Assembly (NCBI GenBank): GCA_038061925.1
Contig: JBBTYD010000005.1
Coordinates: 13,477-77,476, forward strand
Length of the DNA: 64,000 nucleotides
Origin: Patescibacteria group bacterium
GTDB taxonomy: Bacteria; Patescibacteriota; Minisyncoccia; Phycocordibacterales; UBA9973
Direction of reading: 5' to 3'
Shown: positions 1 through 64,000 of the stretch, one piece after another
Layout of the letters: each line of letters starts with the position of its first letter
Position numbering within the stretch: position 1 is the stretch's first letter
The notes under the pieces: generated by a model
The model's input: only the letters and a program-made list of their open reading frames with translations
What the model was told of the DNA's origin: nothing
Databases searched by the model: none
Position numbers and translations under genes: made by a program

Positions 1-320
1 AGGGATTATATTTAGGACAAGATTTTGGTAAGTTAGGTAAAGTGGTTAAAACTACGCCAGGAGAGCTAAAAAGCTTTACAAACATTGTTACAAAAGACCC
101 TTATCATGGCTTAAACCAAGCAATTTCCAGAGGGATTTCTCCCCAACTCATACAAGATACAGTAAAAAATCCTCTGATTAAATTACAACAAGACAGCAAC
201 TCCGTTTATCTTAATAAACAAGCTGGAGTTGTTCTTGATAAATTGGGCGGTTTAATTACTACGTATCATAGTAGTGAATTTAAGGTCCATATATCAAATG
301 TATTAAAAAGTATTAAATAA
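1..320 (+). CDS. 3'-terminal fragment of a protein that starts upstream of the window. Possibly the C-terminal toxin tip of a polymorphic toxin or TcC-like protein.
   Basis: The reading frame is open from nt 3 with no stop, so the ORF enters from upstream and ends at TAA 318-320. No recognisable catalytic motif. Its position directly before a small ORF and an Rhs-type shell gene suggests a toxin C-terminal domain. Confidence 0.35.
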   Translation, partial: GLYLGQDFGKLGKVVKTTPGELKSFTNIVTKDPYHGLNQAISRGISPQLIQDTVKNPLIKLQQDSNSVYLNKQAGVVLDKLGGLITTYHSSEFKVHISNVLKSIK

Positions 321-326
321 AAATTT

Positions 327-602
327 ATGAAAAAAAATGTAATAAATAATTCAATTAAAAAAATTGATAATTATATCCATGAAAGTGACCCATTAGGATT
401 AGGTGGAGCTTCCGGTGAATATTCGGATGTTGTATTTAACCTCTATAGAGTAGCAAAAGAAGGAATGGGTAAAATTACTAACAACCAAATTAAAAACGCT
501 TTTAAAAATATATTTGGCAATCTATCAGACACTTTAAATGTAGAAGACTTGAATCTTATCAAAAGTTTTATTGAAGAAACGATAATTTTAGAAAATGACT
601 GA
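327..602 (+). CDS. Small hypothetical protein (91 aa). Candidate immunity or accessory protein of the toxin locus.
   Basis: Starts 7 nt after the upstream stop and overlaps the start of the large RHS gene by 8 nt, implying translational coupling. No signal peptide. The immunity role is inferred from position only. Confidence 0.3.
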   Translation: MKKNVINNSIKKIDNYIHESDPLGLGGASGEYSDVVFNLYRVAKEGMGKITNNQIKNAFKNIFGNLSDTLNVEDLNLIKSFIEETIILEND

Positions 603-3600
603 AGAAAATAAATTTATGATAGAAAAAAAACAAAAAATAATTTCTTTAGTCACTCTACTGTTCTTGGTCTTTCAACCGCTCTCTTTTATTTTAGCTAATA
701 ACAAGACAACGCTACCTCCCACGCTTGCGCCGATAGACAACAGCTCCCCGGTGGATGACGCTCCATCCGTTCCTCTTTTAAAATCAGACCCCGCCGTGGC
801 CAGTTCTCTGCCACCAACATCGGAGGCGCCTTTAGATCTTTCTCCTGCGCCGGCAACCGACAAACTTACAGACAAGAAATCTTTAAGCAGTGTTCAGACT
901 AGCTCCGTCACTTCAGGAACGACACAGTCATACAGCCCCTCCGGCGCTCAAAAAACTTTGCAACCGAAAACAGATTTAAATACCGGGGCTTTGACCTTTG
1001 ATTATCCAATCTCTGCGCCTCCGGGCAGAAATGGTCTAACGCCAGATTTGAAACTTCAATATAACAGCAAGAACAATTTTAACAATAGTATGTTTGGTTA
1101 CGGCTGGACAGATAATATCCCGTATATTGAAAGAATAAACAAAGATGGAACAGACAAGCTTTATGCAGAAAATTATTTCTATTCTTCCACGGACGGAGAG
1201 TTGGTGTCTCAAGGCAACGGAAAATTCACACCCAAAACAGAGTCGGGAAGCTTTTCCAGTTATAATTTTGGAAGTGATCAGTGGCTCGTAACCGACAAAC
1301 AAGGAACGACCTATAAATTCGGTTACAATTCATCTGCCAGACAAGATGACCCAAATGACACTTCGCATATATATAAATGGATGCTGGAAGAAACAAGAGA
1401 CACAAATGATAACTACATCCAATACACCTATAACAAAGACGCGGGACAGATTTATCCGTCCGCTATAAATTATTCTGGCATCTTTGAAATTGAGTTTTTG
1501 AGAGAGTCCAGGGTGGATATAAATAAATCTTATGCCACGACGTTTCTGGTCGCGAGCAATTATCGGATTAGTGAAATACAAATAAAAATAAATAATGTCT
1601 GGGTGAAAAAATACAGTTTAGCTTATACGACGGGAGATAATGGAGTTCGTTCGTTACTCGAAAGTGTTACTGAATCGGGACAGGATGTGAATTCTGTCAT
1701 TACAACTTTACCCACAATTTTTTTTGATTATTATAAAAGCACTCCTGGTTGGAAACTTGATACTAAGACATACACTGCGCCTGTTTCATTTAACGGGTAT
1801 CAAAGTATGCTTGATGTTAACGGTGATGCTTTACCTGATATTGTCGAGTCATACAAATGGAATTGTAATCCAAACCAAGGAATAGTTAAAAACACATATA
1901 TAAATAATACACATAATGCTTGGAGTGAAAATAGTTCATTACAACCTCCAATTTTGTTTAGTCACTGTGATGCGCGTGGAAAGGAATATGGATATGGGTA
2001 TGGATGGAATCGGGGAGTGCGTACGGGAGATGTGAATGGAGATCTTTTGCCCGATATTATAAAGTCAGATGATCACACTCCCTATATTCTAAACGCAAAT
2101 GAATATGATACGTATATAAATACAAACGGTTCATCTTGGGTTCAAAATAAAGCTTGGCTTCCTACAATCACTTTCAATGGTGATGATGATAATGTTGATT
2201 GGAGTTCTTATTTTATTGATCTTAATGCGGATGGGTTGAATGACATTATACGGAACGGAGGAGGAGGAAACGAAAGAACTGGAACTCAAATAAATATAGG
2301 TACAAGTTTTAGTACGTCTACACAAAATTGGAATACCCCCGTTTCTTTAGCAACCTCACAAGATCTTAGTGTCCAATTTGTTGATATAAATAGTGATGGT
2401 CTCCCCGATATCTTATATCAATTTGATAGTTCTATTCCTAGTCGATCTGAAAAATCAATATATCTGAATAAAGGAGATGGAAAGTGGGTACTGGATAATT
2501 CATTTCTTTCAGATGAAATATACTTTGGTAATATTTATCAAGGCAATAGAATTGTCTTTTTTGATGTAAACAATGATGGACTTGTCGACGCAGTGCCAGG
2601 GAGCACCCTTGTGGATAGAAATTTTAACACATATTTAAATACTGGAACAGGCTGGGTGAAATCTCCGACCTGGAATGTACCAGGGAATCCTTGGAATCCT
2701 TGGATTAATTTTACAACATGGCCTTTTTTAAATATTGTTGATATTAATACTGACGGTTCCTTGGATTTTTTTATGACACAAAATTCAACTACCAATGCTT
2801 GGCTAAACAATACAAAAATTCCCACAGATACTCTCAAAAAAATAACTTCCTCAACAGAAGGTAACACTGATATTACTTATAAAAAATCAACACAATATTA
2901 TGATAATTCAAACAATCTTCTCAATCCAAATCTGCCTTTAAATCTAACAACTGTTTCCCAAATCACCATAAATGACGGCAACGGCAACAGCGAAACAACC
3001 TCTTATAGTTACGAAGGCGGTTCTTACTTTTTCAATACGGCTCTCGACCGCAAGTTCGCCGGTTTCAATAAAGTCAGCGAAACAGATTCGGTCGGCAACA
3101 CCACCACCACCTTTTATCATCAAGGCAACCCTTCGACCAGCTCAGGGCAAACACTTCTTGGAGAATATAACGATGACGAATGGAAAATAGGAAAACCGTA
3201 TCGAGTAGAAACGGCAGACAGTTCTGGTAATATCTATTCCAAAGCCATAAACAAGTGGGATGATTCTGATTTGGGCAATGGTAGTAAATTCGTGAAACTG
3301 GCGCAAACTATTGATTCCACTTACGATGGCGACTCAACGCACAAAGACAAAGCGGAAGGGTATGTATATGACAATTTAAACGGCAATCTTCTCCAAAAAA
3401 CAGAATATGGCGAAGTCGTGGGCAACGATAACGGCAGTTTCAGCGATATTGGCAACGACAGTTTTACCACAAATTACACTTATGCAATAGAAAGCGCGAA
3501 ATCTAAAGTAGCCAGTCAAAATACTGTAGACCAAAATTCAAACAAAGTTAAAGAGTCTCTCTATTATTATGACAACTTGCCATTAGGCCAGCTCTCGAAA

Positions 3601-5622
3601 GGCAACCAGACAAAAGAAGAAAAATGGAAAAATGGAAATACATATGTCAATATCCAAAAATCTTACAGAGGTTATGGCTTAGTGAAGGAAAGCGTTGACG
3701 CCAATGGCAATCCAACTAACTATGCTTACGACAATTTTAATTTATATCCCGCCACCATCACGAACGCCCTCAATCAAACCGTGAATCTGGCTTACGATTA
3801 TTCCACCGGTCAAGTCAAGCAAAAGATTGATCCGAATCATCGAGTCTTTCAATATGCTTATGACGGTTTAGGAAGACTTCTCTCGGAAAAACAACCAGAT
3901 CTCGTTGATCCTTCGTCTCTAGTCGTTAGAACCTCATACATATATACCGATACTCCCAACAATGTCGCAACGCAAAAGACTGATTATTTAGACGATTCAA
4001 CTAGCATTGACACATACACATACTTTGATGGTCTGGGCAGAAAAATACAAGAAAAAAAAGAAGCGGAAGATGGATATTCCGTCAAAGATTATGTGTATAA
4101 CAATCGTGGATTGCTGGACAAAGAATCATTGCCTTACAATAGTTCTGGCTCGGCCAGAACTGCCCCGACGACGACATCGGAGCTTTATACTAATTACACT
4201 TATGACCCAGCGCAAAGAGTAACTGCTTCTGTAAATAATCTAGGCACTATCACCAATACCTACAATGATTGGAAACTGACGATCACCAATGCCAATGGCA
4301 AAACAAAAGATCTATCCAAAGACGCTTATAATAATTTAATCCAAGTTGATGAACACCCTTCGATCAGCTCAGGACCGGCAACCACTTATTACTCCTACGA
4401 TTATCTCGGAGATTTGACAAAAATCACGGATGCTTTGGGCAACATCCGGAATTTTACTTACGATGGTTTGGGACGCCGATTGACAGCCCAGGATTTACAC
4501 GCGCCGGGCGACCTTACTTTTGGCGCTTATGTTTATACCTACGATAATAATGGAAATTTAATTAAAATTGTGGACCCCAATGGTTCGAGAAGCTCACCAC
4601 CTACGGCAATCAATTATACCTACGACGTCTTGAATCGGCAGTTAACTGAAGATTACACAAGAAACACCGGAGTGGAAGTAACTTACACCTACGACCGTGG
4701 CGCCGAGGGCCTAGGACGTCTCACAGGCATTGCCACCCGAGCGCTTGCTCAAACTAACACCTACAACGCAGTGGGCGAACTGAAAAGCGAATCAAAAATT
4801 ATTAACGGAGCGACTTATCGGACCAGTTATGATTATGACCGACTGGGCAATCAGATTACAATCACCAATCCAGATTCAGCCATCGTAAAATACAACTACA
4901 ATTCAGCCGGATTGCTGGAATCAGTTCAAAAGAAAGAAGCAAATGATACGGAATACACTGCGGTCGTTAGCAACTTCGATTATTCTCCAACTGAACAACC
5001 TGCCACCATTGTCTATCAGAATGGCGCAACCACCACCAACACTTACGATTCCACCAAACTTTACAGGTTGACTGCTAAAATCACGACCCTCCCCGGATCT
5101 CTCCATCTTCAAGATCTTACTTACACCTATGACGCAGTCGGCAACATTCTCCAAATAGTCGATGCCTCGGCAACGGACACTTCCAAAACAGCCCATTATA
5201 TTTATGATGATTTAGATCGCCTAATGGAAGCCGTGATAACCAATGTCGCGCCGGGTCAAAATGCCTATACCCAAACTTACACCTACAACGCAATTGGTAA
5301 TCTTTTGACCAAATCCGACTTTTCTGGAATTTATATTTACGGAGGTACGAATTATGCCAATCCGCACGCGGTCACATCTATTGGATCAACCCCGCTAACT
5401 TACGACCGCAATGGTAATGAACTAACTAAAGGTTCCGACTTAACCAATACCTGGGATTACAATAACAGGCTAAGTCAAGCCACGGCCGGTTCTAAGACCA
5501 ACGTTTACACTTATGATCCAAGCGGACAAAGAATCGTATCCGCCAATACTGCCTACACTATCACCGCCAGTCCAACGTCTCTACCCATTAAAAATCCAAT
5601 GCCTGCGCCACCAATAGAATGA
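595..5622 (+). CDS. TcB/Rhs-family shell protein (1675 aa). It has a signal/TM anchor, a Pro-rich linker, an SpvB-type N-terminal domain, an FG-GAP/VCBS beta-propeller, a mid region and many YD/RHS repeats. It ends without an RHS core or toxin tip.
   Basis: The N-terminal hydrophobic segment LVTLLFLVFQPLSFILA is followed by a P/S/T-rich linker. The SpvB/TcdB N-terminal pattern is LTFDYPISAPPGRNGLTPDLKLQYNS...FGYGWTDNIPYIERINKDG. There are at least 10 DxNxDGxxD FG-GAP-like repeats such as DVNGDALPDI, DINSDGLPDI and DVNNDGLVDA. More than 25 YD repeats follow, including YTYDxxGN, YAYDGLGRL, YTYDGLGRR and YDRNGN. The conserved RHS-core segment and C-terminal toxin are absent before TGA 5620-5622. 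Confidence 0.8.
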   Translation: MTEENKFMIEKKQKIISLVTLLFLVFQPLSFILANNKTTLPPTLAPIDNSSPVDDAPSVPLLKSDPAVASSLPPTSEAPLDLSPAPATDKLTDKKSLSSVQTSSVTSGTTQSYSPSGAQKTLQPKTDLNTGALTFDYPISAPPGRNGLTPDLKLQYNSKNNFNNSMFGYGWTDNIPYIERINKDGTDKLYAENYFYSSTDGELVSQGNGKFTPKTESGSFSSYNFGSDQWLVTDKQGTTYKFGYNSSARQDDPNDTSHIYKWMLEETRDTNDNYIQYTYNKDAGQIYPSAINYSGIFEIEFLRESRVDINKSYATTFLVASNYRISEIQIKINNVWVKKYSLAYTTGDNGVRSLLESVTESGQDVNSVITTLPTIFFDYYKSTPGWKLDTKTYTAPVSFNGYQSMLDVNGDALPDIVESYKWNCNPNQGIVKNTYINNTHNAWSENSSLQPPILFSHCDARGKEYGYGYGWNRGVRTGDVNGDLLPDIIKSDDHTPYILNANEYDTYINTNGSSWVQNKAWLPTITFNGDDDNVDWSSYFIDLNADGLNDIIRNGGGGNERTGTQINIGTSFSTSTQNWNTPVSLATSQDLSVQFVDINSDGLPDILYQFDSSIPSRSEKSIYLNKGDGKWVLDNSFLSDEIYFGNIYQGNRIVFFDVNNDGLVDAVPGSTLVDRNFNTYLNTGTGWVKSPTWNVPGNPWNPWINFTTWPFLNIVDINTDGSLDFFMTQNSTTNAWLNNTKIPTDTLKKITSSTEGNTDITYKKSTQYYDNSNNLLNPNLPLNLTTVSQITINDGNGNSETTSYSYEGGSYFFNTALDRKFAGFNKVSETDSVGNTTTTFYHQGNPSTSSGQTLLGEYNDDEWKIGKPYRVETADSSGNIYSKAINKWDDSDLGNGSKFVKLAQTIDSTYDGDSTHKDKAEGYVYDNLNGNLLQKTEYGEVVGNDNGSFSDIGNDSFTTNYTYAIESAKSKVASQNTVDQNSNKVKESLYYYDNLPLGQLSKGNQTKEEKWKNGNTYVNIQKSYRGYGLVKESVDANGNPTNYAYDNFNLYPATITNALNQTVNLAYDYSTGQVKQKIDPNHRVFQYAYDGLGRLLSEKQPDLVDPSSLVVRTSYIYTDTPNNVATQKTDYLDDSTSIDTYTYFDGLGRKIQEKKEAEDGYSVKDYVYNNRGLLDKESLPYNSSGSARTAPTTTSELYTNYTYDPAQRVTASVNNLGTITNTYNDWKLTITNANGKTKDLSKDAYNNLIQVDEHPSISSGPATTYYSYDYLGDLTKITDALGNIRNFTYDGLGRRLTAQDLHAPGDLTFGAYVYTYDNNGNLIKIVDPNGSRSSPPTAINYTYDVLNRQLTEDYTRNTGVEVTYTYDRGAEGLGRLTGIATRALAQTNTYNAVGELKSESKIINGATYRTSYDYDRLGNQITITNPDSAIVKYNYNSAGLLESVQKKEANDTEYTAVVSNFDYSPTEQPATIVYQNGATTTNTYDSTKLYRLTAKITTLPGSLHLQDLTYTYDAVGNILQIVDASATDTSKTAHYIYDDLDRLMEAVITNVAPGQNAYTQTYTYNAIGNLLTKSDFSGIYIYGGTNYANPHAVTSIGSTPLTYDRNGNELTKGSDLTNTWDYNNRLSQATAGSKTNVYTYDPSGQRIVSANTAYTITASPTSLPIKNPMPAPPIE

Positions 5623-5760
5623 TTAGAAAGAATATTTATTCAACCAAATAACCAGCATAAGCATTATCATAGGCCTTGACAATGATGCTGTAGGCAAAGG
5701 CGGAACTTATTAATGTTAAGATAAGAAAATACACTAATGTTTTATTAATTCTGTACATTG

Positions 5761-5833
5761 TGCGCCCGGTTGGGATCGAACCAACGACCTTATCCTTAAA
5801 AGGGATCTGCTCTACCAACTGAGCTACGGGCGC
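5761..5833 (-). tRNA. tRNA-Lys (anticodon UUU)
   Basis: The reverse complement folds as a cloverleaf: acceptor GCGCCCG/CGGGCGC, D-arm GCUC-AGUUGGUA-GAGC, anticodon loop CUUUUAA, T-arm GUUGG-UUCGAUC-CCAAC, discriminator A. CCA is not encoded. Confidence 0.85.
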
Positions 5834-5894
5834 ATAATCTCATTCAAACATAAAATATATACGAAATAAGCCTAAAAATCAAGATAAAATACAA

Positions 5895-6551
5895 CTAAAA
5901 AACTTTTAGTAAAAACTGTTCGAAAACCGCTTCCGCTTCAATTCCAACTTTGCGAGCTTCAGGCAAAAGGTAACTTAATTTGGAAATTAAATTTTTAAGT
6001 TCGGATGCGGAGAATTTGCGAAAATTTTTTTTTATTATCAGATCTTTTATTTTCCAAAAAAGAACGCCAATGAGCTCTTCCATTCCTACACCCTTATCCA
6101 TCGCCTGCCGAAAATAAATCCACATATTTAACTTGTCTTTCTTTTCAAAAGCGTTCGCGATTAAAAAATTATCAAATTTCTCTCTTTTTTCTTTGGGTAA
6201 TTCAAATATATTAAGCTGAAGTCTCTGGGGAGTAATTTTTTTAAAAACATCTAATATAGGTTTATTCAACTTGCCTTCTAGAAATATAAAAGAATTAACT
6301 GATTCGGCCATTAATTTTAACTTATCTAGAACAAAATCCCTTGTTTCCTCAAATTCCAAAATATTTTGAAAAACCACTCTGGATAACGGAGAAAAAAGAC
6401 TGGCGCCGGAATAAAAGCTTTCAATCTGAATCAGATTAAAATCATTCCTATTTATAAAAAAAAATTCCGCGCCGGCTGGAGCAGACTTTATGAATTTCTC
6501 ATAAGAGAGAAGTTTATTGTTAGCGTCATCGCCACTAAAAAGATATAACAT
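5895..6551 (-). CDS. Hypothetical protein, weakly DNA polymerase III delta (HolA)-like
   Basis: The N-terminus MLYLFSGDD resembles the HolA start, but the protein is only 218 aa and there is no strong motif support. Confidence 0.3.
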   Translation of the reverse strand: MLYLFSGDDANNKLLSYEKFIKSAPAGAEFFFINRNDFNLIQIESFYSGASLFSPLSRVVFQNILEFEETRDFVLDKLKLMAESVNSFIFLEGKLNKPILDVFKKITPQRLQLNIFELPKEKREKFDNFLIANAFEKKDKLNMWIYFRQAMDKGVGMEELIGVLFWKIKDLIIKKNFRKFSASELKNLISKLSYLLPEARKVGIEAEAVFEQFLLKVF

Positions 6552-6562
6552 AAATTTTTAAA

Positions 6563-7054
6563 TCAAAGCTTGACTTGCTTTTTATATTCTAAATAAGGGG
6601 TGCCGTATTTCTCGGTCAGGATTCTTTCCTGCTCGTTTAAAAACACAAACTTAGCAATAATAAAAGCAACCAGAACAAACAAAATCACAAAAAGAGCATT
6701 GGCGATGATCCCAAATCCTAGCATTAAGAAAAAAAGACCCCAATGCGTCGGACTGCGAGTATAACAATATGGTCCTTGGCAGAAAGTTTCTTTGCTTATA
6801 TTTTTTGTTTTTAAATCTCGCGAAGTCTTTTGCGCCCAAAGAATCAGAAAACTGGCAAGTACCAATAAAATAATACCTATTGGTGTCATAATGGAGTTTG
6901 AAAAAATTTTAAATTTAAAAATACTATCAAGATAGACACCGATTAAGAATAAAATAAAGCACAGAGTATACGAATGCGCTAAAATCTTATGCACTTTGCT
7001 TTTAGGGAGGTTTTCTTTATCTGAAACCTGTTTTATTTCATTATAAGTTTCCAT
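6563..7054 (-). CDS. Isoprenylcysteine carboxyl methyltransferase / phospholipid methyltransferase family membrane protein
   Basis: Multiple TM helices. The C-terminal segment RSPTHWGLFF...EQERILTEKYGTPYLEY matches the ICMT/PEMT signature RHPxY...EE..L...FG..Y..Y. Confidence 0.6.
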   Translation of the reverse strand: METYNEIKQVSDKENLPKSKVHKILAHSYTLCFILFLIGVYLDSIFKFKIFSNSIMTPIGIILLVLASFLILWAQKTSRDLKTKNISKETFCQGPYCYTRSPTHWGLFFLMLGFGIIANALFVILFVLVAFIIAKFVFLNEQERILTEKYGTPYLEYKKQVKL

Positions 7055-7079
7055 CCTTCATATTATACTACAAAATACC

Positions 7080-9515
7080 CTATTTCACTTCTCCGAAATT
7101 GTCTCCGGAGCCGGAGTGAACTTCTAGAGGAATTTCGGTTTTGTGGTGTAAATATGACCTAGAAAGCACATTCTGCATAGCGTTTTTTATTATTTTATCA
7201 GCTTCCAATAGGATAGTTTCTTCCACTTCATATACCAGCTCATCGTGGATTTGTAGCACCAGATGAACCTTGTCTAAGAGGCCTGCTTTTTTTAAATCTT
7301 CTTCGGCATACCTAATGGCCAGCTTGATAATGTCCGCCGTGGCTGTGCCTTGAATCGGCGCATTCGTCGCAGTCCGTTGCGCCATATTTCTTAAAAAAGG
7401 AATTTTAGAATCAATGTTTGGAAAATACCGGCGGCGACCAAATAAAGTCTCGGTAAAATAATTTTTTAAGGCAAACTTTTTTACTTCTTCTAAATAATCC
7501 CGCACCCCGGAAAATTGATTAAAATAATTATCATAAAATTTTTGCGCTTCTTCTCGCGTACCTCCTAGATTTTTACGTAAAGCGGAGACTCCCATCCCGT
7601 AAAGAATGCCAAAGTTTATCACTTTGGCTTGTCGACGCATCTCGCTATTCACTTCTAGAATAGGCACGCTAAAAATAAAAGACGCCACTCCAGAGTGAAT
7701 ATCTTTTTTCTCGCGAAAAATTTGGGTCATTTTTTTATCCCCGGAGAGTATGGCCGCCACTCGCAATTCAATCTGGCTGTAATCAAAAGCGCAAAGTTTA
7801 GAACCCTCTAGCGCGATAAACCCACCTCGAATTCTTTTTCCAAGTTCTGTTTTTATCGGCAGATTTTGCAAATTGGGATCTTGAGAAGAAAATCTCCCGG
7901 TGGTCGTGCCATTTTGCAAAAACTTCGCATGCAACCTTCCGTCGTCTCCAACCATTTTCGGAATTACATCAATATAAGTAGAAAGCAATTTCTGCAACTC
8001 TCGATAAGCTAATATTTCTTTGATTATCGGATGGGCTTCTTCAAGCTCCTCCAGGATTGAGACCTTGGTGGAAAAAGAACCGCTCATATTTTTCTTTTTG
8101 CCAGATTTTAGACCGAGCTTTCCAAAAAGCACTTCCCCCATTTGCTTGGGCGAGTTTATATTGAATTCTGCGCCAGCCATTTTATATACTTTTTTCGTAA
8201 GTTTGTCTAATTCTTTATGATATTCGACCGATAAATCTTCAAAATACTTTTTATCTATCAAAATTCCATAATCCTCCATTTTTTTCACTATCGGCATTAT
8301 TGGACGCTCTATTTCTTCATACACCCCAACCTGATTTTTTTCTTTCAATTGTTCAAAAATATATTCATAGGCAGTTTGAAAAGAATTAGTGTTGGCGAAT
8401 AGTAAAATATCATCTAACTGCGGATTGGAGATATTAGAATTTATAAGCCAAAGAGCGACACTTGCTTCTTGAAGCTTTAGGGAGTCTATGGTTGACAAAG
8501 AATCCCCCTGCAAAGAATTTTCAGAAACGTGGGTCCCCTGTCCTATGTCTCCGAGGGCGAAGTTTCTAAAATTCTTTGCGGGGGAGTTCTTCATATTAAA
8601 AAAGCCTTGCAAGCGCCCAAACAAGCTCCGAAATTCAAACAAGACAAAAACTTTTTCTATCTTTTTTAAATCCGCATTTTTCCAAAAGGTTTTTTCGGGC
8701 AAAATAAATTCAATCGGCGCATCCGTTCTAATCTTGGCTAAAGTTTTCGAGAATAAAGCTTCTTCCTCATTGTCTTTAATTAATTTTATCATTCTCTCGC
8801 TTAGACCCGCTTTCAAAAAAATTTCTTCACTTTTTTTTATTTTTTCGTAAATTTCTTCCAGAGAGCCAAAGGTGGTGATTAAAATAGTTGCAGTTTTCTC
8901 TCCAATACCTTTAATGCCGATAATATTATCCGACGGATCGCCACGTAATCCCTTATAGTCTGGCAAAAGTTCCGGTTTAAATCCAAAACGATTTAGAACC
9001 GCGTCTTCATCATACAAAATAGTTTCATTAATTCCTTTCTTGAGGGTATAAACTTGCACTTTTTTATCATCCACTAATTGCATCGTGTCCATATCGCCGG
9101 ATGCAATAATTATATTTATTCCACCCGCGGGCGGATTTTTCTTCATTTGTTTGACGATCGTTCCCAACACATCATCCGCCTCAAAACCCGGGCTATCGTA
9201 CATCGAAATGCCAAAAGCTTCAAATATAGAACGTGAGTTTTTTAGCTGGGTTATAAGCGCATCGTCAGCTTTTGTTCTACCCGCTTTATATGCGTCATAG
9301 GCAATATGCCGGAATGTTTTTCCCGGTAAATCATAACAGGCCGCAATATAATCCGGCTTTAGATCAGCAACTATTTTCATCAACATGGAGGAGAGTCCAT
9401 ATAACGCTCCAGTCGGCTCGCCCTTGGACGATAAAAACTCTGGCAACGCATGATAAGCGCGATGGATTATGGCGTGAGCATCTAACAATACCAAGGTCTT
9501 AGTGTTTGGGGACAT
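7080..9515 (-). CDS. polA: DNA polymerase I
   Basis: An N-terminal 5'-3' exonuclease domain (LVLLDAHAIIHRAYHA) is followed by Pol A motifs: motif A DYSQIELR, motif B RRQAKVINFGILYGM and motif C LQIHDELV. The likely start is ATG at 9515 (MSPNTKTLVLL). The ORF-track start at 9638 adds 41 hydrophobic residues and is probably spurious. Confidence 0.9.
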   Translation of the reverse strand: MSPNTKTLVLLDAHAIIHRAYHALPEFLSSKGEPTGALYGLSSMLMKIVADLKPDYIAACYDLPGKTFRHIAYDAYKAGRTKADDALITQLKNSRSIFEAFGISMYDSPGFEADDVLGTIVKQMKKNPPAGGINIIIASGDMDTMQLVDDKKVQVYTLKKGINETILYDEDAVLNRFGFKPELLPDYKGLRGDPSDNIIGIKGIGEKTATILITTFGSLEEIYEKIKKSEEIFLKAGLSERMIKLIKDNEEEALFSKTLAKIRTDAPIEFILPEKTFWKNADLKKIEKVFVLFEFRSLFGRLQGFFNMKNSPAKNFRNFALGDIGQGTHVSENSLQGDSLSTIDSLKLQEASVALWLINSNISNPQLDDILLFANTNSFQTAYEYIFEQLKEKNQVGVYEEIERPIMPIVKKMEDYGILIDKKYFEDLSVEYHKELDKLTKKVYKMAGAEFNINSPKQMGEVLFGKLGLKSGKKKNMSGSFSTKVSILEELEEAHPIIKEILAYRELQKLLSTYIDVIPKMVGDDGRLHAKFLQNGTTTGRFSSQDPNLQNLPIKTELGKRIRGGFIALEGSKLCAFDYSQIELRVAAILSGDKKMTQIFREKKDIHSGVASFIFSVPILEVNSEMRRQAKVINFGILYGMGVSALRKNLGGTREEAQKFYDNYFNQFSGVRDYLEEVKKFALKNYFTETLFGRRRYFPNIDSKIPFLRNMAQRTATNAPIQGTATADIIKLAIRYAEEDLKKAGLLDKVHLVLQIHDELVYEVEETILLEADKIIKNAMQNVLSRSYLHHKTEIPLEVHSGSGDNFGEVK

Positions 9516-9569
9516 TATGAAAATTATACCATTTAATATATACTTTATACATAATATCGTAATATATAA

Positions 9570-11267
9570 ATGGCGACTTTTGACGAAGAAAAACAAAATA
9601 AACAACTGGATGACTTGCATAAACAGGAAGAAGAACAACTGGTGGCAAGTTTGGCGGAATCAAAGTATGGTCTTCCTTATATTAACCTGTATCGTCTAGA
9701 CATAGACAACGAAGCGCTCAGGGCGATATCGCATAAAGAGGCGATGGAAATGAAAGTCGCGCCTTTTAAACTTTTTGGGAAAAATATTTTCATCGCGGTG
9801 CGTTTGCCAACGGACGATCTTTTTAAAACGCTAAAAGACGCAATGGGAAGAAAAAACTTAATTCCGGTCTTTTATATGGCTTCGATCGCAAGCCTAAATA
9901 AAGTCTGGGACAGATACAAGGAAATTTCAATGGCGGAAAGCTCAAAAATCGGGGGATTGGATATTTCTCCTGAGGTTTTGAGAGAAACGGCAAAAAATAT
10001 TGAGCATATGCAAGATATTGAGGGACTGGTGATAGAAGCGCTAGAAGGAAACAAAATTCATAAAATTTCTCGTCTGCTTGAAATAATACTGGCTGGAGCA
10101 ATTGCGATCAAGGCTTCGGATATACACATTGAACCAGAAAAGGACCGAGGACGATTGCGACTGCGTCTCGATGGAGTGCTCCAAGATATAAATTTTTTTG
10201 GACTGGATGTGTATCGGCTGCTTAATCCACGCATTAAACTCCTCTCTGGTATGAAGTTAAATTCAAAAATCGCGCAAGACGGACGTTTTAGCATTATGGA
10301 AGAGAAAGAAGAAATAAACATTCGCACCTCGCTGATCCCGGGCGCCTATGGTGAATCAATAGTCATGCGTATTTTGGACCCAAAATCAATCCAAGTAAAA
10401 CTGGAAGAGTTGGGAATAGAACCTTATCTCTTTTCTATAATCGAAAAAGAAATCGCAAAACCAAACGGACTTATTTTAGTCACCGGTCCGACTGGTTCCG
10501 GAAAAACAACCACTCTTTACGCATTTTTACAAAAAATTTATTCTCCAGAAATAAAAATAATAACTATTGAGGACCCGATAGAATATCATTTGACGGGCGT
10601 AACTCAAACCCAAACAAATGATGAAAAAGGTTACACCTTTGCGGAAGGATTGCGTTCAGCCTTGCGCCAAGACCCAGATGTGATAATGGTTGGTGAAATA
10701 CGAGATAAAGAAACAGCGGAAATTGCCGTGCAATCAGCTCTTACTGGGCATATAGTCTTCTCCACCCTTCATACCAACAATGCCGCCGGAGTTATCCCCC
10801 GCCTAATTGATCTTGAGGTAAATCCAAAGATTTTGGTTTCGGCCTTGTCTCTTTCTATTGCTCAACGTTTAGTTCGCAAACTCTGCAAGTCTTGCAAGAA
10901 AGAAAATGATCCAACTGAAAAAGAATCTCAAACTATAAAATTAGTCTTGGACAGCCTAAAGGAAGAAGGCAAAGATTTTTCAAGATATAATTTAAAAGCT
11001 GATCAATCTTTTAAAATTTTCTCTCCGGTCGGCTGCGAAAAATGCAATAAAATTGGCTATACTGGACGAATAGGCATTTTTGAAGCAATTAAAACCGATG
11101 AAGCCATAGAGAAAATAATGCCAGAAAATCCAAGCGAACATGAAATCAAAAAAGTGGCGCACAGTCAGGGAATACTTTCTATGCGCCAAGACGGTATTGT
11201 AAAAATTTTAAACGGCATTACCTCACTCGCCGAAGTGCAAAACGTGGTGGACTTAAGTGAGGAATAG
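9570..11267 (+). CDS. pilB: Type II secretion / type IV pilus assembly ATPase (GspE/PilB family)
   Basis: A GspE N-terminal domain is followed by Walker A GPTGSGKTT, the Asp/His boxes and a C-terminal CxxC...CxxC zinc knuckle (CKSCKK...CEKCN). Confidence 0.85.
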   Translation: MATFDEEKQNKQLDDLHKQEEEQLVASLAESKYGLPYINLYRLDIDNEALRAISHKEAMEMKVAPFKLFGKNIFIAVRLPTDDLFKTLKDAMGRKNLIPVFYMASIASLNKVWDRYKEISMAESSKIGGLDISPEVLRETAKNIEHMQDIEGLVIEALEGNKIHKISRLLEIILAGAIAIKASDIHIEPEKDRGRLRLRLDGVLQDINFFGLDVYRLLNPRIKLLSGMKLNSKIAQDGRFSIMEEKEEINIRTSLIPGAYGESIVMRILDPKSIQVKLEELGIEPYLFSIIEKEIAKPNGLILVTGPTGSGKTTTLYAFLQKIYSPEIKIITIEDPIEYHLTGVTQTQTNDEKGYTFAEGLRSALRQDPDVIMVGEIRDKETAEIAVQSALTGHIVFSTLHTNNAAGVIPRLIDLEVNPKILVSALSLSIAQRLVRKLCKSCKKENDPTEKESQTIKLVLDSLKEEGKDFSRYNLKADQSFKIFSPVGCEKCNKIGYTGRIGIFEAIKTDEAIEKIMPENPSEHEIKKVAHSQGILSMRQDGIVKILNGITSLAEVQNVVDLSEE

Positions 11268-11364
11268 AAGAAGTAAGTTTAAATGAAATTGCCCAATTTA
11301 ATTAATTTAGTATTAGTGTACGACCGTTTCTTATTGCTAAAAACAAAATTTCGCAATTTTTGTT

Positions 11365-12165
11365 TTATTTCATCTCTCCACTGAACATACAGACCGCCCC
11401 TCCACGCAGAATAATTTGTCCTTCGCGATTTTCGGAAAGATAAAGATTTCCACCCGGAAATTCTAATGTTATTTCATCTGGCGTTAGGCAAGGCCTAACG
11501 CCATCTTTTATAACTATTGCATACACTGCGCAAGCGCCAGTACCACAAGCGAGAGTGGCCCCGCAACCACGTTCCCAAACTTTCACCTTGAAACGATTAT
11601 CGGCGACTTTTTCCACCAACTCCATATTTATTTTATTTGGGAAATGAGAATCATTTTCAATTTTTGAGCCAATTGGGGAGATGTCAATTGTAGATATATT
11701 TTTTACAAATCCGACAGCGTGCGGATTTCCCATTGAGACAAATTTAAATGTGATATCTTCAAAGACAAGAGATTTTCCGGGAAAATCAACATGAGAAAAC
11801 ACCGGGATTCCCATATTCACAGAAAGACTTCCATCTTTATTTATTATTACCTTCTTTATTCCGGCTCTCGTGTCAATCGATAATTCTTTTAAGTTGGATT
11901 TTGTATGTTCTATAAAAAATAGAGCCACGCATCTAATTCCATTTCCACACATTTCCGCCAAAGTCCCATCAGCATTGTAATAATTCATAAAACAATCTGC
12001 CTTATTGGAAGATTCAACCAGGATGAGACCATCTGCGCCAATGCCAAAATGGCGATCGCATAAAAGTCTAATGTTTTCTGCATCTTTTATATCAAAATTC
12101 TTATCACGATTATCGATCATAATAAAATCATTTCCCGTACCGTGATATTTGTAAAATTTAAGCAT
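11365..12165 (-). CDS. dapF: Diaminopimelate epimerase
   Basis: The N-terminus YHGTGNDFIMID and the catalytic Cys motifs CGNGIRC and CGTGACA are present. Confidence 0.85.
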   Translation of the reverse strand: MLKFYKYHGTGNDFIMIDNRDKNFDIKDAENIRLLCDRHFGIGADGLILVESSNKADCFMNYYNADGTLAEMCGNGIRCVALFFIEHTKSNLKELSIDTRAGIKKVIINKDGSLSVNMGIPVFSHVDFPGKSLVFEDITFKFVSMGNPHAVGFVKNISTIDISPIGSKIENDSHFPNKINMELVEKVADNRFKVKVWERGCGATLACGTGACAVYAIVIKDGVRPCLTPDEITLEFPGGNLYLSENREGQIILRGGAVCMFSGEMK

Positions 12166-12838
12166 ATCTGCTATTTTTCTTTATTAATGAAAGAAATTTC
12201 ATTGTATCAATATTTTTACCTAAAGATTTGCGAGGAATCACGATATCCGCATATTTGGCATATAAGCGACTGCGTTTAGTAAGCAACTTTTGATAACATC
12301 TTCGCAAGCTTTGTTTATGAGTCTCTCCATTTTTAGGTCTAAAAATATTTCCAAACACCACAGGTTTTGGATCTTTAATGTAACTTCTAAACATATCTTC
12401 CCTCAGATAATCAGTGGCTTCAAGATAAATCACTAAAGTATGTTTCTTCAACAAAGAACAAATACTACTACCTAAATGCACCACACTGCCGGTGGTGTCA
12501 ATAACAATATTGTTTTTTCTAATATTTTTTAGCTTGGCAAGAATATTTTTTATTATCTCCGCTTCAAGCTCTAAAAATTTTTGTTGATTTTCAGAAAATC
12601 TTTTATTATAAGGTTGACCCATCCAACGTGAGACATCTTTGATGCCAGAATATCCGCGCGCCCGAAGAAGAGGCGCAAGTTTAGTTTCAATCAAATCATC
12701 ACAATTAAAATGCTGAAAATTTAATTCAGCCAGTTTTTTTGACCAATAGGTTTTCCCAATATTAGACATGCCAATCAAACTTAAAACTAATTTATTTTGT
12801 TGCAACAGATGTTTAAACTGTTTTTGGGATATTTTCAT
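12158..12838 (-). CDS. P-loop kinase with a shikimate-kinase-like fold, specific function unknown
   Basis: Walker A GMSNIGKT followed by FNCDDLIE (the F.D.D..IE motif of the shikimate/gluconate kinase fold). Overlaps dapL (4 nt) and dapF (8 nt), so it is translationally coupled inside the DAP operon. Confidence 0.5.
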   Translation of the reverse strand: MKISQKQFKHLLQQNKLVLSLIGMSNIGKTYWSKKLAELNFQHFNCDDLIETKLAPLLRARGYSGIKDVSRWMGQPYNKRFSENQQKFLELEAEIIKNILAKLKNIRKNNIVIDTTGSVVHLGSSICSLLKKHTLVIYLEATDYLREDMFRSYIKDPKPVVFGNIFRPKNGETHKQSLRRCYQKLLTKRSRLYAKYADIVIPRKSLGKNIDTMKFLSLIKKNSRYA

Positions 12839-14058
12839 AATTTTAAATTCTTTTCAATGCTTTCCAGCGCTTTAATTGTTTCTTGTTTATCTCCAAAGGC
12901 GCTTAAGCGAACATAGCCTTCTCCTTCCGACCCAAACCCAGAACCCGGAATTACGACAACCTGTGTTTCTTCCAAGAGTTTATCGAAAAATTCCCAAGAA
13001 CTTAAATTAGCGGGATTTTTTAACCAAATATATGGAGCCTGTTCTCCGCCAAAAACTTTAAAACCGAATTTAGAAAGACTTTTTTTTATTATGATCGCAT
13101 TGTTCATATAGTAAGCGATTAATTTCTGGCTTTCTTTTTGGCCAGCGGTCGAGAGAGCCGCTAAAGCGCCTTCTTCAGAGATATTAGATGCTCCATTAAA
13201 CATCGTGCTCTGGCGTCTATTCCAAAGACTGTTAACCTTACCCCTTTTTGTTTCTTCAACAATTAAATCCATCGGCACGACAGTCCAACCAAGACGGACG
13301 CCGGTAAACCCCGCCCATTTCGAAAAACTATTAATTTCGATAGCGCATTTTTTAGCCCCCTCTATCTCATAAATGCTCTTGGGCAAAGATTCATCAGAGA
13401 TATACTCAGCATAGGCAGCATCAAAGATAATAACCGCTTTGTTTTTTAAGGCATAATCAATAAAAAGTTTCAGCTGTTTTTTTGTGGCGACAGACCCCGT
13501 GGGATTATTTGGATTGCAAAGATAAATTATATCCACTTTTTGTTTGGGCGGAGTTGGCACAAAACCGTTTTTCTCATTGCCCTCCAGATAGACCAAACCT
13601 CCATATTTTCCATTCTTATATTCCCCCGTTCTTCCAGCCAGGACATTGCTGTCCAAATATACTGTATAAACAGGATCCGAAATTGCCACAATATTATTTA
13701 ATCCAAAAATTGATTGGATATTTGCCAAATCTGATTTCGCTCCATCGTTGATAAAAATTTCTGGCAGTTCTAAATCAATATTTCTTTTTTTGTAAAAATC
13801 AATCAAAGCAGACCGAAGTCTCTGGTCGCCCTGCGCGTCTTCATAACCTTTGTATGTTTCAACCTTGGCAAGTTTTTTCACTCCCTCTTTTAATCCTTTG
13901 ATAACAGTCGGGGTTAAGGGTCTGGTCGTATCCCCGATGCCGAGTCGCATAATTTCCACATCTGGATTCTTTTCTCTAAAATTATTCACGCGTTTGGCAA
14001 TCTCTTTAAACAAATACTCCCCCGACAGTTTATCGTAATTTTTATTAATGGTAGCCAT
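12835..14058 (-). CDS. dapL: LL-diaminopimelate aminotransferase (PLP-dependent, DapL type)
   Basis: The N-terminus MATINKNYDKLSGEYLFKEIAKRVNNFREKNPDVEIMRLGIGDTTRPL is typical of DapL. The aminotransferase class I fold and PLP-lysine region (SFSKWAGFTGVRLGW) are present. Confidence 0.8.
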   Translation of the reverse strand: MATINKNYDKLSGEYLFKEIAKRVNNFREKNPDVEIMRLGIGDTTRPLTPTVIKGLKEGVKKLAKVETYKGYEDAQGDQRLRSALIDFYKKRNIDLELPEIFINDGAKSDLANIQSIFGLNNIVAISDPVYTVYLDSNVLAGRTGEYKNGKYGGLVYLEGNEKNGFVPTPPKQKVDIIYLCNPNNPTGSVATKKQLKLFIDYALKNKAVIIFDAAYAEYISDESLPKSIYEIEGAKKCAIEINSFSKWAGFTGVRLGWTVVPMDLIVEETKRGKVNSLWNRRQSTMFNGASNISEEGALAALSTAGQKESQKLIAYYMNNAIIIKKSLSKFGFKVFGGEQAPYIWLKNPANLSSWEFFDKLLEETQVVVIPGSGFGSEGEGYVRLSAFGDKQETIKALESIEKNLKL

Positions 14059-14075
14059 TTCTGATTATATTTAAT

Positions 14076-14978
14076 TCAAATCAACTTTAATTCTTGCAAG
14101 GTCTTTTCCACCAGAGCTCTATTTTTTTCTTCAATAAAAGTGAGTGGAAGTCTGAGACTCTCTTCAATAAATCCCATCATCGACATAGCTGTTTTGACGG
14201 GAATCGGGTTAGATTCAATAAAATTAACATTCATCAGTTTGAGCATCAGATAGTGCAATCTTCGGGCTTCCTTTAAATTGTCTTCGAGCGCAAAATGAAT
14301 CATATCAGAAAATAATTTCGGGACTTCATTGCAAACAACAGAAATACAGCCCTTCCCGCCAAGGGCGATAAGGGGCAAAGCCAGGGCATCATCACCAGCT
14401 AACACGCTAAAATCTTTTGGACCGTTTCTGGCCACTTCATCTATAATTTCCATCATTTGATTCAAAGAACCGGAAGCTTCTTTGACAGCCACGACGGCCG
14501 GCACTTCTCTCCCAATTCGCGCAATAACTTGGGGTAAAACATTAGATCCAGTTCGGCCTGGAACATTGTAAATGATGATGGGCATATTTACCGCTTTGGC
14601 AATTTCTTTAAAATGCAGAACCAAACCATTTGGAGTCGGTTTATTATAATAAGGAGTCACCTGAAGCAAGGCATCAGCTCCAGCCGATTTAGCCAGACGT
14701 GAAAAATGAATCGCTTTTTTAGTATCATTTGAACCTGCTCCGGCGATTACTGGAATTTTACCGGAAACTTTTTTTACCACTGTTTTTATGATAGTAACGT
14801 ATTCCTCATCGTTTAAGGTGGCCGCTTCCCCCGTCGAACCAGCCACAACGATCGCATCCACTCCCCCTTCCAGCTGATACAAGACTAGTTTCTCCAGCGC
14901 TGGTAAATCTAAATCTCCATTTTTTTTAAAGGGTGTGATAATGGCTGGGATAGAACCGAAAAATTTTATGTTTTTCAT
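14076..14978 (-). CDS. dapA: 4-hydroxy-tetrahydrodipicolinate synthase
   Basis: GSIPAIITPF...GVDAIVVAGSTGE and the catalytic Lys region, matching the DapA/NAL family. Confidence 0.85.
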   Translation of the reverse strand: MKNIKFFGSIPAIITPFKKNGDLDLPALEKLVLYQLEGGVDAIVVAGSTGEAATLNDEEYVTIIKTVVKKVSGKIPVIAGAGSNDTKKAIHFSRLAKSAGADALLQVTPYYNKPTPNGLVLHFKEIAKAVNMPIIIYNVPGRTGSNVLPQVIARIGREVPAVVAVKEASGSLNQMMEIIDEVARNGPKDFSVLAGDDALALPLIALGGKGCISVVCNEVPKLFSDMIHFALEDNLKEARRLHYLMLKLMNVNFIESNPIPVKTAMSMMGFIEESLRLPLTFIEEKNRALVEKTLQELKLI

Positions 14979-15010
14979 TTTGTTTGATCTGGTAAAATCA
15001 ACTTGTTATC

Positions 15011-15748
15011 TTAATTAAAGATATCTTCAAAAGAATAAAACCCTTTTTTATTTTTAATAAAATTGGCCGCTAGAAGAGCCCCTTTAGCAAACCCGACCCT
15101 ATTATACGCTTGATGAGACAAAGTTATACCATCGGCATTGCTGTCAAACACAACTTCGTGCAAACCGGGGTTTCTCCCGGCTCGAAGCGAAGCAAAATGC
15201 AGTTCGCTAGGTTTAATTTGACCATCTGATTTTTCAGTTAAAATTGATTTTTTGGAAGGAAAATTTTTAATAATTTCACTCGCAATTTTCAAAGCGGTGC
15301 CGGAAGGACTGTCTAATTTTCTCTTATGATGGACTTCCAATCCATATACGTCGTAATCAGAAAATTTGGAAAAAAGCTTAGAAGAAAAAGCTGTTATTTT
15401 AAAAAATATGTTCGCTCCAATTGAAAAATTGGGACTATAGATTAGACCGATTTTATATTTAGCAACTAACGCTTTCACTTTATCGAATTCATCATACCAT
15501 CCAGTCGTGCCAATAATTAAATTTTTACGAAGTTTCGCAACCTCTTTTATATTTTCTAACACAGCGTCTTTGGACGTAAAATCTATCGCCACATCCGCTT
15601 TTCTAATACCTTTTAAATCCAGTTTATCATCTTTATTTTTAAAACTGATTGAAACCACTTCAAAAACTTCCGACCCGCGACAGAGCGCGTTAATTTCTTG
15701 ACCCATCTTGCCAAAACCAAGCAAGGCGATTTTTATTTTATTTTTCAT
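15011..15748 (-). CDS. dapB: 4-hydroxy-tetrahydrodipicolinate reductase
   Basis: Rossmann motif IALLGFGKMGQ and DapB signature EVHHKRKLDSPSGTA. Confidence 0.85.
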   Translation of the reverse strand: MKNKIKIALLGFGKMGQEINALCRGSEVFEVVSISFKNKDDKLDLKGIRKADVAIDFTSKDAVLENIKEVAKLRKNLIIGTTGWYDEFDKVKALVAKYKIGLIYSPNFSIGANIFFKITAFSSKLFSKFSDYDVYGLEVHHKRKLDSPSGTALKIASEIIKNFPSKKSILTEKSDGQIKPSELHFASLRAGRNPGLHEVVFDSNADGITLSHQAYNRVGFAKGALLAANFIKNKKGFYSFEDIFN

Positions 15749-16124
15749 ATGATTTTCAAAATCACGCTAGGCGCAATAATTTTATTATATATTTAGAGAA
15801 TAGCAAAAATAAATAAAAAAAGCACTAATCTCTAAACAATCCTTTTGAAGCTGGGCTCCAAGAGTAACAAATTATTAGAGGATAGACCCAGCAAAAATAA
15901 ATCTTTGCCAGAACGTCCTATACAAATTCGTATAACCGATGGCTGATTGCTTAGAGATTAATGCCTTCTTCGTCCGCCAAAGCCTTGGCGAAAGCAAACT
16001 TGTTAAAAACCTCTGAAACTATTTTACTATAAAGAAAACCAATCAAATGCTATAATGTGTATAGCTATGTTGATACTGTGTTAATAAACTCGCTACCTGA
16101 GCAGTATAGCATATTGTTAAACCA

Positions 16125-17192
16125 ATGTCAATCACTAAAACGAAAAACTCTCGCCTCGGCGGAGCCGGCAAAACTGAAGATGTTGTTTTAGACCAGACTC
16201 TGCGCCCTACTCGCTGGGATGAATATATTGGCCAAAAACACATAAAAGACAACGTTAAAATCTTGCTTCGAGCCGCCGAAGAACGCGGACATATTCCCGA
16301 ACATATTCTCTTTTATGGACCTCCGGGGTTAGGTAAAACCACCCTCGCGCACCTTATCGCCAAGGAAACTGGCAGACAAATGAAAATAACTTCTGGACCA
16401 GCCATTGAAAAAGTGGGCGACTTGGCCTCAATTCTCACCAATCTGGCGCCTGGCGACATTCTTTTTATAGATGAAATCCACAGATTGAACAAGATGGTGG
16501 AAGAAATACTCTATCCGGCTATGGAGTCTGGCGTTTTGGACATCATAATCGGCAAAGGTCCATCGGCGCGCACTATTCAGCTCGACCTTCCGCCTTTCAC
16601 ACTCATCGCGGCCACCACTCGGGTCGCCTTAATTTCTTCGCCCCTCCGCTCGCGATTTTCAGGCGGAGTCTTTAGATTGGAATTTTATTCAAATGAAGAA
16701 ATTGAAAAAATAATCGAAAGATCAAGCAAGCTTCTTGATATTACGCTTGAAGAAAGCGCTTTAAGAGAAATTGCAAAAAGAAGTCGATTCACCCCTCGCA
16801 CCGCAAATTATTTTTTAAAACGCTGTCGGGATTTTGCCCAAGTCAATAAAAAAAGTGAGCAAAAAAACAAAGAAGCCGACCAGCAAAAAAACTTAGATCA
16901 AAAAATAGTCAAAGAGGCGCTGAATATGCTCGCCGTTGATGATATCGGACTTAATCCTTCCGATCGAAAATTTTTAGAAATATTAATTGAAAAATTTAAT
17001 GGCCGGCCGGTGGGACTAAAAACCATCGGAGCGGCGATGTCGGAAGAGGAAGCAACAATAGAGGAAGTAATAGAGCCCTACTTGATTCAGCTCGGCTTGC
17101 TTGAACGGACCGCCCGCGGGCGAGTCGCCACTCGGAAAGCGTACGAACATTTGGGGTTTGATTTTAAAGAAAAGCAAGACAAGCTTTTATAA
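16125..17192 (+). CDS. ruvB: Holliday junction branch migration helicase RuvB
   Basis: Walker A GPPGLGKTT, Walker B LFIDEIHRL, sensor region and the C-terminal winged helix RTPRTANYFLKRCRDFA. Carries a K/Q-rich low-complexity insertion (KKSEQKNKEADQQKNLDQK). Confidence 0.9.
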   Translation: MSITKTKNSRLGGAGKTEDVVLDQTLRPTRWDEYIGQKHIKDNVKILLRAAEERGHIPEHILFYGPPGLGKTTLAHLIAKETGRQMKITSGPAIEKVGDLASILTNLAPGDILFIDEIHRLNKMVEEILYPAMESGVLDIIIGKGPSARTIQLDLPPFTLIAATTRVALISSPLRSRFSGGVFRLEFYSNEEIEKIIERSSKLLDITLEESALREIAKRSRFTPRTANYFLKRCRDFAQVNKKSEQKNKEADQQKNLDQKIVKEALNMLAVDDIGLNPSDRKFLEILIEKFNGRPVGLKTIGAAMSEEEATIEEVIEPYLIQLGLLERTARGRVATRKAYEHLGFDFKEKQDKLL

Positions 17193-17204
17193 TAAATTTC
17201 ATAA

Positions 17205-17226
17205 GATTTCCGCATATGCGGAAATC
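17205..17226 (+). terminator. Perfect 22-nt palindrome downstream of ruvB, candidate intrinsic terminator
   Basis: gatttccgcatatgcggaaatc lies 13 nt after the ruvB stop and is followed by a T-rich stretch (tagatttttaattttt). Confidence 0.45.
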
Positions 17227-17582
17227 TTAGGTAGATTTTTAATTTTTAGGTAAAAAGGAAATGAAAAAGCCGTTGGTGCTCTTTCTTTTGGAAAGTCCTA
17301 ACGGGCTTTAGATTATTAGCCGGGGCGGTTTCTGTGACCGCCCCGACGTTCTTTACTGTTTGGGACTGTCCTGACGTTGGCCGTTGGCGAATCAATGGTT
17401 GGAGTTGTTTATGGTATTCATAGGCGGAAAACACAGCTCTCTGCATCTAGATTCAACACAGGTTGATATCACGTCAAAGAGCTATACTACTTTCAATAAT
17501 AATGATATATGTATATATGTATATATGTCAATTCTGCCTGTGGATAACCAAAATCATTTTAAAAATGATAAAATCATCTATT

Positions 17583-18104
17583 ATGAGAATTTTAGGAATT
17601 GACCCTGGATTTGAAAGATTGGGCATTGCTGTATTAGAAAAAGCGGACAAGACCATTTTCGTTTCCTCCTTCGCTCAAGGCTCCGGCGCGCCAAAGAAAG
17701 AACAGGTGATTTTTTCTGAATGTTTCAAGACTTCGGCCAAGTTGGAATTTTCGGAACGGTTGAATTTAATCGGTCGAGAGGTGAGAAAAATAATAAAAGA
17801 ATACAAACCGGAAGTCTTGGCGATTGAAACTTTGTTTTTAAATACCAACCAGAAAACGGTAATGCGCGTCGCGGAAGCGCGGGGAGTGGTAACTTATGAA
17901 GCATCCCTGGCCGGACTTCGGATCTTTGAAGCTTCGCCACCCCAAATAAAAATAGCCACGACTGGCGATGGCCGAGCGAATAAAACACAAATGATGAAAA
18001 TGGTTAAAATACTGGTCAAAATGGACAAAACTAAAACGTCCGATGATGAGATGGACGCTATTGCGATAGCTTTAACCGCTTTCGCGCATTTGAAATTATC
18101 CTAA
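17583..18104 (+). CDS. ruvC: Crossover junction endodeoxyribonuclease RuvC
   Basis: MRILGIDPGFERLGIAVLE (catalytic Asp), ...AIETLF... (Glu) and the C-terminal DEMDAIAIAL (Asp/His). The ORF-track start at 17463 adds 40 residues without homology. Confidence 0.8.
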   Translation: MRILGIDPGFERLGIAVLEKADKTIFVSSFAQGSGAPKKEQVIFSECFKTSAKLEFSERLNLIGREVRKIIKEYKPEVLAIETLFLNTNQKTVMRVAEARGVVTYEASLAGLRIFEASPPQIKIATTGDGRANKTQMMKMVKILVKMDKTKTSDDEMDAIAIALTAFAHLKLS

Positions 18105-18229
18105 GTGAGTAAGTTATCCACATATTCTATTGCCAAGCTTTTTAGATTTTGGTACAAAGTAGGAAATCCAGCTAAAGACTAGTCCGCCCAGAGCGGAAAA
18201 TAAAAATTATCAATTAATTACTAAAAAAT

Positions 18230-18370
18230 ATGAGTCACGACGAAGATGAAGAAACAGAAAGCGGTTTTAAAGTGGGCGTTGATAATGATGAACTGGAAGA
18301 ACCGTTAGATGCGCCGGAAGAAATTTCTGATTTTGGATTAGATGAAGAAGATCCGGATAAAGACAGATAA
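18230..18370 (+). CDS. Small highly acidic hypothetical protein (46 aa)
   Basis: ATG...TAA ORF encoding MSHDEDEETESGFKVGVDNDELEEPLDAPEEISDFGLDEEDPDKDR. It ends exactly at a strong bidirectional terminator. Too short to appear in the ORF track. Confidence 0.25.
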   Translation: MSHDEDEETESGFKVGVDNDELEEPLDAPEEISDFGLDEEDPDKDR

Positions 18371-18404
18371 AAAACGCTCCCTGGGGGCGTTTTTTATCTG
18401 TCTA
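18361..18404. terminator. Bidirectional intrinsic terminator (long perfect inverted repeat)
   Basis: agacagataaaaaacgctccctgggggcgttttttatctgtct has a GC stem (CGCUCC/GGGGCG) flanked by an A-run and a U-run. It sits between the convergent small ORF (+) and tyrS (-). Confidence 0.6.
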
Positions 18405-19593
18405 AAATTTTTACAAATCTTTTTTTGCCTATTTTAAATTTTTGTCCAATCTCTGGTATAAAATTTACATCCACTATTTTTTCATTAGTATCTAGGTTCG
18501 TAATTGCTACTCCGTTAACTAGTCTTCGAAAATCTCCCTTAGAAAAAACTATTTTCCCTTGCACTAACAAATCCATTAAGGTTTCTTTTTCTCGACTCAA
18601 TTTTAATTCTATCATTTTTTCTGGAATTTCTTTCTTTTGAAACGTATTAGAAAAATTTTCCTCAGCTTCCCGAGCTTTCTTTTCTCCATGATAAAAAGAA
18701 ACTATTTCTTTGGCTAATCTTTTTTTAAAGATCATTGGATTCTGTCCTGACTGTACTTTATTTTTCATCTCTTCTATTTCACTCATAGGTACGCGCGTCA
18801 CAAGTTCAAAGTAATCAAAAATTACATCATCGATTATAGACATTATTTGTCCGTACATTTCATTTGATTTACCTGAAATAGGTATAAAGTTTTTTAAACT
18901 TTTTCCCATTGGTCGTCCATCAGAACCAACCAAGAGCTTTAGAACAACCGCGCATTGAGGTATAAGGTCGAAAGAAGACATTAAACGTCGTCCAGCCAGA
19001 AGGTTAAATGTTTGGTCAGTTCCTCCAAGTTCAACATCACAATCAAGCGCGACAGAATCATATCCTTGCATAAGAGGATATAAAAATTCATCTAGGCCAA
19101 TAGGTTTGCCAGATTTGTAACGAAACATAAAAGTTTCACGATCAAGCATTTGAGAAACCGTAAATTTTTTAGTTAAATTTATAATATCATTAAAATTTAG
19201 ACCTTTTAACCACTCTGAATTATGTCTTATTTCGGTTTGGCTTTTTATGACAGTTTTAAAAAATTGATCTTTATATGTTTTTTCCATTTTTTTTACATTT
19301 TTAAGATTTATTTCCCGGCGCATATCAATTTTATCTGAATGATCACCTACTAAAGTGGTAAAATCGCCTATTATAAGCGTAACTTTATGCCCAAGTTCTT
19401 GAAAATCACGAAGCTTTCTATGAATTACTGAATGCCCAAGATGCAAAAATGATCCGGTTACATCAGTCCCAAGTTTAAAATGTAATTGCTTGCCACTTAA
19501 AAGTTTCTTTTTAAATTCTTCCCTGGTAAAAATTTCATGAACCCCACGGTTAAGTAATTCATCTATTTTATTTTCATCTGTTATCACTTTCAT
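18394..19593 (-). CDS. tyrS: Tyrosyl-tRNA synthetase (class I)
   Basis: HIGH motif as LHLGH inside G.DVTGSFLHLGHSV, a KMSKS-like PMGKS motif and a C-terminal S4-like domain. Confidence 0.7.
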   Translation of the reverse strand: MKVITDENKIDELLNRGVHEIFTREEFKKKLLSGKQLHFKLGTDVTGSFLHLGHSVIHRKLRDFQELGHKVTLIIGDFTTLVGDHSDKIDMRREINLKNVKKMEKTYKDQFFKTVIKSQTEIRHNSEWLKGLNFNDIINLTKKFTVSQMLDRETFMFRYKSGKPIGLDEFLYPLMQGYDSVALDCDVELGGTDQTFNLLAGRRLMSSFDLIPQCAVVLKLLVGSDGRPMGKSLKNFIPISGKSNEMYGQIMSIIDDVIFDYFELVTRVPMSEIEEMKNKVQSGQNPMIFKKRLAKEIVSFYHGEKKAREAEENFSNTFQKKEIPEKMIELKLSREKETLMDLLVQGKIVFSKGDFRRLVNGVAITNLDTNEKIVDVNFIPEIGQKFKIGKKRFVKILDR

Positions 19594-19629
19594 TATTCGG
19601 ATAATAACATACTTTTTGATATAATTCTA

Positions 19630-22149
19630 TTGATGAAAAAATTGATCAAGAACCGGAGACTTTGGAAAAATATAATACTACTTACGGCTGGTGTCTTTAT
19701 CTTAATGACTGGAATAATCATTATTTGGCTCTCTTCTATTAAAATTCCCGATTTTCGTTCTTTTGACGATAGAAAAATTAAAAATTCCACTAAAATATAT
19801 GATCGGACCGGAAAAATCCTGCTTTATGATATACACCAAGACATAAAAAGGACAGACATACCGGGAGAGGCGATGGGGGTAAATATCAAAAACGCCACCG
19901 TCGCTATTGAAGATGCCGAATTTTATAATCACGGTGGAATAAAAATCAGTTCTATCGTTCGCGCTATATTATCGAATATCTTTGGCGCCGGTCGCACTCA
20001 AGGAGGTTCAACCATCACTCAACAATTGGTAAAAAACACTCTTCTAACTTCGAAAAAATCTTATACCCGAAAAATAAAAGAGTGGGTCTTGGCGATTAAA
20101 ATAGACAACTCTGTCCCGAAAGATAAAATTCTGGAATATTACTTAAATGAAGCCCCTTATGGCGGAAATATGTACGGAATAGAACAGGCAAGCAAGACTT
20201 ATTTTGACAAGAATGTGGCGGATTTGACGTTGGCCGAAGCCGCGTATTTAGCGTCGATTCCACAATCCCCCACGACCCTCTCGCCTTATGGAAAAAACAA
20301 AGATAAATTAAACGCTAGAAAAAATTTAGTGCTTTCGAGAATGCTGGAGCTCCATTTTATAAAAAAAGAAGAATATGATAAAGCAAAAAAAGAAGTGGTA
20401 ACTTTTGTTCCACAAGTAACAACTGGAATAAAAGCGCCTCATTTTGTTTTTTTTATTAAAGATTATCTGGAGCAAAAATACGGCAACGAAAGGATAGAAA
20501 AAGGCGGACTCAAAGTTACCACGACGCTTGATTATGATTTGCAATCAAAAGGAGAACAAATAGTGAAAGAGGGTTCTTTGCAAAACGAAAAAAATTGGAA
20601 TGGGAAAAATGCCAGTCTGGTGGCAATCGATCCAAAAACTGGACAAATTTTAACAATGATCGGTTCCCGAGATTATTTTGATAAAGAAATAGATGGAAAT
20701 TTTAATGTGACAACCGCTTCCAGACAACCCGGTTCATCCTTTAAGCCGTTTATTTACGCCACCGCCTTCAATAAGGGCTTTACCCCAGATACAATCCTCT
20801 TTGACCTGCCGACGGAATTCCAAACAACCTGTGATGCTTATGGCAAGGCGTTGCCAAAACATAATCAAAAAGACTGTTATATGCCAAACAATTATGATGA
20901 AAAATATCGCGGGCCGATGATGTTGCGAGACGCCCTGGCGCAATCAATCAACATTCCAGCGGTAAAACTTTTTTATTTAGCCGGACTGCCTGATTCATTA
21001 AAAACAGCGCAAGATATGGGTATAAGCACTCTAGGCGAGAGCGGTTTATATGGACTGACGCTTGTAATCGGAGGCGGAGAAGTGTCTTTACTTGATCTAA
21101 CCTCGGCTTATGGAGTTTTTGCAAATGATGGTTTAAGAAACCCATATACTGGAATTTTAAAAGTTGAAGACGGAAGTGGAAAAATTTTAGAAGAATTTAA
21201 TCCAAAGACGGAAGAAGTTTTACCTAAAAACACTGCGTTGACAATAACGGATATTTTATCTGATGAAAAAGCTCGCGAGCCGACCTTTGGAATAAATTCG
21301 GTTCTTTATATTCCTGGCAAAGAGGTAGCGGTAAAAACTGGAACAACAAATAATAATAAAGACGCTTGGACTATTGGCTACACCCCGTCTATGGTGATAG
21401 GTGTTTGGGCCGGCAATAATGATAATGTTCCGATGAAAAAGGGCGGCGCGGCTGTCGCCGGACCCATCTGGAATAAATTTATAAATGAAGTGTTAAAAAC
21501 CTTGCCGAATGAAAAATTTGAAAAACCAAATTTAGATATTGATCCTAAAATGGTAAAACCGGCGCTCCGTGGAATTTGGCAAGGAAACGAAAACTTTTTC
21601 ATAGACAGAATTTCTCAAAAACTAGCGGGTCCAAATACTCCTAAAGAAACTACGCAAGAGAAAGTGATAACAAATGTGCACTCGATTCTTTATTGGGTGA
21701 ATAAAAATAATATAACCGGAGTGCCGCCAACAGACCCGTCTAGCGATTCGCAATTTAACCATTGGGAAATACCCGTCCAAAATTGGTGGACGCAAAATAG
21801 GGAAAGATATAGAATAACAACTGAGAATGACAAACCCAATATGATAGACGATGCGCACACCGACGCGTCAAAACCAATCGTTTCAATCATTGAACCAAAC
21901 ATAAATACAACATATTCGCCCAATCAAAAAATAAATTTGAGAATTTCAAGTTCCGGCCCGTATCCTCTTCTTAAAATTGAGATCTTTATAAATGACACAT
22001 ATTTGGGAACCTCTCAAGCCCCTTTTATTTTTTCTTTCACTCCTTCTGAATTAAAAAACTTGCAAACAGATAACGAACTAAAGATAATCTCTTATGACAG
22101 CATATATGATAATAACGAAACAACTTTAATGTTTAAAGTGGAGCAGTAG
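19630..22149 (+). CDS. Class A penicillin-binding protein (bifunctional glycosyltransferase/transpeptidase, PBP1A type)
   Basis: N-terminal TM anchor. GT51 motifs EDAEFYNHGG and GGSTITQQLVKN. Transpeptidase motifs SRQPGSSFKP (SxxK), SIN and KTGTT. About 190 aa of C-terminal extension. Confidence 0.85.
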   Translation: MMKKLIKNRRLWKNIILLTAGVFILMTGIIIIWLSSIKIPDFRSFDDRKIKNSTKIYDRTGKILLYDIHQDIKRTDIPGEAMGVNIKNATVAIEDAEFYNHGGIKISSIVRAILSNIFGAGRTQGGSTITQQLVKNTLLTSKKSYTRKIKEWVLAIKIDNSVPKDKILEYYLNEAPYGGNMYGIEQASKTYFDKNVADLTLAEAAYLASIPQSPTTLSPYGKNKDKLNARKNLVLSRMLELHFIKKEEYDKAKKEVVTFVPQVTTGIKAPHFVFFIKDYLEQKYGNERIEKGGLKVTTTLDYDLQSKGEQIVKEGSLQNEKNWNGKNASLVAIDPKTGQILTMIGSRDYFDKEIDGNFNVTTASRQPGSSFKPFIYATAFNKGFTPDTILFDLPTEFQTTCDAYGKALPKHNQKDCYMPNNYDEKYRGPMMLRDALAQSINIPAVKLFYLAGLPDSLKTAQDMGISTLGESGLYGLTLVIGGGEVSLLDLTSAYGVFANDGLRNPYTGILKVEDGSGKILEEFNPKTEEVLPKNTALTITDILSDEKAREPTFGINSVLYIPGKEVAVKTGTTNNNKDAWTIGYTPSMVIGVWAGNNDNVPMKKGGAAVAGPIWNKFINEVLKTLPNEKFEKPNLDIDPKMVKPALRGIWQGNENFFIDRISQKLAGPNTPKETTQEKVITNVHSILYWVNKNNITGVPPTDPSSDSQFNHWEIPVQNWWTQNRERYRITTENDKPNMIDDAHTDASKPIVSIIEPNINTTYSPNQKINLRISSSGPYPLLKIEIFINDTYLGTSQAPFIFSFTPSELKNLQTDNELKIISYDSIYDNNETTLMFKVEQ

Positions 22150-22157
22150 TAATTATC

Positions 22158-23255
22158 TCACCTATTCATCGGCATAATGAGATAAATAAATGACGAATCA
22201 GAAACTGGAGATATGACTAACGGGCTCGATGCCCCGGAAAATCTGATGGACATACTATCGGTGGTGATTGACTGGAAACAATCTAAAAAATATTTATAAT
22301 TAAAACCAAGCTCAATATTTTCTCCTGTTAGAGCCGCATCCAAATATGTTTTATTTTCTCCAATATCATTATTAGCAGATGATAGTTCAAAAATTTTTTC
22401 GGGTGGAGTAATTTTTAAATTGACTTGGTTAAATTTATCAGAAAAGATATTAGAAATTTTAAGCGCATTTAGTAAATCTTGCTTGAGCACTACAGCATTA
22501 GTCTCCGAGGTTTTGGGAATAATCTGACGATAATCGGGGAAAACTCCATCAATTACCCGGGAAGTCAGATAAACATTATTGGATGAAAAAGAAATTTGGT
22601 TTTTATTAAAACATACTTTTAAGATGGACGAAGACTCCCCAAAAACTTTCAGTATTTCTGAGATATTTTTAAAGGGGATAAGGATCCTGAGAGTTTCAGG
22701 AAGTCCTTTTATTTTAATTTTTTTCTCCGCTAACCTAAAGGAATCAGTAGAAACAAATACTAAATTGTCTTCGTGGGCATACATAAAAACACTTGAAATT
22801 TCGGGCTTTATATTAGATGGAGAGGAGCTGTAATAAACCGATTTTATGCCATCTATTAATTTTTTTGATTCTATTTCAAAATTCATTCCAGAAACTATCG
22901 GAATTGTCGGAAAATCATCATATGGCTGACCTTTTAATTTTATCTTGCTTTTTTTTGTTTGGATAATTAGATTACCATCAGCGCTTTCAAGATAAACATT
23001 TTCATTTTGAAAAACATTAGAAAAAACACCATTTAACACACTTCCAGAAATAGCCAGGATTCCTTCTTTTTCTATTTTGGCGGGAATTTCAACTTCAATC
23101 CCAAGACTTAAATTTGTAGATCGAAGTTTTAAAGACTTACCAGAAGCAACTAAAAGAATTGAACTTAAAACAGGCAGGGTTAAATTCTTACCTGTAATTC
23201 TTTCAACTTGGAAAATTTTGTTTTTTATCTCTTCAATTTTGCATTCTAATTTCAT
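22158..23255 (-). CDS. dnaN: DNA polymerase III beta sliding clamp
   Basis: 365 aa with the DnaN N-terminus MKLECKIEEIKNKIFQVERITGKNLTLPVLSSILLVA and a three-domain length. Immediately downstream of dnaA. Confidence 0.85.
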   Translation of the reverse strand: MKLECKIEEIKNKIFQVERITGKNLTLPVLSSILLVASGKSLKLRSTNLSLGIEVEIPAKIEKEGILAISGSVLNGVFSNVFQNENVYLESADGNLIIQTKKSKIKLKGQPYDDFPTIPIVSGMNFEIESKKLIDGIKSVYYSSSPSNIKPEISSVFMYAHEDNLVFVSTDSFRLAEKKIKIKGLPETLRILIPFKNISEILKVFGESSSILKVCFNKNQISFSSNNVYLTSRVIDGVFPDYRQIIPKTSETNAVVLKQDLLNALKISNIFSDKFNQVNLKITPPEKIFELSSANNDIGENKTYLDAALTGENIELGFNYKYFLDCFQSITTDSMSIRFSGASSPLVISPVSDSSFIYLIMPMNR

Positions 23256-23301
23256 ATATGTTTATATCTCTTATATATAATCTATTATTATTATTATACA
23301 G

Positions 23302-23429
23302 GTGGATAAGTGGATAAGTGGATTTAATTATTATAACATATGTTTATTTTTAATGATTTTAATTTAATTAAATGGTAATAAAACATTACTTATCCACTTT
23401 GTTTAATTTTTTAATATTTTTTATCCACA
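23302..23429. promoter_or_regulatory. DnaA-box cluster between dnaA and dnaN (oriC region)
   Basis: Tandem GTGGATAAG at 23302-23310 and 23310-23318 (reverse complement CTTATCCAC), TTATCCACT at 23390-23398 and a perfect TTATCCACA at 23421-23429, in an AT-rich 196-bp intergenic region. Confidence 0.6.
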
Positions 23430-23451
23430 ATTTTTTTTAACTTATTAGTAG

Positions 23452-24792
23452 TCATTTGAACATAATTCTTATCTGTTCTAGTTCTTGGGATAATTGTGGG
23501 TCATTTTTCAGGTCTGCTTTGATTTTTAAACATGAATGAATAACGGTGGTATGATCCTTCCCGCCAAGTTTTTGTCCAATTAAAGGATAGGACACATTAA
23601 AATCTTCTCGTAGCAGATACATCACTATTTGTCTTGCCTTCACTATTTCTTTTTTTCTAGTTTTCTCGTAAATCGAAGACTCGGCCAGCTGATAATGTTC
23701 ACTTACCACCTTTACAACATCTTTTATAGCGATACTTTTCTTTGGTTTCAGGTTATTCTTTAATAAATTTTTAACTTCAAAAAGCGTTAAAGGTCTATTT
23801 TTTAAACGGTATTGACAAACTATAATATTTAAACTTCCTTCCAGTTCTCGGATATTGCCATCTACCAATCCGGCAATATATTCCAATAAATTTTCTTCTA
23901 AATCAACATTAAGCTCTTGTAATTTCACTTTCAAAATCGCCAGACGAGATTCATACTCTGGTTCAGATATATCTACTATCATACCAGCGGCAAAACGAGA
24001 TTTTAAACGGTCGGCTAGTTCTGGGATATAGTTGGGATGTTTATCAGAAGAAAAGATAATCTGTTTATTGTTTTCATGAAAAGTGTTAAAAGTATGGAAA
24101 AGTTCTTCTTGAATTTTTTCCATTTTGCCAATGAATTGAATATCATCAATGATTAAAAGATCATATTTTCGATATTTTTCTTTAAAAGAATTTGCTTTAT
24201 TATTTTGCATTGAATTGACAAAATCATTGGCAAATTTTTCCAAAGTCATATAATGCACCTTTTTATTTGGATATTTCTCTTTGATGGAATTTCCCACTGC
24301 TTGAATCAGATGGGTTTTGCCGAGTCCCGTTCCCCCATAAATAAAAAAAGGGTTATATTTAGTGCCCGGACTGTCTATGATTGCTTGAGAAGCGGCATAG
24401 GCGAGTTCATTAAAAGATCCCACAATAAAGGAGTTAAAATGATAACGTGGGTTTAAGTTATCTTCGGGATTTATATAAAGATCTTTTAGAGGAAGTTCCT
24501 TATTTACATAGGTTTCGTTTTTTACTATCTCTTCCTTGTTATTTTCTATTTTAACAATAGTATATTCTACTGCGCGCATATTTTCATAGGCATCGGCTAT
24601 AGTTTTGGTGATCAGTTTATGATATTTATTTATAAGCCAATCACGAACAAATTCATTTGGCACACCGATATAAATAATACCCGTGTCTTCTTTAATGATC
24701 GATGTATTTTTAAACCAAGTGCTGAAATTTGCCTTAGATATACCCGTCTCGATTTCAACCAAACAATTTTTCCAAAGTTGCTTTGTATTCAT
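23452..24792 (-). CDS. dnaA: Chromosomal replication initiator protein DnaA
   Basis: AAA+ Walker A GGTGLGKTHL, Walker B LLIIDDIQF, and the C-terminal DNA-binding signature GQKLGGKDHTTVIHSCLKI. Confidence 0.9.
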   Translation of the reverse strand: MNTKQLWKNCLVEIETGISKANFSTWFKNTSIIKEDTGIIYIGVPNEFVRDWLINKYHKLITKTIADAYENMRAVEYTIVKIENNKEEIVKNETYVNKELPLKDLYINPEDNLNPRYHFNSFIVGSFNELAYAASQAIIDSPGTKYNPFFIYGGTGLGKTHLIQAVGNSIKEKYPNKKVHYMTLEKFANDFVNSMQNNKANSFKEKYRKYDLLIIDDIQFIGKMEKIQEELFHTFNTFHENNKQIIFSSDKHPNYIPELADRLKSRFAAGMIVDISEPEYESRLAILKVKLQELNVDLEENLLEYIAGLVDGNIRELEGSLNIIVCQYRLKNRPLTLFEVKNLLKNNLKPKKSIAIKDVVKVVSEHYQLAESSIYEKTRKKEIVKARQIVMYLLREDFNVSYPLIGQKLGGKDHTTVIHSCLKIKADLKNDPQLSQELEQIRIMFK

Positions 24793-24849
24793 TGGTTTTA
24801 TACTATACTATTTACAGAGTGTTTGGTACTTGCTAAAAGTTATTAAACT

Positions 24850-24869
24850 TGTTGATAAGCTGTTGATAA
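24850..24869. promoter_or_regulatory. Two direct DnaA-box-like 9-mers upstream of dnaA
   Basis: TGTTGATAA at 24850-24858 and 24861-24869 (reverse complement TTATCAACA, one mismatch to consensus), in the divergent dnaA / rpmH promoter region. Confidence 0.45.
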
Positions 24870-24887
24870 TGTTATATACTCCATATT

Positions 24888-25022
24888 ATGTCATTTACAT
24901 ATAAACCTAAAAAAAGGAAAAGAGCTAGAAGTCATGGGTTTTTAGTCCGATCTAGAACTAAAACTGGCCAAAGGGTACTCTTGCGAAGACGCCAAAAAGG
25001 CAGAAAAAGATTGTCTGTTTAA
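24888..25022 (+). CDS. rpmH: 50S ribosomal protein L34
   Basis: 44-aa [47 protein letters not shown], the canonical L34 sequence. Missed by the ORF track (<60 aa). Confidence 0.85.
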
Positions 25023-25035
25023 CATTCTTTTTGGT

Positions 25036-25377
25036 ATGCTCCCAAAAAAGAACAGAGTAAATAAAAAAGAGGTGGATTTTCTTTTTAAGAAAGGCAGATC
25101 TGTTGCCTTCCCAGATTTAACCTTTAAGTTTTTTATGGCGCGCGGGTCTGAAAGTTTAAAATTTTTAAGCCCGCGCGTTTCCGTCATTGTTCCCAAAGCG
25201 ATTGCCAAATTGGCTGTTAAAAGAAATTTATTAAGAAGACTTGGATATAGTATTTTAGAGAAACACATTAAAGAGTTTCCGGCTTCGCTTCTGGGTGTTT
25301 TTATTTTTAAAAAATATCAAGACGATGTTTTAACACTTGAACATGAAATTAAAAACATACTCGATAAAATTAATTGA
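25036..25377 (+). CDS. rnpA: Ribonuclease P protein component
   Basis: LPKKNRVNKKEVDFLFKKGRSV...VSVIVPKAIAKLAVKRNLLRR matches the RnpA RNR motif. Follows rpmH in the conserved order. Confidence 0.8.
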   Translation: MLPKKNRVNKKEVDFLFKKGRSVAFPDLTFKFFMARGSESLKFLSPRVSVIVPKAIAKLAVKRNLLRRLGYSILEKHIKEFPASLLGVFIFKKYQDDVLTLEHEIKNILDKIN

Positions 25378-25558
25378 TTTCTATCAAAAAAATATTTCTA
25401 TTTTTAAAAAACGAAGCTGTGTTTTTTATCCTATTTGTTCAGAATACGCAAAACAGGCCATAGAGAAATATGGCGTGTTTAGGGGTTTTTGTTTGGGATT
25501 TTTAAGAATTTTACGTTGTCATCCATGGCAGAAAAAGCATATCGATCCCATTCCTTAG
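25337..25558 (+). CDS. yidD: Membrane protein insertion efficiency factor YidD
   Basis: LIDFYQKNISIFKKRSCVFYPICSEYAKQAIEKYGVFRG...LRILRCHPW matches the YidD signature. Overlaps the rnpA 3' end. The start is 25337 or 25343. Confidence 0.7.
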   Translation: MNMKLKTYSIKLIDFYQKNISIFKKRSCVFYPICSEYAKQAIEKYGVFRGFCLGFLRILRCHPWQKKHIDPIP

Positions 25559-25617
25559 TTTCTCTCTTTTTTCTTGGTTTTCTGGCGTTTTTCTGTATTT
25601 TCATATAGAATGGAATT

Positions 25618-26367
25618 ATGATTTATAATGTCTGGAACGTTCTTTTATATGAGCCATTAATAAACGCGTTGGCTTTTTTAGTTTCAATTATACCTGGTGG
25701 AGATGTTGGTGTGGCGGTTATAGTTCTTACTATTTTAGTCAAATTATTGCTTTTTCCTTTTTCTCAAAAATCCATTAAAAATCAGGTCGCCATGACCATC
25801 CTTGCCCCAGAACTTGAAAAAATCAAAAAAAGTGGAGTCAGCAAAGAAGAACAAGCGCGTCTGACATTTAAACTTTACAAAAAACATAAGACTAATCCTT
25901 TTTCTGGATGTTTTTTAGTTTTAATCCAGATCCCTATTATTTTTGCTCTCTATTATGTTTTCTTTAAAGGTATAAATTTTGAGAGTGGGCTGCTTTATTC
26001 TTTTATCCATATTCCCGTAAAAATAAATATGATTTTTCTGGGGATAATCGATCTCAGCAAGAAAAGTCTTTTTTTAGCGATTTTAGCTGGAATATCGCAA
26101 TATCTTCAGGCGCATTTTATGCCCAAGCTAAACACTAATACTTTTACCTCAGGTTCTTTAGGAGAAAGCTTTGGTAAAAGTATGCAAATGCAGATGAAGT
26201 ATATCTTTCCTTTTCTGGTTACTTGGATTGCTTACAGTATTTCTGGCGCAGTTGCATTATATTGGATTACGAGTAATATCTTTGCGGTGGGTCAGCAGAT
26301 TTATGTGAAGAAAACAGAAAAAATGGTGTTGGATGAAGAAGTAAAGATTTTAATTTCTGAAAAGTAA
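25618..26367 (+). CDS. yidC: Membrane protein insertase YidC (short Oxa1-like form)
   Basis: 249 aa with 5 TM helices and the conserved N-terminus LYEPLINALAFLVSIIPGGDVGVAVIVLTILVKLLLFP. Sits between yidD and jag. Confidence 0.75.
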   Translation: MIYNVWNVLLYEPLINALAFLVSIIPGGDVGVAVIVLTILVKLLLFPFSQKSIKNQVAMTILAPELEKIKKSGVSKEEQARLTFKLYKKHKTNPFSGCFLVLIQIPIIFALYYVFFKGINFESGLLYSFIHIPVKINMIFLGIIDLSKKSLFLAILAGISQYLQAHFMPKLNTNTFTSGSLGESFGKSMQMQMKYIFPFLVTWIAYSISGAVALYWITSNIFAVGQQIYVKKTEKMVLDEEVKILISEK

Positions 26368-26369
26368 AT

Positions 26370-26858
26370 ATGGATAAACAAGAAATACAAAATTTGATAA
26401 AAAACTTGATTGAAAAAACTGGAATTGTTGTGATAAAAATTACTGTGGCGGAAGATAATGGAGCGAGCACTTGGTTTTCAGTTGAAGTAAACGAACCTCA
26501 TTTTTTTATAGGACATGACGGTGAGGCGCTTTATTCACTGAATCATCTTGTGCGTCGAATTATTGAAGCGAAAGACTCTGCCTCTCTCAAAGAAAAAGTT
26601 AGAGAAGGGTCGGAGATGTCAATTTTGGTTGATATTAACGGTTTTCAAAAAAAACGGGTGGAAAATATCCGCGCCATAGCTTATATGATGGGAGAACGAG
26701 CCAGATATTTTAAATCAAACATAGAAGTTGATCCGATGTCCGCTTTTGAACGTCGGGTGGTGCATGAATTTTTATCCCAGGCTACTGATTTAAAAACGGA
26801 GTCAACAGGCTTTGGTTCTTCTCGCCGAGTGATAATTAAATATATTGGAAATTTATAA
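26370..26858 (+). CDS. jag: Jag/KhpB-type RNA-binding protein (KH + R3H domains)
   Basis: The C-terminal R3H motif FERRVVHEFLSQATDLKTESTGFGSSRRVII is present. Follows yidC in the conserved order. Confidence 0.75.
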   Translation: MDKQEIQNLIKNLIEKTGIVVIKITVAEDNGASTWFSVEVNEPHFFIGHDGEALYSLNHLVRRIIEAKDSASLKEKVREGSEMSILVDINGFQKKRVENIRAIAYMMGERARYFKSNIEVDPMSAFERRVVHEFLSQATDLKTESTGFGSSRRVIIKYIGNL

Positions 26859-26876
26859 AAAAAGACGGTAACTTTT

Positions 26877-28223
26877 TTATTTGAGTTCTAATTTCCAAAG
26901 AAAAGAATCTTTTTTATTTATAAAAAATAAATAGTTTTCACTTTCATCTAAAGAAAGTTTTACACCATCAACCTCTTCCCCTCCTGGAATGGCCACTGGA
27001 TCGGCGAGCATTGTTCCATTTCCAGTTTTAACATCTATCTTCCAAAGTTGATCGCTAAAAGACACTTCTCCTTGATACCAAGTATCTGGATATAGACCTA
27101 CATCAACTGACTTTGGCGTAGCGCAATAGACAGTATCGCTCCCGCGCGCCCAAACACATTTTTCGGGTAGAGTTTTTATTCCCAACACATCTGAATTTCT
27201 CGTATCTAGGTGATAAACGCCAAGGGATAAATTATTCGATGCATTATTTCCACCATAAAGAATTAGTTTTCCATTGGGACTTTCGAGAGTGGTTAATCCA
27301 TTTATATTACCAAAAATTTTACTTAAATTTTTTCCAGCAGAGTCCATTGTGTACATATGCCCGGGAATACCCGCAGAAGGTTTAGTAGAAAGAGTGATTG
27401 TGTTACTATTCGGCCAAAATGATAGCCATTCAGTAAAAGGAGAATCCAGTATCTGTGTTTTTTTATTATTTAGAAAGTTTAAAATTATTCCAATCATATC
27501 ATTTCCACTGTCAAACAAGTAAAATACTTTTGAAGTATCGGGGGATATGCTTATATCTTTAACATTATTGGGCAAGAAAGATCCCTTAATTTCATTATTT
27601 TCGGTTGTATCTCCTCCTAATAATTCCTTCGGAAGAGTTCCGATAAAAGTTTCTATTGTTTGGTTGTCGGATTTTAAATATCGCATAATCACTGATTCCC
27701 CGTGGTTGCCAAAATAGCTATCGTATACTTTTGGGATTAGTGTGCTTGAGAACTTCCTTTCTTCTATCTTATCTGCGAAAGTTTGGTAAATATTTCCAGT
27801 GGCTTTATCCACATATCTCAAAGCGGGCTTAAATTCGGTTGGTGGCCGAGTCGGTTTTACGGTCTGTTTTTTAATATTTGCCGCAGGAGGGGTGGTGGTT
27901 GGCGTGGCGACCGGTATTTCCATTTCCTTCAGTCTTTCTTTTGCAAAAACCGTAAATCCCGCTATGGGCATAGTTGAAACTTTCGTTAATTTGACAGCTG
28001 GTGTTTCTGTTGCGGGAAGAGGTATATTTGATATATTAATTGGAGGTTTTACAGAGGCAGGTGTTAATTTCGCCCCAAATGGATTAAATTGCGAGAGAAA
28101 ATTTATGCCTGTTTCGTTGTCAACGGGCACCATTGTCCCCGGTCGGAAATATAAAAATCCAAAAATCGCAATTACTGTTAAAATCAAGATTATTATTAAA
28201 AGTATAAAATTTCTTTTGGACAT
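26877..28223 (-). CDS. Membrane-anchored extracytoplasmic protein with a Pro/Thr-rich linker and a predicted beta-propeller-like domain
   Basis: N-terminal TM (ILLIIILILTVIAIFGFLYF), then a P/T-rich spacer, then a beta-rich domain with PD40/TolB-like strands. No catalytic motif seen. Confidence 0.4.
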   Translation of the reverse strand: MSKRNFILLIIILILTVIAIFGFLYFRPGTMVPVDNETGINFLSQFNPFGAKLTPASVKPPINISNIPLPATETPAVKLTKVSTMPIAGFTVFAKERLKEMEIPVATPTTTPPAANIKKQTVKPTRPPTEFKPALRYVDKATGNIYQTFADKIEERKFSSTLIPKVYDSYFGNHGESVIMRYLKSDNQTIETFIGTLPKELLGGDTTENNEIKGSFLPNNVKDISISPDTSKVFYLFDSGNDMIGIILNFLNNKKTQILDSPFTEWLSFWPNSNTITLSTKPSAGIPGHMYTMDSAGKNLSKIFGNINGLTTLESPNGKLILYGGNNASNNLSLGVYHLDTRNSDVLGIKTLPEKCVWARGSDTVYCATPKSVDVGLYPDTWYQGEVSFSDQLWKIDVKTGNGTMLADPVAIPGGEEVDGVKLSLDESENYLFFINKKDSFLWKLELK

Positions 28224-28231
28224 AAATTTTA

Positions 28232-28723
28232 TTATGGAAAGGGTGATGTAATTTTATTTGTATTTGAACCAGAATTAGGTACTTGGAATGGAGCAACTGT
28301 AGGCGGAGTTGAAGTGGTTGGAGTGGAAAGAAGCGGTTCAATATCACTCCTAAGCAAGTCTGGATTTATTGTAAAAAGAAGCGCATAAGCACCAAGGGCG
28401 ATAAGAAGTCCCAAGATTGCCCCCATAATCCTTTTTTTGCCAGCTTCTTTATTCCCCGGTAATTCGCTTGTCATATATTCTAATCCACCCACCACAATCA
28501 TTACCACCGACAAAACCGCGCATAGGCCGATAAATAGTTTTATCATTGGGTTCAAATAAGCGCCTAGGCCACTCATGGTATCAACATTGCCTTGGCTATC
28601 GCCAACAGCAGGCAGTGGAGCCAAAAGATGATAGTTTGAAGTTTCCGCGTTTATTTCCAACATTGGACCAAAAAGTCCGATTAGAATGATGATTATTAAA
28701 ATATATTTTTTGTATTTCATCAT
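28232..28723 (-). CDS. VirB2/TrbC-like type IV secretion pilin candidate
   Basis: A signal peptide is followed by two hydrophobic helices (MIKLFIGLCAVLSVVMIVVGGLEYM and IMGAILGLLIALGAYALLF) separated by a short charged loop. This is the VirB2/TrbC topology. A P/T-rich tail follows. Confidence 0.4.
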   Translation of the reverse strand: MMKYKKYILIIIILIGLFGPMLEINAETSNYHLLAPLPAVGDSQGNVDTMSGLGAYLNPMIKLFIGLCAVLSVVMIVVGGLEYMTSELPGNKEAGKKRIMGAILGLLIALGAYALLFTINPDLLRSDIEPLLSTPTTSTPPTVAPFQVPNSGSNTNKITSPFP

Positions 28724-28731
28724 ATATTAAA

Positions 28732-29727
28732 TTAAAATTCTATGTTTATTTCTTTGCTTGTCGTCTCAAAAATTTTGTTTTGATTGTCAATCTGCAATTT
28801 TAAGACAGATGTTCCGGAAGCTCCCTCTGGCGCTTTAAGCGGCATTAAATTTTTTTTAAAGCCCGTTAAATTTACCAAACTGTCGTTAATGAACCAGCTC
28901 CAGATTAAGGTCGGATTTAATATTTCTTTTGGTGAAATAAAATAAGGTATTGCCTCTATTATCTCACTGCCTTGTATTTTATAAGAATTAGTCAGTGTTT
29001 TCTCCCAAATTGTTCCAAAGGAATTGTCGTTTTTATAAAATAATATTTTCGGCTCGGTCATTCCGATGTCGATACTTGCTTGACTTGAATATTTTTGGTC
29101 CACCGTTCTGGCGGTCACTGATATATTATTGGAATTTTCCAAATAGTCATTTGTGAAGATAAAGAAATTTTTACTATAACCTGAATTGTCTTGCGAATTG
29201 GTATAATCTTTCTTCCAGGCATAAATCATATTTTTGGGATCAGCCAGCGTATTGTTATTAGGAGAACCAGTTCTTATTTCCGGCATAGTCACCACTTTTA
29301 CTTCACTATCGGGTGTGGGCAAGGCTTTGCCGCGGTAAAACGGCGGGACATAAGAATCATTCGCTTGCCAAAGCAGTGTCATCACAGAAGGTCTGATTGT
29401 TATTTTTTCGTCTATCGCGCCGTCTGGTAGAGATATTGTGGCTATTACACTTGTTTCTTCACCAGCCGCCGGTGCGGTGGTTAAAAATGACTTTTTACTA
29501 ATTCCAGATAGAACAGTTTTGCCATTTACCGACCAAGATATTAAAACACTATCCAAGTTATAGACATAACTTTTTAAATTAATAGTTGTATTTTCGTATG
29601 GAGCTGGATTGGGAGGAACTATATTTACCAATATACTGTTGGACGAGTCCGCATTTACCTTTAGCGCGAGACTTCCGAATATCAGAACTATTATGATTAA
29701 ATATAACGATAAGAATTTAAATCTCAT
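28732..29727 (-). CDS. Secreted hypothetical protein (signal peptide), part of the T4SS-like cluster
   Basis: N-terminal signal peptide with ...LKVNA|DSS. Beta-rich with no recognisable enzymatic motif. Confidence 0.4.
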   Translation of the reverse strand: MRFKFLSLYLIIIVLIFGSLALKVNADSSNSILVNIVPPNPAPYENTTINLKSYVYNLDSVLISWSVNGKTVLSGISKKSFLTTAPAAGEETSVIATISLPDGAIDEKITIRPSVMTLLWQANDSYVPPFYRGKALPTPDSEVKVVTMPEIRTGSPNNNTLADPKNMIYAWKKDYTNSQDNSGYSKNFFIFTNDYLENSNNISVTARTVDQKYSSQASIDIGMTEPKILFYKNDNSFGTIWEKTLTNSYKIQGSEIIEAIPYFISPKEILNPTLIWSWFINDSLVNLTGFKKNLMPLKAPEGASGTSVLKLQIDNQNKIFETTSKEINIEF

Positions 29728-29778
29728 AGTTTAATTGTACCATATCCGCTTTATAAACTTACCAATTTTTTTTGTTTT

Positions 29779-31641
29779 TCACTTTGCGACTATTTCTCCT
29801 GCCTCTTGCTCTTCTTTTGCTTTTCTGTTTGATAGTATTTGGGAAGGATCGCTAGTGATAATTTGGTCTTCGGTATACGAAGAAATAATTTTTATGGCAA
29901 CATGTTTTAATCCTGCAAAGAATATGCCCTCCCCCACACTTGATTCTAAAAGAAGATATTTTTCTTCATCCGTAAGATTGAAAGTTTTTTGCAAGATATC
30001 AATTGTCGTGGGTGATTGTTTCAGCAAGAGCTGGATAGAAGAGTTCGTGATTATTGGCACACCATAGGGAGATTTCATAAAATCTGCCGCGTCTTGAGTG
30101 ATCGTGGAAAGACCTAAATAATATTTTCTGCTTCTTTTGGCGATCGAATAGAGAAAAGAAGCGGTATCTTCAGATTTCATCATCCACCAAGCTTCGTCGA
30201 TAACTAGTAAGCGTTTTTTCAAGTTTTTGCGTATCGCGTTCCATATATAATGCATAATTATATACATGGCGATCGGTTTAAGTTCATCTTCCATATCCCG
30301 AACAGAAAAAACAACAAACTTTTTATTTATATCCACGTTACTTGGTCTGTTTAAAAATGTTGCCCAAGAACCCCTGGTGTATTTTACCAATCTCTGCACG
30401 ACGGAATCGCTTCCATCCATTCCCGAGAGCACCATTTCAAAATCTGAAAGCAGAGGAGGCTCAATATTTGAAAAGTCTGATTCCGGAGTGATGTCTTTCA
30501 TGGCATAAGTTTCGGAAATGGCTCGATCAACCATCGAATCTTCTTCAGGGGTGAGTCCTCCCAACATCAATCGGAAAAGTCCGACCAGATTAATGATGTT
30601 TGAACGCAAAACATCTTCGGCTGTTTCATCTTCGCGCGGGATTGGCAAATCAAAAGGGTTTATATGATGGTCGGAAGAAAGAGAAATATTAAAATATCGT
30701 CCACCCACTGCACCCGCCAAGAATTCATATTCTCGTTCCGGGTCTATGACTATCACATCAACCTCAAACATTAAAGATCTTAAAATTTCCAATTTTGTCG
30801 CATAAGATTTTCCAGAGCCTGATTTGGCAAAAGTTACCGAGTTGTAATTTTCTAGAGAAAATCTGTCAAAGATAACCAAGCTTGAATTATGTCTATTGAT
30901 GCCATAAAGCACGCCTTTATTATCGGTCAAGTCGAAAGAGATGAACGGAAAAACACTGGAAAGTGGTTCGGAGTTTAATTTTTGATGAATATTCAGCAAA
31001 TCATTATTTGTCGGGATGACACTTTTAAAACCAGCTTCTTGTTGGAAAAGCGCTGGTTTGATGTAGATTAGTTTTGATTCAAGCATCGATTTTATTTCAT
31101 TTTCAATTTTAAAAAGCTCTAAATCATTATCAGCATAAATTGTGATATAAATACCCACATCAAACATTTTTTCCTGCGCTTGAATTAGACTGTCGCGTAA
31201 CCCCTCGAGATCTTGATAAGCAGTGTCCAGCACCGGGTCGCGCACCATACCTTTGGTTGCGCGCGCGCTTATTTGACTTTGCACTTCCGCAACTTTTTTC
31301 TGGAATTGTCGCAATATCAGCGAGGTGTCTATCGGGTGAATAAAGATTGAAATATCAAAAACTTTATCCAAATTGATTATCGGGGAAAACCAATTGTCCG
31401 TTAAAAATCTAGGGTAAGATATTATGAAAAACGTGCGGGCGATTTTATCGCCTAGGTTTAAGGATTTTGACTCAATTTTGAGCGCCGATGGCGCAATGAC
31501 ATCTTGGAGTTCCAGACTGGCTGACTCGTATATTTCTTCTGGCGTTATCGCCAAAATGGAAGCTTGCGTCTCATTAGGATAAGCGTTTTCCTTATTTGAC
31601 TGCGTATTTTTTTTTCCAAATAATTTATTTAAAATTCCCAT
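29779..31641 (-). CDS. VirB4/TraE/TrsE-family type IV secretion ATPase
   Basis: VirB4 N-domain pattern (LGDKIARTFFIISYPRFLTDNWFSPIINLDKVFDISIFIHPID), Walker A FAKSGSGKSY, Walker B region VIVIDPEREY and a C-terminal conserved block. Confidence 0.8.
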   Translation of the reverse strand: MGILNKLFGKKNTQSNKENAYPNETQASILAITPEEIYESASLELQDVIAPSALKIESKSLNLGDKIARTFFIISYPRFLTDNWFSPIINLDKVFDISIFIHPIDTSLILRQFQKKVAEVQSQISARATKGMVRDPVLDTAYQDLEGLRDSLIQAQEKMFDVGIYITIYADNDLELFKIENEIKSMLESKLIYIKPALFQQEAGFKSVIPTNNDLLNIHQKLNSEPLSSVFPFISFDLTDNKGVLYGINRHNSSLVIFDRFSLENYNSVTFAKSGSGKSYATKLEILRSLMFEVDVIVIDPEREYEFLAGAVGGRYFNISLSSDHHINPFDLPIPREDETAEDVLRSNIINLVGLFRLMLGGLTPEEDSMVDRAISETYAMKDITPESDFSNIEPPLLSDFEMVLSGMDGSDSVVQRLVKYTRGSWATFLNRPSNVDINKKFVVFSVRDMEDELKPIAMYIIMHYIWNAIRKNLKKRLLVIDEAWWMMKSEDTASFLYSIAKRSRKYYLGLSTITQDAADFMKSPYGVPIITNSSIQLLLKQSPTTIDILQKTFNLTDEEKYLLLESSVGEGIFFAGLKHVAIKIISSYTEDQIITSDPSQILSNRKAKEEQEAGEIVAK

Positions 31642-31645
31642 AATA

Positions 31646-32296
31646 TTATTCCAATTTTATCTTTCCTTCCACTTCTCCCGGATTGAAAACTTTATAAAAT
31701 ACTTCCACAATCTCTTCGGTGCCCAATTGAGCTGATTTTATGCCACAGCGACTAAGTCCTTGTTGAATTACGCTCACTCTTTCTTCCAGTTGAGATCTCT
31801 TTTCCTCAAAGTCTTCTTGATTGGCTATCTTTGCCTCGGCTTTATTTTTTCTCTTGAATAAATTTTTGAATATCCCGGGAAATATCCCGGAATCTGATTT
31901 TAAAACAGTATGGGTATAAGGAACCACGACAAAAAAGCTTTTTGTCATTATACTCACTGACTCGGTAAAATTCCTAATAAATTCTATATATTCTTTTGTC
32001 TGTAATTTAAGCAAAGGTTCGTTTTGCACTTTGGCTCTATCTTCTAAAAGCAAAATATAAGGTCGGATGTCGAGCCTTCTACTTTGCACTGATATTTGAA
32101 TAGTAAAATCCAAAGTATTGAGAAAACTTTGGAATTGAAGAATAGTCGCTTTTTGTTCATCGTCGGACTTTAAAGACAGGTTGACTGAGTTGGCGAGCAC
32201 GATTGCTCGCAATCCGCCGTCTTTCAGCACGATTACTCCATCGCGAACCTCCTTGATGGGAACAAATTCTTGAGTTGCTTTTGCGTTTAATGCCAT
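31646..32296 (-). CDS. Detached VirB4-N-terminal-like protein (216 aa) immediately upstream of the VirB4 ATPase gene
   Basis: ATQEFVPIKEVRDGVIVLKDGGLRAIVLANSVNLSLKSDDEQ resembles the extreme N-terminal segment of long Gram-positive VirB4/TrsE proteins. Its stop lies 4 nt before the ATG of the 620-aa VirB4 ORF. Confidence 0.45.
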   Translation of the reverse strand: MALNAKATQEFVPIKEVRDGVIVLKDGGLRAIVLANSVNLSLKSDDEQKATILQFQSFLNTLDFTIQISVQSRRLDIRPYILLLEDRAKVQNEPLLKLQTKEYIEFIRNFTESVSIMTKSFFVVVPYTHTVLKSDSGIFPGIFKNLFKRKNKAEAKIANQEDFEEKRSQLEERVSVIQQGLSRCGIKSAQLGTEEIVEVFYKVFNPGEVEGKIKLE

Positions 32297-32307
32297 ATTA
32301 TTTGATA

Positions 32308-32739
32308 TTATTTACCGTCCATGTGCTTGTTTAAATCTAATATGTCCAAGCTCCAAGCCAGATCCCGCAACTTATTTCCGCCCAGCCTGGCTTGATTTTC
32401 CAGCATTTCTCTTTTATTGTTTTCATTTGAAATTTTTAATTCTTCATTTTTGATTGTATTTTTGCGTCTTTTCCAAATATAAAGCTTGCTCTGTAAAATG
32501 TAATTAAATCCCGCTTCAATCATATTGATAAAAGGTTTATTATTTGGTCGATAACGAGCCAGGGCTATCGCCATACCCGCCACCGCTAAAATTGGGATCG
32601 CGCCAAAGAAGAGTCCTAGCAGTTTATAAAGTACAAAGCATAAGCCGGCTCCACCCGCCAAATAGACAAACTCTTTGAAAGTGAATGGGCCAAAAATTTT
32701 GTCTTCTATATCTAAAAATTGTGGTACTTTGAATTGCAT
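32308..32739 (-). CDS. PrgI/VirB3-like small membrane protein
   Basis: MQFKVPQFLDIEDKIFGPFTFKEFVYLAGG with two TM helices. It sits directly upstream of VirB4, as PrgI/VirB3 does. Confidence 0.45.
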   Translation of the reverse strand: MQFKVPQFLDIEDKIFGPFTFKEFVYLAGGAGLCFVLYKLLGLFFGAIPILAVAGMAIALARYRPNNKPFINMIEAGFNYILQSKLYIWKRRKNTIKNEELKISNENNKREMLENQARLGGNKLRDLAWSLDILDLNKHMDGK

Positions 32740-32751
32740 ATTTATTATTTT

Positions 32752-33426
32752 TTACTCGTCTGGTGATAGACGATACGGATCTCTCTTGGGCGGGTAGGAA
32801 GATGGCGGGGTTGTTTTTGTGATATTTTCCAGAGAATGTTCTGTTTTGACTATCGGAATTTGAACAGAAGCGGATAATTTTTGCGTTAAAATGGTGTCTG
32901 GTTTTTCTATTTTTTTTAGCATTTCTTCTCTACTTACATCAAAAGGAACACCGGCTGGCATAATTTCTGGAAACAGTTCTCTCTTCTCAACAATCTCAAT
33001 GCCGGCTTTATTTAGAATAGCTAGATCGCTTTTTGTTTGGGTGGCGGAATCCTCTTTAGGTGTTTGGATGTCTGAATCTCTTTGAAATATTTTTTTTCTT
33101 TCAATATTTTTAACTAATTCTTCTCGTATCTTTTTAAAAACCAGATCATTCATTTCATTTATTAATTCATTTACCGCTACTCCGGAAATTTTCATCCGTT
33201 TTTCTAATTCCCCTGGATAATTTTCTGGGCTAACAAGCCCAGAGAGCAATAACTCCGTTTCAAGCTCGAGGTCGCCTAATTGCTCAAAGGTATATCCCTT
33301 TTTTTCTCGCAGTCCCAAGATAGCCATTTTCCAATCAACCGCGTCAATCGCATTAACGGTTTCCAGCGAAAGTCCCCTTTTTGCTTTTTCTATTTTTATT
33401 TTTAACGAATCTACTGTATCATCCAT
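32752..33426 (-). CDS. Acidic hypothetical protein, paralogous to the next ORF
   Basis: Shares the block AI..(V/F)DW..MA...G.......E...(L/F)..ET.L.L.GL......L.......A.KI.GEVN..IF with ORF 33436-33924. Confidence 0.4.
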   Translation of the reverse strand: MDDTVDSLKIKIEKAKRGLSLETVNAIDAVDWKMAILGLREKKGYTFEQLGDLELETELLLSGLVSPENYPGELEKRMKISGVAVNELINEMNDLVFKKIREELVKNIERKKIFQRDSDIQTPKEDSATQTKSDLAILNKAGIEIVEKRELFPEIMPAGVPFDVSREEMLKKIEKPDTILTQKLSASVQIPIVKTEHSLENITKTTPPSSYPPKRDPYRLSPDE

Positions 33427-33435
33427 AATTTTTAA

Positions 33436-33924
33436 TTATATTACTAAATTGTCTTTTATGCTTTTGGGAGTTGGTAAATTCGTGGACGTTTCTGAGGTTT
33501 CGAATGGTTGATTCTCGCTTTCTTCTATAAAAGCGGAGTAATTTCCACCCGAAAGAATGAAATTAAGCGTTTGTTCCGGGCTTGGATTTTTATTTTTTAG
33601 ATTTTTCTTAATATTTTCTTCTATAAGGTTGCTTATTGGAGTAAATATTTTTTGATTAACTTCTCCAGTAATTTTAATTGCTTCGTCCTTACTGGTTCCC
33701 ACATTATTTTCTATATTTAGCGCGTATAAATTTCCATCTTCTAGACCTACTAGAACTAGCAGAGTTTCCACTTGAAAATCATTTATTTCACTTTCCGAAA
33801 GTAAATATTTTTTTCCTATCTCTTCCGCCATACTTCCCCAATCAAAAGTATTGATTGCCTCTTGCGTTTCTTTGGGCAATTTCAGCACTTCTTCTTTAAT
33901 TGTTTGTTGCAATTTTTCGGTCAT
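33436..33924 (-). CDS. Acidic hypothetical protein (paralog of 32752-33426)
   Basis: Same conserved block as the neighbouring ORF (FDW...ETLLVLVGLEDG...KITGEVNQKIF). No signal peptide. Confidence 0.4.
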   Translation of the reverse strand: MTEKLQQTIKEEVLKLPKETQEAINTFDWGSMAEEIGKKYLLSESEINDFQVETLLVLVGLEDGNLYALNIENNVGTSKDEAIKITGEVNQKIFTPISNLIEENIKKNLKNKNPSPEQTLNFILSGGNYSAFIEESENQPFETSETSTNLPTPKSIKDNLVI

Positions 33925-33936
33925 ATTTTTTAATTT

Positions 33937-36024
33937 TTAATGTCTTTCTTCTTTTGTTCCACTATCTAATTTTGCCTCCATTCTTATTTTTTGAGATGCT
34001 TCTCTTCTTTCTCTAGCGCCGAAACTATAATTATAACTTTTTCCTTTAAATTTAAATCCAATTTTACCCCCCTTTTCTATTCTTTCAGCATAAGCCCATT
34101 TTCTTTCCCTATTTTCTTTTACCACTTCATTTTTCGTATATGGAATTACCTCATTTTGCATTTCCTTTATAGTTTTTCCATTATTTACACCCCCTACTAC
34201 TGTTATTCCCGTTACTCCTGTTTTAATCTTATTTTTTTCGTCGTTTAGTGCTTTAATTTTAGCTATTGCTGTTGCTTCTTCTGGTGAACCGGATTTAGTA
34301 TCGAGTTTTTCTTGCCTTGCGCCGATTAAGTCTTTGTCTATTCTTTCAAAATCTTTTGCAACTTTATTTAATAATCCTTGCAAGTCTTGTTCTGCAGTGT
34401 TTACTGCTTGTTTTAACGGCTCATCCTCTCTCACCTCAAGCTCTTTGGCTCTCGCTTGTCGCTTTTTAACTTTATCAGCTCTGGCCTTTTCATATCCGCC
34501 TTCTTTAACTCCTAATCCAATTGCTTTTGATGATTCCAAGTTTAATCCACCCGCTTTAGCCAAAGCTCCAACGCCTTTTATGTTTCTCATGTCAAAAGAA
34601 GCCTTGGAACCATAATCTGCCGTTCTAAGAGCCATTCTGCCGGCAATTCCTTTTAATCCAGTTTCTTTTGCCGCATCCTGTAATCCCTTGCTACTTGCCG
34701 CCTTGGAGGCTAATCCTCCAATTCCAGAGGTCAAAGCTAATGCCGTTCCACCTGTTGCCGCGCCCAAGGCGAGACCTCCCGCCATCTTTGCGCCCTTCAT
34801 TATCATCTCTCCAAACTGACCCCCTCCCTTTTTGGCGAACTCAGTTGCCTTAAGAAGTAGAGCCATTATTACTATTGCCGGTATTAAGATACCCAAAATA
34901 GTCCCTAATATTGTTTCTGTATTTCCTCTGCTAAAGCTGGATATGTGTGGCAATATTTTAAATATTAGAAAGATAAAGAACATAAAAATCGACGCCATAA
35001 ATGACGTTGAAATTAAACGCTTAAACCAAGCATCCCATCCCAAATATTCGACACCGGCCAGTTTTGGCACAGTCCAGGACATAAAAGCAAAAGGAGAGAA
35101 TATAATTAATACCCACAGCTCAATCAATCTTCCTATAAACATAAGGCCGGCGATAAAAAACGCGTAAGCGGCCCAAAGCATAATTGCTCCGGCAATTATC
35201 ATTATTCCAAGTGTTAAGGAAAAAGGAAGCCGGTCCTCTTTTACAGTTTTACCTTCAATTGTTGTTGTTTTTAGCAGTTTTATAGTTTCTAACGTCATTA
35301 ATTTAGTGGCATCAAAATTTTTCCACATCGCGCCAGCTATATCTTTTCCATCTTTGAGTGCTGGATCTTTTGGCCTAGATGTTCCATCTGCATTTTTTGT
35401 GTTGACATCCAGGTTATTATAAAAAATTAACGCTAAGATGTTGGAAGAATCAATTACCACCTTAGTAAAAAACATAGAAAAGTTTATGAGCAAAGCTATA
35501 ATTACCACTCGAACTATTATTTTTTTTGTCTCGTGGCCCAGTCCCAAAATTGTTTGAATGGCTACATAAAGCAAAATAAGTATAAAGAAAATATTAGAAA
35601 AATCACGAACGACTCCCCAAGCGGCGGGAATAAAATCTGAGGCGCTTGTCACAGAGCTGTCTATTCCAAGATCGATCATAACATCAAAAAACTGCGCTGA
35701 TAGCCAAAGCACCCAACTAGGAAGCTGAAAAGTAGTGTAATAAAAAACCAATAACAAGCATCCATTAAACCAAGTCCAAGGCGATACACCGCAACCATCA
35801 ATAATCTCCTTTTTAAAGGGATCATTTCCCAAGGTGGCGGCAGCGGATGCCGCCTCTTTTTCTGCCGCCGCTTTATCCGCCACTTTATCCGCCGCTTTTT
35901 GTTCTGTTGTTCTTGTGTCTACTCCATATCCTATCTGCGCATTCACTCTTAACATCGGACTAAAAAGCCCGACCAAGATAATCAGTATCAAGAAATATGG
36001 AATTATTTTTTTTATTTTTTTCAT
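33937..36024 (-). CDS. VirB6/TrbL-like polytopic membrane protein with a long Gly/Ala-rich, coiled-coil C-terminal region
   Basis: Signal peptide, a large extracytoplasmic loop, at least 6 TM helices, then G/A-rich repeats and a charged coiled coil. Confidence 0.45.
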   Translation of the reverse strand: MKKIKKIIPYFLILIILVGLFSPMLRVNAQIGYGVDTRTTEQKAADKVADKAAAEKEAASAAATLGNDPFKKEIIDGCGVSPWTWFNGCLLLVFYYTTFQLPSWVLWLSAQFFDVMIDLGIDSSVTSASDFIPAAWGVVRDFSNIFFILILLYVAIQTILGLGHETKKIIVRVVIIALLINFSMFFTKVVIDSSNILALIFYNNLDVNTKNADGTSRPKDPALKDGKDIAGAMWKNFDATKLMTLETIKLLKTTTIEGKTVKEDRLPFSLTLGIMIIAGAIMLWAAYAFFIAGLMFIGRLIELWVLIIFSPFAFMSWTVPKLAGVEYLGWDAWFKRLISTSFMASIFMFFIFLIFKILPHISSFSRGNTETILGTILGILIPAIVIMALLLKATEFAKKGGGQFGEMIMKGAKMAGGLALGAATGGTALALTSGIGGLASKAASSKGLQDAAKETGLKGIAGRMALRTADYGSKASFDMRNIKGVGALAKAGGLNLESSKAIGLGVKEGGYEKARADKVKKRQARAKELEVREDEPLKQAVNTAEQDLQGLLNKVAKDFERIDKDLIGARQEKLDTKSGSPEEATAIAKIKALNDEKNKIKTGVTGITVVGGVNNGKTIKEMQNEVIPYTKNEVVKENRERKWAYAERIEKGGKIGFKFKGKSYNYSFGARERREASQKIRMEAKLDSGTKEERH

Positions 36025-36039
36025 TGATAATTAATATCC

Positions 36040-38295
36040 TCAGTATCCATTTACTGTAATCGGAATGGTGAGGATTGTTGGGGATGGTGACGAATCTTTG
36101 ACTACAACTTTAGTAGTTCCATACGCAACGCCTGTGACTGTGATGATGTCGAGCTTAAGGCCGGTAATTGTGGCGGTTGCCACGTTGGTATCCAGTTGAG
36201 AAGGAGTTTTAATGGTATAAGGCGCTACTCCGCCATAGGCGCCACCAGTTATGAGCGTATTGATCGTTTGTCCAACACCGACTGATAACGAGACAGGCGA
36301 TGTTATTGTAATGTTAGTGCTAACAATTGCCGCTGATGACGAATCTTTGATCAAAATTGCCGATTGACCTTCGGTGAGACCGGTGATTTGGAGAATATCA
36401 TCAACAATTTTGCTTGTTATCATTGCGGTATTCAACTCTTCTTTAATACTGTAGGGTTTTACACCGCCCGCTATAGGCACATTGATTGTTTGTCCGACCC
36501 TGACTGAAACATTTTGTGGAATGGTTAAGTCTTTGGGACCAATTACGATGATCTCGATCCTGACAGTTTTTACTGGATTGGAAGAATCATTTATTTCTAC
36601 ATAAGTCGAACCCGACGCGACACCGATAATAACCAAGCTTGTGTCGGAAAAGGCTACCACCGCTTTTGTTTCATCGGGACCTGTTTTCATACTATAGTTC
36701 CCTGCACCGCCGGATATGGTTACAGTCTTTGACTGGCTAACACCAATTGACATATTTAGCAGATGGGTAGCTCCATTAGCCAACAATGCTCCTATTTCAT
36801 TTACTGTGACACTGACAGTGACAGTTTTTGCGGGTATCGATGAATCGTAAACCGTGACTGTGACCGGAGTGGTGGTTGGCGTGTTAAGGGCAGTGATTAC
36901 GAGTTTTGGACCAGAAGAGTTAGAAACATCAATCGTGGCAATCGCTTTTGTTTTTGACGCGTCTGATTGGATTATATAGTAAGGCGCTTTGCCGCCAGAT
37001 ATATTTGTACTAGTTCCTTGTTGGACCCTGACTGAAACATTTTGCGGAATATTCAAAACTCCGTCTCCGCCTGCGGTAGTAGCGCCAGATAACGTAGTTG
37101 AACTGTTAAGAGTAACACTGCCGTTATAGCTCCAATTGTTGTTTTCTGAGGCTGATGGATTTACGGTGCTTGCGAGCGCATTCAAACCTTTATTCAAAAA
37201 GTTATTTATTAGTGCGTCAAAAATAGCAGAAAGACTATTACCCAGTGCTGCGCCTAGCTCCGTTTGTCTTAAATTGGATCCTAACGCGTCCATTATTTGA
37301 TTTCCCACTACTGTTCCGGGAGTTGTACTCACTAAACCGCCCGGACAAACATTGGGGCCGGTTGGATTACTCCAGGCGGCTCGCGCGGCCTCCTTATCAG
37401 CGTTATATTTGTTATTATAGGCGTCTATGCCTTTATCGTCAGTCACGGCTGGTTGCGGGTTAGCGGCATCCCAGGTTTTATCATTAAATTTAAAACTTGG
37501 TTTTAAAAATTCATTTATGCCATTGTTATAATTCGGATTGCTTGGACAAATTTGGGGAGACAAGAAACCCATACTTTGTTGAAGCAGGGATTGTATTTTC
37601 TGTGCTGGCGCCATTAATGTTCCTTCTAGCCGGCTTGCCAGATTCTGCTGGATAATCATATTAAATCCGAGATAATTATTTTGTGGATATTGCGTATTGA
37701 TTAAAAATCCGTTCCACCCTCCGTAGTTAAAATCATTTCTAAAGCGGACAAGCAAGCGAGGATCATTTATTACCTTAGACAAACTGTATTGCGCATTATA
37801 TGCGAGCTGACTTTTATAACTAGATATTACATTGAGTGCGGTTTGTGGACCGAAAGGAAATCTAAAAGTATCATAGCCGATCATATCCACTAATCTCCTA
37901 ATTTCAGATTTGGCGATATCCCTAAAGAAAGATTCCGGATTTTCTATAAAGAGAGGTGAACCGTGGAAATCGGAATTAATCCAATTAATAGTGGCTTGAG
38001 TTATTCTCGCTAAGACTGATTTTGCGATTGTCATAAGAATTTGACGAAGGAGAAAGTTTGCAAAATCTTTTAAATGGAGACTCGTGTTTACTACCGTTGA
38101 TGGTACACCTATTGCGTGGAAAGCTTTAGATATCCAGTTTCCGATTGAGTTAATCGTGCTTACATTAGTATTAGCCACATCAGTAACTGGTAGTTGCGCT
38201 CGCGCTCTTTCTGGTATAGATAACAAAACAGAAGGCAATACTATTAAAACAATCAAGAGAGCGGAGATGAATTTTATTGTTTTGTTGTTAACCAT
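36040..38295 (-). CDS. Large secreted surface protein (751 aa) with four C-terminal Ig-like repeats
   Basis: Signal peptide (ISALLIVLIVLPSVLLS). The N-terminal alpha/beta domain has no known catalytic motif. Four repeats of about 90 aa each carry the motif (I/P)xGG.xPY.I(K/Q) ... (V/I)TG(L/V). Confidence 0.45.
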   Translation of the reverse strand: MVNNKTIKFISALLIVLIVLPSVLLSIPERARAQLPVTDVANTNVSTINSIGNWISKAFHAIGVPSTVVNTSLHLKDFANFLLRQILMTIAKSVLARITQATINWINSDFHGSPLFIENPESFFRDIAKSEIRRLVDMIGYDTFRFPFGPQTALNVISSYKSQLAYNAQYSLSKVINDPRLLVRFRNDFNYGGWNGFLINTQYPQNNYLGFNMIIQQNLASRLEGTLMAPAQKIQSLLQQSMGFLSPQICPSNPNYNNGINEFLKPSFKFNDKTWDAANPQPAVTDDKGIDAYNNKYNADKEAARAAWSNPTGPNVCPGGLVSTTPGTVVGNQIMDALGSNLRQTELGAALGNSLSAIFDALINNFLNKGLNALASTVNPSASENNNWSYNGSVTLNSSTTLSGATTAGGDGVLNIPQNVSVRVQQGTSTNISGGKAPYYIIQSDASKTKAIATIDVSNSSGPKLVITALNTPTTTPVTVTVYDSSIPAKTVTVSVTVNEIGALLANGATHLLNMSIGVSQSKTVTISGGAGNYSMKTGPDETKAVVAFSDTSLVIIGVASGSTYVEINDSSNPVKTVRIEIIVIGPKDLTIPQNVSVRVGQTINVPIAGGVKPYSIKEELNTAMITSKIVDDILQITGLTEGQSAILIKDSSSAAIVSTNITITSPVSLSVGVGQTINTLITGGAYGGVAPYTIKTPSQLDTNVATATITGLKLDIITVTGVAYGTTKVVVKDSSPSPTILTIPITVNGY

Positions 38296-38347
38296 AAATT
38301 TGTAACATTATTATAACCTGTATTAGCCCTAGAGGGGAGTCCTGCTC

Positions 38348-39271
38348 CTACTGCTGGGATAATAATTTTTGGTTGATTGCGCTCATAAGATTGTCAACTT
38401 CTGAATCTAATTTGGTCATGTTTTCTTCGTATTTACTTATGCCGCCCAAAGCCATAATAGTGTCGCTGTCATAAAGTTTTATATCGCTTATATTTTCTAC
38501 TAATCTCTCTAACGAGTTTACAACATTTAAATGCAAGGTTGAAACAGATTGTGGCACAGTCATTTTAACCATGCCCTCTACCACTTTTTTCGTTTGTTCG
38601 ATAATTGGATCAAGTTTTACAAGCACGCTGGAATCGACAGTATTTTCATCAACCATAAATTTTTGCAGTACATCCAATACCGTATAATCCATTGCCGGAT
38701 ATTTTTTTTGAAGGCTGTTGAAGGTATTGATATAATTTGTGAAAGTTTTAACGCTGTCGTCACTTGTTGTTTTTATTTCGGAAATTAAAAACACTTTTCT
38801 TGGCGGAGAATTTTGAATCTTGTCTGCCAAAGAAGCGCTCAGTGCGTCTATCGTTGCTTGATCCATAGGCCCATTTTGGCTGGCGGCTGCTACAGTCGCG
38901 AAAAGTTCTCTAGAAAATTTGTCTGTCTGTGTCAAGTTTTCTTTCCCCTGATTATCTCTATTTTCCAGCAAGGGTAGTCCTTGCTGGTTCTGTTCTGTTT
39001 TTGATTTTAATTTACCTATGGCGACATTGTCCGGTGTCCCGGGAGCTGTTTCTTTCTTAGTCGGATCGAGTCCATATAAACCTTCTTCCCAATCCGGTAT
39101 TCCATCGCCATCGGTATCTTTATTTACTAAATCTTTTATTGTCACATTATCATAAGTTAAGCTATTTTCTTGATTAACCGATTGATATGTTTCCTTATTT
39201 TTAAATACGGAAGTTGTTTTTAGAAGAAAAAGCGCGACAACAAAAACCACCGCCAAAACGATCCAAAACAT
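38348..39271 (-). CDS. Membrane-anchored protein with a calcium-binding-like DTDGDGIPDWEE motif
   Basis: N-terminal TM, a DxDxDGxxDxxE motif (thrombospondin-type-3 / dockerin-like), then an alpha-helical domain. Confidence 0.4.
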   Translation of the reverse strand: MFWIVLAVVFVVALFLLKTTSVFKNKETYQSVNQENSLTYDNVTIKDLVNKDTDGDGIPDWEEGLYGLDPTKKETAPGTPDNVAIGKLKSKTEQNQQGLPLLENRDNQGKENLTQTDKFSRELFATVAAASQNGPMDQATIDALSASLADKIQNSPPRKVFLISEIKTTSDDSVKTFTNYINTFNSLQKKYPAMDYTVLDVLQKFMVDENTVDSSVLVKLDPIIEQTKKVVEGMVKMTVPQSVSTLHLNVVNSLERLVENISDIKLYDSDTIMALGGISKYEENMTKLDSEVDNLMSAINQKLLSQQ

Positions 39272-39335
39272 CCTTTTGTATTTTAACCAAATCTTTTTAA
39301 TTATGGATTAATTGTAACACTTTTCAAAAAAGAAA

Positions 39336-40169
39336 CTAGTTTTTTGAGTTTATAGTATCATTTCCTGGATAAAAATTCAGTTTAGCCAGCCCAATCCAGT
39401 CTTGAAGTGATAAATTCTCCGCTCTTTTGTTTCCCAAAGATGTCAAAGTGTCTCTTTGACATACCTCTCTTAGATTAGATGAGAGCTTTTTTCTTTTGTG
39501 CGCAAAACCTGTTTTTACTATTTTCCAAAACTCTTTTTCGTTTATCTTATTGTTTTCAAAAATCCCCCGAGAAATATTTTTTATGGCAATTATGGCCGAA
39601 TTTACCTTTGGCGCCGGAGAGAAATATCTTTTATCAACCTTGGCAACCATTTTTGGCTTTCCATATGCCTTGACGGAAATAGATAAAAGGCTCTCTTTAT
39701 CATCGCGCGCGAGTATTCTTATTGCCACTTCGTGTTGGATCATTAACACCATAAGTTCTGGCTGATGTTTTTCTGTCAGGAACTTTTTCAAAATCCCGCC
39801 AGTAATATTGTAAGGAATATTAGCGATAATTTTATAGGTTCTAGTTTCTAGGTTAGGAGCACTAATATTGAATTTCAAAATATCATCGTGTATTAGCACA
39901 AGAGAACGTTTCTTTATTTCTCTTTCAAATTTAATTTTTAAAAATTCAAAAAGCTCGCGGTCTTTTTCTACAGCTATTACTAGCCCTTGTTTTGCCCCGG
40001 CGAAATGAATGTTTTCTAAAAGCTTGGATGTCAGCGCGCCTTTTCCTGGTCCAATTTCTAAAATTATATCATCGGGTTTTATTTCTCCCGCTTCAATTAT
40101 TTTTCGGAGAACAATTTCCGATTTTAAAAAATTTTGCCCAAGTGATTTTTTCGGTCTCATATGGGTCAT
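39336..40169 (-). CDS. ksgA: 16S rRNA (adenine1518/1519-N6)-dimethyltransferase
   Basis: KKSLGQNFL, the SAM motif EIGPGKGALT and NIPYNI. Confidence 0.85.
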   Translation of the reverse strand: MTHMRPKKSLGQNFLKSEIVLRKIIEAGEIKPDDIILEIGPGKGALTSKLLENIHFAGAKQGLVIAVEKDRELFEFLKIKFEREIKKRSLVLIHDDILKFNISAPNLETRTYKIIANIPYNITGGILKKFLTEKHQPELMVLMIQHEVAIRILARDDKESLLSISVKAYGKPKMVAKVDKRYFSPAPKVNSAIIAIKNISRGIFENNKINEKEFWKIVKTGFAHKRKKLSSNLREVCQRDTLTSLGNKRAENLSLQDWIGLAKLNFYPGNDTINSKN

Positions 40170-42250
40170 ATATAAATGGTTTTTATTCTATATTTTTCGC
40201 CTTCTTTTTCTAATAAATCCGCTCTTATATCCGAAATAAATTCTGCTGGAGCATTTATCTGACGTGCCCCAAAGATGGTGCGAAAATTCGCGAACGATAA
40301 AAATAATTTTTCTTTAGCCCGAGTGACGGCTACATAAAAAAGCCTGCGTTCTTCTTCTCTGTCAATCTCCCCTTCTTCATCATATTTTTGGTGCGGAAAA
40401 AGTCCATCTTCCAATCCTGTTATAAAAATATATTTGAATTCAAGTCCTTTAGAGGCGTGAACAGTCATTAATTTTACTGTTCCAGTTTTCTGGTTCCCTT
40501 TTTTTGTCTCGTCGAAGTCTGGAGTGGAGGCGGATTGATTAATCATTAGTGAATCTTGATCTGATGCGAGTGAGGCGTCTTCTAAAAGCTTTTCTACGCC
40601 CCGACCATTCTCTAGATTATCATATTTGAGCGCTAGAGTTGCGAGTTCTTTTATGTTTTCGAGTCTTTCCATATCTTCGGGAGTACCGAATGAAAGTTCT
40701 TCTTCAATTCCGGATTTTTTTACCACAAATTTTATCACTTCGCTTGTTTTTAAATGATGGATTTTTTCTTTTATCTCTTCTAACGTTTTGTAAAAATTAT
40801 CAATTTTAATTTTCATTTTTATCGGCAAATTTTCTAGATCATTCCCAAAAATTTTAACCAAAGTAACCTTACCAATACCACGCGCCGGAAAATTTATTAT
40901 TCTTTTTATATCCGAAAAACTATCTCTATTTAAAGCTGCGCGCAAATATGCCAAAGTGTCTTTTATTTCTTTTCTTTCAAAAAATTTAACGCCCAAAACT
41001 TGATATGGGATATTGTATCGGAGCATTGCTTCTTCCAGCGCTCTAGATTGGAAATTAGCGCGGTAAAGAATAGCGATTTCAGATAACAACGAAACGGAGT
41101 CGGAGAAAGTTTTAGAATGGTCTGGCCTCGCGGGGCGAGGAGAACCGAAGACCTGAGAAAACTTTTCTCCGATTTCGTTTCGGTCCAAGATCTCCAAAAT
41201 TTTTGTTGCGACAAAGTCCGCTTCGTCATTTTCGTCCAGAGCTTCATAAAGACCTATTTTTTCGCCGGTTTTATTTTTTGTGAATAAATTTTTATCTGGC
41301 CGGTATTTATTTTTTTTAATTATAATATTGGCGGCTTCTAAAATATTTTTTGTCGATCGGTAATTTTCCTCGAGCAATATTATCTTTGTTTTCGGATAAT
41401 CTTTCTCGAAGCTTAAAATATTTTTTAAATTTGCTCCGCGCCAGGAGTAAATGTTTTGATCCGCGTCTCCCACCGCGCAAATATTTTTTTTATCTTCAGC
41501 CAGCAGGCGAGACATTAAATACTGCACTTCATTTGTGTCTTGATATTCATCGATGTGGATATATTCCCATTTTTCTTGATAAATTTTTCTAATTTCCAGA
41601 TTGTCTTTTAATAATTTTGTCGCTTTAAAAAGCAAATCGTCAAAATCCAGCGAATTTTCTTTCGTTTTTCGTTTTTCATATAAATTCCAAACTTGCGCCA
41701 CGATTTTTGAGAGAGGATTCGCTCCAGCATTTTCTTTTTCCGCATAATCCGCCAAATTTATGAATTTTCCCTTTTCGCGCGAGATGATGTTTTTTATTTT
41801 TTTAGGGTCAAACTGTTTTGGGTCTATTCCGAGTTCTTTCAATATTTCTTTTATCAGTGTTGTCGCATCTCCTTCGTCTAAAATTGTGAAATATTTTGTT
41901 AATCCCAACAATCGAGCATTCTCTTTTATGATATAAACTCCCAAAGAATGAAAAGTGCTGACAAACGGAATAGTGTTTTGACCTTTTGCGTTTTTTTCAA
42001 TTTCTAAAATAATTCTTTCGCGCATTTCCTTGGCTGCTTTATTGGTGAAGGTGACAGCCAAAATACGCTCCGGAGCCACTCCCCTTTTTATTAAATTCAC
42101 TATTCGGTGCGTTATTGTTTTGGTTTTTCCCGCGCCGGCTCCGGCCACAATAAGAAGCGGACCGCTCAAATGAGTGGCCGCTTCTCTTTGTTTTTTATTT
42201 AGTCCCGACAGATGTTCTGTGTCTGTAGTCACTCCTGAAATATAACACAA
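40166..42250 (-). CDS. pcrA: ATP-dependent DNA helicase, UvrD/PcrA/Rep family (SF1)
   Basis: Motif I GAGAGKTKT, the Q-motif, the DEYQDTN box and later SF1 motifs. Overlaps ksgA by 4 nt. Confidence 0.85.
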   Translation of the reverse strand: MCYISGVTTDTEHLSGLNKKQREAATHLSGPLLIVAGAGAGKTKTITHRIVNLIKRGVAPERILAVTFTNKAAKEMRERIILEIEKNAKGQNTIPFVSTFHSLGVYIIKENARLLGLTKYFTILDEGDATTLIKEILKELGIDPKQFDPKKIKNIISREKGKFINLADYAEKENAGANPLSKIVAQVWNLYEKRKTKENSLDFDDLLFKATKLLKDNLEIRKIYQEKWEYIHIDEYQDTNEVQYLMSRLLAEDKKNICAVGDADQNIYSWRGANLKNILSFEKDYPKTKIILLEENYRSTKNILEAANIIIKKNKYRPDKNLFTKNKTGEKIGLYEALDENDEADFVATKILEILDRNEIGEKFSQVFGSPRPARPDHSKTFSDSVSLLSEIAILYRANFQSRALEEAMLRYNIPYQVLGVKFFERKEIKDTLAYLRAALNRDSFSDIKRIINFPARGIGKVTLVKIFGNDLENLPIKMKIKIDNFYKTLEEIKEKIHHLKTSEVIKFVVKKSGIEEELSFGTPEDMERLENIKELATLALKYDNLENGRGVEKLLEDASLASDQDSLMINQSASTPDFDETKKGNQKTGTVKLMTVHASKGLEFKYIFITGLEDGLFPHQKYDEEGEIDREEERRLFYVAVTRAKEKLFLSFANFRTIFGARQINAPAEFISDIRADLLEKEGEKYRIKTIYI

Positions 42251-42286
42251 ACTTTTATTTATTCTTACTTTTGGAGTCCCTCAGGA

Positions 42287-43075
42287 TCAGTTGGTACGAA
42301 TTATATTGAATCCGTCTTCGCCTTCCCCAGTGATCTTTGTTCCTTTTTGTTTTTGCAGTTTCTCTTTTCGTGCTTTTTTCTCTGTTTCCAATCTTTCCTT
42401 ATTTTCCTTTTGTATTTCCATATTAGCTTTAGGACGAAGGTTTTGAATGTGAACATTATGAATTGACGCTTCATCGGCTGTTATTGGTTCTCCTTTTGTT
42501 AATTTTGCCTCTATTCCTGCGATGATTTCTTCATAAGTCTCCACTCTAGTTTTTGGTGGAATAGTAGGCGCGGAATTTGTTGCTTTGAATTCCGCTAATT
42601 GATTACTAAAGGCTGTTTCTTTTTCCGCTAATTTTTTTTCATATTCTGATTGCAATTTAGCTCTTATTTGTTCAACAGTCAGAGGTTCATTAGCTAATTT
42701 TTTTGCTTCTGCAGATAAATTTGTTGCCGGAGATGTGTAAGTGCCTGTTTTTTTATTAACGTCAACTTTCTGCTCAATTTTTTTTCCTGTCGGAGTATGG
42801 CTGTCCCACCAACCCAATTTTTTTCCACCTTTATAACCGCCAAAGATTCCAAGTCCAGCCGCCAATGCTCCGATTGTGGCTCGGACTCTATTTTTTGTAA
42901 AAAAGGATGATCCATTATAAGTTTTTTCAAATGATTTTTGGGCTTCACTTGTATGAGAGTTAGGAACATCAATCGGGATTAGATACCCTTCTCTATCCCT
43001 GCGCTCTGGCGGTGTTGGTGGTAAAGGTATTTTTATTGTTTCTTTTTTGGGATTTTGTGACGGTTGTGATTCCAT
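42287..43075 (-). CDS. Hypothetical protein with one TM and a K/E-rich coiled coil
   Basis: TM ATIGALAAGLGIFGGY. The remainder is low complexity and charged. Confidence 0.35.
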   Translation of the reverse strand: MESQPSQNPKKETIKIPLPPTPPERRDREGYLIPIDVPNSHTSEAQKSFEKTYNGSSFFTKNRVRATIGALAAGLGIFGGYKGGKKLGWWDSHTPTGKKIEQKVDVNKKTGTYTSPATNLSAEAKKLANEPLTVEQIRAKLQSEYEKKLAEKETAFSNQLAEFKATNSAPTIPPKTRVETYEEIIAGIEAKLTKGEPITADEASIHNVHIQNLRPKANMEIQKENKERLETEKKARKEKLQKQKGTKITGEGEDGFNIIRTN

Positions 43076-43155
43076 ATTGCTTTAATTATATGTTTTTGGG
43101 TTCAATTTAGCAATACTTGGGTCTATTTAGTTATCCACACTATTATTGACTTTTG

Positions 43156-43184
43156 ACCTATTTTGGGATACATTAAGAATGTAG
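43156..43184 (+). promoter_or_regulatory. Sigma-70-like promoter for the LysM-M23 peptidase gene
   Basis: TTGACT (43156-61), a 17-nt spacer, then TACATT (43179-84). A perfect DnaA box TTATCCACA lies just upstream at 43141-49. Confidence 0.35.
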
Positions 43185-43426
43185 TTCTGAGTAGAGGTGT
43201 TGTACTAAATGGCTGAACGACAGAGATGATAGTAACCATTGCGAGAATCTTTTGTTTGCAGTACTATTTTGGTCGTCCTGTAATTCTACCTTTATTTTGT
43301 AATGTTTAACATAAAGGTCGGAAAGGAATTCTTGCGATATCCATTTGTTTTATAAAACCACTATTTAAAATATTCAACTCTTTTTCGGTCTTTTTCCTGC
43401 TGTCCGGGGCGTTTTTTTTGTCGTCT

Positions 43427-44500
43427 ATGCCTCTGCCGGCGCAAGCGGGATTTTTCTCTTCAATTTTTGGCGATGATGCTTACGCGCAGGCAGATAAAGC
43501 GAATTCGACTTCACCCAGTAAGAATTCACAGACTATGGATCTCCTTCAGGCCAACGTCTCCTCTGCTTCAGTCTTGCAAGATAAGAACAATAATAAAGAC
43601 GATAAACAGAAAGACGCCAAGCAAGACAACTTAATTGACACAAATGTAAATGTGAACATAGTCTCAGATAATGCCATTCTTTCCGCAAGTGGCCCCTTGG
43701 GCGTATCCGATGGCGCGAATGCCCCAGATTCTTCTTCTCTTCAAACAAGCGTATATGTGGTAAAAAAGGGAGATTCTATCTCCCAAATAGCTCAAATGTT
43801 TGGTGTCTCTGTAAACACTATTCTCTGGGCCAACGATATGAAAAAAAGGGACAAACTCAAAGAGGGGGATGTCCTTTTTATTTTGCCTGTTTCTGGACTG
43901 GAACACACTGTTACTAAAGGTCAAACTCTACAAAGTATCGCAAAACTTTATAAAGTGGATGTAAATGACATTATTCAAAATAATAATATTACGGAAGACG
44001 CTAAACTTGCTATTGGTGACACGCTTATTATTCAAAATGCTGAAAAATCTGAAGAAAGTGATAAACCAATTAAGAATCTAAGCGCCAGTATTGCAAAAGA
44101 TAAACTTTATTACGAGCAATATCCTACCCAGAATCTGGCGGGATATTTTATTAACCCTGTGCCTGGGTATAGATTGAGCCAGGGTATTCATGGTAAAAAC
44201 GGGGTGGATCTCGCGATAGCCAAAGGCACTCCGATTCGTGTAGCTGCGAGTGGTCGGGTTATTCTCGCCAGAAATGGGTACAATGGCGGTTTTGGAAATA
44301 TGGTGATTGTTTCTCATCCGAATGGCACAGAAACTCTATACGCTCATCAATCTAAAATAGCCACTTCTGCTGGCGCAGATGTCTCTCAGGGCCAAGTAAT
44401 CGGTTACGTGGGTTCTACTGGACGTTCCACTGGTCCGCACTTGCATTTTGAAGTTCATGGAGCGAGAAATCCCGGAGCGGACGGATCTTGGGCAAATTAA
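43427..44500 (+). CDS. Secreted peptidoglycan hydrolase: two LysM domains plus an M23 (LytM-type) metallopeptidase domain
   Basis: LysM repeats YVVKKGDSISQIAQMFGVSVNTILWAN and HTVTKGQTLQSIAKLYKVDVNDIIQNN. M23 motifs HGKNGVDLA and GSTGRSTGPHLHFEV. The start is uncertain: the ATG at 43427 gives no signal peptide, and the frame is open upstream to 43310. Confidence 0.8.
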   Translation: MPLPAQAGFFSSIFGDDAYAQADKANSTSPSKNSQTMDLLQANVSSASVLQDKNNNKDDKQKDAKQDNLIDTNVNVNIVSDNAILSASGPLGVSDGANAPDSSSLQTSVYVVKKGDSISQIAQMFGVSVNTILWANDMKKRDKLKEGDVLFILPVSGLEHTVTKGQTLQSIAKLYKVDVNDIIQNNNITEDAKLAIGDTLIIQNAEKSEESDKPIKNLSASIAKDKLYYEQYPTQNLAGYFINPVPGYRLSQGIHGKNGVDLAIAKGTPIRVAASGRVILARNGYNGGFGNMVIVSHPNGTETLYAHQSKIATSAGADVSQGQVIGYVGSTGRSTGPHLHFEVHGARNPGADGSWAN

Positions 44501-44535
44501 AAATTTAAAAAATTCTTCGGAACGCAACAGTAATT

Positions 44536-45312
44536 TTATACTCCTCTAAAATGAATTGCCCCGTATAAAACTGCAATACCCAAGACGGTGGCAAAAGTAG
44601 TCCAGGCGGTAGGATGACTATGATGGCTCTCTGGCAATAAGTCCGACGCTCCGATATATAAGAAAAATCCGGCAAATGCAGCCAGAATTATTCCTAGGAT
44701 TGATTCAGGCACGGAAAAAAATAAAGTGGAGATAACGCCCAAAACTGGAGCGAGTGCGTCTACGAGCAACCACTTGAACGCTTGCGCGCGAGTACCAGAA
44801 TTTTTTAGAATCAAGTTCACAGTATTTATACCATCAGAGAAATCATGCACCAAGACTGCTACTGCGACTATAGACCCGACTGCTATCGATACCTGAAACG
44901 CCAGTCCTATTGCTGCTCCATCCAAAAAACTATGCACCGAGAGACTTCCTGCTCCTAATATTCCCCGGTTATTTACATGTTGCGCAATTTCTTCGCCATG
45001 TTTATGTTCATCTTCGCCATGTGAGTGAAAAAAAACAAATCTGTCTAAAATAGTATAGACGATGAATCCAAGCGCCGTGATTGAAGTGATAAAAGAAATT
45101 TCATAATTTTTACTGCCTAATTCTATCGCTTCTGGTAATAAGTCAAAAAATGCCACGCCGATAATTGCGCCAGCCGAAAATCCCAAGACCAAATGTAATT
45201 TATCTTTAAATTTTAAAGCAAAAACACCACCCAAAAAGGTGGACACCATTGCTCCTAAACTTATTAGTATAATCATAACTTCTTTATTGTAACAAATCGA
45301 AGCTATTTTCAA
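44536..45312 (-). CDS. ZIP-family metal (zinc) transporter
   Basis: 8 TM helices, metal-binding HSFLDGAAIGLAF and HDFSDG, and a His-rich loop HSHGEDEHKHGEEIAQH. Confidence 0.75.
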   Translation of the reverse strand: MKIASICYNKEVMIILISLGAMVSTFLGGVFALKFKDKLHLVLGFSAGAIIGVAFFDLLPEAIELGSKNYEISFITSITALGFIVYTILDRFVFFHSHGEDEHKHGEEIAQHVNNRGILGAGSLSVHSFLDGAAIGLAFQVSIAVGSIVAVAVLVHDFSDGINTVNLILKNSGTRAQAFKWLLVDALAPVLGVISTLFFSVPESILGIILAAFAGFFLYIGASDLLPESHHSHPTAWTTFATVLGIAVLYGAIHFRGV

Positions 45313-45317
45313 AAGAA

Positions 45318-47492
45318 TTACTTTCGAGTGGCAATAATGGTTTCCGCCACATTATTAGGCACGACATCATAACGGAAAAATTCCATCGTAAAACTTGCCC
45401 GGCCTTCGGTCATCGAACGAAGTCCGGTCATATATCCAAACATTTCAGAAAGAGGCACGAGGGCGCGAATAACTTTATTCATTCCTCTATCTTCCATTCC
45501 TTCAATCAGCGCTCTCTTAGAAGAAAGATTCCCGGTGACGTCTCCCATAAATTTATCCGGAGTGATCACTTCCACTTTCATCATCGGCTCGAGGATCACC
45601 GGATTGGCTCTGCGACATGCGTCTTGCACCGCCATCGATGAGGCAATTTTGAACGCCATTTCGTTTGAGTCAACTTCATGATAACTTCCATCCCAAAGCT
45701 CCACTGAGACATTTACTATTTTAAATCCAGCCAACACTCCCCTGTCTAATCCTTCCTTGAATCCTTTTTCACAAGGTGCGATATATTCTTGCGGAATTAC
45801 CCCTCCTTTAATAGTGTTCACAAACTCAAATCCGGTAGATCTCTTGGTATTTTTAGGCAAGTCTTCCAACTCTTCTTTCGTTAACACTTCCATCGGTTTG
45901 ACTCTTATTTTCACGTGTCCGTAGTTTCCGCGTCCGCCCGACTGCTTGATATATTTTCCTTCTGCTTCTGCGTTGCCACTAATCGTCTCTCGATAAGCCA
46001 CTTGGGGCTTGCCGACATTTGCTTCCACGGTAAATTCACGTTTCATTCGGTCCACAATAATTTCCAAATGTAATTCTCCCATACCAGCGATGATCGTTTC
46101 CCCTGTTTCTTGATCGGTGCTTACTTTAAAAGTAGGGTCTTCTTGAGCAAGCCTATTTAAAGCCATTCCCATTTTTTCTTGATCCGCTTTTGTCTTTGGT
46201 TCGATGCGAAGCGATATAACTGGTTCCGGAAAAACAATTCTGTCTAGAATGATTGGATTGTTTTCGTCGCAAATAGTGTCTGAAGTTATTGTGTCCTTCA
46301 GACCCACCGCAGCGGCTATTTCTCCGGCAAAAACTTTCTTTACTTCTTCTCGGTCGTTCGCATGCATTCTCAAAATTCGGCCAATGCGTTCTTTGTTGCG
46401 CGTGCGCGGATTATAGATATAACTGCCAGCGGTCAATGTTCCAGAATAGACGCGGAAGAAAATAAGTTGACCAACAAACGGGTCGGTTGCGACCTTGAAA
46501 GCAAGCGCGGAAAAAGGTTCAACGTCCGAGGCGTTTCGAGTAATCACTGCATCATCATTGTTCGGATCAATGCCTGAGATTGCGCGAATATCGGTGGGAG
46601 CTGGCAGATAGTCTATGACTGCGTCGAGCACTAGCTGAACGCCTTTATTTTTTAAAGCAGAACCGGCAAAAACTGGAAAAATTTTATTTGCGATAACGGC
46701 CTGACGAAGAATTTTCTTTAACACCTCAAAACTAGGGATCATTCCTTCCAGGTATTCTGTCATTATAATTTCGTCTGTTTCAACTATTTTTTCAATTAAT
46801 TTGGAATGGTATTTCTTTGCATCAGCCAACAAACTTTCAGGGATCTCTTTTTCAATAACTTGATTACCCATTTCTCCCTCAAAATAGTATGCCTTCATCC
46901 GAAGCAAATCGATAACTCCTTCAAACTTTTCTTCCAAACCGATGGGGATTTGCGCTCGCACAGCCTTCTTGCTCAGTCTATCTAAAATAGTCGTGTATGA
47001 ATGTTCAAAATCAGCGCCAGTTCTGTCTAATTTGTTTATAAAACAAATCCGAGGAACTTTCGCCTCATCCGCATAACGCCAGTTTGTTTCAGACTGAGGT
47101 TCCACGCCAGCCACTCCATCAAAAACAACCACGGCGCCATCCAAAACACGCAAAGAGCGTTTTACTTCTACTGTAAAATCAATGTGCCCAGGAGTATCTA
47201 TAATATTAAAACGGTGCTTGAACTTGGATTTTGCATCCGCCTTCGCTAAGGCTTCGGCGGACACGTAGGTGGGTGTCCAAAAACATGTCACTGCGGCGGC
47301 GGTAATTGTAATTCCACGTTCTTTCTCTTGCTCCATCCAGTCCGTCGTTGTGTTTCCTTCATGCACTTCACCAATTTTATGTGATACCCCGGTATAAAAA
47401 AGAACCCGTTCAGTGGTGGTCGTTTTACCTGCGTCAATATGCGCGATAATTCCAAAATTTCTAACTTTTTCCAGAGGATAATCTCGTTCCAT
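45318..47492 (-). CDS. fusA: Elongation factor G
   Basis: G1 [14 protein letters not shown]3 DTPGH, G4 NKLD and five-domain length. Downstream of rpsG. Confidence 0.9.
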
Positions 47493-47501
47493 ATAATTTT
47501 T

Positions 47502-47972
47502 CTACCAAGCAAAATGGGCAAAAGCTTTATTAGCCTCGGCCATTTTGTGTGTATCTTCTTTCTTTTTTATGGCGGAACCTTCGTTCTTGGAAGCAGCGAT
47601 CAATTCATCAGCGAGTTTCAAGTGCATCGGCTTGCCCTTACCGCCGCGAGCGGCATCCCGAATCCAGCGCATAGCCAAAGCGAGTCTTCTTTCCGGTCGC
47701 ACTTCAATAGGTATCTGATAGTTGGCGCCTCCGATACGCTTTGAACGGACTTCGGTTGAAGGGCCGGCGTTTTTCATCGCTAAATCAAAAATCTCCAGCG
47801 GATTTGGATTGCCTGTTTTTTCTTTAATCACATCAAAAGTCGCATACATAACCTTTCGAGCAGTTTCTTTTTTTCCAGACCACATAATGTAATTAATAAA
47901 CTTCTCTAATTTTTGAGAATTGTAAATAAAATCAGGCTGGACTATATTTCTTTTTTTAACTTTTCTTCGCAT
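47502..47972 (-). CDS. rpsG: 30S ribosomal protein S7
   Basis: 156 aa with a typical S7 N-terminus and conserved core. Confidence 0.9.
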   Translation of the reverse strand: MRRKVKKRNIVQPDFIYNSQKLEKFINYIMWSGKKETARKVMYATFDVIKEKTGNPNPLEIFDLAMKNAGPSTEVRSKRIGGANYQIPIEVRPERRLALAMRWIRDAARGGKGKPMHLKLADELIAASKNEGSAIKKKEDTHKMAEANKAFAHFAW

Positions 47973-48006
47973 TTTACTTTAGGAACTTTTTAATTTTATA
48001 AACTTT

Positions 48007-48432
48007 TTACTTTTTTGCTTCTTTTGGTTTCTTATTTCCATAAAGCGATCTGCCCTGTTTCCTCTTTTCAACCCCCTGGGTGTCTAAAACTCCCCGCACA
48101 ATATGATACCTTACTCCAATTAGGTCTTTCACTCGTCCCCCGCGAATCAGAACCACCGAGTGTTCTTGCAAATTATGTCCCTCGCCGGGAATATAAGCCG
48201 TAACTTCCATGCCGTTCGTTAATCTAACTCTCGCAATTTTTCGAAGAGCCGAGTTTGGCTTCTTTGGAGTGGTGGTGGAAACTTTTGTGCAAACACCGCG
48301 CTTAAAAGGACTGGAAAAAAATATGGGTCTATTTTTCAGAACGTTAAATCCTCGCGTCAAAGCAACCGTCTTGTCTTTGGGATGGGCTTTAACTCTATTC
48401 TTTTTAATTAATTGGTTGATTGTTGGCATCAA
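48007..48432 (-). CDS. rpsL: 30S ribosomal protein S12
   Basis: [10 protein letters not shown]...[17 protein letters not shown], the canonical S12 sequence. Confidence 0.9.
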
Positions 48433-48505
48433 ACTTGATTCAAATTTAACTATCCAAATAAAATAGCACCCAATAAGACATAGGCACTATGAGCATAATA
48501 TACTA

Positions 48506-49135
48506 TTAAATAAAGTAAAACGCAAGACCCGTAAGAAGATGAAAAAGAAATATCAATATAGGCGTTAAATAGCTGGAAAAGAAAACAATAAAAATTAATA
48601 GTAAAATTAGCGAGTATTGCTCATAAGCGAGAATAAAAGAAAAAGCTGATTTGGGTAAAAAAGAAAAAAGTATTTTAGAACCATCCAGAGGCGGGATTGG
48701 AATCAGGTTGAATATTCCCAAAGCAAGATTTACCATAACGATTATAGAGGTTATAAAATAAAAACCAGTTGGCAAAGAGAGACCGGAAGTAAAACGAATG
48801 ATGATTCCAAATATAATAGCTATTCCTATATTCGCTAGAATTCCAGCCGAGGCCACGGCTATCGTTCCTCGCTTTTTATCACTCAAATTATTCGGATTAT
48901 ACGGCACTGGTTTTGCCCAACCAAACAAAAAAGGAGAATGTGTTAAAACCAAAAGTATCGGCAAAAGAACCGAGCCGAAAAAATCTAGGTGCGCCAGCGG
49001 GTTCAGAGTCAGACGACCGGCGTGACGCGCAGTTTTGTCGCCGAAACGTTCAGCCACAAAACCGTGTGAAATTTCGTGAATCACGACGGACATAATTAAT
49101 ATGACTATATAGAAAACAGCGTCTTTTGCTTGCAT
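48506..49135 (-). CDS. M50-family (site-2 protease-like) zinc metalloprotease, membrane-embedded
   Basis: HEISH zinc motif in the first TM, a later LDG motif and multiple TM helices. Confidence 0.65.
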   Translation of the reverse strand: MQAKDAVFYIVILIMSVVIHEISHGFVAERFGDKTARHAGRLTLNPLAHLDFFGSVLLPILLVLTHSPFLFGWAKPVPYNPNNLSDKKRGTIAVASAGILANIGIAIIFGIIIRFTSGLSLPTGFYFITSIIVMVNLALGIFNLIPIPPLDGSKILFSFLPKSAFSFILAYEQYSLILLLIFIVFFSSYLTPILIFLFHLLTGLAFYFI

Positions 49136-49167
49136 AATGTTGTCTGTAATGATAGCATAAAAAAATC

Positions 49168-49416
49168 ATGACGAAAATATGCGCGATAACAAAAAAAGGT
49201 TCAATTATGGGAGGCGGATATTCCAACCGAACTCGCGCCACCCAATTCAATCCGACTGGCAAAGTGCGAAAACATCTCAATCTTCAAAAGAAGAGAATTT
49301 TTATTCCGGAAATCAACAAATTTTTAAACATAGAAGTTTCTGTGCAAGGTATGCGCACAATGAAAAAGAATGGCGTCTATGCCACTCTACTTAAAGCTGG
49401 ATTAATAAAATCCTAA
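49168..49416 (+). CDS. rpmB: 50S ribosomal protein L28
   Basis: C..TKK....G...S......F.PN and VSVQGMRTMKKNG match the L28 family. Confidence 0.75.
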   Translation: MTKICAITKKGSIMGGGYSNRTRATQFNPTGKVRKHLNLQKKRIFIPEINKFLNIEVSVQGMRTMKKNGVYATLLKAGLIKS

Positions 49417-50486
49417 GCTGGAATAAAAGTGAGTGCGGTGCCTTTCTTGCCGGAACGGCCGGTTCGGCCGATGCGGTGCACATAGGTGTCGTAAGTTTGT
49501 GGCACATCATAATTTATAACGTGCGTAACATCTGGAATGTCTAATCCCCTGGCGGCCACATCGGTTGCAATTAATATCATGATGTGATCTTTTTTAAATG
49601 ATTCGAGTATCCGAATGCGTTCTCGGCTTCTCTTGTTGCCATGAATGCCGCCGACTTTAAATCCGAGCGCGTGCAATTCTTTAGCCAAAGAGTCCACACT
49701 GTGTTTCATCTCGCGGAAAATTAAAATTTTATTTGAACCATCTTTTTTTAAAACTTCACGTAGTTTTTCTAATTTTTCTTCCTTGTTCCTTACCCGAATC
49801 ACGTCTTGGTCAATATTTTTTGCCGTCTCTCCGGAGATTACCGAAATGAAAACCGGTTCTTTTAAATATTGCTCTGTTAATTTCTTGATATCGGGAGAAA
49901 GAGTCGCAGAGAAGAAAAGCGTCTGGCGTTTTTTGGGAGTTTTACCAATTATATAAATCATATCATCTCGAAATCCCATATCCAACATACGATCCGCCTC
50001 ATCTAGGACTACACTTTGACAGGCAGACAAATCTAAAACTTTTCGATCAATAAGATCTCGAAGGCGTCCGGGTGTGCCGATAACAAACGATACCCCGAGT
50101 TTTATTTCTCTGATTTGTTTCATTATCGGCAGTCCTCCTACGCAAGCCACAGAAAACATTCCGAATCCAAAAGCCAGATTTTTAAAATCGCTTTCTATCT
50201 GGAGCGCAAGTTCTCTGGTCGGCGCCATTATTAAAACCGTTTCTCTTTTAGCTTGCCCTTTAGTTTTTGAAATTTTTTCAATCAGAGGCAAAAGAAAAGC
50301 CGCCGTCTTGCCAGTACCGGTATTAGCCATACCAAAAATATCCTTGCCCAAAAGGATTGTCGGTATGGCTTGATCTTGAATGGGTCTAGGATTTTCAAAT
50401 CCAACCCTTTTGATATTTTTGTGAAGTTGTGGGCTAAAAGGAAAATCCGCAAAGCGATGTCTGGATATGTAGGGTTTTTCCTCCAC
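49413..50486 (-). CDS. DEAD-box ATP-dependent RNA helicase
   Basis: Q motif, motif [22 protein letters not shown] ([10 protein letters not shown]), SAT and HRIGRTGR. Confidence 0.85.
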
Positions 50487-50705
50487 CTGAATACCCTTTT
50501 TGATAAAACGAGAAAAATCAATCCGTTCACCTCTTCGGACTGGTTTTTTAAAGTTCCTATTTCTTTTTCGTGCAAAACTTTGTGCAAAGCGAGAATGAGA
50601 ACTTTTATTGAGTTTTCTGTAAACGTAAGTTATAATTTAAGTATAGCATTTTGTAAAAAGTTTGTCAATGTTTTATTAATCTTCCAAAAAACATATAATG
50701 AAAAT

Positions 50706-51686
50706 ATGGATAAAAAACTTACTGGTAAACACGCAGACGAATCATACTTAGACCTATTGGAGCATATAATGAAAAATGGCGCAACCAAGACCGATCGCAC
50801 CGGGACAGGAACAAAAAGCATATTTGGATATCAAATGAGATTCAATCTTGCCGACGGTTTCCCTCTTTTGACCACCAAAAAAATGCCAATTAAATCTCTA
50901 ATTCATGAACTCTTATGGTTCATGCGAGGTGATACTAATTTGAAATATTTAGCAGATAATAACGTCCATCTTTGGGATGAATGGCCATATAAAGCATATT
51001 TAATAAGGAATAAAATTAAGGTGCCAAAAACTAATTCTGAAGAATGGAGTACTGGTATCAAAGAATTCGTAGAAAAAATAAAAACTGAAAAAAATTTTGC
51101 GAAAGATTATGGAAATTTGGGACCGATTTATGGATATCAGTGGCGGAGTTGGCCCGCTTACGCTGAAGCTTCGGCGGGTCAGCCAGCTCACAAATATTAT
51201 ATTGATCAATTAAAAAACGTGATAGAGGAAATTAAAAAAAATCCAGATTCGCGCCGGCTGATTGTTTCGGCTTGGAACGTAGCGGATATAGAAGAGATGG
51301 CGAAAGCCGGACTGCCTCCCTGCCATTCCTTATTTCAGTTTTATGTCATTAATAAAAAGTTATCTTGTCAACTTTATCAGCGTTCTGGTGATACGTTTTT
51401 AGGTGTCCCCCTCAATATCGCTTCTTATTCTTTGCTGACTATGATTATCGCGCAAATTTGCGGACTGGAATTGGGAGAATTCGTCTGGACTGGCGGTGAT
51501 GTGCATTTATATTTAAATCATTTAGAACAAGCAAAATTACAACTTTCTCGACGTAATGATATTCGCCCATTGCCGAAAATAAAAATAAATCCTCAAAAAA
51601 ATAAATTGGAAGATTTCACGATAGAAGATTTTGAATTAATTGATTATCATCCGCAGGAAGCCATAAAAGCGCCCATTGCCGTATAA
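50706..51686 (+). CDS. thyA: Thymidylate synthase (ThyA, long form with insertion)
   Basis: [33 protein letters not shown]...FPLLTTKK and the catalytic LPPCH. The start was reassigned to ATG at 50706. The ORF-track start at 50370 adds 112 residues of non-homologous sequence overlapping the DEAD helicase gene. Confidence 0.85.
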
Positions 51687-51696
51687 TAATGATATT

Positions 51697-52185
51697 ATGA
51701 TTTCACTAATAGCGGCCATTGGTAAAAATAATGAACTCGGAAAAGGCAATGCTTTACTCTGGCATATGCCGGCCGATCTGAAACATTTTAGGAAGGTTAC
51801 TTTATTACATCCGGTGGTGATGGGCAGAAAAACTTTCGAAAGTATTGGAAAACCATTACCTAATAGGAGAAATATCGTGATTACCCGAGATGCAAATTAC
51901 AAAAAAGCGGGAGTTGAAATCGTTCATTCTTTAGCTGGAGCGCTTGATTTATTTTCTGACAAAAATGAAGAGATTTTTATAATTGGTGGGGCGGAAATAT
52001 ACAAACAAACTATGCCGATTGCTGACAAACTCTATATAACTCACATCGAAGCTGAAGACAAAAAGGCAGATGCCTTTTTCCCGAAAATTAATGAGAACGA
52101 ATGGCGAGAAACTTCACACGAAGAACATCAATCAAATGAAAAAAATATTTTCTCGTATATTTTTTCGATTTACGAAAAAATCTAA
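51697..52185 (+). CDS. folA: Dihydrofolate reductase
   Basis: MISLIAAIGKNNELG...LPW...DL..F...T....VVMGRKTFESIG.PLPNRRNIV. The start is 51697 or 51676. Overlaps the thyA end. Confidence 0.8.
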   Translation: MISLIAAIGKNNELGKGNALLWHMPADLKHFRKVTLLHPVVMGRKTFESIGKPLPNRRNIVITRDANYKKAGVEIVHSLAGALDLFSDKNEEIFIIGGAEIYKQTMPIADKLYITHIEAEDKKADAFFPKINENEWRETSHEEHQSNEKNIFSYIFSIYEKI

Positions 52186-52538
52186 GGATCCTTATCGGTT
52201 TTAATACGAATAAAAATATCTTTACCCTCGGGGGATTTTTCTTTTTTATATTTTCTATTTTTATTTTTTTCTATCTTTTCGATTAGTTCCTTTTCCAAAT
52301 TAAAACCCATTTTTTCGCACATCCCAAGAATAAATATCATCACATCCGCAAATTCTTCAGCCACCCCAGGCCGATTTCTGTTGTGTTTAGAAAACGCTTC
52401 AGAAAGTTCTTCATACGCCCGACAAAACTCCAGCGCGATATCAGTCGTGTTAAAACCTTTTTCCAGTTTATTTCTCATCACCTCTTTTTGCAATTTTTTC
52501 AAATCCACCATAAAATTATTGGTCTTTATACGATTCAA
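52182..52538 (-). CDS. MazG-like nucleoside triphosphate pyrophosphohydrolase
   Basis: All-alpha NTP-PPase motif: EL.EA......EEFADVMIFILGMCEKMGFNLE. Confidence 0.6.
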   Translation of the reverse strand: MNRIKTNNFMVDLKKLQKEVMRNKLEKGFNTTDIALEFCRAYEELSEAFSKHNRNRPGVAEEFADVMIFILGMCEKMGFNLEKELIEKIEKNKNRKYKKEKSPEGKDIFIRIKTDKDP

Positions 52539-53010
52539 TTTTCTTATTTACAACTTCTAACTCTACTCCGGCTTTTTTAAAAACTATTTTTGATTGTTGG
52601 GTTGCGTGATAATCTTTCAAAGCAACCACTCTTTTGATGCCCGCGTTTATAATTGTTTTGGCGCAAGTATAACAAGGAACCATTTTACAATAAAGTGTTG
52701 ATTGACTAATCGCCACCCCGCAACGCGCGGCATTGGCGATGGCATTTAATTCCGCGTGAGCGGTCCTCAGACAATGACGAGAGATTGTTCCATCATCTCC
52801 GGTGACAGTATGCATTTCATGTCCAACATCGTCGCAATGCGGTAAACCTATAGGCGAACCCACATATCCAGTCGCCAGGATTCGCTTGTCTTTAACCAAA
52901 ATTGCGCCTGAACGGCCACGTTCGCAAGTGCCACGCGAACCAATTATATCAATCATTTGAACAAAATATTCATCCCAGGATAACCTTTTATGTTTTGTAA
53001 CTTTTTTCAT
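52516..53010 (-). CDS. dCMP deaminase (cytidine/deoxycytidylate deaminase family)
   Basis: Zinc motifs HAELNAI and PCYTCAKTIINAGI. Length and context fit dCMP deaminase. Confidence 0.75.
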   Translation of the reverse strand: MKKVTKHKRLSWDEYFVQMIDIIGSRGTCERGRSGAILVKDKRILATGYVGSPIGLPHCDDVGHEMHTVTGDDGTISRHCLRTAHAELNAIANAARCGVAISQSTLYCKMVPCYTCAKTIINAGIKRVVALKDYHATQQSKIVFKKAGVELEVVNKKIESYKDQ

Positions 53011-53041
53011 TTCTTTAATATACTCCCAAGAATCTAAAAAT

Positions 53042-54058
53042 TCAATCCGCGTCTTTTTTCCCGAGCGCTTGGAGAACTTTCAAATACATTGCTTCAACAA
53101 TCTTCTGCTGTTTTCTACCCGTCGTTACATAGTGATCTAGCCCGGGCGCAGAGTTGATTTCAATAATATAATAGTCGCAACTTTTCGGGTCTTTTTTAAT
53201 ATTCCCTTCTGTTACCATGATATCCACTCCAGAAATACGTAGCCCCATATCTCTAGTGAGGTCTATGGCAATTTTTTTAAAGTTGGGATGAATAGTATTG
53301 GTGACGTCGGAAGAATCGCCGCCAGCAGACAAATTAGCATTATCCAGCAAATAGATTTTTTTATCTTTTGGTAAAATGCTGTTTAAAGTATAACCAGTAT
53401 GTTTTAATTTTAATTTAATTTTCTTGTCTTTAAAATTTATTTTTGTATCGCGCCCCGATATAATAAAAAACTTCTGTTTTTGTTTTAGCAGTGTTCGGAT
53501 AGATTGTCGTCCGTCGCCTGTTACCGAAAGAGGTGAGCGTTCATAAGCGGAAATAACTTCTTTATCTAAAACTACAATTCGATAATCACGTCCCGGCAGA
53601 TATCGCTCCATAATAGCTACTTTATCTTCCTTGAAAATTTCTCGCAGATTCAGAATTAACTCTTTTTTATTCCACGCCAGACATACTCCGAAACCCTGAC
53701 TCTTGCTATTTGGTTTCACAATCACCGGATAGCCTAAGCGTTTGGCATAATTTAGCGCATAAGGAATCTTCCGATTGCTTTTAACTATCTTGGCCCAACT
53801 ATCTTTAAAAACTGTCTTACCTTCTGCGACTGGATAACCTCTCTTCTGCATAAAGAATTTAGCATAATCTTTATCCCGAGCGATATCGGAAGAAGCGATA
53901 TGATTGAGATCTAATGAATACATTCGAAGTGACCGCACCACGCCATTTTTATAAATTATCTGCGCGGCAATACTCCACTCTTTTTCCACAACAACTCTGG
54001 CACCAACCTTGGGGGCAAGTTTCATAACAAGTTTAGTTAAATATGGAAGCTTGTTCAT
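53042..54058 (-). CDS. ATP-grasp ligase (RimK/CofF/MptN-like or cyanophycin-synthetase-like amino-acid ligase)
   Basis: ATP-grasp fold features: KPNSKSQGFGV, ...LDNANLSAGGDSSDVT... and IIEINSAPGL. Overlaps the upstream CofE-like gene by 4 nt. Confidence 0.55.
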   Translation of the reverse strand: MNKLPYLTKLVMKLAPKVGARVVVEKEWSIAAQIIYKNGVVRSLRMYSLDLNHIASSDIARDKDYAKFFMQKRGYPVAEGKTVFKDSWAKIVKSNRKIPYALNYAKRLGYPVIVKPNSKSQGFGVCLAWNKKELILNLREIFKEDKVAIMERYLPGRDYRIVVLDKEVISAYERSPLSVTGDGRQSIRTLLKQKQKFFIISGRDTKINFKDKKIKLKLKHTGYTLNSILPKDKKIYLLDNANLSAGGDSSDVTNTIHPNFKKIAIDLTRDMGLRISGVDIMVTEGNIKKDPKSCDYYIIEINSAPGLDHYVTTGRKQQKIVEAMYLKVLQALGKKDAD

Positions 54059-54783
54059 TTTTTTCTTTTTAAGTTGGCAAAAAGCGGAGCGTAAATATCC
54101 TTTTTAGGGTCAATGATAAGTTCATTTCGCTTTATTTTATTGGTGAAAACAATTGGCGCTTCTCTTATTAAAGCGAGTGGTTGTCTTTCTTGACCTTCTC
54201 CCATGCAGAGCACCGCCGAAGTGGCGAGACTGTCCGCAATATTGGTTTTGGACATTCTTAATACTTTTCCAAAAATATCTTTTTGACCTATATAATTCTT
54301 AATGCCCCGAAAACCGGCATACCCCAGCGCTATCCCTAACGCTCCAGCGCGCAGGGGCATTAATCGCGAGTCGGTTATAATAATTCCCAAATTTTTCAGC
54401 CGGTAATTATGCATCAGTTTTTTTCGCAGAATTTCCGCGCGTTTCCAACTATTTTTTGGCAAGAGAATGAGTTTGCCATTTGCATTTGATTCATCAATGC
54501 CGGCCGAGGCGAGCATCATGCCATCTTTAATAGTCATCCAGACGATTTTAGTTTTTAGCGCAAAATCGCTTTCCTTCTTTAGGAGTTTAATTTTTTGGTT
54601 TATTCTTTCTCTGGTTTTTGCGTTTTTTTTATACTCTGAAGTCCTGCCTTCAGACAGAGATACTATTTTTGAAGTGATGACTAGAACAGATTTTTCGGGA
54701 AGTTTTTTTATATGTTTTAAAATAAATGAGAGCAAGTCTTCATTTTCTCGAAATATTCCAGTTTTTATAGCTTTAATTCGCAT
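54055..54783 (-). CDS. CofE-family gamma-glutamyl ligase (F420-0:gamma-glutamyl ligase-like, FolC2-like)
   Basis: Matches CofE blocks: VLVITSKIVSLSEGR, SAGIDESN, IIITDSRLMPLRAGALGIALGYAG, YIGQKDIFGKVL and IADSLATSAVLCMGEG. Confidence 0.75.
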   Translation of the reverse strand: MRIKAIKTGIFRENEDLLSFILKHIKKLPEKSVLVITSKIVSLSEGRTSEYKKNAKTRERINQKIKLLKKESDFALKTKIVWMTIKDGMMLASAGIDESNANGKLILLPKNSWKRAEILRKKLMHNYRLKNLGIIITDSRLMPLRAGALGIALGYAGFRGIKNYIGQKDIFGKVLRMSKTNIADSLATSAVLCMGEGQERQPLALIREAPIVFTNKIKRNELIIDPKKDIYAPLFANLKRKK

Positions 54784-55297
54784 TTTTATATTGTAATAAA
54801 ATAGTGCCTTGTTTATTAAGCTTCTTGATTGATTTTAAAACAAATTTGTGTTTTTTGAAAATAGCGCCAAAAAACATTGGAACACCAGTGGTAAAAACAT
54901 ACGGTTCAATAGTTACGAAAAGTTCATCCAACATTTTATTCAGGAGACAAAAATTATAAACCTTGGATCCGCCCAAGACTGCCACATTTTTATATTTTTT
55001 CTTTTGTAAAAATTTCTCTAAATTAGACTTTTGGGGGTTAAAGAAAATTACTGAGCCAACGGAAGAAAATTTCTGGACTTTAGAAGTTAAAACTATCGTG
55101 TCTCTCTTTTTAAGACGCGTTTCGGCTAATTTATAAGTATTGCGCCCGACAATTACAGCCTCCATTTTAGTTAGCGATTTTTGAAAAAAATTCCAGTCTG
55201 CCAGACTCGTCCAATTTGTCCCAGATTGACTATTTTGCGCTATGCGCCCGTCGATGCTGGAAGCGACAAAAGCCGTATACTTAATTTTTGTTGCCAT
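54773..55297 (-). CDS. RibD C-terminal domain / DHFR-like reductase family protein
   Basis: AFVASSIDGRIA...WTS..D..F......EAVIVGRNTY....L..R..IVLT and VAVLGGSKVY, the RibD_C pattern. Confidence 0.6.
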   Translation of the reverse strand: MATKIKYTAFVASSIDGRIAQNSQSGTNWTSLADWNFFQKSLTKMEAVIVGRNTYKLAETRLKKRDTIVLTSKVQKFSSVGSVIFFNPQKSNLEKFLQKKKYKNVAVLGGSKVYNFCLLNKMLDELFVTIEPYVFTTGVPMFFGAIFKKHKFVLKSIKKLNKQGTILLQYKNAN

Positions 55298-55928
55298 ATT
55301 TTCTTAAAATATGAATTCCTAAATATGAAAGAGGCGTGTAAAAAATTCCCATCACTACCTTATAAATCCACCATGGGATTATAATTAACAGTATTGTTTT
55401 TATGGGATAAACACCAATAAAAGCAATAGACATAAAGACAACTGTATCAAATAACTGGGACCAAATATTAGACAAATTGGAACGTAACCAAAAATACTTT
55501 TCACCAATATGTTTTTTAAAAAAGAAAAAAGAAAGAACATCTTGATATTCAGCAATAACAAAAGCAACGAGTGATGCTATGGCGAAACGTGCAGAAAGTC
55601 CGAAAATTTGGTTATAGCCGTTTTTTACCCAAAGGCCTTCGTGCGCCCAGGGCATAGCCGTAGAGATAAAAGAGTAAAGTAAAAAAAGCACGATACTTAA
55701 AAAACCAGCCATAACGAAATTGTTTGCCATCCGCTTACCATAAACTTCTCCAATCACATCCGTCATGATAAAAACTATTGGAAAAGAAAAAACCGCCACT
55801 GAAAGGTGCGTGCCAAAAAGAAAAGGCATTAGTTTTATCCCCAAAGTATTCGCGGCAAAAAGCGAACTGATATAAAGAGTCAAACAAATAAGAATTTTCT
55901 TATAATCTCGTTCAGTCAGTGTTTGCAT
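55281..55928 (-). CDS. YhhQ/VUT-family transporter (queuosine-precursor transporter-like)
   Basis: 6 TM helices. The motif FPIVFIMTDVIGEVYGKRMA is typical of the YhhQ (DUF165) family. Confidence 0.55.
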   Translation of the reverse strand: MQTLTERDYKKILICLTLYISSLFAANTLGIKLMPFLFGTHLSVAVFSFPIVFIMTDVIGEVYGKRMANNFVMAGFLSIVLFLLYSFISTAMPWAHEGLWVKNGYNQIFGLSARFAIASLVAFVIAEYQDVLSFFFFKKHIGEKYFWLRSNLSNIWSQLFDTVVFMSIAFIGVYPIKTILLIIIPWWIYKVVMGIFYTPLSYLGIHILRKYGNKN

Positions 55929-55978
55929 TTTTTTTATTTTTATTCTTTAACCTCTACTCCTTACAGGAATAGAAGCGC

Positions 55979-56401
55979 TTAGCGCACATCTATGCCCATT
56001 GACCGAGCCGAACCAACGATGATCCGGATTGCTCCTTCGTCATCCTTAGCGTTCAAATCTGGCATTTTTTTCTTCGCTATTTCCAGAGCTTGTATGCGAG
56101 TTATCTTTCCAGCCTTAGTAATGGTATTCTTACCTGAACCTTTCTCTATTCCTGCCGCTTTCAAGATAAGCCCGCTGACTGGAGGAGTTTTTACGACGAA
56201 ATCATAACTGCGATCTTCATAGACCGTAATTAAAACTCCAACTTTATCTCCTGCCATTTTAGCTGTTTGGGCGTTGAACTTAGTGACAAAGTCTCCGATA
56301 TTGATTCCCGCCTGACCGAGCGCTGGTCCCAAAGGAGGCGCCGGAGTAGCCTTCGCAGCCTGAATTTGGAGTTTTATTTTTTTTGTTATTTTTTTTGCCA
56401 T
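55979..56401 (-). CDS. rplK: 50S ribosomal protein L11
   Basis: [27 protein letters not shown], the canonical L11 sequence. Confidence 0.9.
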
Positions 56402-56423
56402 ATATTTATTAGGTTAGATTAAC

Positions 56424-64000: not shown

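Follow-up and report, generated by a model that had tools for sequence, protein, structure and literature searches.

Few machines could account for the way in which ultra-small bacteria of poor biosynthetic capacity exploit their hosts; the Patescibacteria type IV secretion system (T4SS) is among them, and it is essential in the sole species tested. Quinonero-Coronel et al. (2025) placed the VirB4 of these systems in a clade nested in MPF_FATA, with TrsD, VirB3, VirB6 and VirB2 encoded near virB4 and the relaxase absent; in Paceibacteria the neighbours of virB4 are dnaA, dnaN, ksgA and rnpA, and VirD4-like genes occur in most Patescibacteria genomes at a distance from virB4 (PMC12102498). The machinery is thought to be derived from the conjugation machinery of monoderm bacteria (PMC12102498). 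In Southlakia epibionticum ML1, the T4SS corresponds to SEML1_0006-0019 (Wang et al. 2023, PMC10633639); it is essential for epibiotic growth, and comEC is dispensable (PMC10633639, PMC12857230). This essentiality has been shown only in Saccharimonadia (Southlakia), not in Paceibacteria.

It is highly probable that the cluster described here is the Paceibacteria/Nomurabacteria form of this chromosomal T4SS of Patescibacteria (CPR), of MPF_FATA-like descent and repurposed from conjugation. It is carried by an ultra-small groundwater bacterium of the Paceibacteria/Nomurabacteria. Within the window, that is, the whole 64-kb stretch of DNA that was analysed, eleven densely packed ORFs (g1 to g11) occupy positions 26877-39271 on the minus strand, with intergenic gaps of 4-52 nt. 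On an identical metagenome contig, a gene call made independently arrived at these eleven products, with lengths of 307, 751, 695, 162 and 224 aa for g1 to g5 and of 143, 216, 620, 331, 162/163 and 448 aa for g6 to g11. One flank carries jag (R3H), yidC, yidD, rnpA, dnaA and dnaN, the other ksgA and uvrD, and the genes between them are probably transcribed together as a single block. The eleven minus-strand ORFs that a first-pass annotation had placed between jag and ksgA were all present at their coordinates. Two of its general statements had to be corrected: almost every product was said to be secreted or membrane-bound, and the count came to seven of eleven; most components were said to lack annotated homologues, and homologues in fact number in the thousands, mostly labelled hypothetical. 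Outside the cluster, an M23/LysM gene was noted at 43418-44500, 4 kb away. As a synteny sample, 80 related Paceibacteria loci (VirB4 identity 70-90%) from Nomura-, Kaiser-, Taylor-, Yonath- and Giovannonibacteria were compared; the 82-locus set on which the presence counts below are based includes the two L001/L002 contigs.

The VirB4 ATPase proper, probably of an MPF_FATA-related Patescibacteria type, is encoded by g8 (29779..31641, minus strand, 620 aa). In the NCBIfam profile search this protein scored 363 bits against NF045971 (CD1110-family VirB4), above the curated cut-off of 325, and further matches were obtained with Mbov_0397, TraC-F and VirB4_CagE and, in Pfam, with PF19044 (1.3e-24). 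The best curated VirB4 families for g8 are monoderm types, CD1110 and Mycoplasma ICE (MPF_FATA types), and the match to CedB was weak (1.9e-6). Invariant residues mark both the Walker A motif (AKSGSGKS; G275, G277, K278 and S279) and the Walker B motif (LLVIDE; D482 and E483). A homologue search scored 8000 sequences at E<=1e-20; among the matches listed, the named sources were all Patescibacteria, and the nearest homologues, with 87-94% identity, were all Nomurabacteria/Paceibacterota. The VirB4 N-terminal domain forms an ORF of its own, the TrsD/TraC-like g7 (31646..32296, minus strand, 216 aa). It matched VirB4_plasma (3.4e-9) and TrsD NF041427 (1.9e-6) in NCBIfam, carries PF26593 (TraC-like) in precomputed annotation, and was aligned by BLASTP with residues 1-213 of P0122, a fused VirB4 of 797 aa (E 2e-46, 38% identity). 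The split of VirB4 into g7 and g8 is kept in 77 of the 82 loci. Immediately ahead of g7 and two genes upstream of g8 lies g6 (32308..32739, minus strand, 143 aa), found in 74 of the 82 loci, which encodes a small PrgI/VirB3-like membrane protein with a transmembrane hairpin at residues 24-63; it scored 33.1 bits against PF12666 PrgI (gathering score 27) and gave E 0.0028 with TcpE. These profile searches bear out the earlier calls of a VirB4 ATPase, a VirB4 N-terminal-like ORF and a PrgI/VirB3-like protein.

A further membrane component is g3 (33937..36024, minus strand, 695 aa), which encodes an extended, polytopic VirB6-like protein. Hydropathy placed five to six transmembrane helices between residues 130 and 400 or so; behind them comes a hydrophilic tail of ~300 aa that is Gly/Ala-rich and coiled-coil. 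The window protein alone gave no Pfam match. At the family level, its profile matched TrwI (the VirB6 of R388, 7o3v_F) with E 0.029 over the transmembrane region, and PF04610 TrbL/VirB6 was matched by 4 of 46 orthologues (best 6.2e-6). The earlier VirB6-like call is supported at the family level only, as judged from profiles and a fitting topology.

Two genes downstream of g8, g10 (28232..28723, minus strand, about 163 aa) encodes the VirB2/TrbC-like pilin module. By hydropathy it consists of a signal peptide, two hydrophobic helices with a basic loop between them and a Pro/Thr-rich tail, in agreement with the two-helix pilin proposed at first pass. The score against PF18895 T4SS_pilin was 30.2 bits (gathering score 26.6), with weaker matches to TrbC (0.0014) and to the Mbov_0395 pilin-like model of NCBIfam (3.7e-5); no PDB sequence match was found. 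When g10 and 69 orthologues were scanned for domains, T4SS_pilin was matched by 56 of the 70 sequences, and the same scan returned 22 matches to NlpC/P60, VanY, YkuD, SLT-type, amidase, M15 and 3D domains. Within this family g10 is the short form; in relatives the pilin hairpin is often or usually fused to peptidoglycan-hydrolase domains. Such large fused domains make a canonical VirB2 pilus hard to square with this family.

The remaining genes encode five lineage-specific conserved proteins, of which g1, g2, g9 and g11 are anchored outside the membrane and the g4/5 family is cytoplasmic; all are conserved positional components across the Paceibacteria loci. The first cluster gene, g1 (38348..39271, minus strand, 307 aa), encodes a membrane-anchored protein (transmembrane segment at residues 1-25) with a helical C-terminal domain. 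Its motif DTDGDGIPDW matched TSP3_bac weakly (E 0.019, residues 52-72), and the consensus of 48 orthologues retains the pattern D.D.DG..DW.E; this DxDxDG (TSP3-like) motif is probably calcium-binding. Iterated HMM matches to g1 were found in 44 of the 82 loci, with positional orthologues sitting directly after ksgA. No PDB sequence match was obtained for g1, nor a VirB8 match of its profile in the PDB. The surface protein encoded by g2 (36040..38295, minus strand, 751 aa) has an N-terminal transmembrane/signal segment, an orphan all-alpha domain that takes up some 370 aa, and Ig-like repeats with GG..PY-type modules at its C-terminal end. A pattern search located these modules at residues 434, 610 and 688, a fourth (GGAGNY) was read by eye near residue 529, and the repeats are supported by the DNA repeat family D1; among the homologues, PF13629 was matched in 15 of 54, together with one Big_2 match. 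The AF2 model of residues 1-394 was all-helical and too poor for use (pLDDT 60), and it gave no Foldseek match. For a candidate identity of g2 as a pilus-tip protein similar to VirB5, TrbJ or TraC, the sole signal was DUF4141 matches to the N-terminal ~50 residues in 5 of 54 homologues, all sub-threshold; PDB, NCBIfam and plasmid searches gave no match.

Downstream of virB4, and immediately after it in 74 of the 82 loci, lies g9 (28732..29727, minus strand, 331 aa), whose product, membrane-anchored or secreted, is a rod in which three Ig/FnIII-like domains follow one another in tandem. In its AF2 model (pLDDT 79.5) a transmembrane helix at residues 2-21 precedes three beta-sandwich domains; the top Foldseek matches were phage Hoc Ig domains (1.6e-7), followed by generic Ig/FnIII chains, and the g9 profile matched Hoc at 1.2e-3. 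As the best candidate in the cluster for a VirB8-like component, g9 was considered and ruled out in that role, since its model shows three Ig-like domains. The last gene, g11 (26877..28223, minus strand, 448 aa), is present in 61 of the 82 loci and encodes a membrane-anchored protein (transmembrane segment at residues 1-32) with a Pro/Thr-rich linker and a conserved Cys pair, C356/C367. Its family profile matched a dozen TolB chains with E 0.007-0.035, and PD40 and PG_binding_1 were each matched by 2 of 60 orthologues; the protein probably includes a TolB/PD40-like beta-propeller, a weakly supported assignment. The earlier descriptions of g1 as a membrane-anchored DTDGDG-motif protein, of g2 as a surface protein with Ig-like repeats, of g9 as a secreted protein and of g11 as beta-propeller-like all agree with these data. 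The same is true of the two acidic proteins proposed as paralogues, g4 (33436..33924, minus strand, 162 aa, pI 4.49, no transmembrane segment) and g5 (32752..33426, minus strand, 224 aa, pI 5.20), both cytoplasmic. BLAST detected no similarity between them, but comparison of the two family profiles with hhalign shows homology (probability 99.5%, E 1.4e-22), and an HMM built from g4 matched g5 at 5e-20. The g5 family consensus has a conserved C-terminal DPYRE-like motif, and g5 gave no informative PDB match. Most relatives have a single g4/5 gene, as against the two in this locus.

A position near oriC could be a matter of chance if the cluster were an integrated conjugative element (ICE) or its decayed remnant. 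Such an origin would agree with the descent proposed for the system, from monoderm conjugation machinery, and with the match of the VirB4, VirB3 and pilin families to ICE or conjugative-transposon models (CD1110, Mbov_0395, Mbov_0397, TrsD). However, profiling of 40 ORFs of the 64-kb window, namely the 11 of the cluster and 29 others with every ORF of at least 242 aa among them, turned up no VirD4/T4CP, relaxase, integrase or recombinase, a repeat search revealed neither att-like or flanking direct repeats nor a notable inverted repeat, and the GC content of the cluster is that of its neighbours, without anomaly. The ORFs are intact and conserved, as seen in the VirB4 identities of the synteny sample. 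Moreover, the order uvrD-ksgA-g1-g2-g3-g4/5-g6-g7-g8-g9-g10-g11-(jag)-yidC-rnpA-dnaA-dnaN is retained free of insertions in most of the 80 loci; in the close relative L001, g9-g11 are absent beside virB4. The same insertion-free order across several Paceibacteria lineages points to vertical inheritance, and therefore to a core locus rather than an ICE, an origin that we consider extremely improbable. The first-pass statements that the cluster sits in the core chromosome beside oriC genes, and that no VirD4, relaxase, integrase or recombinase lies nearby, were upheld, the latter for the 40 ORFs profiled, and the synteny that it had proposed to examine is there. Neither of the outcomes that it had named as fatal to its reading came about: the VirB4 call passes the curated cut-off, and those 40 ORFs include no relaxase, VirD4 or integrase. 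The observation is confirmed: the gene cluster is a genuine type IV secretion locus, non-conjugative and next to the replication origin, and the host-interaction role suggested at first pass is supported and matches the reading in the literature (PMC12102498, PMC10633639, PMC12857230). A VirD4 homologue may be encoded elsewhere in the source genome.

In such a machine, VirB4, VirB3 and VirB6 would form the membrane translocon, and the pilin module together with the Ig-like or propeller proteins would cross the cell wall and make contact with the host. Macromolecules would then be moved between epibiont and host, with effectors exported or host nucleic acids and nutrients imported, and the origin-proximal site would provide high gene dosage. 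Export of effectors or other proteins is a quite plausible main function; import of host material is possible but less so, and a role mainly in attachment or as a pilus, or something else, stands level with import. Rather unlikely, in our estimate, is the specific proposal that the cluster is a nucleic-acid import machine, like ComB of Helicobacter or Ced of the Sulfolobales, feeding a nucleotide-auxotrophic cell. A PNAS perspective put forward the T4SS as a route of nucleotide acquisition because comEC is dispensable and the T4SS essential, and feeding on host RNA has been linked with a monophyletic VirB4 in a 2026 preprint (bioRxiv 10.64898/2026.06.21.733656), which also suggested that tubular structures at the parasite-host interface are T4SS pili. 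The weak CedB match of g8 and the absence of a T4CP or relaxase nearby would fit. Against it, profile searches detected a DNA-binding, RNA-binding or nuclease domain in none of the eleven products, and the VirB7-10 used by ComB-type systems are absent from the locus. It is more doubtful still that the cluster is mainly an apparatus for surface structure and cell-wall remodelling, an adhesive fibre with hydrolases, and not a translocation channel. The seven extracytoplasmic products with their Ig-like, propeller and Ca-motif domains, the frequent fusion of the pilin module to peptidoglycan hydrolases in relatives and the PG_binding_1 domain on some g11 orthologues all speak for it, whereas a conserved VirB4 with intact Walker motifs, VirB3 and the VirB6-like protein constitute a translocon core. 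VirB4 is also required for pilus biogenesis, and the argument from the translocon core is thus compatible with a surface apparatus. About equally doubtful is a distinct architectural variant of the Patescibacteria T4SS in Paceibacteria, in which g1, g2, g9, g11 and g4/5 would stand in for functions that are missing (VirB8, VirB1, adhesin, coupling), the VirB2-like hairpin would also anchor cell-wall hydrolases, and a wall-spanning tube would import host RNA or nucleotides for a cell unable to make them.

The reading that we prefer, a Patescibacteria T4SS repurposed from conjugation, makes the locus a clean and complete Paceibacteria example and no new kind of system. What it adds is a set of conserved, uncharacterised envelope partners (g1, g2, g4/5, g9 and g11), the three Ig-like domains of g9 and, as a small increment, the frequent fusion of pilin-like hairpins to cell-wall hydrolases in Paceibacteria. 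The partner list and the hairpin-hydrolase fusions could guide structural and genetic work once Paceibacteria co-culture becomes tractable.

Among known systems, ComB of Helicobacter pylori and archaeal Ced resemble the locus in being VirB4-based and relaxase-free, and both serve import; the CedB match of g8 is weak. ComB includes VirB7-10 and Ced uses CedA/A1/A2, and neither set was detectable in the cluster. Models of the T4SS of the Mycoplasma ICE, a wall-less monoderm case, in NCBIfam were matched by g8 (266.8 bits), g7 and g10, all below the equivalog cut-offs; the ICE that carries the Mycoplasma T4SS is mobile and brings integration functions of its own. With the Gram-positive systems of MPF_FATA (pCF10 Prg/Pcf, pIP501 Tra and the C. 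difficile CTn of CD1110 type), which are likewise monoderm, the locus shares VirB4, PrgI/VirB3 and a VirB6-like protein, as well as the lack of a VirB7/9/10 outer-membrane core. Unlike in these conjugation systems, neither a T4CP nor a relaxase turned up among the 40 ORFs profiled, and there is no oriT; g1-g11 yielded no VirB8-like component (PrgL/TraM), and profile searches of the eleven products gave no VirB1-like (PrgK/TraG) peptidoglycan hydrolase domain. In contrast, it has a VirB2-like pilin, which they do not. The Southlakia T4SS, too, is chromosomal and origin-proximal, resembles Gram-positive conjugation systems and has VirB2-like pilins, and neither a relaxase nor a coupling protein can be recognised within its cluster. 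However, the Saccharimonadia system has an array of six divergent pilins and peptidase/lysozyme genes downstream of virB4, whereas the present cluster contains a single short pilin, lacks a hydrolase and includes the set of g1, g2, g9 and g11, which was traced only in Paceibacteria. The closest agreement is with the Patescibacteria clade itself (PMC12102498): a VirB4 whose best curated families are of MPF_FATA type, an adjacent TrsD-like ORF, PrgI/VirB3, a protein that is VirB6-like at the family level and a VirB2-like pilin, no relaxase or T4CP close by, and a context of dnaA, dnaN, ksgA and rnpA. Systems of this sort, with the relaxase missing and a site close to the origin, had been reported in 2023-2025, and the reading is not new; there is no essential difference, and the locus belongs to that kind as one more example.

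Eleven ORFs occupy 26877-39271 on the minus strand and are named g1 to g11 in transcription order, g1 lying next to ksgA and g11 next to jag. Their products are of 307, 751, 695, 162, 224, 143, 216, 620, 331, 163 and 448 aa, respectively, and the intergenic gaps are 4-52 nt. Gene calling done independently on an identical contig of the Hainich groundwater metagenomes gave the same eleven genes. On one flank are jag (R3H), yidC, yidD, rnpA, dnaA and dnaN; on the other, ksgA/rsmA is followed by a UvrD/PcrA helicase gene. These flanks bear out the first-pass annotation, which had placed the cluster in the core chromosome near oriC. The GC content (0.36-0.42) is like that of the neighbours. A repeat search around the cluster found neither flanking direct repeats nor striking inverted repeats, in line with the claim that no oriT-like repeat is present. 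When the cluster was scanned with consensus promoters and terminators, the site count was not above that of shuffled sequence; one plausible −35/−10 pair lies in the ksgA-g1 spacer.

The product of g8 (29779-31641) scored 363 bits against the NCBIfam CD1110-family VirB4 model (cut-off 325). The next-ranked models were Mycoplasma-ICE VirB4, TraC-F and VirB4/CagE, with the Pfam P-loop_TraG domain at 1.3e-24. Across the homologue alignments, the residues of Walker A (AKSGSGKS) and Walker B (LLVIDE) do not vary. On these profile matches g8 is the VirB4 ATPase, and the original call survives profile searches. The product of g7 (31646-32296) matches TrsD (1.9e-6) and also VirB4 models over their N-terminal part, and in a fused VirB4 homologue of 797 aa it aligns with residues 1-213 (E 2e-46); by these alignments it is the VirB4 N-terminal domain, encoded by its own ORF. 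Relatives were collected by scanning a single genome of each species, which gave 80 loci with VirB4 identities of 70-90%; with two further contigs, 82 loci were compared. The g7/g8 split is kept in 77 of the 82, and it is therefore no frameshift artefact. The product of g6 (32308-32739) reached 33.1 bits against PF12666 (threshold 27) and is by this match PrgI/VirB3-like. The description of g3 (33937-36024) as VirB6-like was accepted at the family level only. This polytopic protein with a long hydrophilic tail gave no profile match when searched alone, but a profile of 46 orthologues matched TrwI, the VirB6 of R388, over the membrane region (E 0.029), and TrbL/VirB6 matches were found in 4 of the 46 (best 6e-6).

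As judged by hydropathy, the product of g10 (28232-28723) consists of a signal peptide and a pair of hydrophobic helices with a basic loop between them. It scored above the gathering threshold of T4SS_pilin (30.2 versus 26.6), and the TrbC/VirB2 and Mycoplasma 'pilin-like' models matched it below threshold. In other Paceibacteria the family members are usually 200-774 aa (e.g. L003:12871-14616 and L006:12903-14033), and the T4SS_pilin hairpin is kept in 56 of 70 sequences (g10 plus 69 orthologues). Among these 70 sequences, 22 matches to peptidoglycan-active domains were found: NlpC/P60 (9), VanY (4), SLT-type (4; SLT, SLT_2 and SLT_4), YkuD (3), and Amidase_2, M15_4, 3D and Amidase_5 (1 each). 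The figures are matches, so that a single protein may bear more than one domain, and Extensin-like_C (1) and Pur_ac_phosph_N (3) were left out of the count. Because the pilin hairpin is often fused to peptidoglycan-active domains in the relatives, a combined VirB2/VirB1-like role is suggested for the family; the g10 of the window is a short form without a hydrolase domain. The fusions agree with a remark in PMC12102498 that it is mainly in Paceibacteria that VirB1 homologues accompany virB4; fusion of a pilin with a hydrolase did not turn up when that paper was searched by term. A PDB profile search with the g10 family gave nothing informative.

The remaining genes, g1, g2, g4/g5, g9 and g11, have conserved places in the Paceibacteria cluster and carry no annotation. 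The g1 product (38348-39271) has a transmembrane anchor and a conserved DxDxDG..DW motif. In g2 (36040-38295) a transmembrane or signal segment is followed by about 370 aa of orphan helical sequence and then by Ig-like modules, three recognized by pattern search and a fourth by eye. Acidic cytoplasmic proteins are encoded by g4 (33436-33924; pI 4.5) and g5 (32752-33426; pI 5.2). Plain BLASTP missed their relationship (E 0.08), but hhalign profile comparison gave a probability of 99.5% (E 1.4e-22), by which they are paralogues; most relatives have a single g4/5 copy. PDB profile searches with g1 and g4/5 returned nothing informative. The AF2 model of g9 (28732-29727; pLDDT 79.5) consists of a transmembrane helix and three beta-sandwich domains, and its closest structural neighbours by Foldseek are phage Hoc and generic Ig/FnIII chains. 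On these three Ig/FnIII-like domains, g9 was rejected as the missing VirB8-like protein. The g11 product (26877-28223) has a transmembrane anchor and a Pro/Thr-rich linker, and a further region of it matches TolB propellers weakly but consistently (E 0.007-0.035); a few of its orthologues match PD40 or PG_binding_1. Judged by profiles, models and topology, all eleven original gene descriptions were essentially right, but the statement that almost every product is secreted or membrane-bound was too strong, the count being 7 of 11.

The possibility that g2 is VirB5-like arose from sub-threshold DUF4141 matches and its AQLPVTDVAN start. PDB profile searches (A5, A7) gave nothing relevant, and NCBIfam on 54 homologues added no VirB5-like signal. 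Neither tblastn against 72,556 plasmids nor Pfam on 42 more divergent orthologues supported it. The AF2 model of residues 1-394 was poor (pLDDT 60) and yielded only noise in Foldseek. A VirB5-like identity is thus not substantiated by these sequence, PDB, plasmid and structure searches, and no claim is made.

All 80 scanned loci belong to Paceibacteria (Nomura-, Kaiser-, Taylor-, Yonath- and Giovannonibacteria), and among the matches listed the closest VirB4 homologues (87-94% identity) are from Candidatus Nomurabacteria and Paceibacterota MAGs. Iterated HMM searches and positional maps showed the order uvrD-ksgA-g1-g2-g3-g4/5-g6-g7-g8-g9-g10-g11-(jag)-yidC-rnpA-dnaA-dnaN in most of the 82 loci with a long enough contig; the exceptions are L015, L026, L062, L064, L071 and L001/L002. 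Some genomes have two g10 copies. In seven Kaiserbacteria-like loci (L033, L034, L042, L044, L047, L048 and L054), g1 is tandemly duplicated, the last two genes are swapped (g9-g11-g10) and the pilin is short (141-247 aa). A close relative (L001:3412-11857, on a 587-kb contig; VirB4 88% identical) retains ksgA and g1-g8, but its g4/5 is a single gene of 371 aa and its g2 is cut to 434 aa; in place of g9-g11, virB4 is followed by genes for a DksA/TraR zinc-finger protein and a ComM-like Mg-chelatase. Three contigs (L083-L085; ENA ERZ1292626 and ERZ1292640, Logan ERR3858133) from 0.1 and 0.2 µm filter fractions of Hainich (H43) groundwater metagenomes have the gene order and gene lengths of the window. 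Their g9 is 100% identical to that of the window, as is a 'Patescibacteria group bacterium' MAG protein. This occurrence indicates where the source organism lives and that its cells are small.

The conserved order across relatives marks the cluster as a core locus passed on vertically and not as a mobile element. Forty ORFs of the 64-kb window were profiled, g1-g11 and 29 more, with all ORFs of at least 242 aa among them; in these 40 no VirD4 (coupling protein, T4CP), relaxase, integrase or recombinase was found, as the first-pass annotation had maintained. The reading as an integrative conjugative element (ICE) was rejected on the synteny, the composition and the lack of mobility genes among the profiled ORFs. 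The rest of the window is housekeeping (PolA, a PilB-type ATPase, the DAP pathway, RuvB, TyrS, PBP1a, EF-G, ThyA, MurB and others), except for a 1675-aa RHS/SpvB protein. The thymidylate synthase ORF (50370-51686, plus strand; 438 aa) has its Pfam domain from residue 125; either the protein is extended by about 124 aa at its N-terminus, or the mechanically set TTG start is too far upstream.

Neither a VirB8-like nor a VirB1-like protein was found within the cluster. A LysM plus Peptidase_M23 protein is encoded at 43418-44500 (plus strand), 4 kb past the cluster, with ksgA, uvrD and an unannotated 262-aa ORF (42287-43075) between; since the cluster has no VirB1-like gene, it is a possible cell-wall hydrolase partner.

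Established T4SS biology suggests how the parts may work together, the parts list and its conservation being what the data show. VirB4 hexamers (g7 plus g8) would form a membrane translocon by docking on VirB3 (g6) and VirB6 (g3), and would also drive pilin extraction. The g10 VirB2-like module and the extracytoplasmic g1, g2, g9 and g11 would cross the cell wall and make contact with the host cell. The place of action of g4 and g5 would be the cytoplasm, where an adaptor role is speculative. Export of effectors or proteins seems slightly ahead of import of host nucleic acid, and a purely adhesive role comes last. Elsewhere in the window, the 1675-aa protein (595-5622, plus strand, adjoining tRNA-Lys 5760-5833) combines RHS-repeat domains with SpvB, FG-GAP and DUF6443 domains; it resembles a polymorphic toxin or a Tc-like protein, and a role as a host-directed effector is possible. 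The PilB-type T2SSE ATPase (9570-11267, plus strand; E 7.5e-115) is probably part of a type IV pilus machinery, the other envelope machine essential for epibiosis in Saccharibacteria.

Such systems have been described before. A 2025 survey of 3,035 Patescibacteria genomes (Quinonero-Coronel et al., PMC12102498) found VirB4 in 2,417, forming a clade nested in MPF_FATA. TrsD was the most abundant VirB4-associated component; PrgI/VirB3, VirB6 and VirB2-like pilins lay near virB4, and VirB8 was almost absent. Relaxases occurred in only 103 genomes, T4CP homologues were mostly far from virB4, and the virB4 neighbourhoods of Paceibacteria were rich in dnaA, dnaN, rnpA, ksgA and rpmH. By Tn-seq, the Saccharimonadia counterpart SEML1_0006-0019, which has no recognisable coupling or relaxase proteins, is essential for epibiotic growth (Wang et al. 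2023, PMC10633639). A 2024 perspective called the role 'completely unknown' and floated nucleotide uptake (PMC11665869), a 2025 review (PMC12857230) ranks such systems as a new group of T4SSs, and a 2026 preprint describes tubular structures at a parasite-host interface that may be T4SS pili (bioRxiv 10.64898/2026.06.21.733656). What the T4SS of CPR bacteria transports is an important question, the testability of which is not raised by this window. The original interpretation, a dedicated T4SS for effectors, DNA uptake or host attachment rather than a conjugative element, coincides with published conclusions (PMC12102498, PMC10633639, PMC12857230). The cluster is real and the original reading of it was correct, but the system it encodes is one example of the already published Patescibacteria T4SS (PMC12102498).

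Follow-up and report, generated by a model that had tools for sequence, protein, structure and literature searches.

The question raised by this locus is whether an apparent break in a type IV secretion motor gene is real. In the window (the whole 64,000 nt stretch of Patescibacteria DNA analysed), two ORFs lie end to end on the minus strand, one of 216 aa (31646..32296) and one of 620 aa (29779..31641), at the places given by the initial annotation, and direct reading of the sequence bears out its description of the junction: the TAA stop codon of the first ORF, an intergenic spacer of 4 nt (tatt; 31642..31645, minus strand) and then the ATG of the second (...AAA TTG GAA TAA tatt ATG GGA). 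The pair had been presented as a split VirB4, explicable as a two-subunit arrangement, as a nonsense mutation producing a pseudogene or as a sequencing error, and a change of frame was overlooked. The ATPase ATG lies 7 nt past the first base of the upstream stop codon and is thus in a different frame, +1 relative to the small ORF, and upstream of this ATG the ATPase frame stays open for just five codons, so that a single nonsense mutation cannot explain the junction. Scans for promoters and terminators near the junction returned the counts expected from shuffled sequence and were uninformative. We consider it highly probable that these are two real, separately translated type IV secretion genes, encoding respectively a detached, TrsD-like N-terminal subdomain of VirB4 and the remaining VirB4.

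The two genes are part of a type IV secretion cluster of 11 co-directional genes (26877..39271, minus strand) with gaps of 4–52 nt, lying between dnaA/dnaN and ksgA/uvrD, as recognized from DnaA, DnaN, RrnaAD (KsgA) and UvrD matches. Immediately upstream of the TrsD-like gene, and stopping 11 nt short of its start, is a gene (32308..32739, minus strand) for a PrgI-family (VirB3-like) small membrane protein of 143 aa (Pfam PF12666 PrgI, E 8.6e-8, 33.1 bits against a cutoff of 27), with a hydrophobic segment from residue 27. The same slot is occupied by trsC in pSK41 and by PrgI genes in loci L081, L082 and L086. Also within the cluster are a VirB2-like pilin gene (28232–28723; Pfam T4SS_pilin PF18895, E 5e-7) and a gene for a polytopic membrane protein, recognized by its hydrophobic segments (33937–36024), while a Pfam scan covering only the ORFs of the interval 22158–43075 found no match to a relaxase or to the VirD4 family. 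The grouping of VirB4, TrsD, PrgI and a VirB2-like pilin near dnaA/dnaN is comparable to that described by Quiñonero-Coronel et al. (2025, PMC12102498), and the locus is a Patescibacteria type IV secretion cluster on the chromosome, close to the origin.

The product of the downstream gene was said to hold the rest of VirB4, including both nucleotide-binding motifs, and these were indeed located, Walker A (AKSGSGKSY) at residues 272–280 (30802–30828) and Walker B (LLVIDEAWW) at residues 478–486 (30184–30210). The ATPase ORF exceeds the cutoff of the NCBIfam model NF045971 conju_CD1110 (363 bits against 325), falls under the cutoffs of the proteobacterial models TIGR00929 and TIGR02746, and in Pfam matches P-loop_TraG (PF19044, E 1.3e-24), AAA_10 (PF12846) and DUF87 (PF01935). 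In sequence searches of the PDB it matched VirB4 (4AG5, E 3.3e-39, C-terminal domain) and TrwK (E 4.9e-8). A complete N-terminal domain is, however, not contained in this polypeptide, which lacks the first ~180–200 residues of full-length VirB4: its matches begin at position 181 of the 752 of NF045971, at residue 230 of the fused Patescibacteria homologue P0234 (797 aa) and at residue 201 of the Clostridium botulinum pCDC3875 VirB4 (797 aa).

The missing part is the product of the upstream ORF, which stands alone and corresponds to the first ~200 residues of a full-length VirB4. P0234 is tiled by the small ORF at residues 1–213 (38% identity, E 2e-46 by BLASTP) and the ATPase ORF at 230–797 (55% identity); the C. 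botulinum VirB4 by the small ORF at 23–201 (hhalign, E 3.8e-7, probability 93%) and the ATPase ORF at 201–796; and the NF045971 (CD1110) profile by the small ORF at 2–74 and the ATPase ORF at 181–733. The small ORF further matches positions 102–233 of the 894 of the mycoplasma VirB4 model NF045975. The pieces thus cover one VirB4 without overlap, and the likeness of the 216-aa protein to the start of long VirB4 proteins, which the initial annotation had drawn from an N-terminal block (ATQEFVPIKEVRDGVIVLKDG, residues 7–27, to LKSDDEQ, residues 42–48), exceeds chance. Nor do the two ORFs contain the same region twice, since the profile of the small-ORF family has no similarity to the first 250 residues of the ATPase ORF; the idea that the small ORF is paralogous to the N-domain of the ATPase was rejected at an hhalign probability of 0.3%, the only match being an 11-residue low-complexity one (IFKNLFKRKNK against ILNKLFGKKNT). 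The Pfam TraC_F_IV match in the fused protein runs from residue 169 to 394 (27.2 bits, just under the cutoff of 28.1) and straddles the split point, which places the cut inside the VirB4 N-terminal region. An AlphaFold2 (AF2) model of the small ORF concatenated with the ATPase (pTM only 0.55) gave a predicted disordered linker at the break (pLDDT <50 over residues 210–257) with ordered domains on both sides, and in Foldseek the whole model matched full-length TrwK/VirB4 (8rtd/7o43) with an E value of 2.4e-27. [quoted passage not shown]

As judged from sequence comparison, the small protein appears to be a remote homologue of the TrsD/TraD family. It matches NF041427 TrsD/TraD over positions 15–142 of 201 (E 1.9e-6) with 27.9 bits, far under the cutoff of 200, and its family alignment A2 is collinear with pSK41 TrsD (8–202 to 34–217, E 6.6e-5, 21% identity) at an hhalign probability of only 64%, two scores that make the placement in the named family a remote one. 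In the study of Quiñonero-Coronel et al. (PMC12102498), TrsD proteins were found with the CONJScan TrsD profile. At least 7979 homologues of the 216-aa protein exist, the best 120 of which are all 211–217 aa, and precomputed PF26593 ('TraC-like') matches exist for P0001, which is identical to it, for every top homologue and for the N-termini of the fused proteins, although PF26593 was absent from the output of our local Pfam scan. The sole match of the 216-aa ORF in that scan, LETM1_RBD, was sub-threshold and dismissed as noise. No hydrophobic segment was found, in keeping with a soluble protein, and a search of solved structures with the 216-aa sequence gave chance-level matches only (adenylate kinase, E 0.36; CPE0426, E 1).

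Could the junction nevertheless be an artefact or a sign of decay, with what is normally a single ORF broken by a frameshift, by a recent pseudogenizing mutation or by an error in sequencing or assembly? Errors do occur in MAG assemblies, and fused versions of ~790 aa exist in other Patescibacteria and in Firmicutes. The fused Patescibacteria clade (Colwellbacteria-type) comprises at least ~115 clusters of 775–807 aa with both the PF26593 and P-loop domains. Two of its members, P0289 and P0385, are of ~600 aa; P0289 was considered as an independent fission and rejected, its apparent 600-aa ATPase having come from a scaffold gap (run of Ns) within a fused gene. ATPase ORFs are also disrupted in two of the relatives (L021 and L065). 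The single fused ORF that the initial annotation had named as a possible sign of error or pseudogenization therefore exists, but only in these distant Colwellbacteria-type relatives (38% and 55% identity to the small ORF and the ATPase ORF), while the close homologues, which bear Nomurabacteria or Paceibacterota names, are consistently split: of 80 species loci examined, 78 gave a usable ATPase match, and each of these retains two ORFs. In these 78 independent species genomes the small gene ends in TAA, TAG or TGA, the spacer varies from −8 to 130 nt, and the ATPase has its own ATG start and a length of 611–636 aa. Because the spacers are so diverse, a systematic homopolymer error at the junction is implausible, and the identical 216-aa protein has been recorded from six contigs. 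Both genes are under strong purifying selection, with dN at 0.05–0.17 for the small gene and 0.05–0.11 for the ATPase, far under dS, which is >1 or saturated. Together with the difference in frame and the closure of the ATPase frame five codons upstream of its ATG, these observations make an artefact or decay very improbable, so that of the three options first offered the two-subunit arrangement stands and the nonsense mutation and the sequencing error do not.

The very short spacer of 4 nt and the position of the ATPase in the +1 frame might also suggest programmed recoding, in which a stop-codon bypass combined with a frameshift yields a fused VirB4 from the two ORFs. Among the relatives, however, neither the relative frame (split 35/25/18) nor the length of the spacer is conserved, many spacers contain unrelated palindromic inserts, and every ATPase ORF has an ATG of its own; we therefore give recoding hardly any credence.

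Two separate genes are also what is found in the closest known arrangement, that of TrsD with TrsE in the staphylococcal conjugative plasmids pSK41/pGO1 (MPF_FATA, pGO1 subclass) and of TraD with TraE in pIP501. In pSK41, a functional conjugative plasmid, trsC is followed by trsD (227 aa), a 14-nt spacer (compared with 4 nt here) and trsE (672 aa), and the two loci have in common, in the same order, a small VirB3-like membrane protein, a soluble protein of ~220 aa and a VirB4 ATPase of ~620–670 aa. They differ in that pSK41-type systems are carried on plasmids, whereas the locus described here is chromosomal and adjoins dnaA, with VirB2-like pilin genes nearby. In the CD1110-family VirB4 of C. 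botulinum pCDC3875 and in TrwK/VirB4 of R388, what is encoded here by two genes is a single polypeptide. [quoted passage not shown] Quiñonero-Coronel et al. (2025, PMC12102498) counted 2,272 TrsD homologues in Patescibacteria, more than for any other type IV secretion component, and found 1,664 of them near virB4; they describe TrsD as remotely homologous to the N-terminus of VirB4 and list it among the essential genes of Ca. Southlakia epibionticum. Guglielmini et al. (2014), cited in PMC12102498 for the homology, do not use the name 'TrsD' in their main text, and it may appear in a figure or supplement there; the TraD of a paper on pELF plasmids is a VirD4-type protein and unrelated. TrsD–VirB4 fusions are not mentioned in the text of PMC12102498, although the fused Colwellbacteria-type clade is sizeable. 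TrsD plus VirB4 is the standard layout, on record both for Patescibacteria (PMC12102498) and for plasmids of the pGO1/pSK41 type, and the label 'split' misleads where it implies something unusual.

What is observed here is that the two ORFs have VirB4 homology, tile one protein, stay split among the close relatives, evolve under purifying selection and lie in a fitting gene context; beyond this, we infer that the 216-aa protein binds the ATPase. Our working hypothesis is that this binding would be non-covalent and would supply the N-terminal VirB4 subdomain in trans, the downstream gene providing the second part of the N-terminal domain and the P-loop motor. A complete VirB4 N-terminal domain would thereby be restored, and the PrgI protein, the product of the preceding gene, would be its VirB3-like partner. 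Gene fusion is a classic sign that separate proteins interact. In solved systems the VirB4 N-terminal domain joins the protomers of each dimer, makes contact with VirB3 and VirB8 and is embedded in the inner membrane (PMC12857230). The 4-nt spacer could permit translational coupling of the two genes, although coupling is evidently not required, as spacers in relatives reach 130 nt.

A different possibility is that the TrsD-like protein is an independent module, such as a chaperone-like adaptor or an assembly or regulatory factor, with a stoichiometry or timing unlike that of the ATPase. In Gracilibacteria the TrsD homologues are mostly found away from virB4 (PMC12102498), a haloarchaeal plasmid has the domain joined to a different protein of 1075 aa, some stand-alone homologues are extended at the C-terminus and reach 300–440 aa, and in some relatives the hairpin inserts in the spacer could uncouple the expression of one gene from that of the other. 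On the other hand, the natural VirB4 fusions at the canonical position and the tight linkage within the lineage favour a constitutive 1 : 1 partner, and we regard an independent role as unlikely. The TrsD-like fold also resembles type III secretion chaperones; the scores for this chaperone fold are modest, and a common alpha/beta sandwich fold may account for them. We think it slightly less likely still that separation of the N-terminal subdomain is functionally meaningful rather than a neutral fission, with the free TrsD-like protein serving as a dissociable adaptor or assembly switch of an essential system.

Returning to the reading that we prefer, of a detached VirB4 N-terminal subdomain encoded beside the remaining VirB4, the break seen in the motor gene is genuine yet ordinary, and the arrangement is already present in the literature. 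The 216-aa gene should be annotated as a 'TrsD-like / VirB4 N-terminal domain protein' and not as a 'hypothetical protein', and the 620-aa gene should not be marked as a truncated or pseudogenized virB4. [quoted passage not shown] Should the free protein instead prove to be a switch, lineages with the fused, Colwellbacteria-type protein and those with the split, Nomurabacteria-type pair would differ in how the machine is regulated.

The TrsD-like gene of 216 aa (31646-32296, reverse strand) ends with TAA, and the 620-aa VirB4-family ATPase gene (29779-31641, reverse strand) begins at an ATG 4 nt past that stop. Direct reading of the sequence confirmed this layout as given in the initial annotation, and every motif quoted there was found in the ORFs, including Walker A and Walker B (residues 272-280 and 478-486 of the large ORF). 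What had been missed is that the ATG follows the first base of the stop by 7 nt, which puts the ATPase ORF out of frame with the small one. Upstream of the ATPase ATG that frame stays open for 5 codons and no further, and the sequence alone rules out a simple nonsense mutation. Sequence matches identify the large ORF as a member of the VirB4 ATPase family: it matches P-loop_TraG, AAA_10 and DUF87 in Pfam, the C-terminal domain of VirB4 in PDB 4AG5 (E 3.3e-39) and TrwK, and it scores above the cutoff of the NCBIfam CD1110-family VirB4 model (363 bits, cutoff 325), with the match limited to profile positions 181-733 of 752. The small ORF matches three NCBIfam models, each at the N-terminal end of the model, namely the stand-alone TrsD/TraD family NF041427 (E 1.9e-6, a score far under the model cutoff), a mycoplasma VirB4 model (positions 102-233 of 894) and the CD1110 VirB4 model (positions 2-74 of 752). 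On full-length proteins, in the alignment check proposed in the initial annotation, the two pieces abut without overlap. They cover residues 1-213 (38% identity) and 230-797 (55% identity) of P0234, a fused Patescibacteria homologue of 797 aa, and residues 23-201 and 201-796 of the 797-aa VirB4 of Clostridium botulinum pCDC3875, annotated as CD1110 family (small-ORF family profile as query, hhalign probability 93%, E 3.8e-7; ATPase ORF, BLASTP E 9e-85). A comparison of the small-ORF profile with the first 250 residues of the ATPase ORF detected no similarity. The small gene is shown to encode a separate protein that is homologous to the N-terminal subdomain of VirB4. In P0234 the Pfam domain TraC_F_IV, scoring slightly under the Pfam cutoff, extends over residues 169-394, on both sides of the split point, which suggests that the cut falls within the TraC/VirB4 N-terminal region as Pfam defines it.

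Homologues of the 216-aa protein in the database number at least 7979, and the best 120 are all 211-217 aa long with 84-100% identity, their named sources being Patescibacteria (Nomurabacteria, Parcubacteria, Paceibacterota); the identical protein is recorded on six contigs. Among 80 species-representative genomes of close relatives, the ATPase match was usable in 78, and in every one of these the small ORF is closed by a stop codon (TAA 61, TAG 15, TGA 4 over all 80 loci) and the ATPase has its own ATG. The spacer ranges from -8 to 130 nt, with a median of 13.5; the ATPase lies in each of the three possible frames relative to the small ORF (in 35, 25 and 18 loci) and measures 611-636 aa in the 71 loci containing the whole ORF. 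In 20 sampled loci, the small gene has a dN of 0.05-0.17 and the ATPase one of 0.05-0.11, with dS above 1 or saturated; both genes are under strong purifying selection. The kept stops, separate ATGs, varied spacers and frames, and selection together reject sequencing error and pseudogenisation, both raised in the initial annotation, as well as programmed recoding, and support the two-subunit arrangement that was its remaining option. The two-gene state is shown to be ancient and under selection. The spacers, which lie right after the match at about 4640-4770 in each locus, commonly carry palindromic inserts, of which at least three unrelated types occur (loci L003, L005, L011, L012, L060; L010, L017, L019, L026, L046; L007, L039); one kind is a hairpin, CTAGGCAAGACCTAAC..GTTAGGTCTTGCCTAG, and the remaining kinds are 110-130-nt elements bearing long inverted arms. 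Because unrelated inserts sit in several spacers, the spacer is a true intergenic region. The inserts may represent REP- or MITE-like elements; alternatively, they may act as RNA hairpins that adjust how strongly the two genes are expressed relative to each other.

Both states, split and fused, are found elsewhere. All but one of the best 150 cluster representatives (50% identity) of the small ORF are 114-443 aa long, too short to include the ATPase, and part of these are plainly fragments; the sole fused protein is P0234, whose gene lies directly after prgI and close to dnaA. A search with P0234 recovered a large fused clade (775-807 aa), the named members of which are Candidatus Colwellbacteria, Parcubacteria or 'Patescibacteria group'. 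A 600-aa member proved to be an assembly-gap artefact, with a run of Ns within the fused gene (locus L085, about 1545-1647), and virB4 is apparently frameshifted in the public MAG loci L021 (about 4640-6470) and L065 (about 4650-6410); short VirB4 calls in databases hence call for caution. Beyond the phylum, the genes are split in C. perfringens pJFP838A (PrgI followed by proteins of 312 aa and 641 aa, the latter a DUF87 ATPase) and in pSK41 (trsC, trsD of 227 aa, a 14-nt spacer, then trsE of 672 aa), whereas VirB4 of C. botulinum pCDC3875 is one fused ORF. A plasmid of the haloarchaeon Salinibaculum sp. KK48 (locus L083) presents a third architecture of the TrsD-like module, which there makes up the C-terminal end of a hypothetical protein of 1075 aa (1059-4286), encoded immediately upstream of an 843-aa DUF87 ATPase (4328-6859).

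An AF2 model of an artificial concatenation of both ORFs, aligned with natural fusions (A1), has ordered domains flanking a low-confidence stretch (residues 210-257) formed by the end of the small ORF and the first ~41 residues of the ATPase, so that the break maps to a predicted flexible linker; any interface between the domains is putative. Foldseek matched the model best to full-length TrwK chains (E 2.4e-27, over about 900 alignment columns). Within the AF2 models of the pair (29779-32296, reverse strand), residues ~50-210 of the ATPase ORF repeat the order of secondary-structure elements seen in the small protein: three strands, helix, strand, two helices, strand, helix, strand, helix. 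This suggests that the N-terminal domain of VirB4 arose in part by an ancient tandem duplication, for which the comparison of the small-ORF profile with the ATPase N-terminal 250 residues gave no sequence support.

The pair belongs to a cluster of 11 co-directional genes (26877-39271, gaps of 4-52 nt) that includes a PrgI/VirB3-like gene immediately upstream of the pair, a VirB2-like pilin gene, a polytopic membrane protein and several signal-peptide proteins. A Pfam scan gave no match for five further reverse-strand genes of the cluster, encoding the polytopic protein, a VirB6 candidate (33937-36024, 695 aa), and four signal-peptide or N-terminally anchored proteins (36040-38295, 751 aa; 38348-39271, 307 aa; 26877-28223, 448 aa; 28732-29727, 331 aa). 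Just downstream of the cluster are dnaN and dnaA (22158-24792), and just upstream are ksgA and a gene for a UvrD-type helicase (39336-42250), all on the reverse strand. The window therefore probably covers the region of the chromosomal replication origin in a genome of Nomurabacteria/Paceibacteria type (GC 37%). The cluster is the chromosomal type IV secretion locus near the origin that was reported for Paceibacteria (PMC12102498).

In solved systems, the N-terminal domains of VirB4 connect the protomers within each dimer; they are also embedded in the inner membrane and make contact with VirB3 and VirB8 (PMC12857230). According to the same review, PrgI and its VirB4 partner are predicted to bind in a 1:1 ratio. 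We infer that the small protein and the ATPase would assemble non-covalently into a complete VirB4. The existence of natural fusions argues strongly for physical association of the two proteins; the main surviving rival, a detached module with an independent adaptor or regulatory role, seems to us improbable. The 4-nt spacer permits translational coupling in this genome, a feature not universal among relatives. The two-gene arrangement of TrsD and virB4 is already known, since Quiñonero-Coronel et al. (PMC12102498) reported 2,272 TrsD homologues, 1,664 of them near virB4, and, citing the Tn-seq study of Wang et al. 2023 (PMC10633639), stated that a TrsD homologue is among the genes listed as essential in Ca. 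Southlakia epibionticum. Their text, searched for 'fused' and 'fusion', makes no mention of natural TrsD-VirB4 fusions; the only, and small, addition made here is a sizeable clade of the same phylum in which both parts are naturally fused.

Follow-up and report, generated by a model that had tools for sequence, protein, structure and literature searches.

The window examined here, a 64-kb stretch of DNA, comes from an ultra-small member of the Patescibacteria (Paceibacterota) in Hainich groundwater. It carries a string of eight genes (Table 1) that is also present in independent assemblies from this population. The genes and their minus-strand overlaps are as originally predicted, with matching coordinates and clear family matches. 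Public gene calls give FolA, which begins MISLIAA like Escherichia coli FolA, a length of 162 amino acids and the MazG-like protein a length of 109 amino acids; the dCMP deaminase scores 124 bits on TIGR02571, under the cutoff of 219. In the minus-strand group, the start of the DHFR-like gene overlaps the stop of the Vut_1 gene by 17 nt, the DHFR-like and CofE-like genes overlap by 11 nt, and the start of the ATP-grasp gene overlaps the stop of the CofE-like gene by 4 nt.

Table 1. Genes of the thymidylate and putative folate cluster, with positions in the 64-kb window
Gene product	Position	Strand	Match
thyA, thymidylate synthase ThyA	50706-51686	+	PF00303 379 bits; TIGR03284 438 bits (cutoff 108)
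folA, canonical dihydrofolate reductase FolA	51676/51697-52185	+	PF00186 211 bits
MazG-like all-alpha NTP pyrophosphatase	52182-52511/52538	-	PF12643 28.2 bits (cutoff 27)
dCMP deaminase, ComEB-like (dCMP to dUMP)	52516-53010	-	PF00383 74.8 bits
Orphan stand-alone ATP-grasp ligase	53042-54058	-	Nearest CphA G domain / GshAB ATP-grasp domain
Putative CofE-like (FolC2-type) gamma-glutamyl ligase	54055-54783	-	PF01996 134 bits
Second DHFR, Thermotoga maritima type (DHFR/RibD_C-like)	54773-55297	-	PDB 1CZ3, E 1.5e-27
Vut_1 / QPTR (YhhQ)-family membrane carrier	55281-55928	-	PF02592 138.5 bits

Family assignments of the minus-strand proteins

The CofE-like protein belongs to the CofE superfamily by fold, scoring 134.1 bits on PF01996 against a gathering score of 25, and it matches the Af-CofE structure 2G9I at an E value of 2e-23. 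The metal/GTP motifs GIDxSN, ITD(S/T), and MGEG are kept and are invariant in 16 relatives. Of the curated NCBIfam models, TIGR04132 (“putative folate metabolism gamma-glutamate ligase”) gives it the highest score. Like FolC2 of Chlamydia (CT611), it is a single-domain CofE homologue that lies among folate genes, with no F420 genes seen nearby. CT611, a COG1478 member, complements an E. coli folC mutant (PMC1971073). The protein described here differs in falling under the TIGR04132 cutoff (208.8 bits versus 350) and in its surroundings: the Chlamydia gene adjoins the de novo folate genes folKP, folA, and folX, whereas this one accompanies a putative importer, a Thermotoga-type DHFR, and an ATP-grasp ligase, i.e., a salvage context, with further links to ThyA, SHMT, and FolD.

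The gene overlapping its start had been read as encoding a RibD_C reductase, an uncharacterized pterin reductase. Its product is instead, by homology and conserved residues, a DHFR of the Thermotoga type. The best PDB matches, over the full length, are to T. maritima DHFR (1CZ3 and 1D1G), and all hallmark residues are present: when the protein is aligned with E. coli FolA, the equivalents of Ala7, Trp22, Asp27, Gly43, Thr46, Leu54, Arg57, Gly95-Gly96, and Tyr100 do not vary. The protein scores 45.7 bits on PF00186 (threshold, 25) and 46.5 bits on PF01872 (RibD_C; threshold, 24.1). Assignment as a RibD C-terminal pyrimidine reductase was rejected, with 29.7 bits against 150 on TIGR00227 and 34.2 bits against 186 on TIGR01508; only the broad Pfam RibD_C model is passed. 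The catalytic and NADPH/folate-binding residues are shared with the T. maritima enzyme, but here the genome also encodes a canonical FolA, so that this protein is its second DHFR, and the gene for it is translationally coupled to those for a transporter and a glutamyl ligase.

The ATP-grasp protein (338 amino acids) was originally compared with RimK, CofF, and MptN, and it falls short on all three models (TIGR00768, 50.2 bits versus 143.4; TIGR04443, 28.8 versus 300; NF040720, 44.2 versus 350). RimK structures match at an E value of only about 1e-3, while the nearest structures are the G domain of CphA2/CphA1 and the ATP-grasp domain of GshAB (E values of 1e-27 to 3e-30). The cutoffs of PF08443 and PF07478 are passed and that of every NCBIfam model is missed; the conserved Lys (K115) and the Mg-binding residues D279, E300, and N302 do not vary among 15 relatives, in keeping with the ATP-grasp superfamily. 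Cyanophycin synthetase was also rejected. Full CphA1/CphA2 consists of an N domain, an ATP-grasp G domain, and a Mur-ligase M domain, and only the G-domain region aligns (about model positions 206 to 471 of 862; 173 bits versus 850); the public label “cyanophycin synthetase” is a mislabel. By its sequence, the protein is a member of a stand-alone orphan family whose closest kin are the CphA and GshAB ATP-grasp domains. At E ≤ 1e-30, 285 clusters (50% identity) match it, mostly stand-alone proteins of 320 to 360 amino acids.

The transporter is of the YhhQ/VUT family as originally proposed (PF02592), with 132.1 bits on TIGR00697, “queuosine precursor transporter” (cutoff, 50.95), and 25 to 31% identity to E. 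coli YhhQ. By family it is a queuosine-precursor transporter; gene context suggests that its cargo may be folate or a folate-like pterin. It shares Pfam and TIGR families with QPTR/YhhQ (COG1738) but is found with folate rather than queuosine genes and is positionally interchangeable with an unrelated membrane protein.

Neighborhoods of the CofE-like gene

Loci carrying a CofE-like gene (n = 92) were compared by counting neighbors within four open reading frames (ORFs) on either side. The commonest were DHFR (36 loci; T. maritima type in 25 and folA in 15), Vut_1 (34), the ATP-grasp gene (25), and dCMP deaminase (18), followed by MazG (11), thyA (6), FolD (6), SHMT (5), and Dcd (5), with canonical FolC at a single locus; these counts are not independent events, given the shared ancestry of the loci. 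At 14 loci a neighbor is f10, a membrane protein that lacks an annotation. It is not homologous to Vut_1 but takes the same slot, and the two never share a locus among the 92 (hypergeometric P = 8e-4). The structural model of f10 (pLDDT of 65) shows only weak similarity to ECF S components (Foldseek probability of 0.75 to 0.92; E > 0.1).

Of the 42 loci flanked on each side by 2.5 kb or more, 34 have one or more of the listed neighbors. There are roughly eight gene orders by count, and the flanks vary (rplK, the ATP synthase operon, or SHMT-FolD). In relatives with rearranged forms of the cluster, the CofE-like protein is only 36 to 76% identical. The clustering is far beyond chance. Among the most distant CofE-like loci (36 to 50% identity), about half are without any listed neighbor.

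The co-occurrence across relatives proposed as a check of the original prediction was found, in that the CofE-like, reductase, and transporter genes recur as a cluster among the 92 loci. Linkage to thyA and folA, also proposed, holds in the close clade only; the deepest relatives recovered from genomes retain a unit of CofE-like, DHFR-like, and Vut_1 genes. The ATP-grasp partner is likewise real and recurrent, and adjoins the CofE-like or DHFR-like gene in several gene orders.

Competing functions for the ligases and the carrier

We consider it probable that the module couples folate uptake, reduction, and polyglutamylation to the dTMP cycle, with the CofE-like enzyme working like Chlamydia FolC2. 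The proposal of a salvage and retention unit made up of a FolC2-type ligase, a reductase, and a transporter draws strong support from the neighborhoods of the 92 loci and from TIGR04132 as best model. Public records instead name the gene “coenzyme F420-0:L-glutamate ligase,” and the PF01996 match agrees with that name, but a true F420 ligase is extremely improbable. The protein lies below the CofE equivalog cutoffs (TIGR01916, 140.3 bits versus 180.65; NF009809, 136.6 versus 274) and scores lower there than on the folate-type model. The residues of Af-CofE that contact the deazaflavin ring, F92 and G153-C155 (PMC10861534), align in HMMER to I80 and L141-M142-P143 and are not conserved (R234 of Af-CofE falls outside the aligned region). 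The annotated context of the window and of the sampled relatives' contigs showed no cofC, cofD, cofG/H, or fbiC gene, and the genes that do surround the CofE-like gene belong to folate and dTMP metabolism. A rather unlikely variant keeps the folate role but has the enzyme supplement, not replace, a canonical FolC encoded elsewhere, either by extending a tail whose first glutamate FolC adds or by serving another pterin. One metagenomic locus (L089) speaks for it: a bona fide folC (TIGR01499, 330.8 bits versus a cutoff of 162.65) lies directly upstream and ends 4 nt before a CofE-like gene scoring 287.7 bits on TIGR04132, so FolC and the CofE-like gene can coexist. Against it, searches of the window and of the other 94 of 95 related loci (905 kb altogether) turned up no FolC homologue, and Chlamydia FolC2 by itself complements the E. 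coli folC mutant (PMC1971073).

Doubts of a similar kind attach to the two partners. The ATP-grasp enzyme could be unrelated to a folate tail and make a small peptide, as GshB and CphA do, or join MazG and dCMP deaminase in a nucleotide branch. Its nearest relatives make glutathione and cyanophycin, it is missing from most CofE-like loci, and 2 of the 6 contigs sampled through it (L020 and L022) carry it with MazG, dCMP deaminase, folA, and thyA but have no CofE-like, Vut_1, or DHFR-like gene within 7 kb. Nevertheless, this reading is unlikely: at 12 loci the gene adjoins CofE-like, DHFR-like, f10, or Vut_1 genes in several orders, with thyA, folA, dCMP deaminase, and MazG all absent within four ORFs, and its frame overlaps the stop codon of the CofE-like gene in the window as well as in 4 of the 6 sampled contigs. 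That Vut_1 is a mere passenger importing a queuosine precursor (preQ0, preQ1, or queuine) fits its TIGR00697 score and the fact that all characterized QPTR/YhhQ members carry 7-deazaguanines, none being known to carry folate (PMC5372724, PMC11130926). This is less likely still. The functional assignment of that family rests on physical or genomic association with queuosine genes, e.g., tgt and queA (PMC5372724), and E. coli Tgt and QueA queries gave no tblastn match in the window and 95 related loci (905 kb); a search for a preQ1 riboswitch found none; and the E. coli-type model NF008406 gives 49.3 bits against 252. Moreover, Vut_1 accompanies the CofE-like gene in several orders, often with overlapping frames, and gives way to the nonhomologous f10 in the same slot. 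If Vut_1 does carry folate or a pterin, this would be a new specificity for the QPTR/YhhQ family.

A candidate route for folate salvage and thymidylate synthesis

In candidate phyla radiation (CPR) genomes folA, glyA, and folD are common, yet no folate transporter has been identified (PMC11974145). The bacterium studied here probably has no folate synthesis of its own. Most likely, the operon of carrier, second DHFR, CofE-like ligase, and ATP-grasp ligase, placed beside thymidylate genes, imports, reduces, and traps folate. The steps would be as follows. (i) The membrane carrier may import folate or a close pterin precursor from a host or the environment. (ii) The second DHFR would reduce the imported folate to tetrahydrofolate, a salvage role suggested by its position. 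(iii) The CofE-like enzyme, judging from homology and context, would add gamma-glutamates and so trap the cofactor in the cell, working like Chlamydia FolC2. (iv) In the weakest step, the ATP-grasp ligase might modify this cofactor by another carboxylate-to-amine ligation, most likely capping or extending the glutamate tail through an alpha linkage or, alternatively, adding the first glutamate to salvaged pteroate.

Importing the vitamin and trapping it by polyglutamylation would parallel FolT uptake and FolC polyglutamylation in folate-auxotrophic Firmicutes, although all components here are nonorthologous and an ECF energizing module is not evident. The two-ligase logic resembles archaeal F420 tail synthesis (CofE with the ATP-grasp enzyme CofF; MptN for methanopterin), in that a gamma-glutamyl ligase of the CofE fold acts first and an ATP-grasp enzyme could then lengthen or cap the tail. 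The cofactor differs, and the ATP-grasp protein here has its relatives in the G domain of CphA and the ATP-grasp domain of GshAB, not in the RimK/CofF/MptN family.

A more ambitious reading, which we put forward tentatively and as a whole think doubtful, is that this four-part system fills the unexplained folate “holes” of Patescibacteria. It would combine a QPTR-family protein retasked to folate or pterin import (elsewhere f10, possibly ECF S-like); a Thermotoga-type DHFR and CofE-fold ligase replacing the FolA/FolC route for salvage; and an ATP-grasp ligase akin to the CphA G domain and GshB that builds a noncanonical tail, e.g., with an alpha-linked cap or a nonglutamate residue. Such a tail, if present, would amount to a lineage-specific folate derivative used by these bacteria.

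The remaining genes would form a second module leading from dCTP/dCMP through dUMP to dTMP. The MazG-like protein is proposed to convert dCTP/dUTP to dCMP/dUMP, dCMP deaminase and ThyA would carry the pathway to dTMP, and FolA would recycle the dihydrofolate made by ThyA. In one relative (L021), a dCTP deaminase (Dcd) replaces the pair of MazG and dCMP deaminase.

The eight-gene block

The eight-gene block predicted at 50706-55928 was confirmed, with open reading frames (ORFs) at those positions, Pfam and NCBIfam matches, and unambiguous assignment of the eight proteins to families at the superfamily level. The minus-strand genes form a gapless string immediately 3' of secE-nusG-rplK, in which successive frames overlap by 17, 11, and 4 nt, as in a tight operon. 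The original prediction, a FolC-independent system for folate polyglutamylation and retention, was largely right in spirit, but the names that it gave to the reductase, the ATP-grasp ligase, and the transporter need correcting.

Within the 64-kb window, which elsewhere carries replication origin genes, a type IV secretion-like cluster, diaminopimelate-pathway genes, and ribosomal genes, no folC, folP, folK, folB, tgt, or F420 synthesis genes were seen. Exact matches of the window sequence were found in Hainich groundwater metagenomes. Promoter and terminator scans gave chance-level results only, and PADLOC found no link to a defense system. THF and preQ1 riboswitches were absent from the window and from 13 loci in Rfam scans, a result that favors neither folate nor a queuosine precursor as the substrate.

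Features of the window and of related loci (L numbers; genomes and metagenomes)
Feature	Position	Strand	Remark
thyA	50706-51686	+	window
folA	51697-52185	+	window; public call and E. coli-like MISLIAA start; an alternative TTG opens the ORF at 51676
MazG-like pyrophosphatase	52182-52511	-	window
dCMP deaminase	52516-53010	-	window
ATP-grasp ligase	53042-54058	-	window
CofE-like ligase	54055-54783	-	window
DHFR/RibD_C-like reductase	54773-55297	-	window; 174 aa
Vut_1/YhhQ carrier	55281-55928	-	window
1675-aa ORF	595-5622	+	window
tRNA gene	5761-5833		window
Diaminopimelate-pathway cluster	11365-15748	-	window
Type IV secretion-like cluster	26877-39271	-	window
ParE-type toxin and putative antitoxin	57264-57768	-	window; 91 and 73 aa
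Five tRNA genes	61533-62887	both	window, distal end
Bona fide folC	L089:258-1727		TIGR01499, 330.8 bits (cut-off, 162.65)
CofE-like ligase	L089:1732-2487		TIGR04132, 287.7 bits
f10 membrane protein	L012:6778-7485		235-aa ORF
f10 membrane protein	L109:4595-5302		235-aa ORF
Dcd	L021:8061-8597		in place of MazG-like and dCMP deaminase genes
Divergent thyA	L007:12330-13187		
LOOT RNA	L013:2602-2724		RF03000, 82.8 bits
Duplicated rplK and dCMP deaminase	L037:1-9703		

A second dihydrofolate reductase and two ligases

Catalytic residues are conserved in the reductase, the CofE-like ligase, and the ATP-grasp ligase. The first of these, previously labeled a RibD_C reductase, is better described as a dihydrofolate reductase (DHFR) of the Thermotoga maritima type: it matches that enzyme (PDB 1CZ3/1D1G) over its full length (E 1.5e-27) and falls far under the cut-off of riboflavin-type reductase models. 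An alignment with both the E. coli FolA and that of the window shows invariant equivalents of Ala7, Trp22, Asp27, Gly43, Thr46, Leu54, Arg57, Gly95-Gly96, and Tyr100. In DHFR, Asp27 is the catalytic acid and Arg57 binds the α-carboxylate of the substrate's glutamate. The PDB match, the invariant residues, and the poor riboflavin-type scores together identify it as a second, bona fide DHFR beside FolA.

The CofE-like protein reaches 208.8 bits with TIGR04132 (“putative folate metabolism gamma-glutamate ligase”) and 140.3 bits with the CofE equivalog model, under the cut-off in both cases, and shares the GIDxSN, ITD(S/T), and MGEG motifs with Archaeoglobus fulgidus CofE. In the latter, F92 and G153-C155 were reported to sandwich the deazaflavin ring (PMC10861534); the aligned positions in the CofE-like protein are Ile80 and Leu141-Met142-Pro143. 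Public records label the FolC2-type ligase as an F420 enzyme, but the model scores, the ring-contact residues, and the gene context all argue against a true F420 ligase, which is very unlikely. A CofE homologue in the role of FolC has been known since 2007, and such proteins have a curated model of their own. FolC2 of Chlamydia complements an E. coli folC mutant (PMC1971073).

When E. coli Tgt, QueA, and FolC were searched by tblastn against the window and 95 related loci (905 kb), Tgt and QueA gave no match and FolC a single one, on a contig of only 2.8 kb (L089), where a bona fide folC ends 4 nt before a CofE-like gene. This adjacency again connects the CofE-like family with folate and indicates that two nonhomologous glutamyl ligases can coexist in one operon. 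It also lends some weight to the alternative that the CofE-like enzyme works beside a FolC whose gene lies elsewhere in the genome, which is possible, although we would not expect it.

The ATP-grasp ligase is not of the RimK/CofF/MptN type. It falls under the cut-off of every curated model, its best matches being the G domain of cyanophycin synthetase and the C-terminal ATP-grasp domain of GshAB (E 1e-27 to 3e-30), while RimK reaches only ∼1e-3. The public name “cyanophycin synthetase” is wrong, since the protein has only the G-domain core. An exhaustive search (E ≤ 1e-30) gave 285 clusters at 50% identity, most of them stand-alone proteins of 320 to 360 aa aligned end to end. The ligase represents an orphan family. 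Relatives of ∼640 aa, considered as informative fusions, proved to be tandem double ATP-grasp proteins; in five of these (P0423, P0440, P0450, P0460, and P0492) the C-terminal half is 29 to 33% identical to the window protein.

Six contigs were sampled through homologues of the ATP-grasp protein. In four, the ATP-grasp gene is immediately preceded by the CofE-like gene in an overlapping frame, and in the other two (L020 and L022) only MazG, dCMP deaminase, folA, and thyA lie beside it. The latter pair had suggested a member of the dTMP block rather than a partner of CofE, a reading overturned by metagenome loci: in 12 CofE-anchored loci, ATP-grasp adjoins the CofE-like, DHFR-like, f10, or Vut_1 gene, with no thyA, folA, dCMP deaminase, or MazG within four ORFs. 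Contigs and loci together link ATP-grasp to folate genes in general and make it a facultative fourth component of the proposed salvage module. A function unrelated to the cofactor tail is less likely. Enzymes of the GshB/CphA type activate the α-carboxylate of a residue in an isopeptide context (γ-Glu-Cys for GshB, the β-Asp-Arg backbone for CphA) and then add an amino acid, and α-linked caps or extensions are made by CofF on F420 and by MptN on methanopterin. The simplest guess from this analogy is that the ATP-grasp ligase would add an α-linked cap or extension to the γ-glutamyl folate tail, a reaction similar to those of CofF and MptN, whose ATP-grasp lineage differs. Alternatively, it could add the first glutamate to salvaged pteroate in the manner of dihydrofolate synthase.

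Recurrence of the module and its candidate carriers

A GTDB scan with a single protein gave 12 genome loci, which show the conserved triad of Vut_1, DHFR-like, and CofE-like genes but are too few for statistics; a subsequent metagenome scan with an alignment of CofE-like proteins added 80. The CofE-like proteins of these 92 loci are 36 to 76% identical to that of the window. Scans of viral contigs with alignments of the CofE-like and ATP-grasp proteins were uninformative. ORFs were called and clustered by all-against-all BLASTP, and clusters were labeled by means of the window proteins and Pfam/NCBIfam. The neighbors found at most four ORFs from the CofE-like gene were Vut_1 (34 of 92 loci), T. 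maritima-type DHFR (25), ATP-grasp (25), dCMP deaminase (18), canonical folA (15), f10 (14; a 235-aa polytopic membrane protein without a database family), MazG-like (11), thyA (6), FolD (6), SHMT (5), and Dcd (5), counts that are not independent events since the loci are phylogenetically related. Where at least 2.5 kb was available on both sides, at least one of these neighbors was present in 34 of 42 loci and a folate-dependent enzyme in 24. With several hundred genes per genome, chance adjacency would be ∼1% for each single-copy gene, a figure that is an estimate and not a computed control.

Gene order is repeatedly reshuffled. The window has rplK-Vut_1-DHFR-CofE-ATPgrasp-dCMPdeaminase-MazG-folA-thyA, and L014 to L017 have CofE-DHFR-Vut_1 upstream of the ATP synthase operon; other loci have ATPgrasp-f10-DHFR-CofE, CofE-ATPgrasp-f10-DHFR, ATPgrasp-Vut_1-CofE-SHMT-FolD, CofE-SHMT-FolD, rplK-CofE-folA-Dcd-thyA, or Vut_1-CofE alone in unrelated surroundings. 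Adjacency kept through such reshuffling argues for a functional link among the module genes rather than inherited synteny. One locus (L037) carries ATP-grasp, dCMP deaminase, and rplK, followed by an rplK-like gene, Vut_1, CofE, dCMP deaminase, and MazG; its duplication of rplK and dCMP deaminase around the module reflects either local rearrangement or an assembly chimera. A LOOT RNA lies on a contig labeled “uncultured Gammaproteobacteria” (L013), a bin label that may be wrong, as the contig has a Patescibacteria-like Vut_1-DHFR-CofE triad.

The dTMP branch also varies. In L021, Dcd (dCTP deaminase) replaces the MazG-like and dCMP deaminase pair, which supports a role of this pair in dUMP supply. 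SHMT lies 4 kb beyond this Dcd, and Dcd adjoins the CofE-like gene also in L096, L098, and L103. The thyA products of L007, L008, L011, L029, L032, and L063 are only 26 to 29% identical to the window ThyA, while the genes next to them in such loci (L007 and others) are 65 to 90% identical to the window's, suggesting xenologous replacement of thyA within the clade. That the divergent protein is not a thymidylate synthase was rejected, as it passes the model (128.9 bits versus 108.35).

Vut_1 passes the general queuosine-precursor transporter (QPTR) model and fails the E. coli-type one. Vut_1 and f10 share one position, immediately 5' of the DHFR-like or CofE-like gene and in the same orientation, and never occur together in the 92 loci (hypergeometric P = 8e-4); no homology between them was detectable by profile-profile comparison (hhalign probability, 0.7%), and the pattern looks like nonorthologous displacement between importers. 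f10 was also found in L033, L039, L042, L047, L051, L053, L056, L061, L062, L079, and L095. It has no Pfam, NCBIfam, or PDB-sequence match, and its family has ∼2,000 members, of which those with a named source are all Patescibacteria. With the weak AlphaFold model (pLDDT 65.5), Foldseek ranked the ECF S components RibU, 4HUQ chain S, and BioY as the top three matches, none of them significant (E > 0.1), so that the likeness is a hint only; f10 is a candidate for a new vitamin (folate?) carrier family. Vut_1 could instead import a queuosine precursor as a mere passenger beside folate genes, given that all characterized QPTR members carry 7-deazaguanines (PMC5372724, PMC11130926). However, its persistent coupling to the CofE-like gene, its displacement by f10, and the lack of any Q gene nearby make this unlikely. 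A switch of substrate from 7-deazaguanines to pterins is chemically plausible, since both share a 2-amino-4-oxopyrimidine face.

Patescibacteria make up a large share of bacterial diversity and derive most cofactors from hosts. In the proposed route, Vut_1 (elsewhere f10) would import folate or a near relative, the second DHFR would reduce it, the CofE-like ligase would polyglutamylate it in the manner of Chlamydia FolC2, and the ATP-grasp ligase would finally modify or complete the tail. The MazG-like pyrophosphatase and dCMP deaminase would provide dUMP for conversion to dTMP by ThyA, with FolA recycling dihydrofolate. A 2025 survey of 4,581 CPR genomes found folA, glyA, and folD in 55 to 81%, most cofactor synthesis absent, and no folate transporter homologue in those examined (PMC11974145), which fits the need for an import and retention system; it did not address folate retention, and folC, polyglutamylation, and F420 ligase go unmentioned. 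The literature searched for CPR with cofE, folC, or polyglutamylation held no earlier description, neither of a Patescibacteria-wide module of FolC2-type ligase, QPTR/f10 carrier, Thermotoga-type DHFR, and orphan ATP-grasp ligase nor of the implied QPTR substrate or folate-tail enzyme. The operon offers concrete, cloneable candidates for every missing step of CPR folate handling: an importer whose family has been linked only to queuosine precursors, the f10 family that can take its place, the FolC2-type ligase, and the ATP-grasp ligase. The folate transporter and FPGS that CPR bacteria seem to lack thereby become a directly testable gene set. Confirmation would correct thousands of annotations, give the QPTR family a new substrate class, add a new enzyme to folate tail chemistry, and reveal a vitamin dependency of use in cultivating Patescibacteria.

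Other features of the window

The type IV secretion-like cluster adjoins the origin genes rnpA, yidD, yidC, dnaA, and dnaN. It combines a weak PrgI match, a TraC-like protein, a VirB4/TraG-type ATPase, a weak T4SS pilin match, and several large proteins without any family, and it is similar to the Patescibacteria T4SS of bioRxiv 10.1101/2025.01.22.634366. The 1675-aa ORF, with SpvB, FG-GAP, RHS-repeat, and YD-shell matches, encodes a large polymorphic-toxin-like protein in a tiny genome. The inserted ParE-type pair separates the secE-nusG-rplK string from a SIMPL-domain gene, and the window holds six tRNA genes. The compact diaminopimelate cluster comprises dapF, a gene whose product weakly matches the shikimate kinase (SKI) family, an aminotransferase gene, dapA, and dapB. 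It stands out as a biosynthetic island in an organism expected to lack most biosynthesis.
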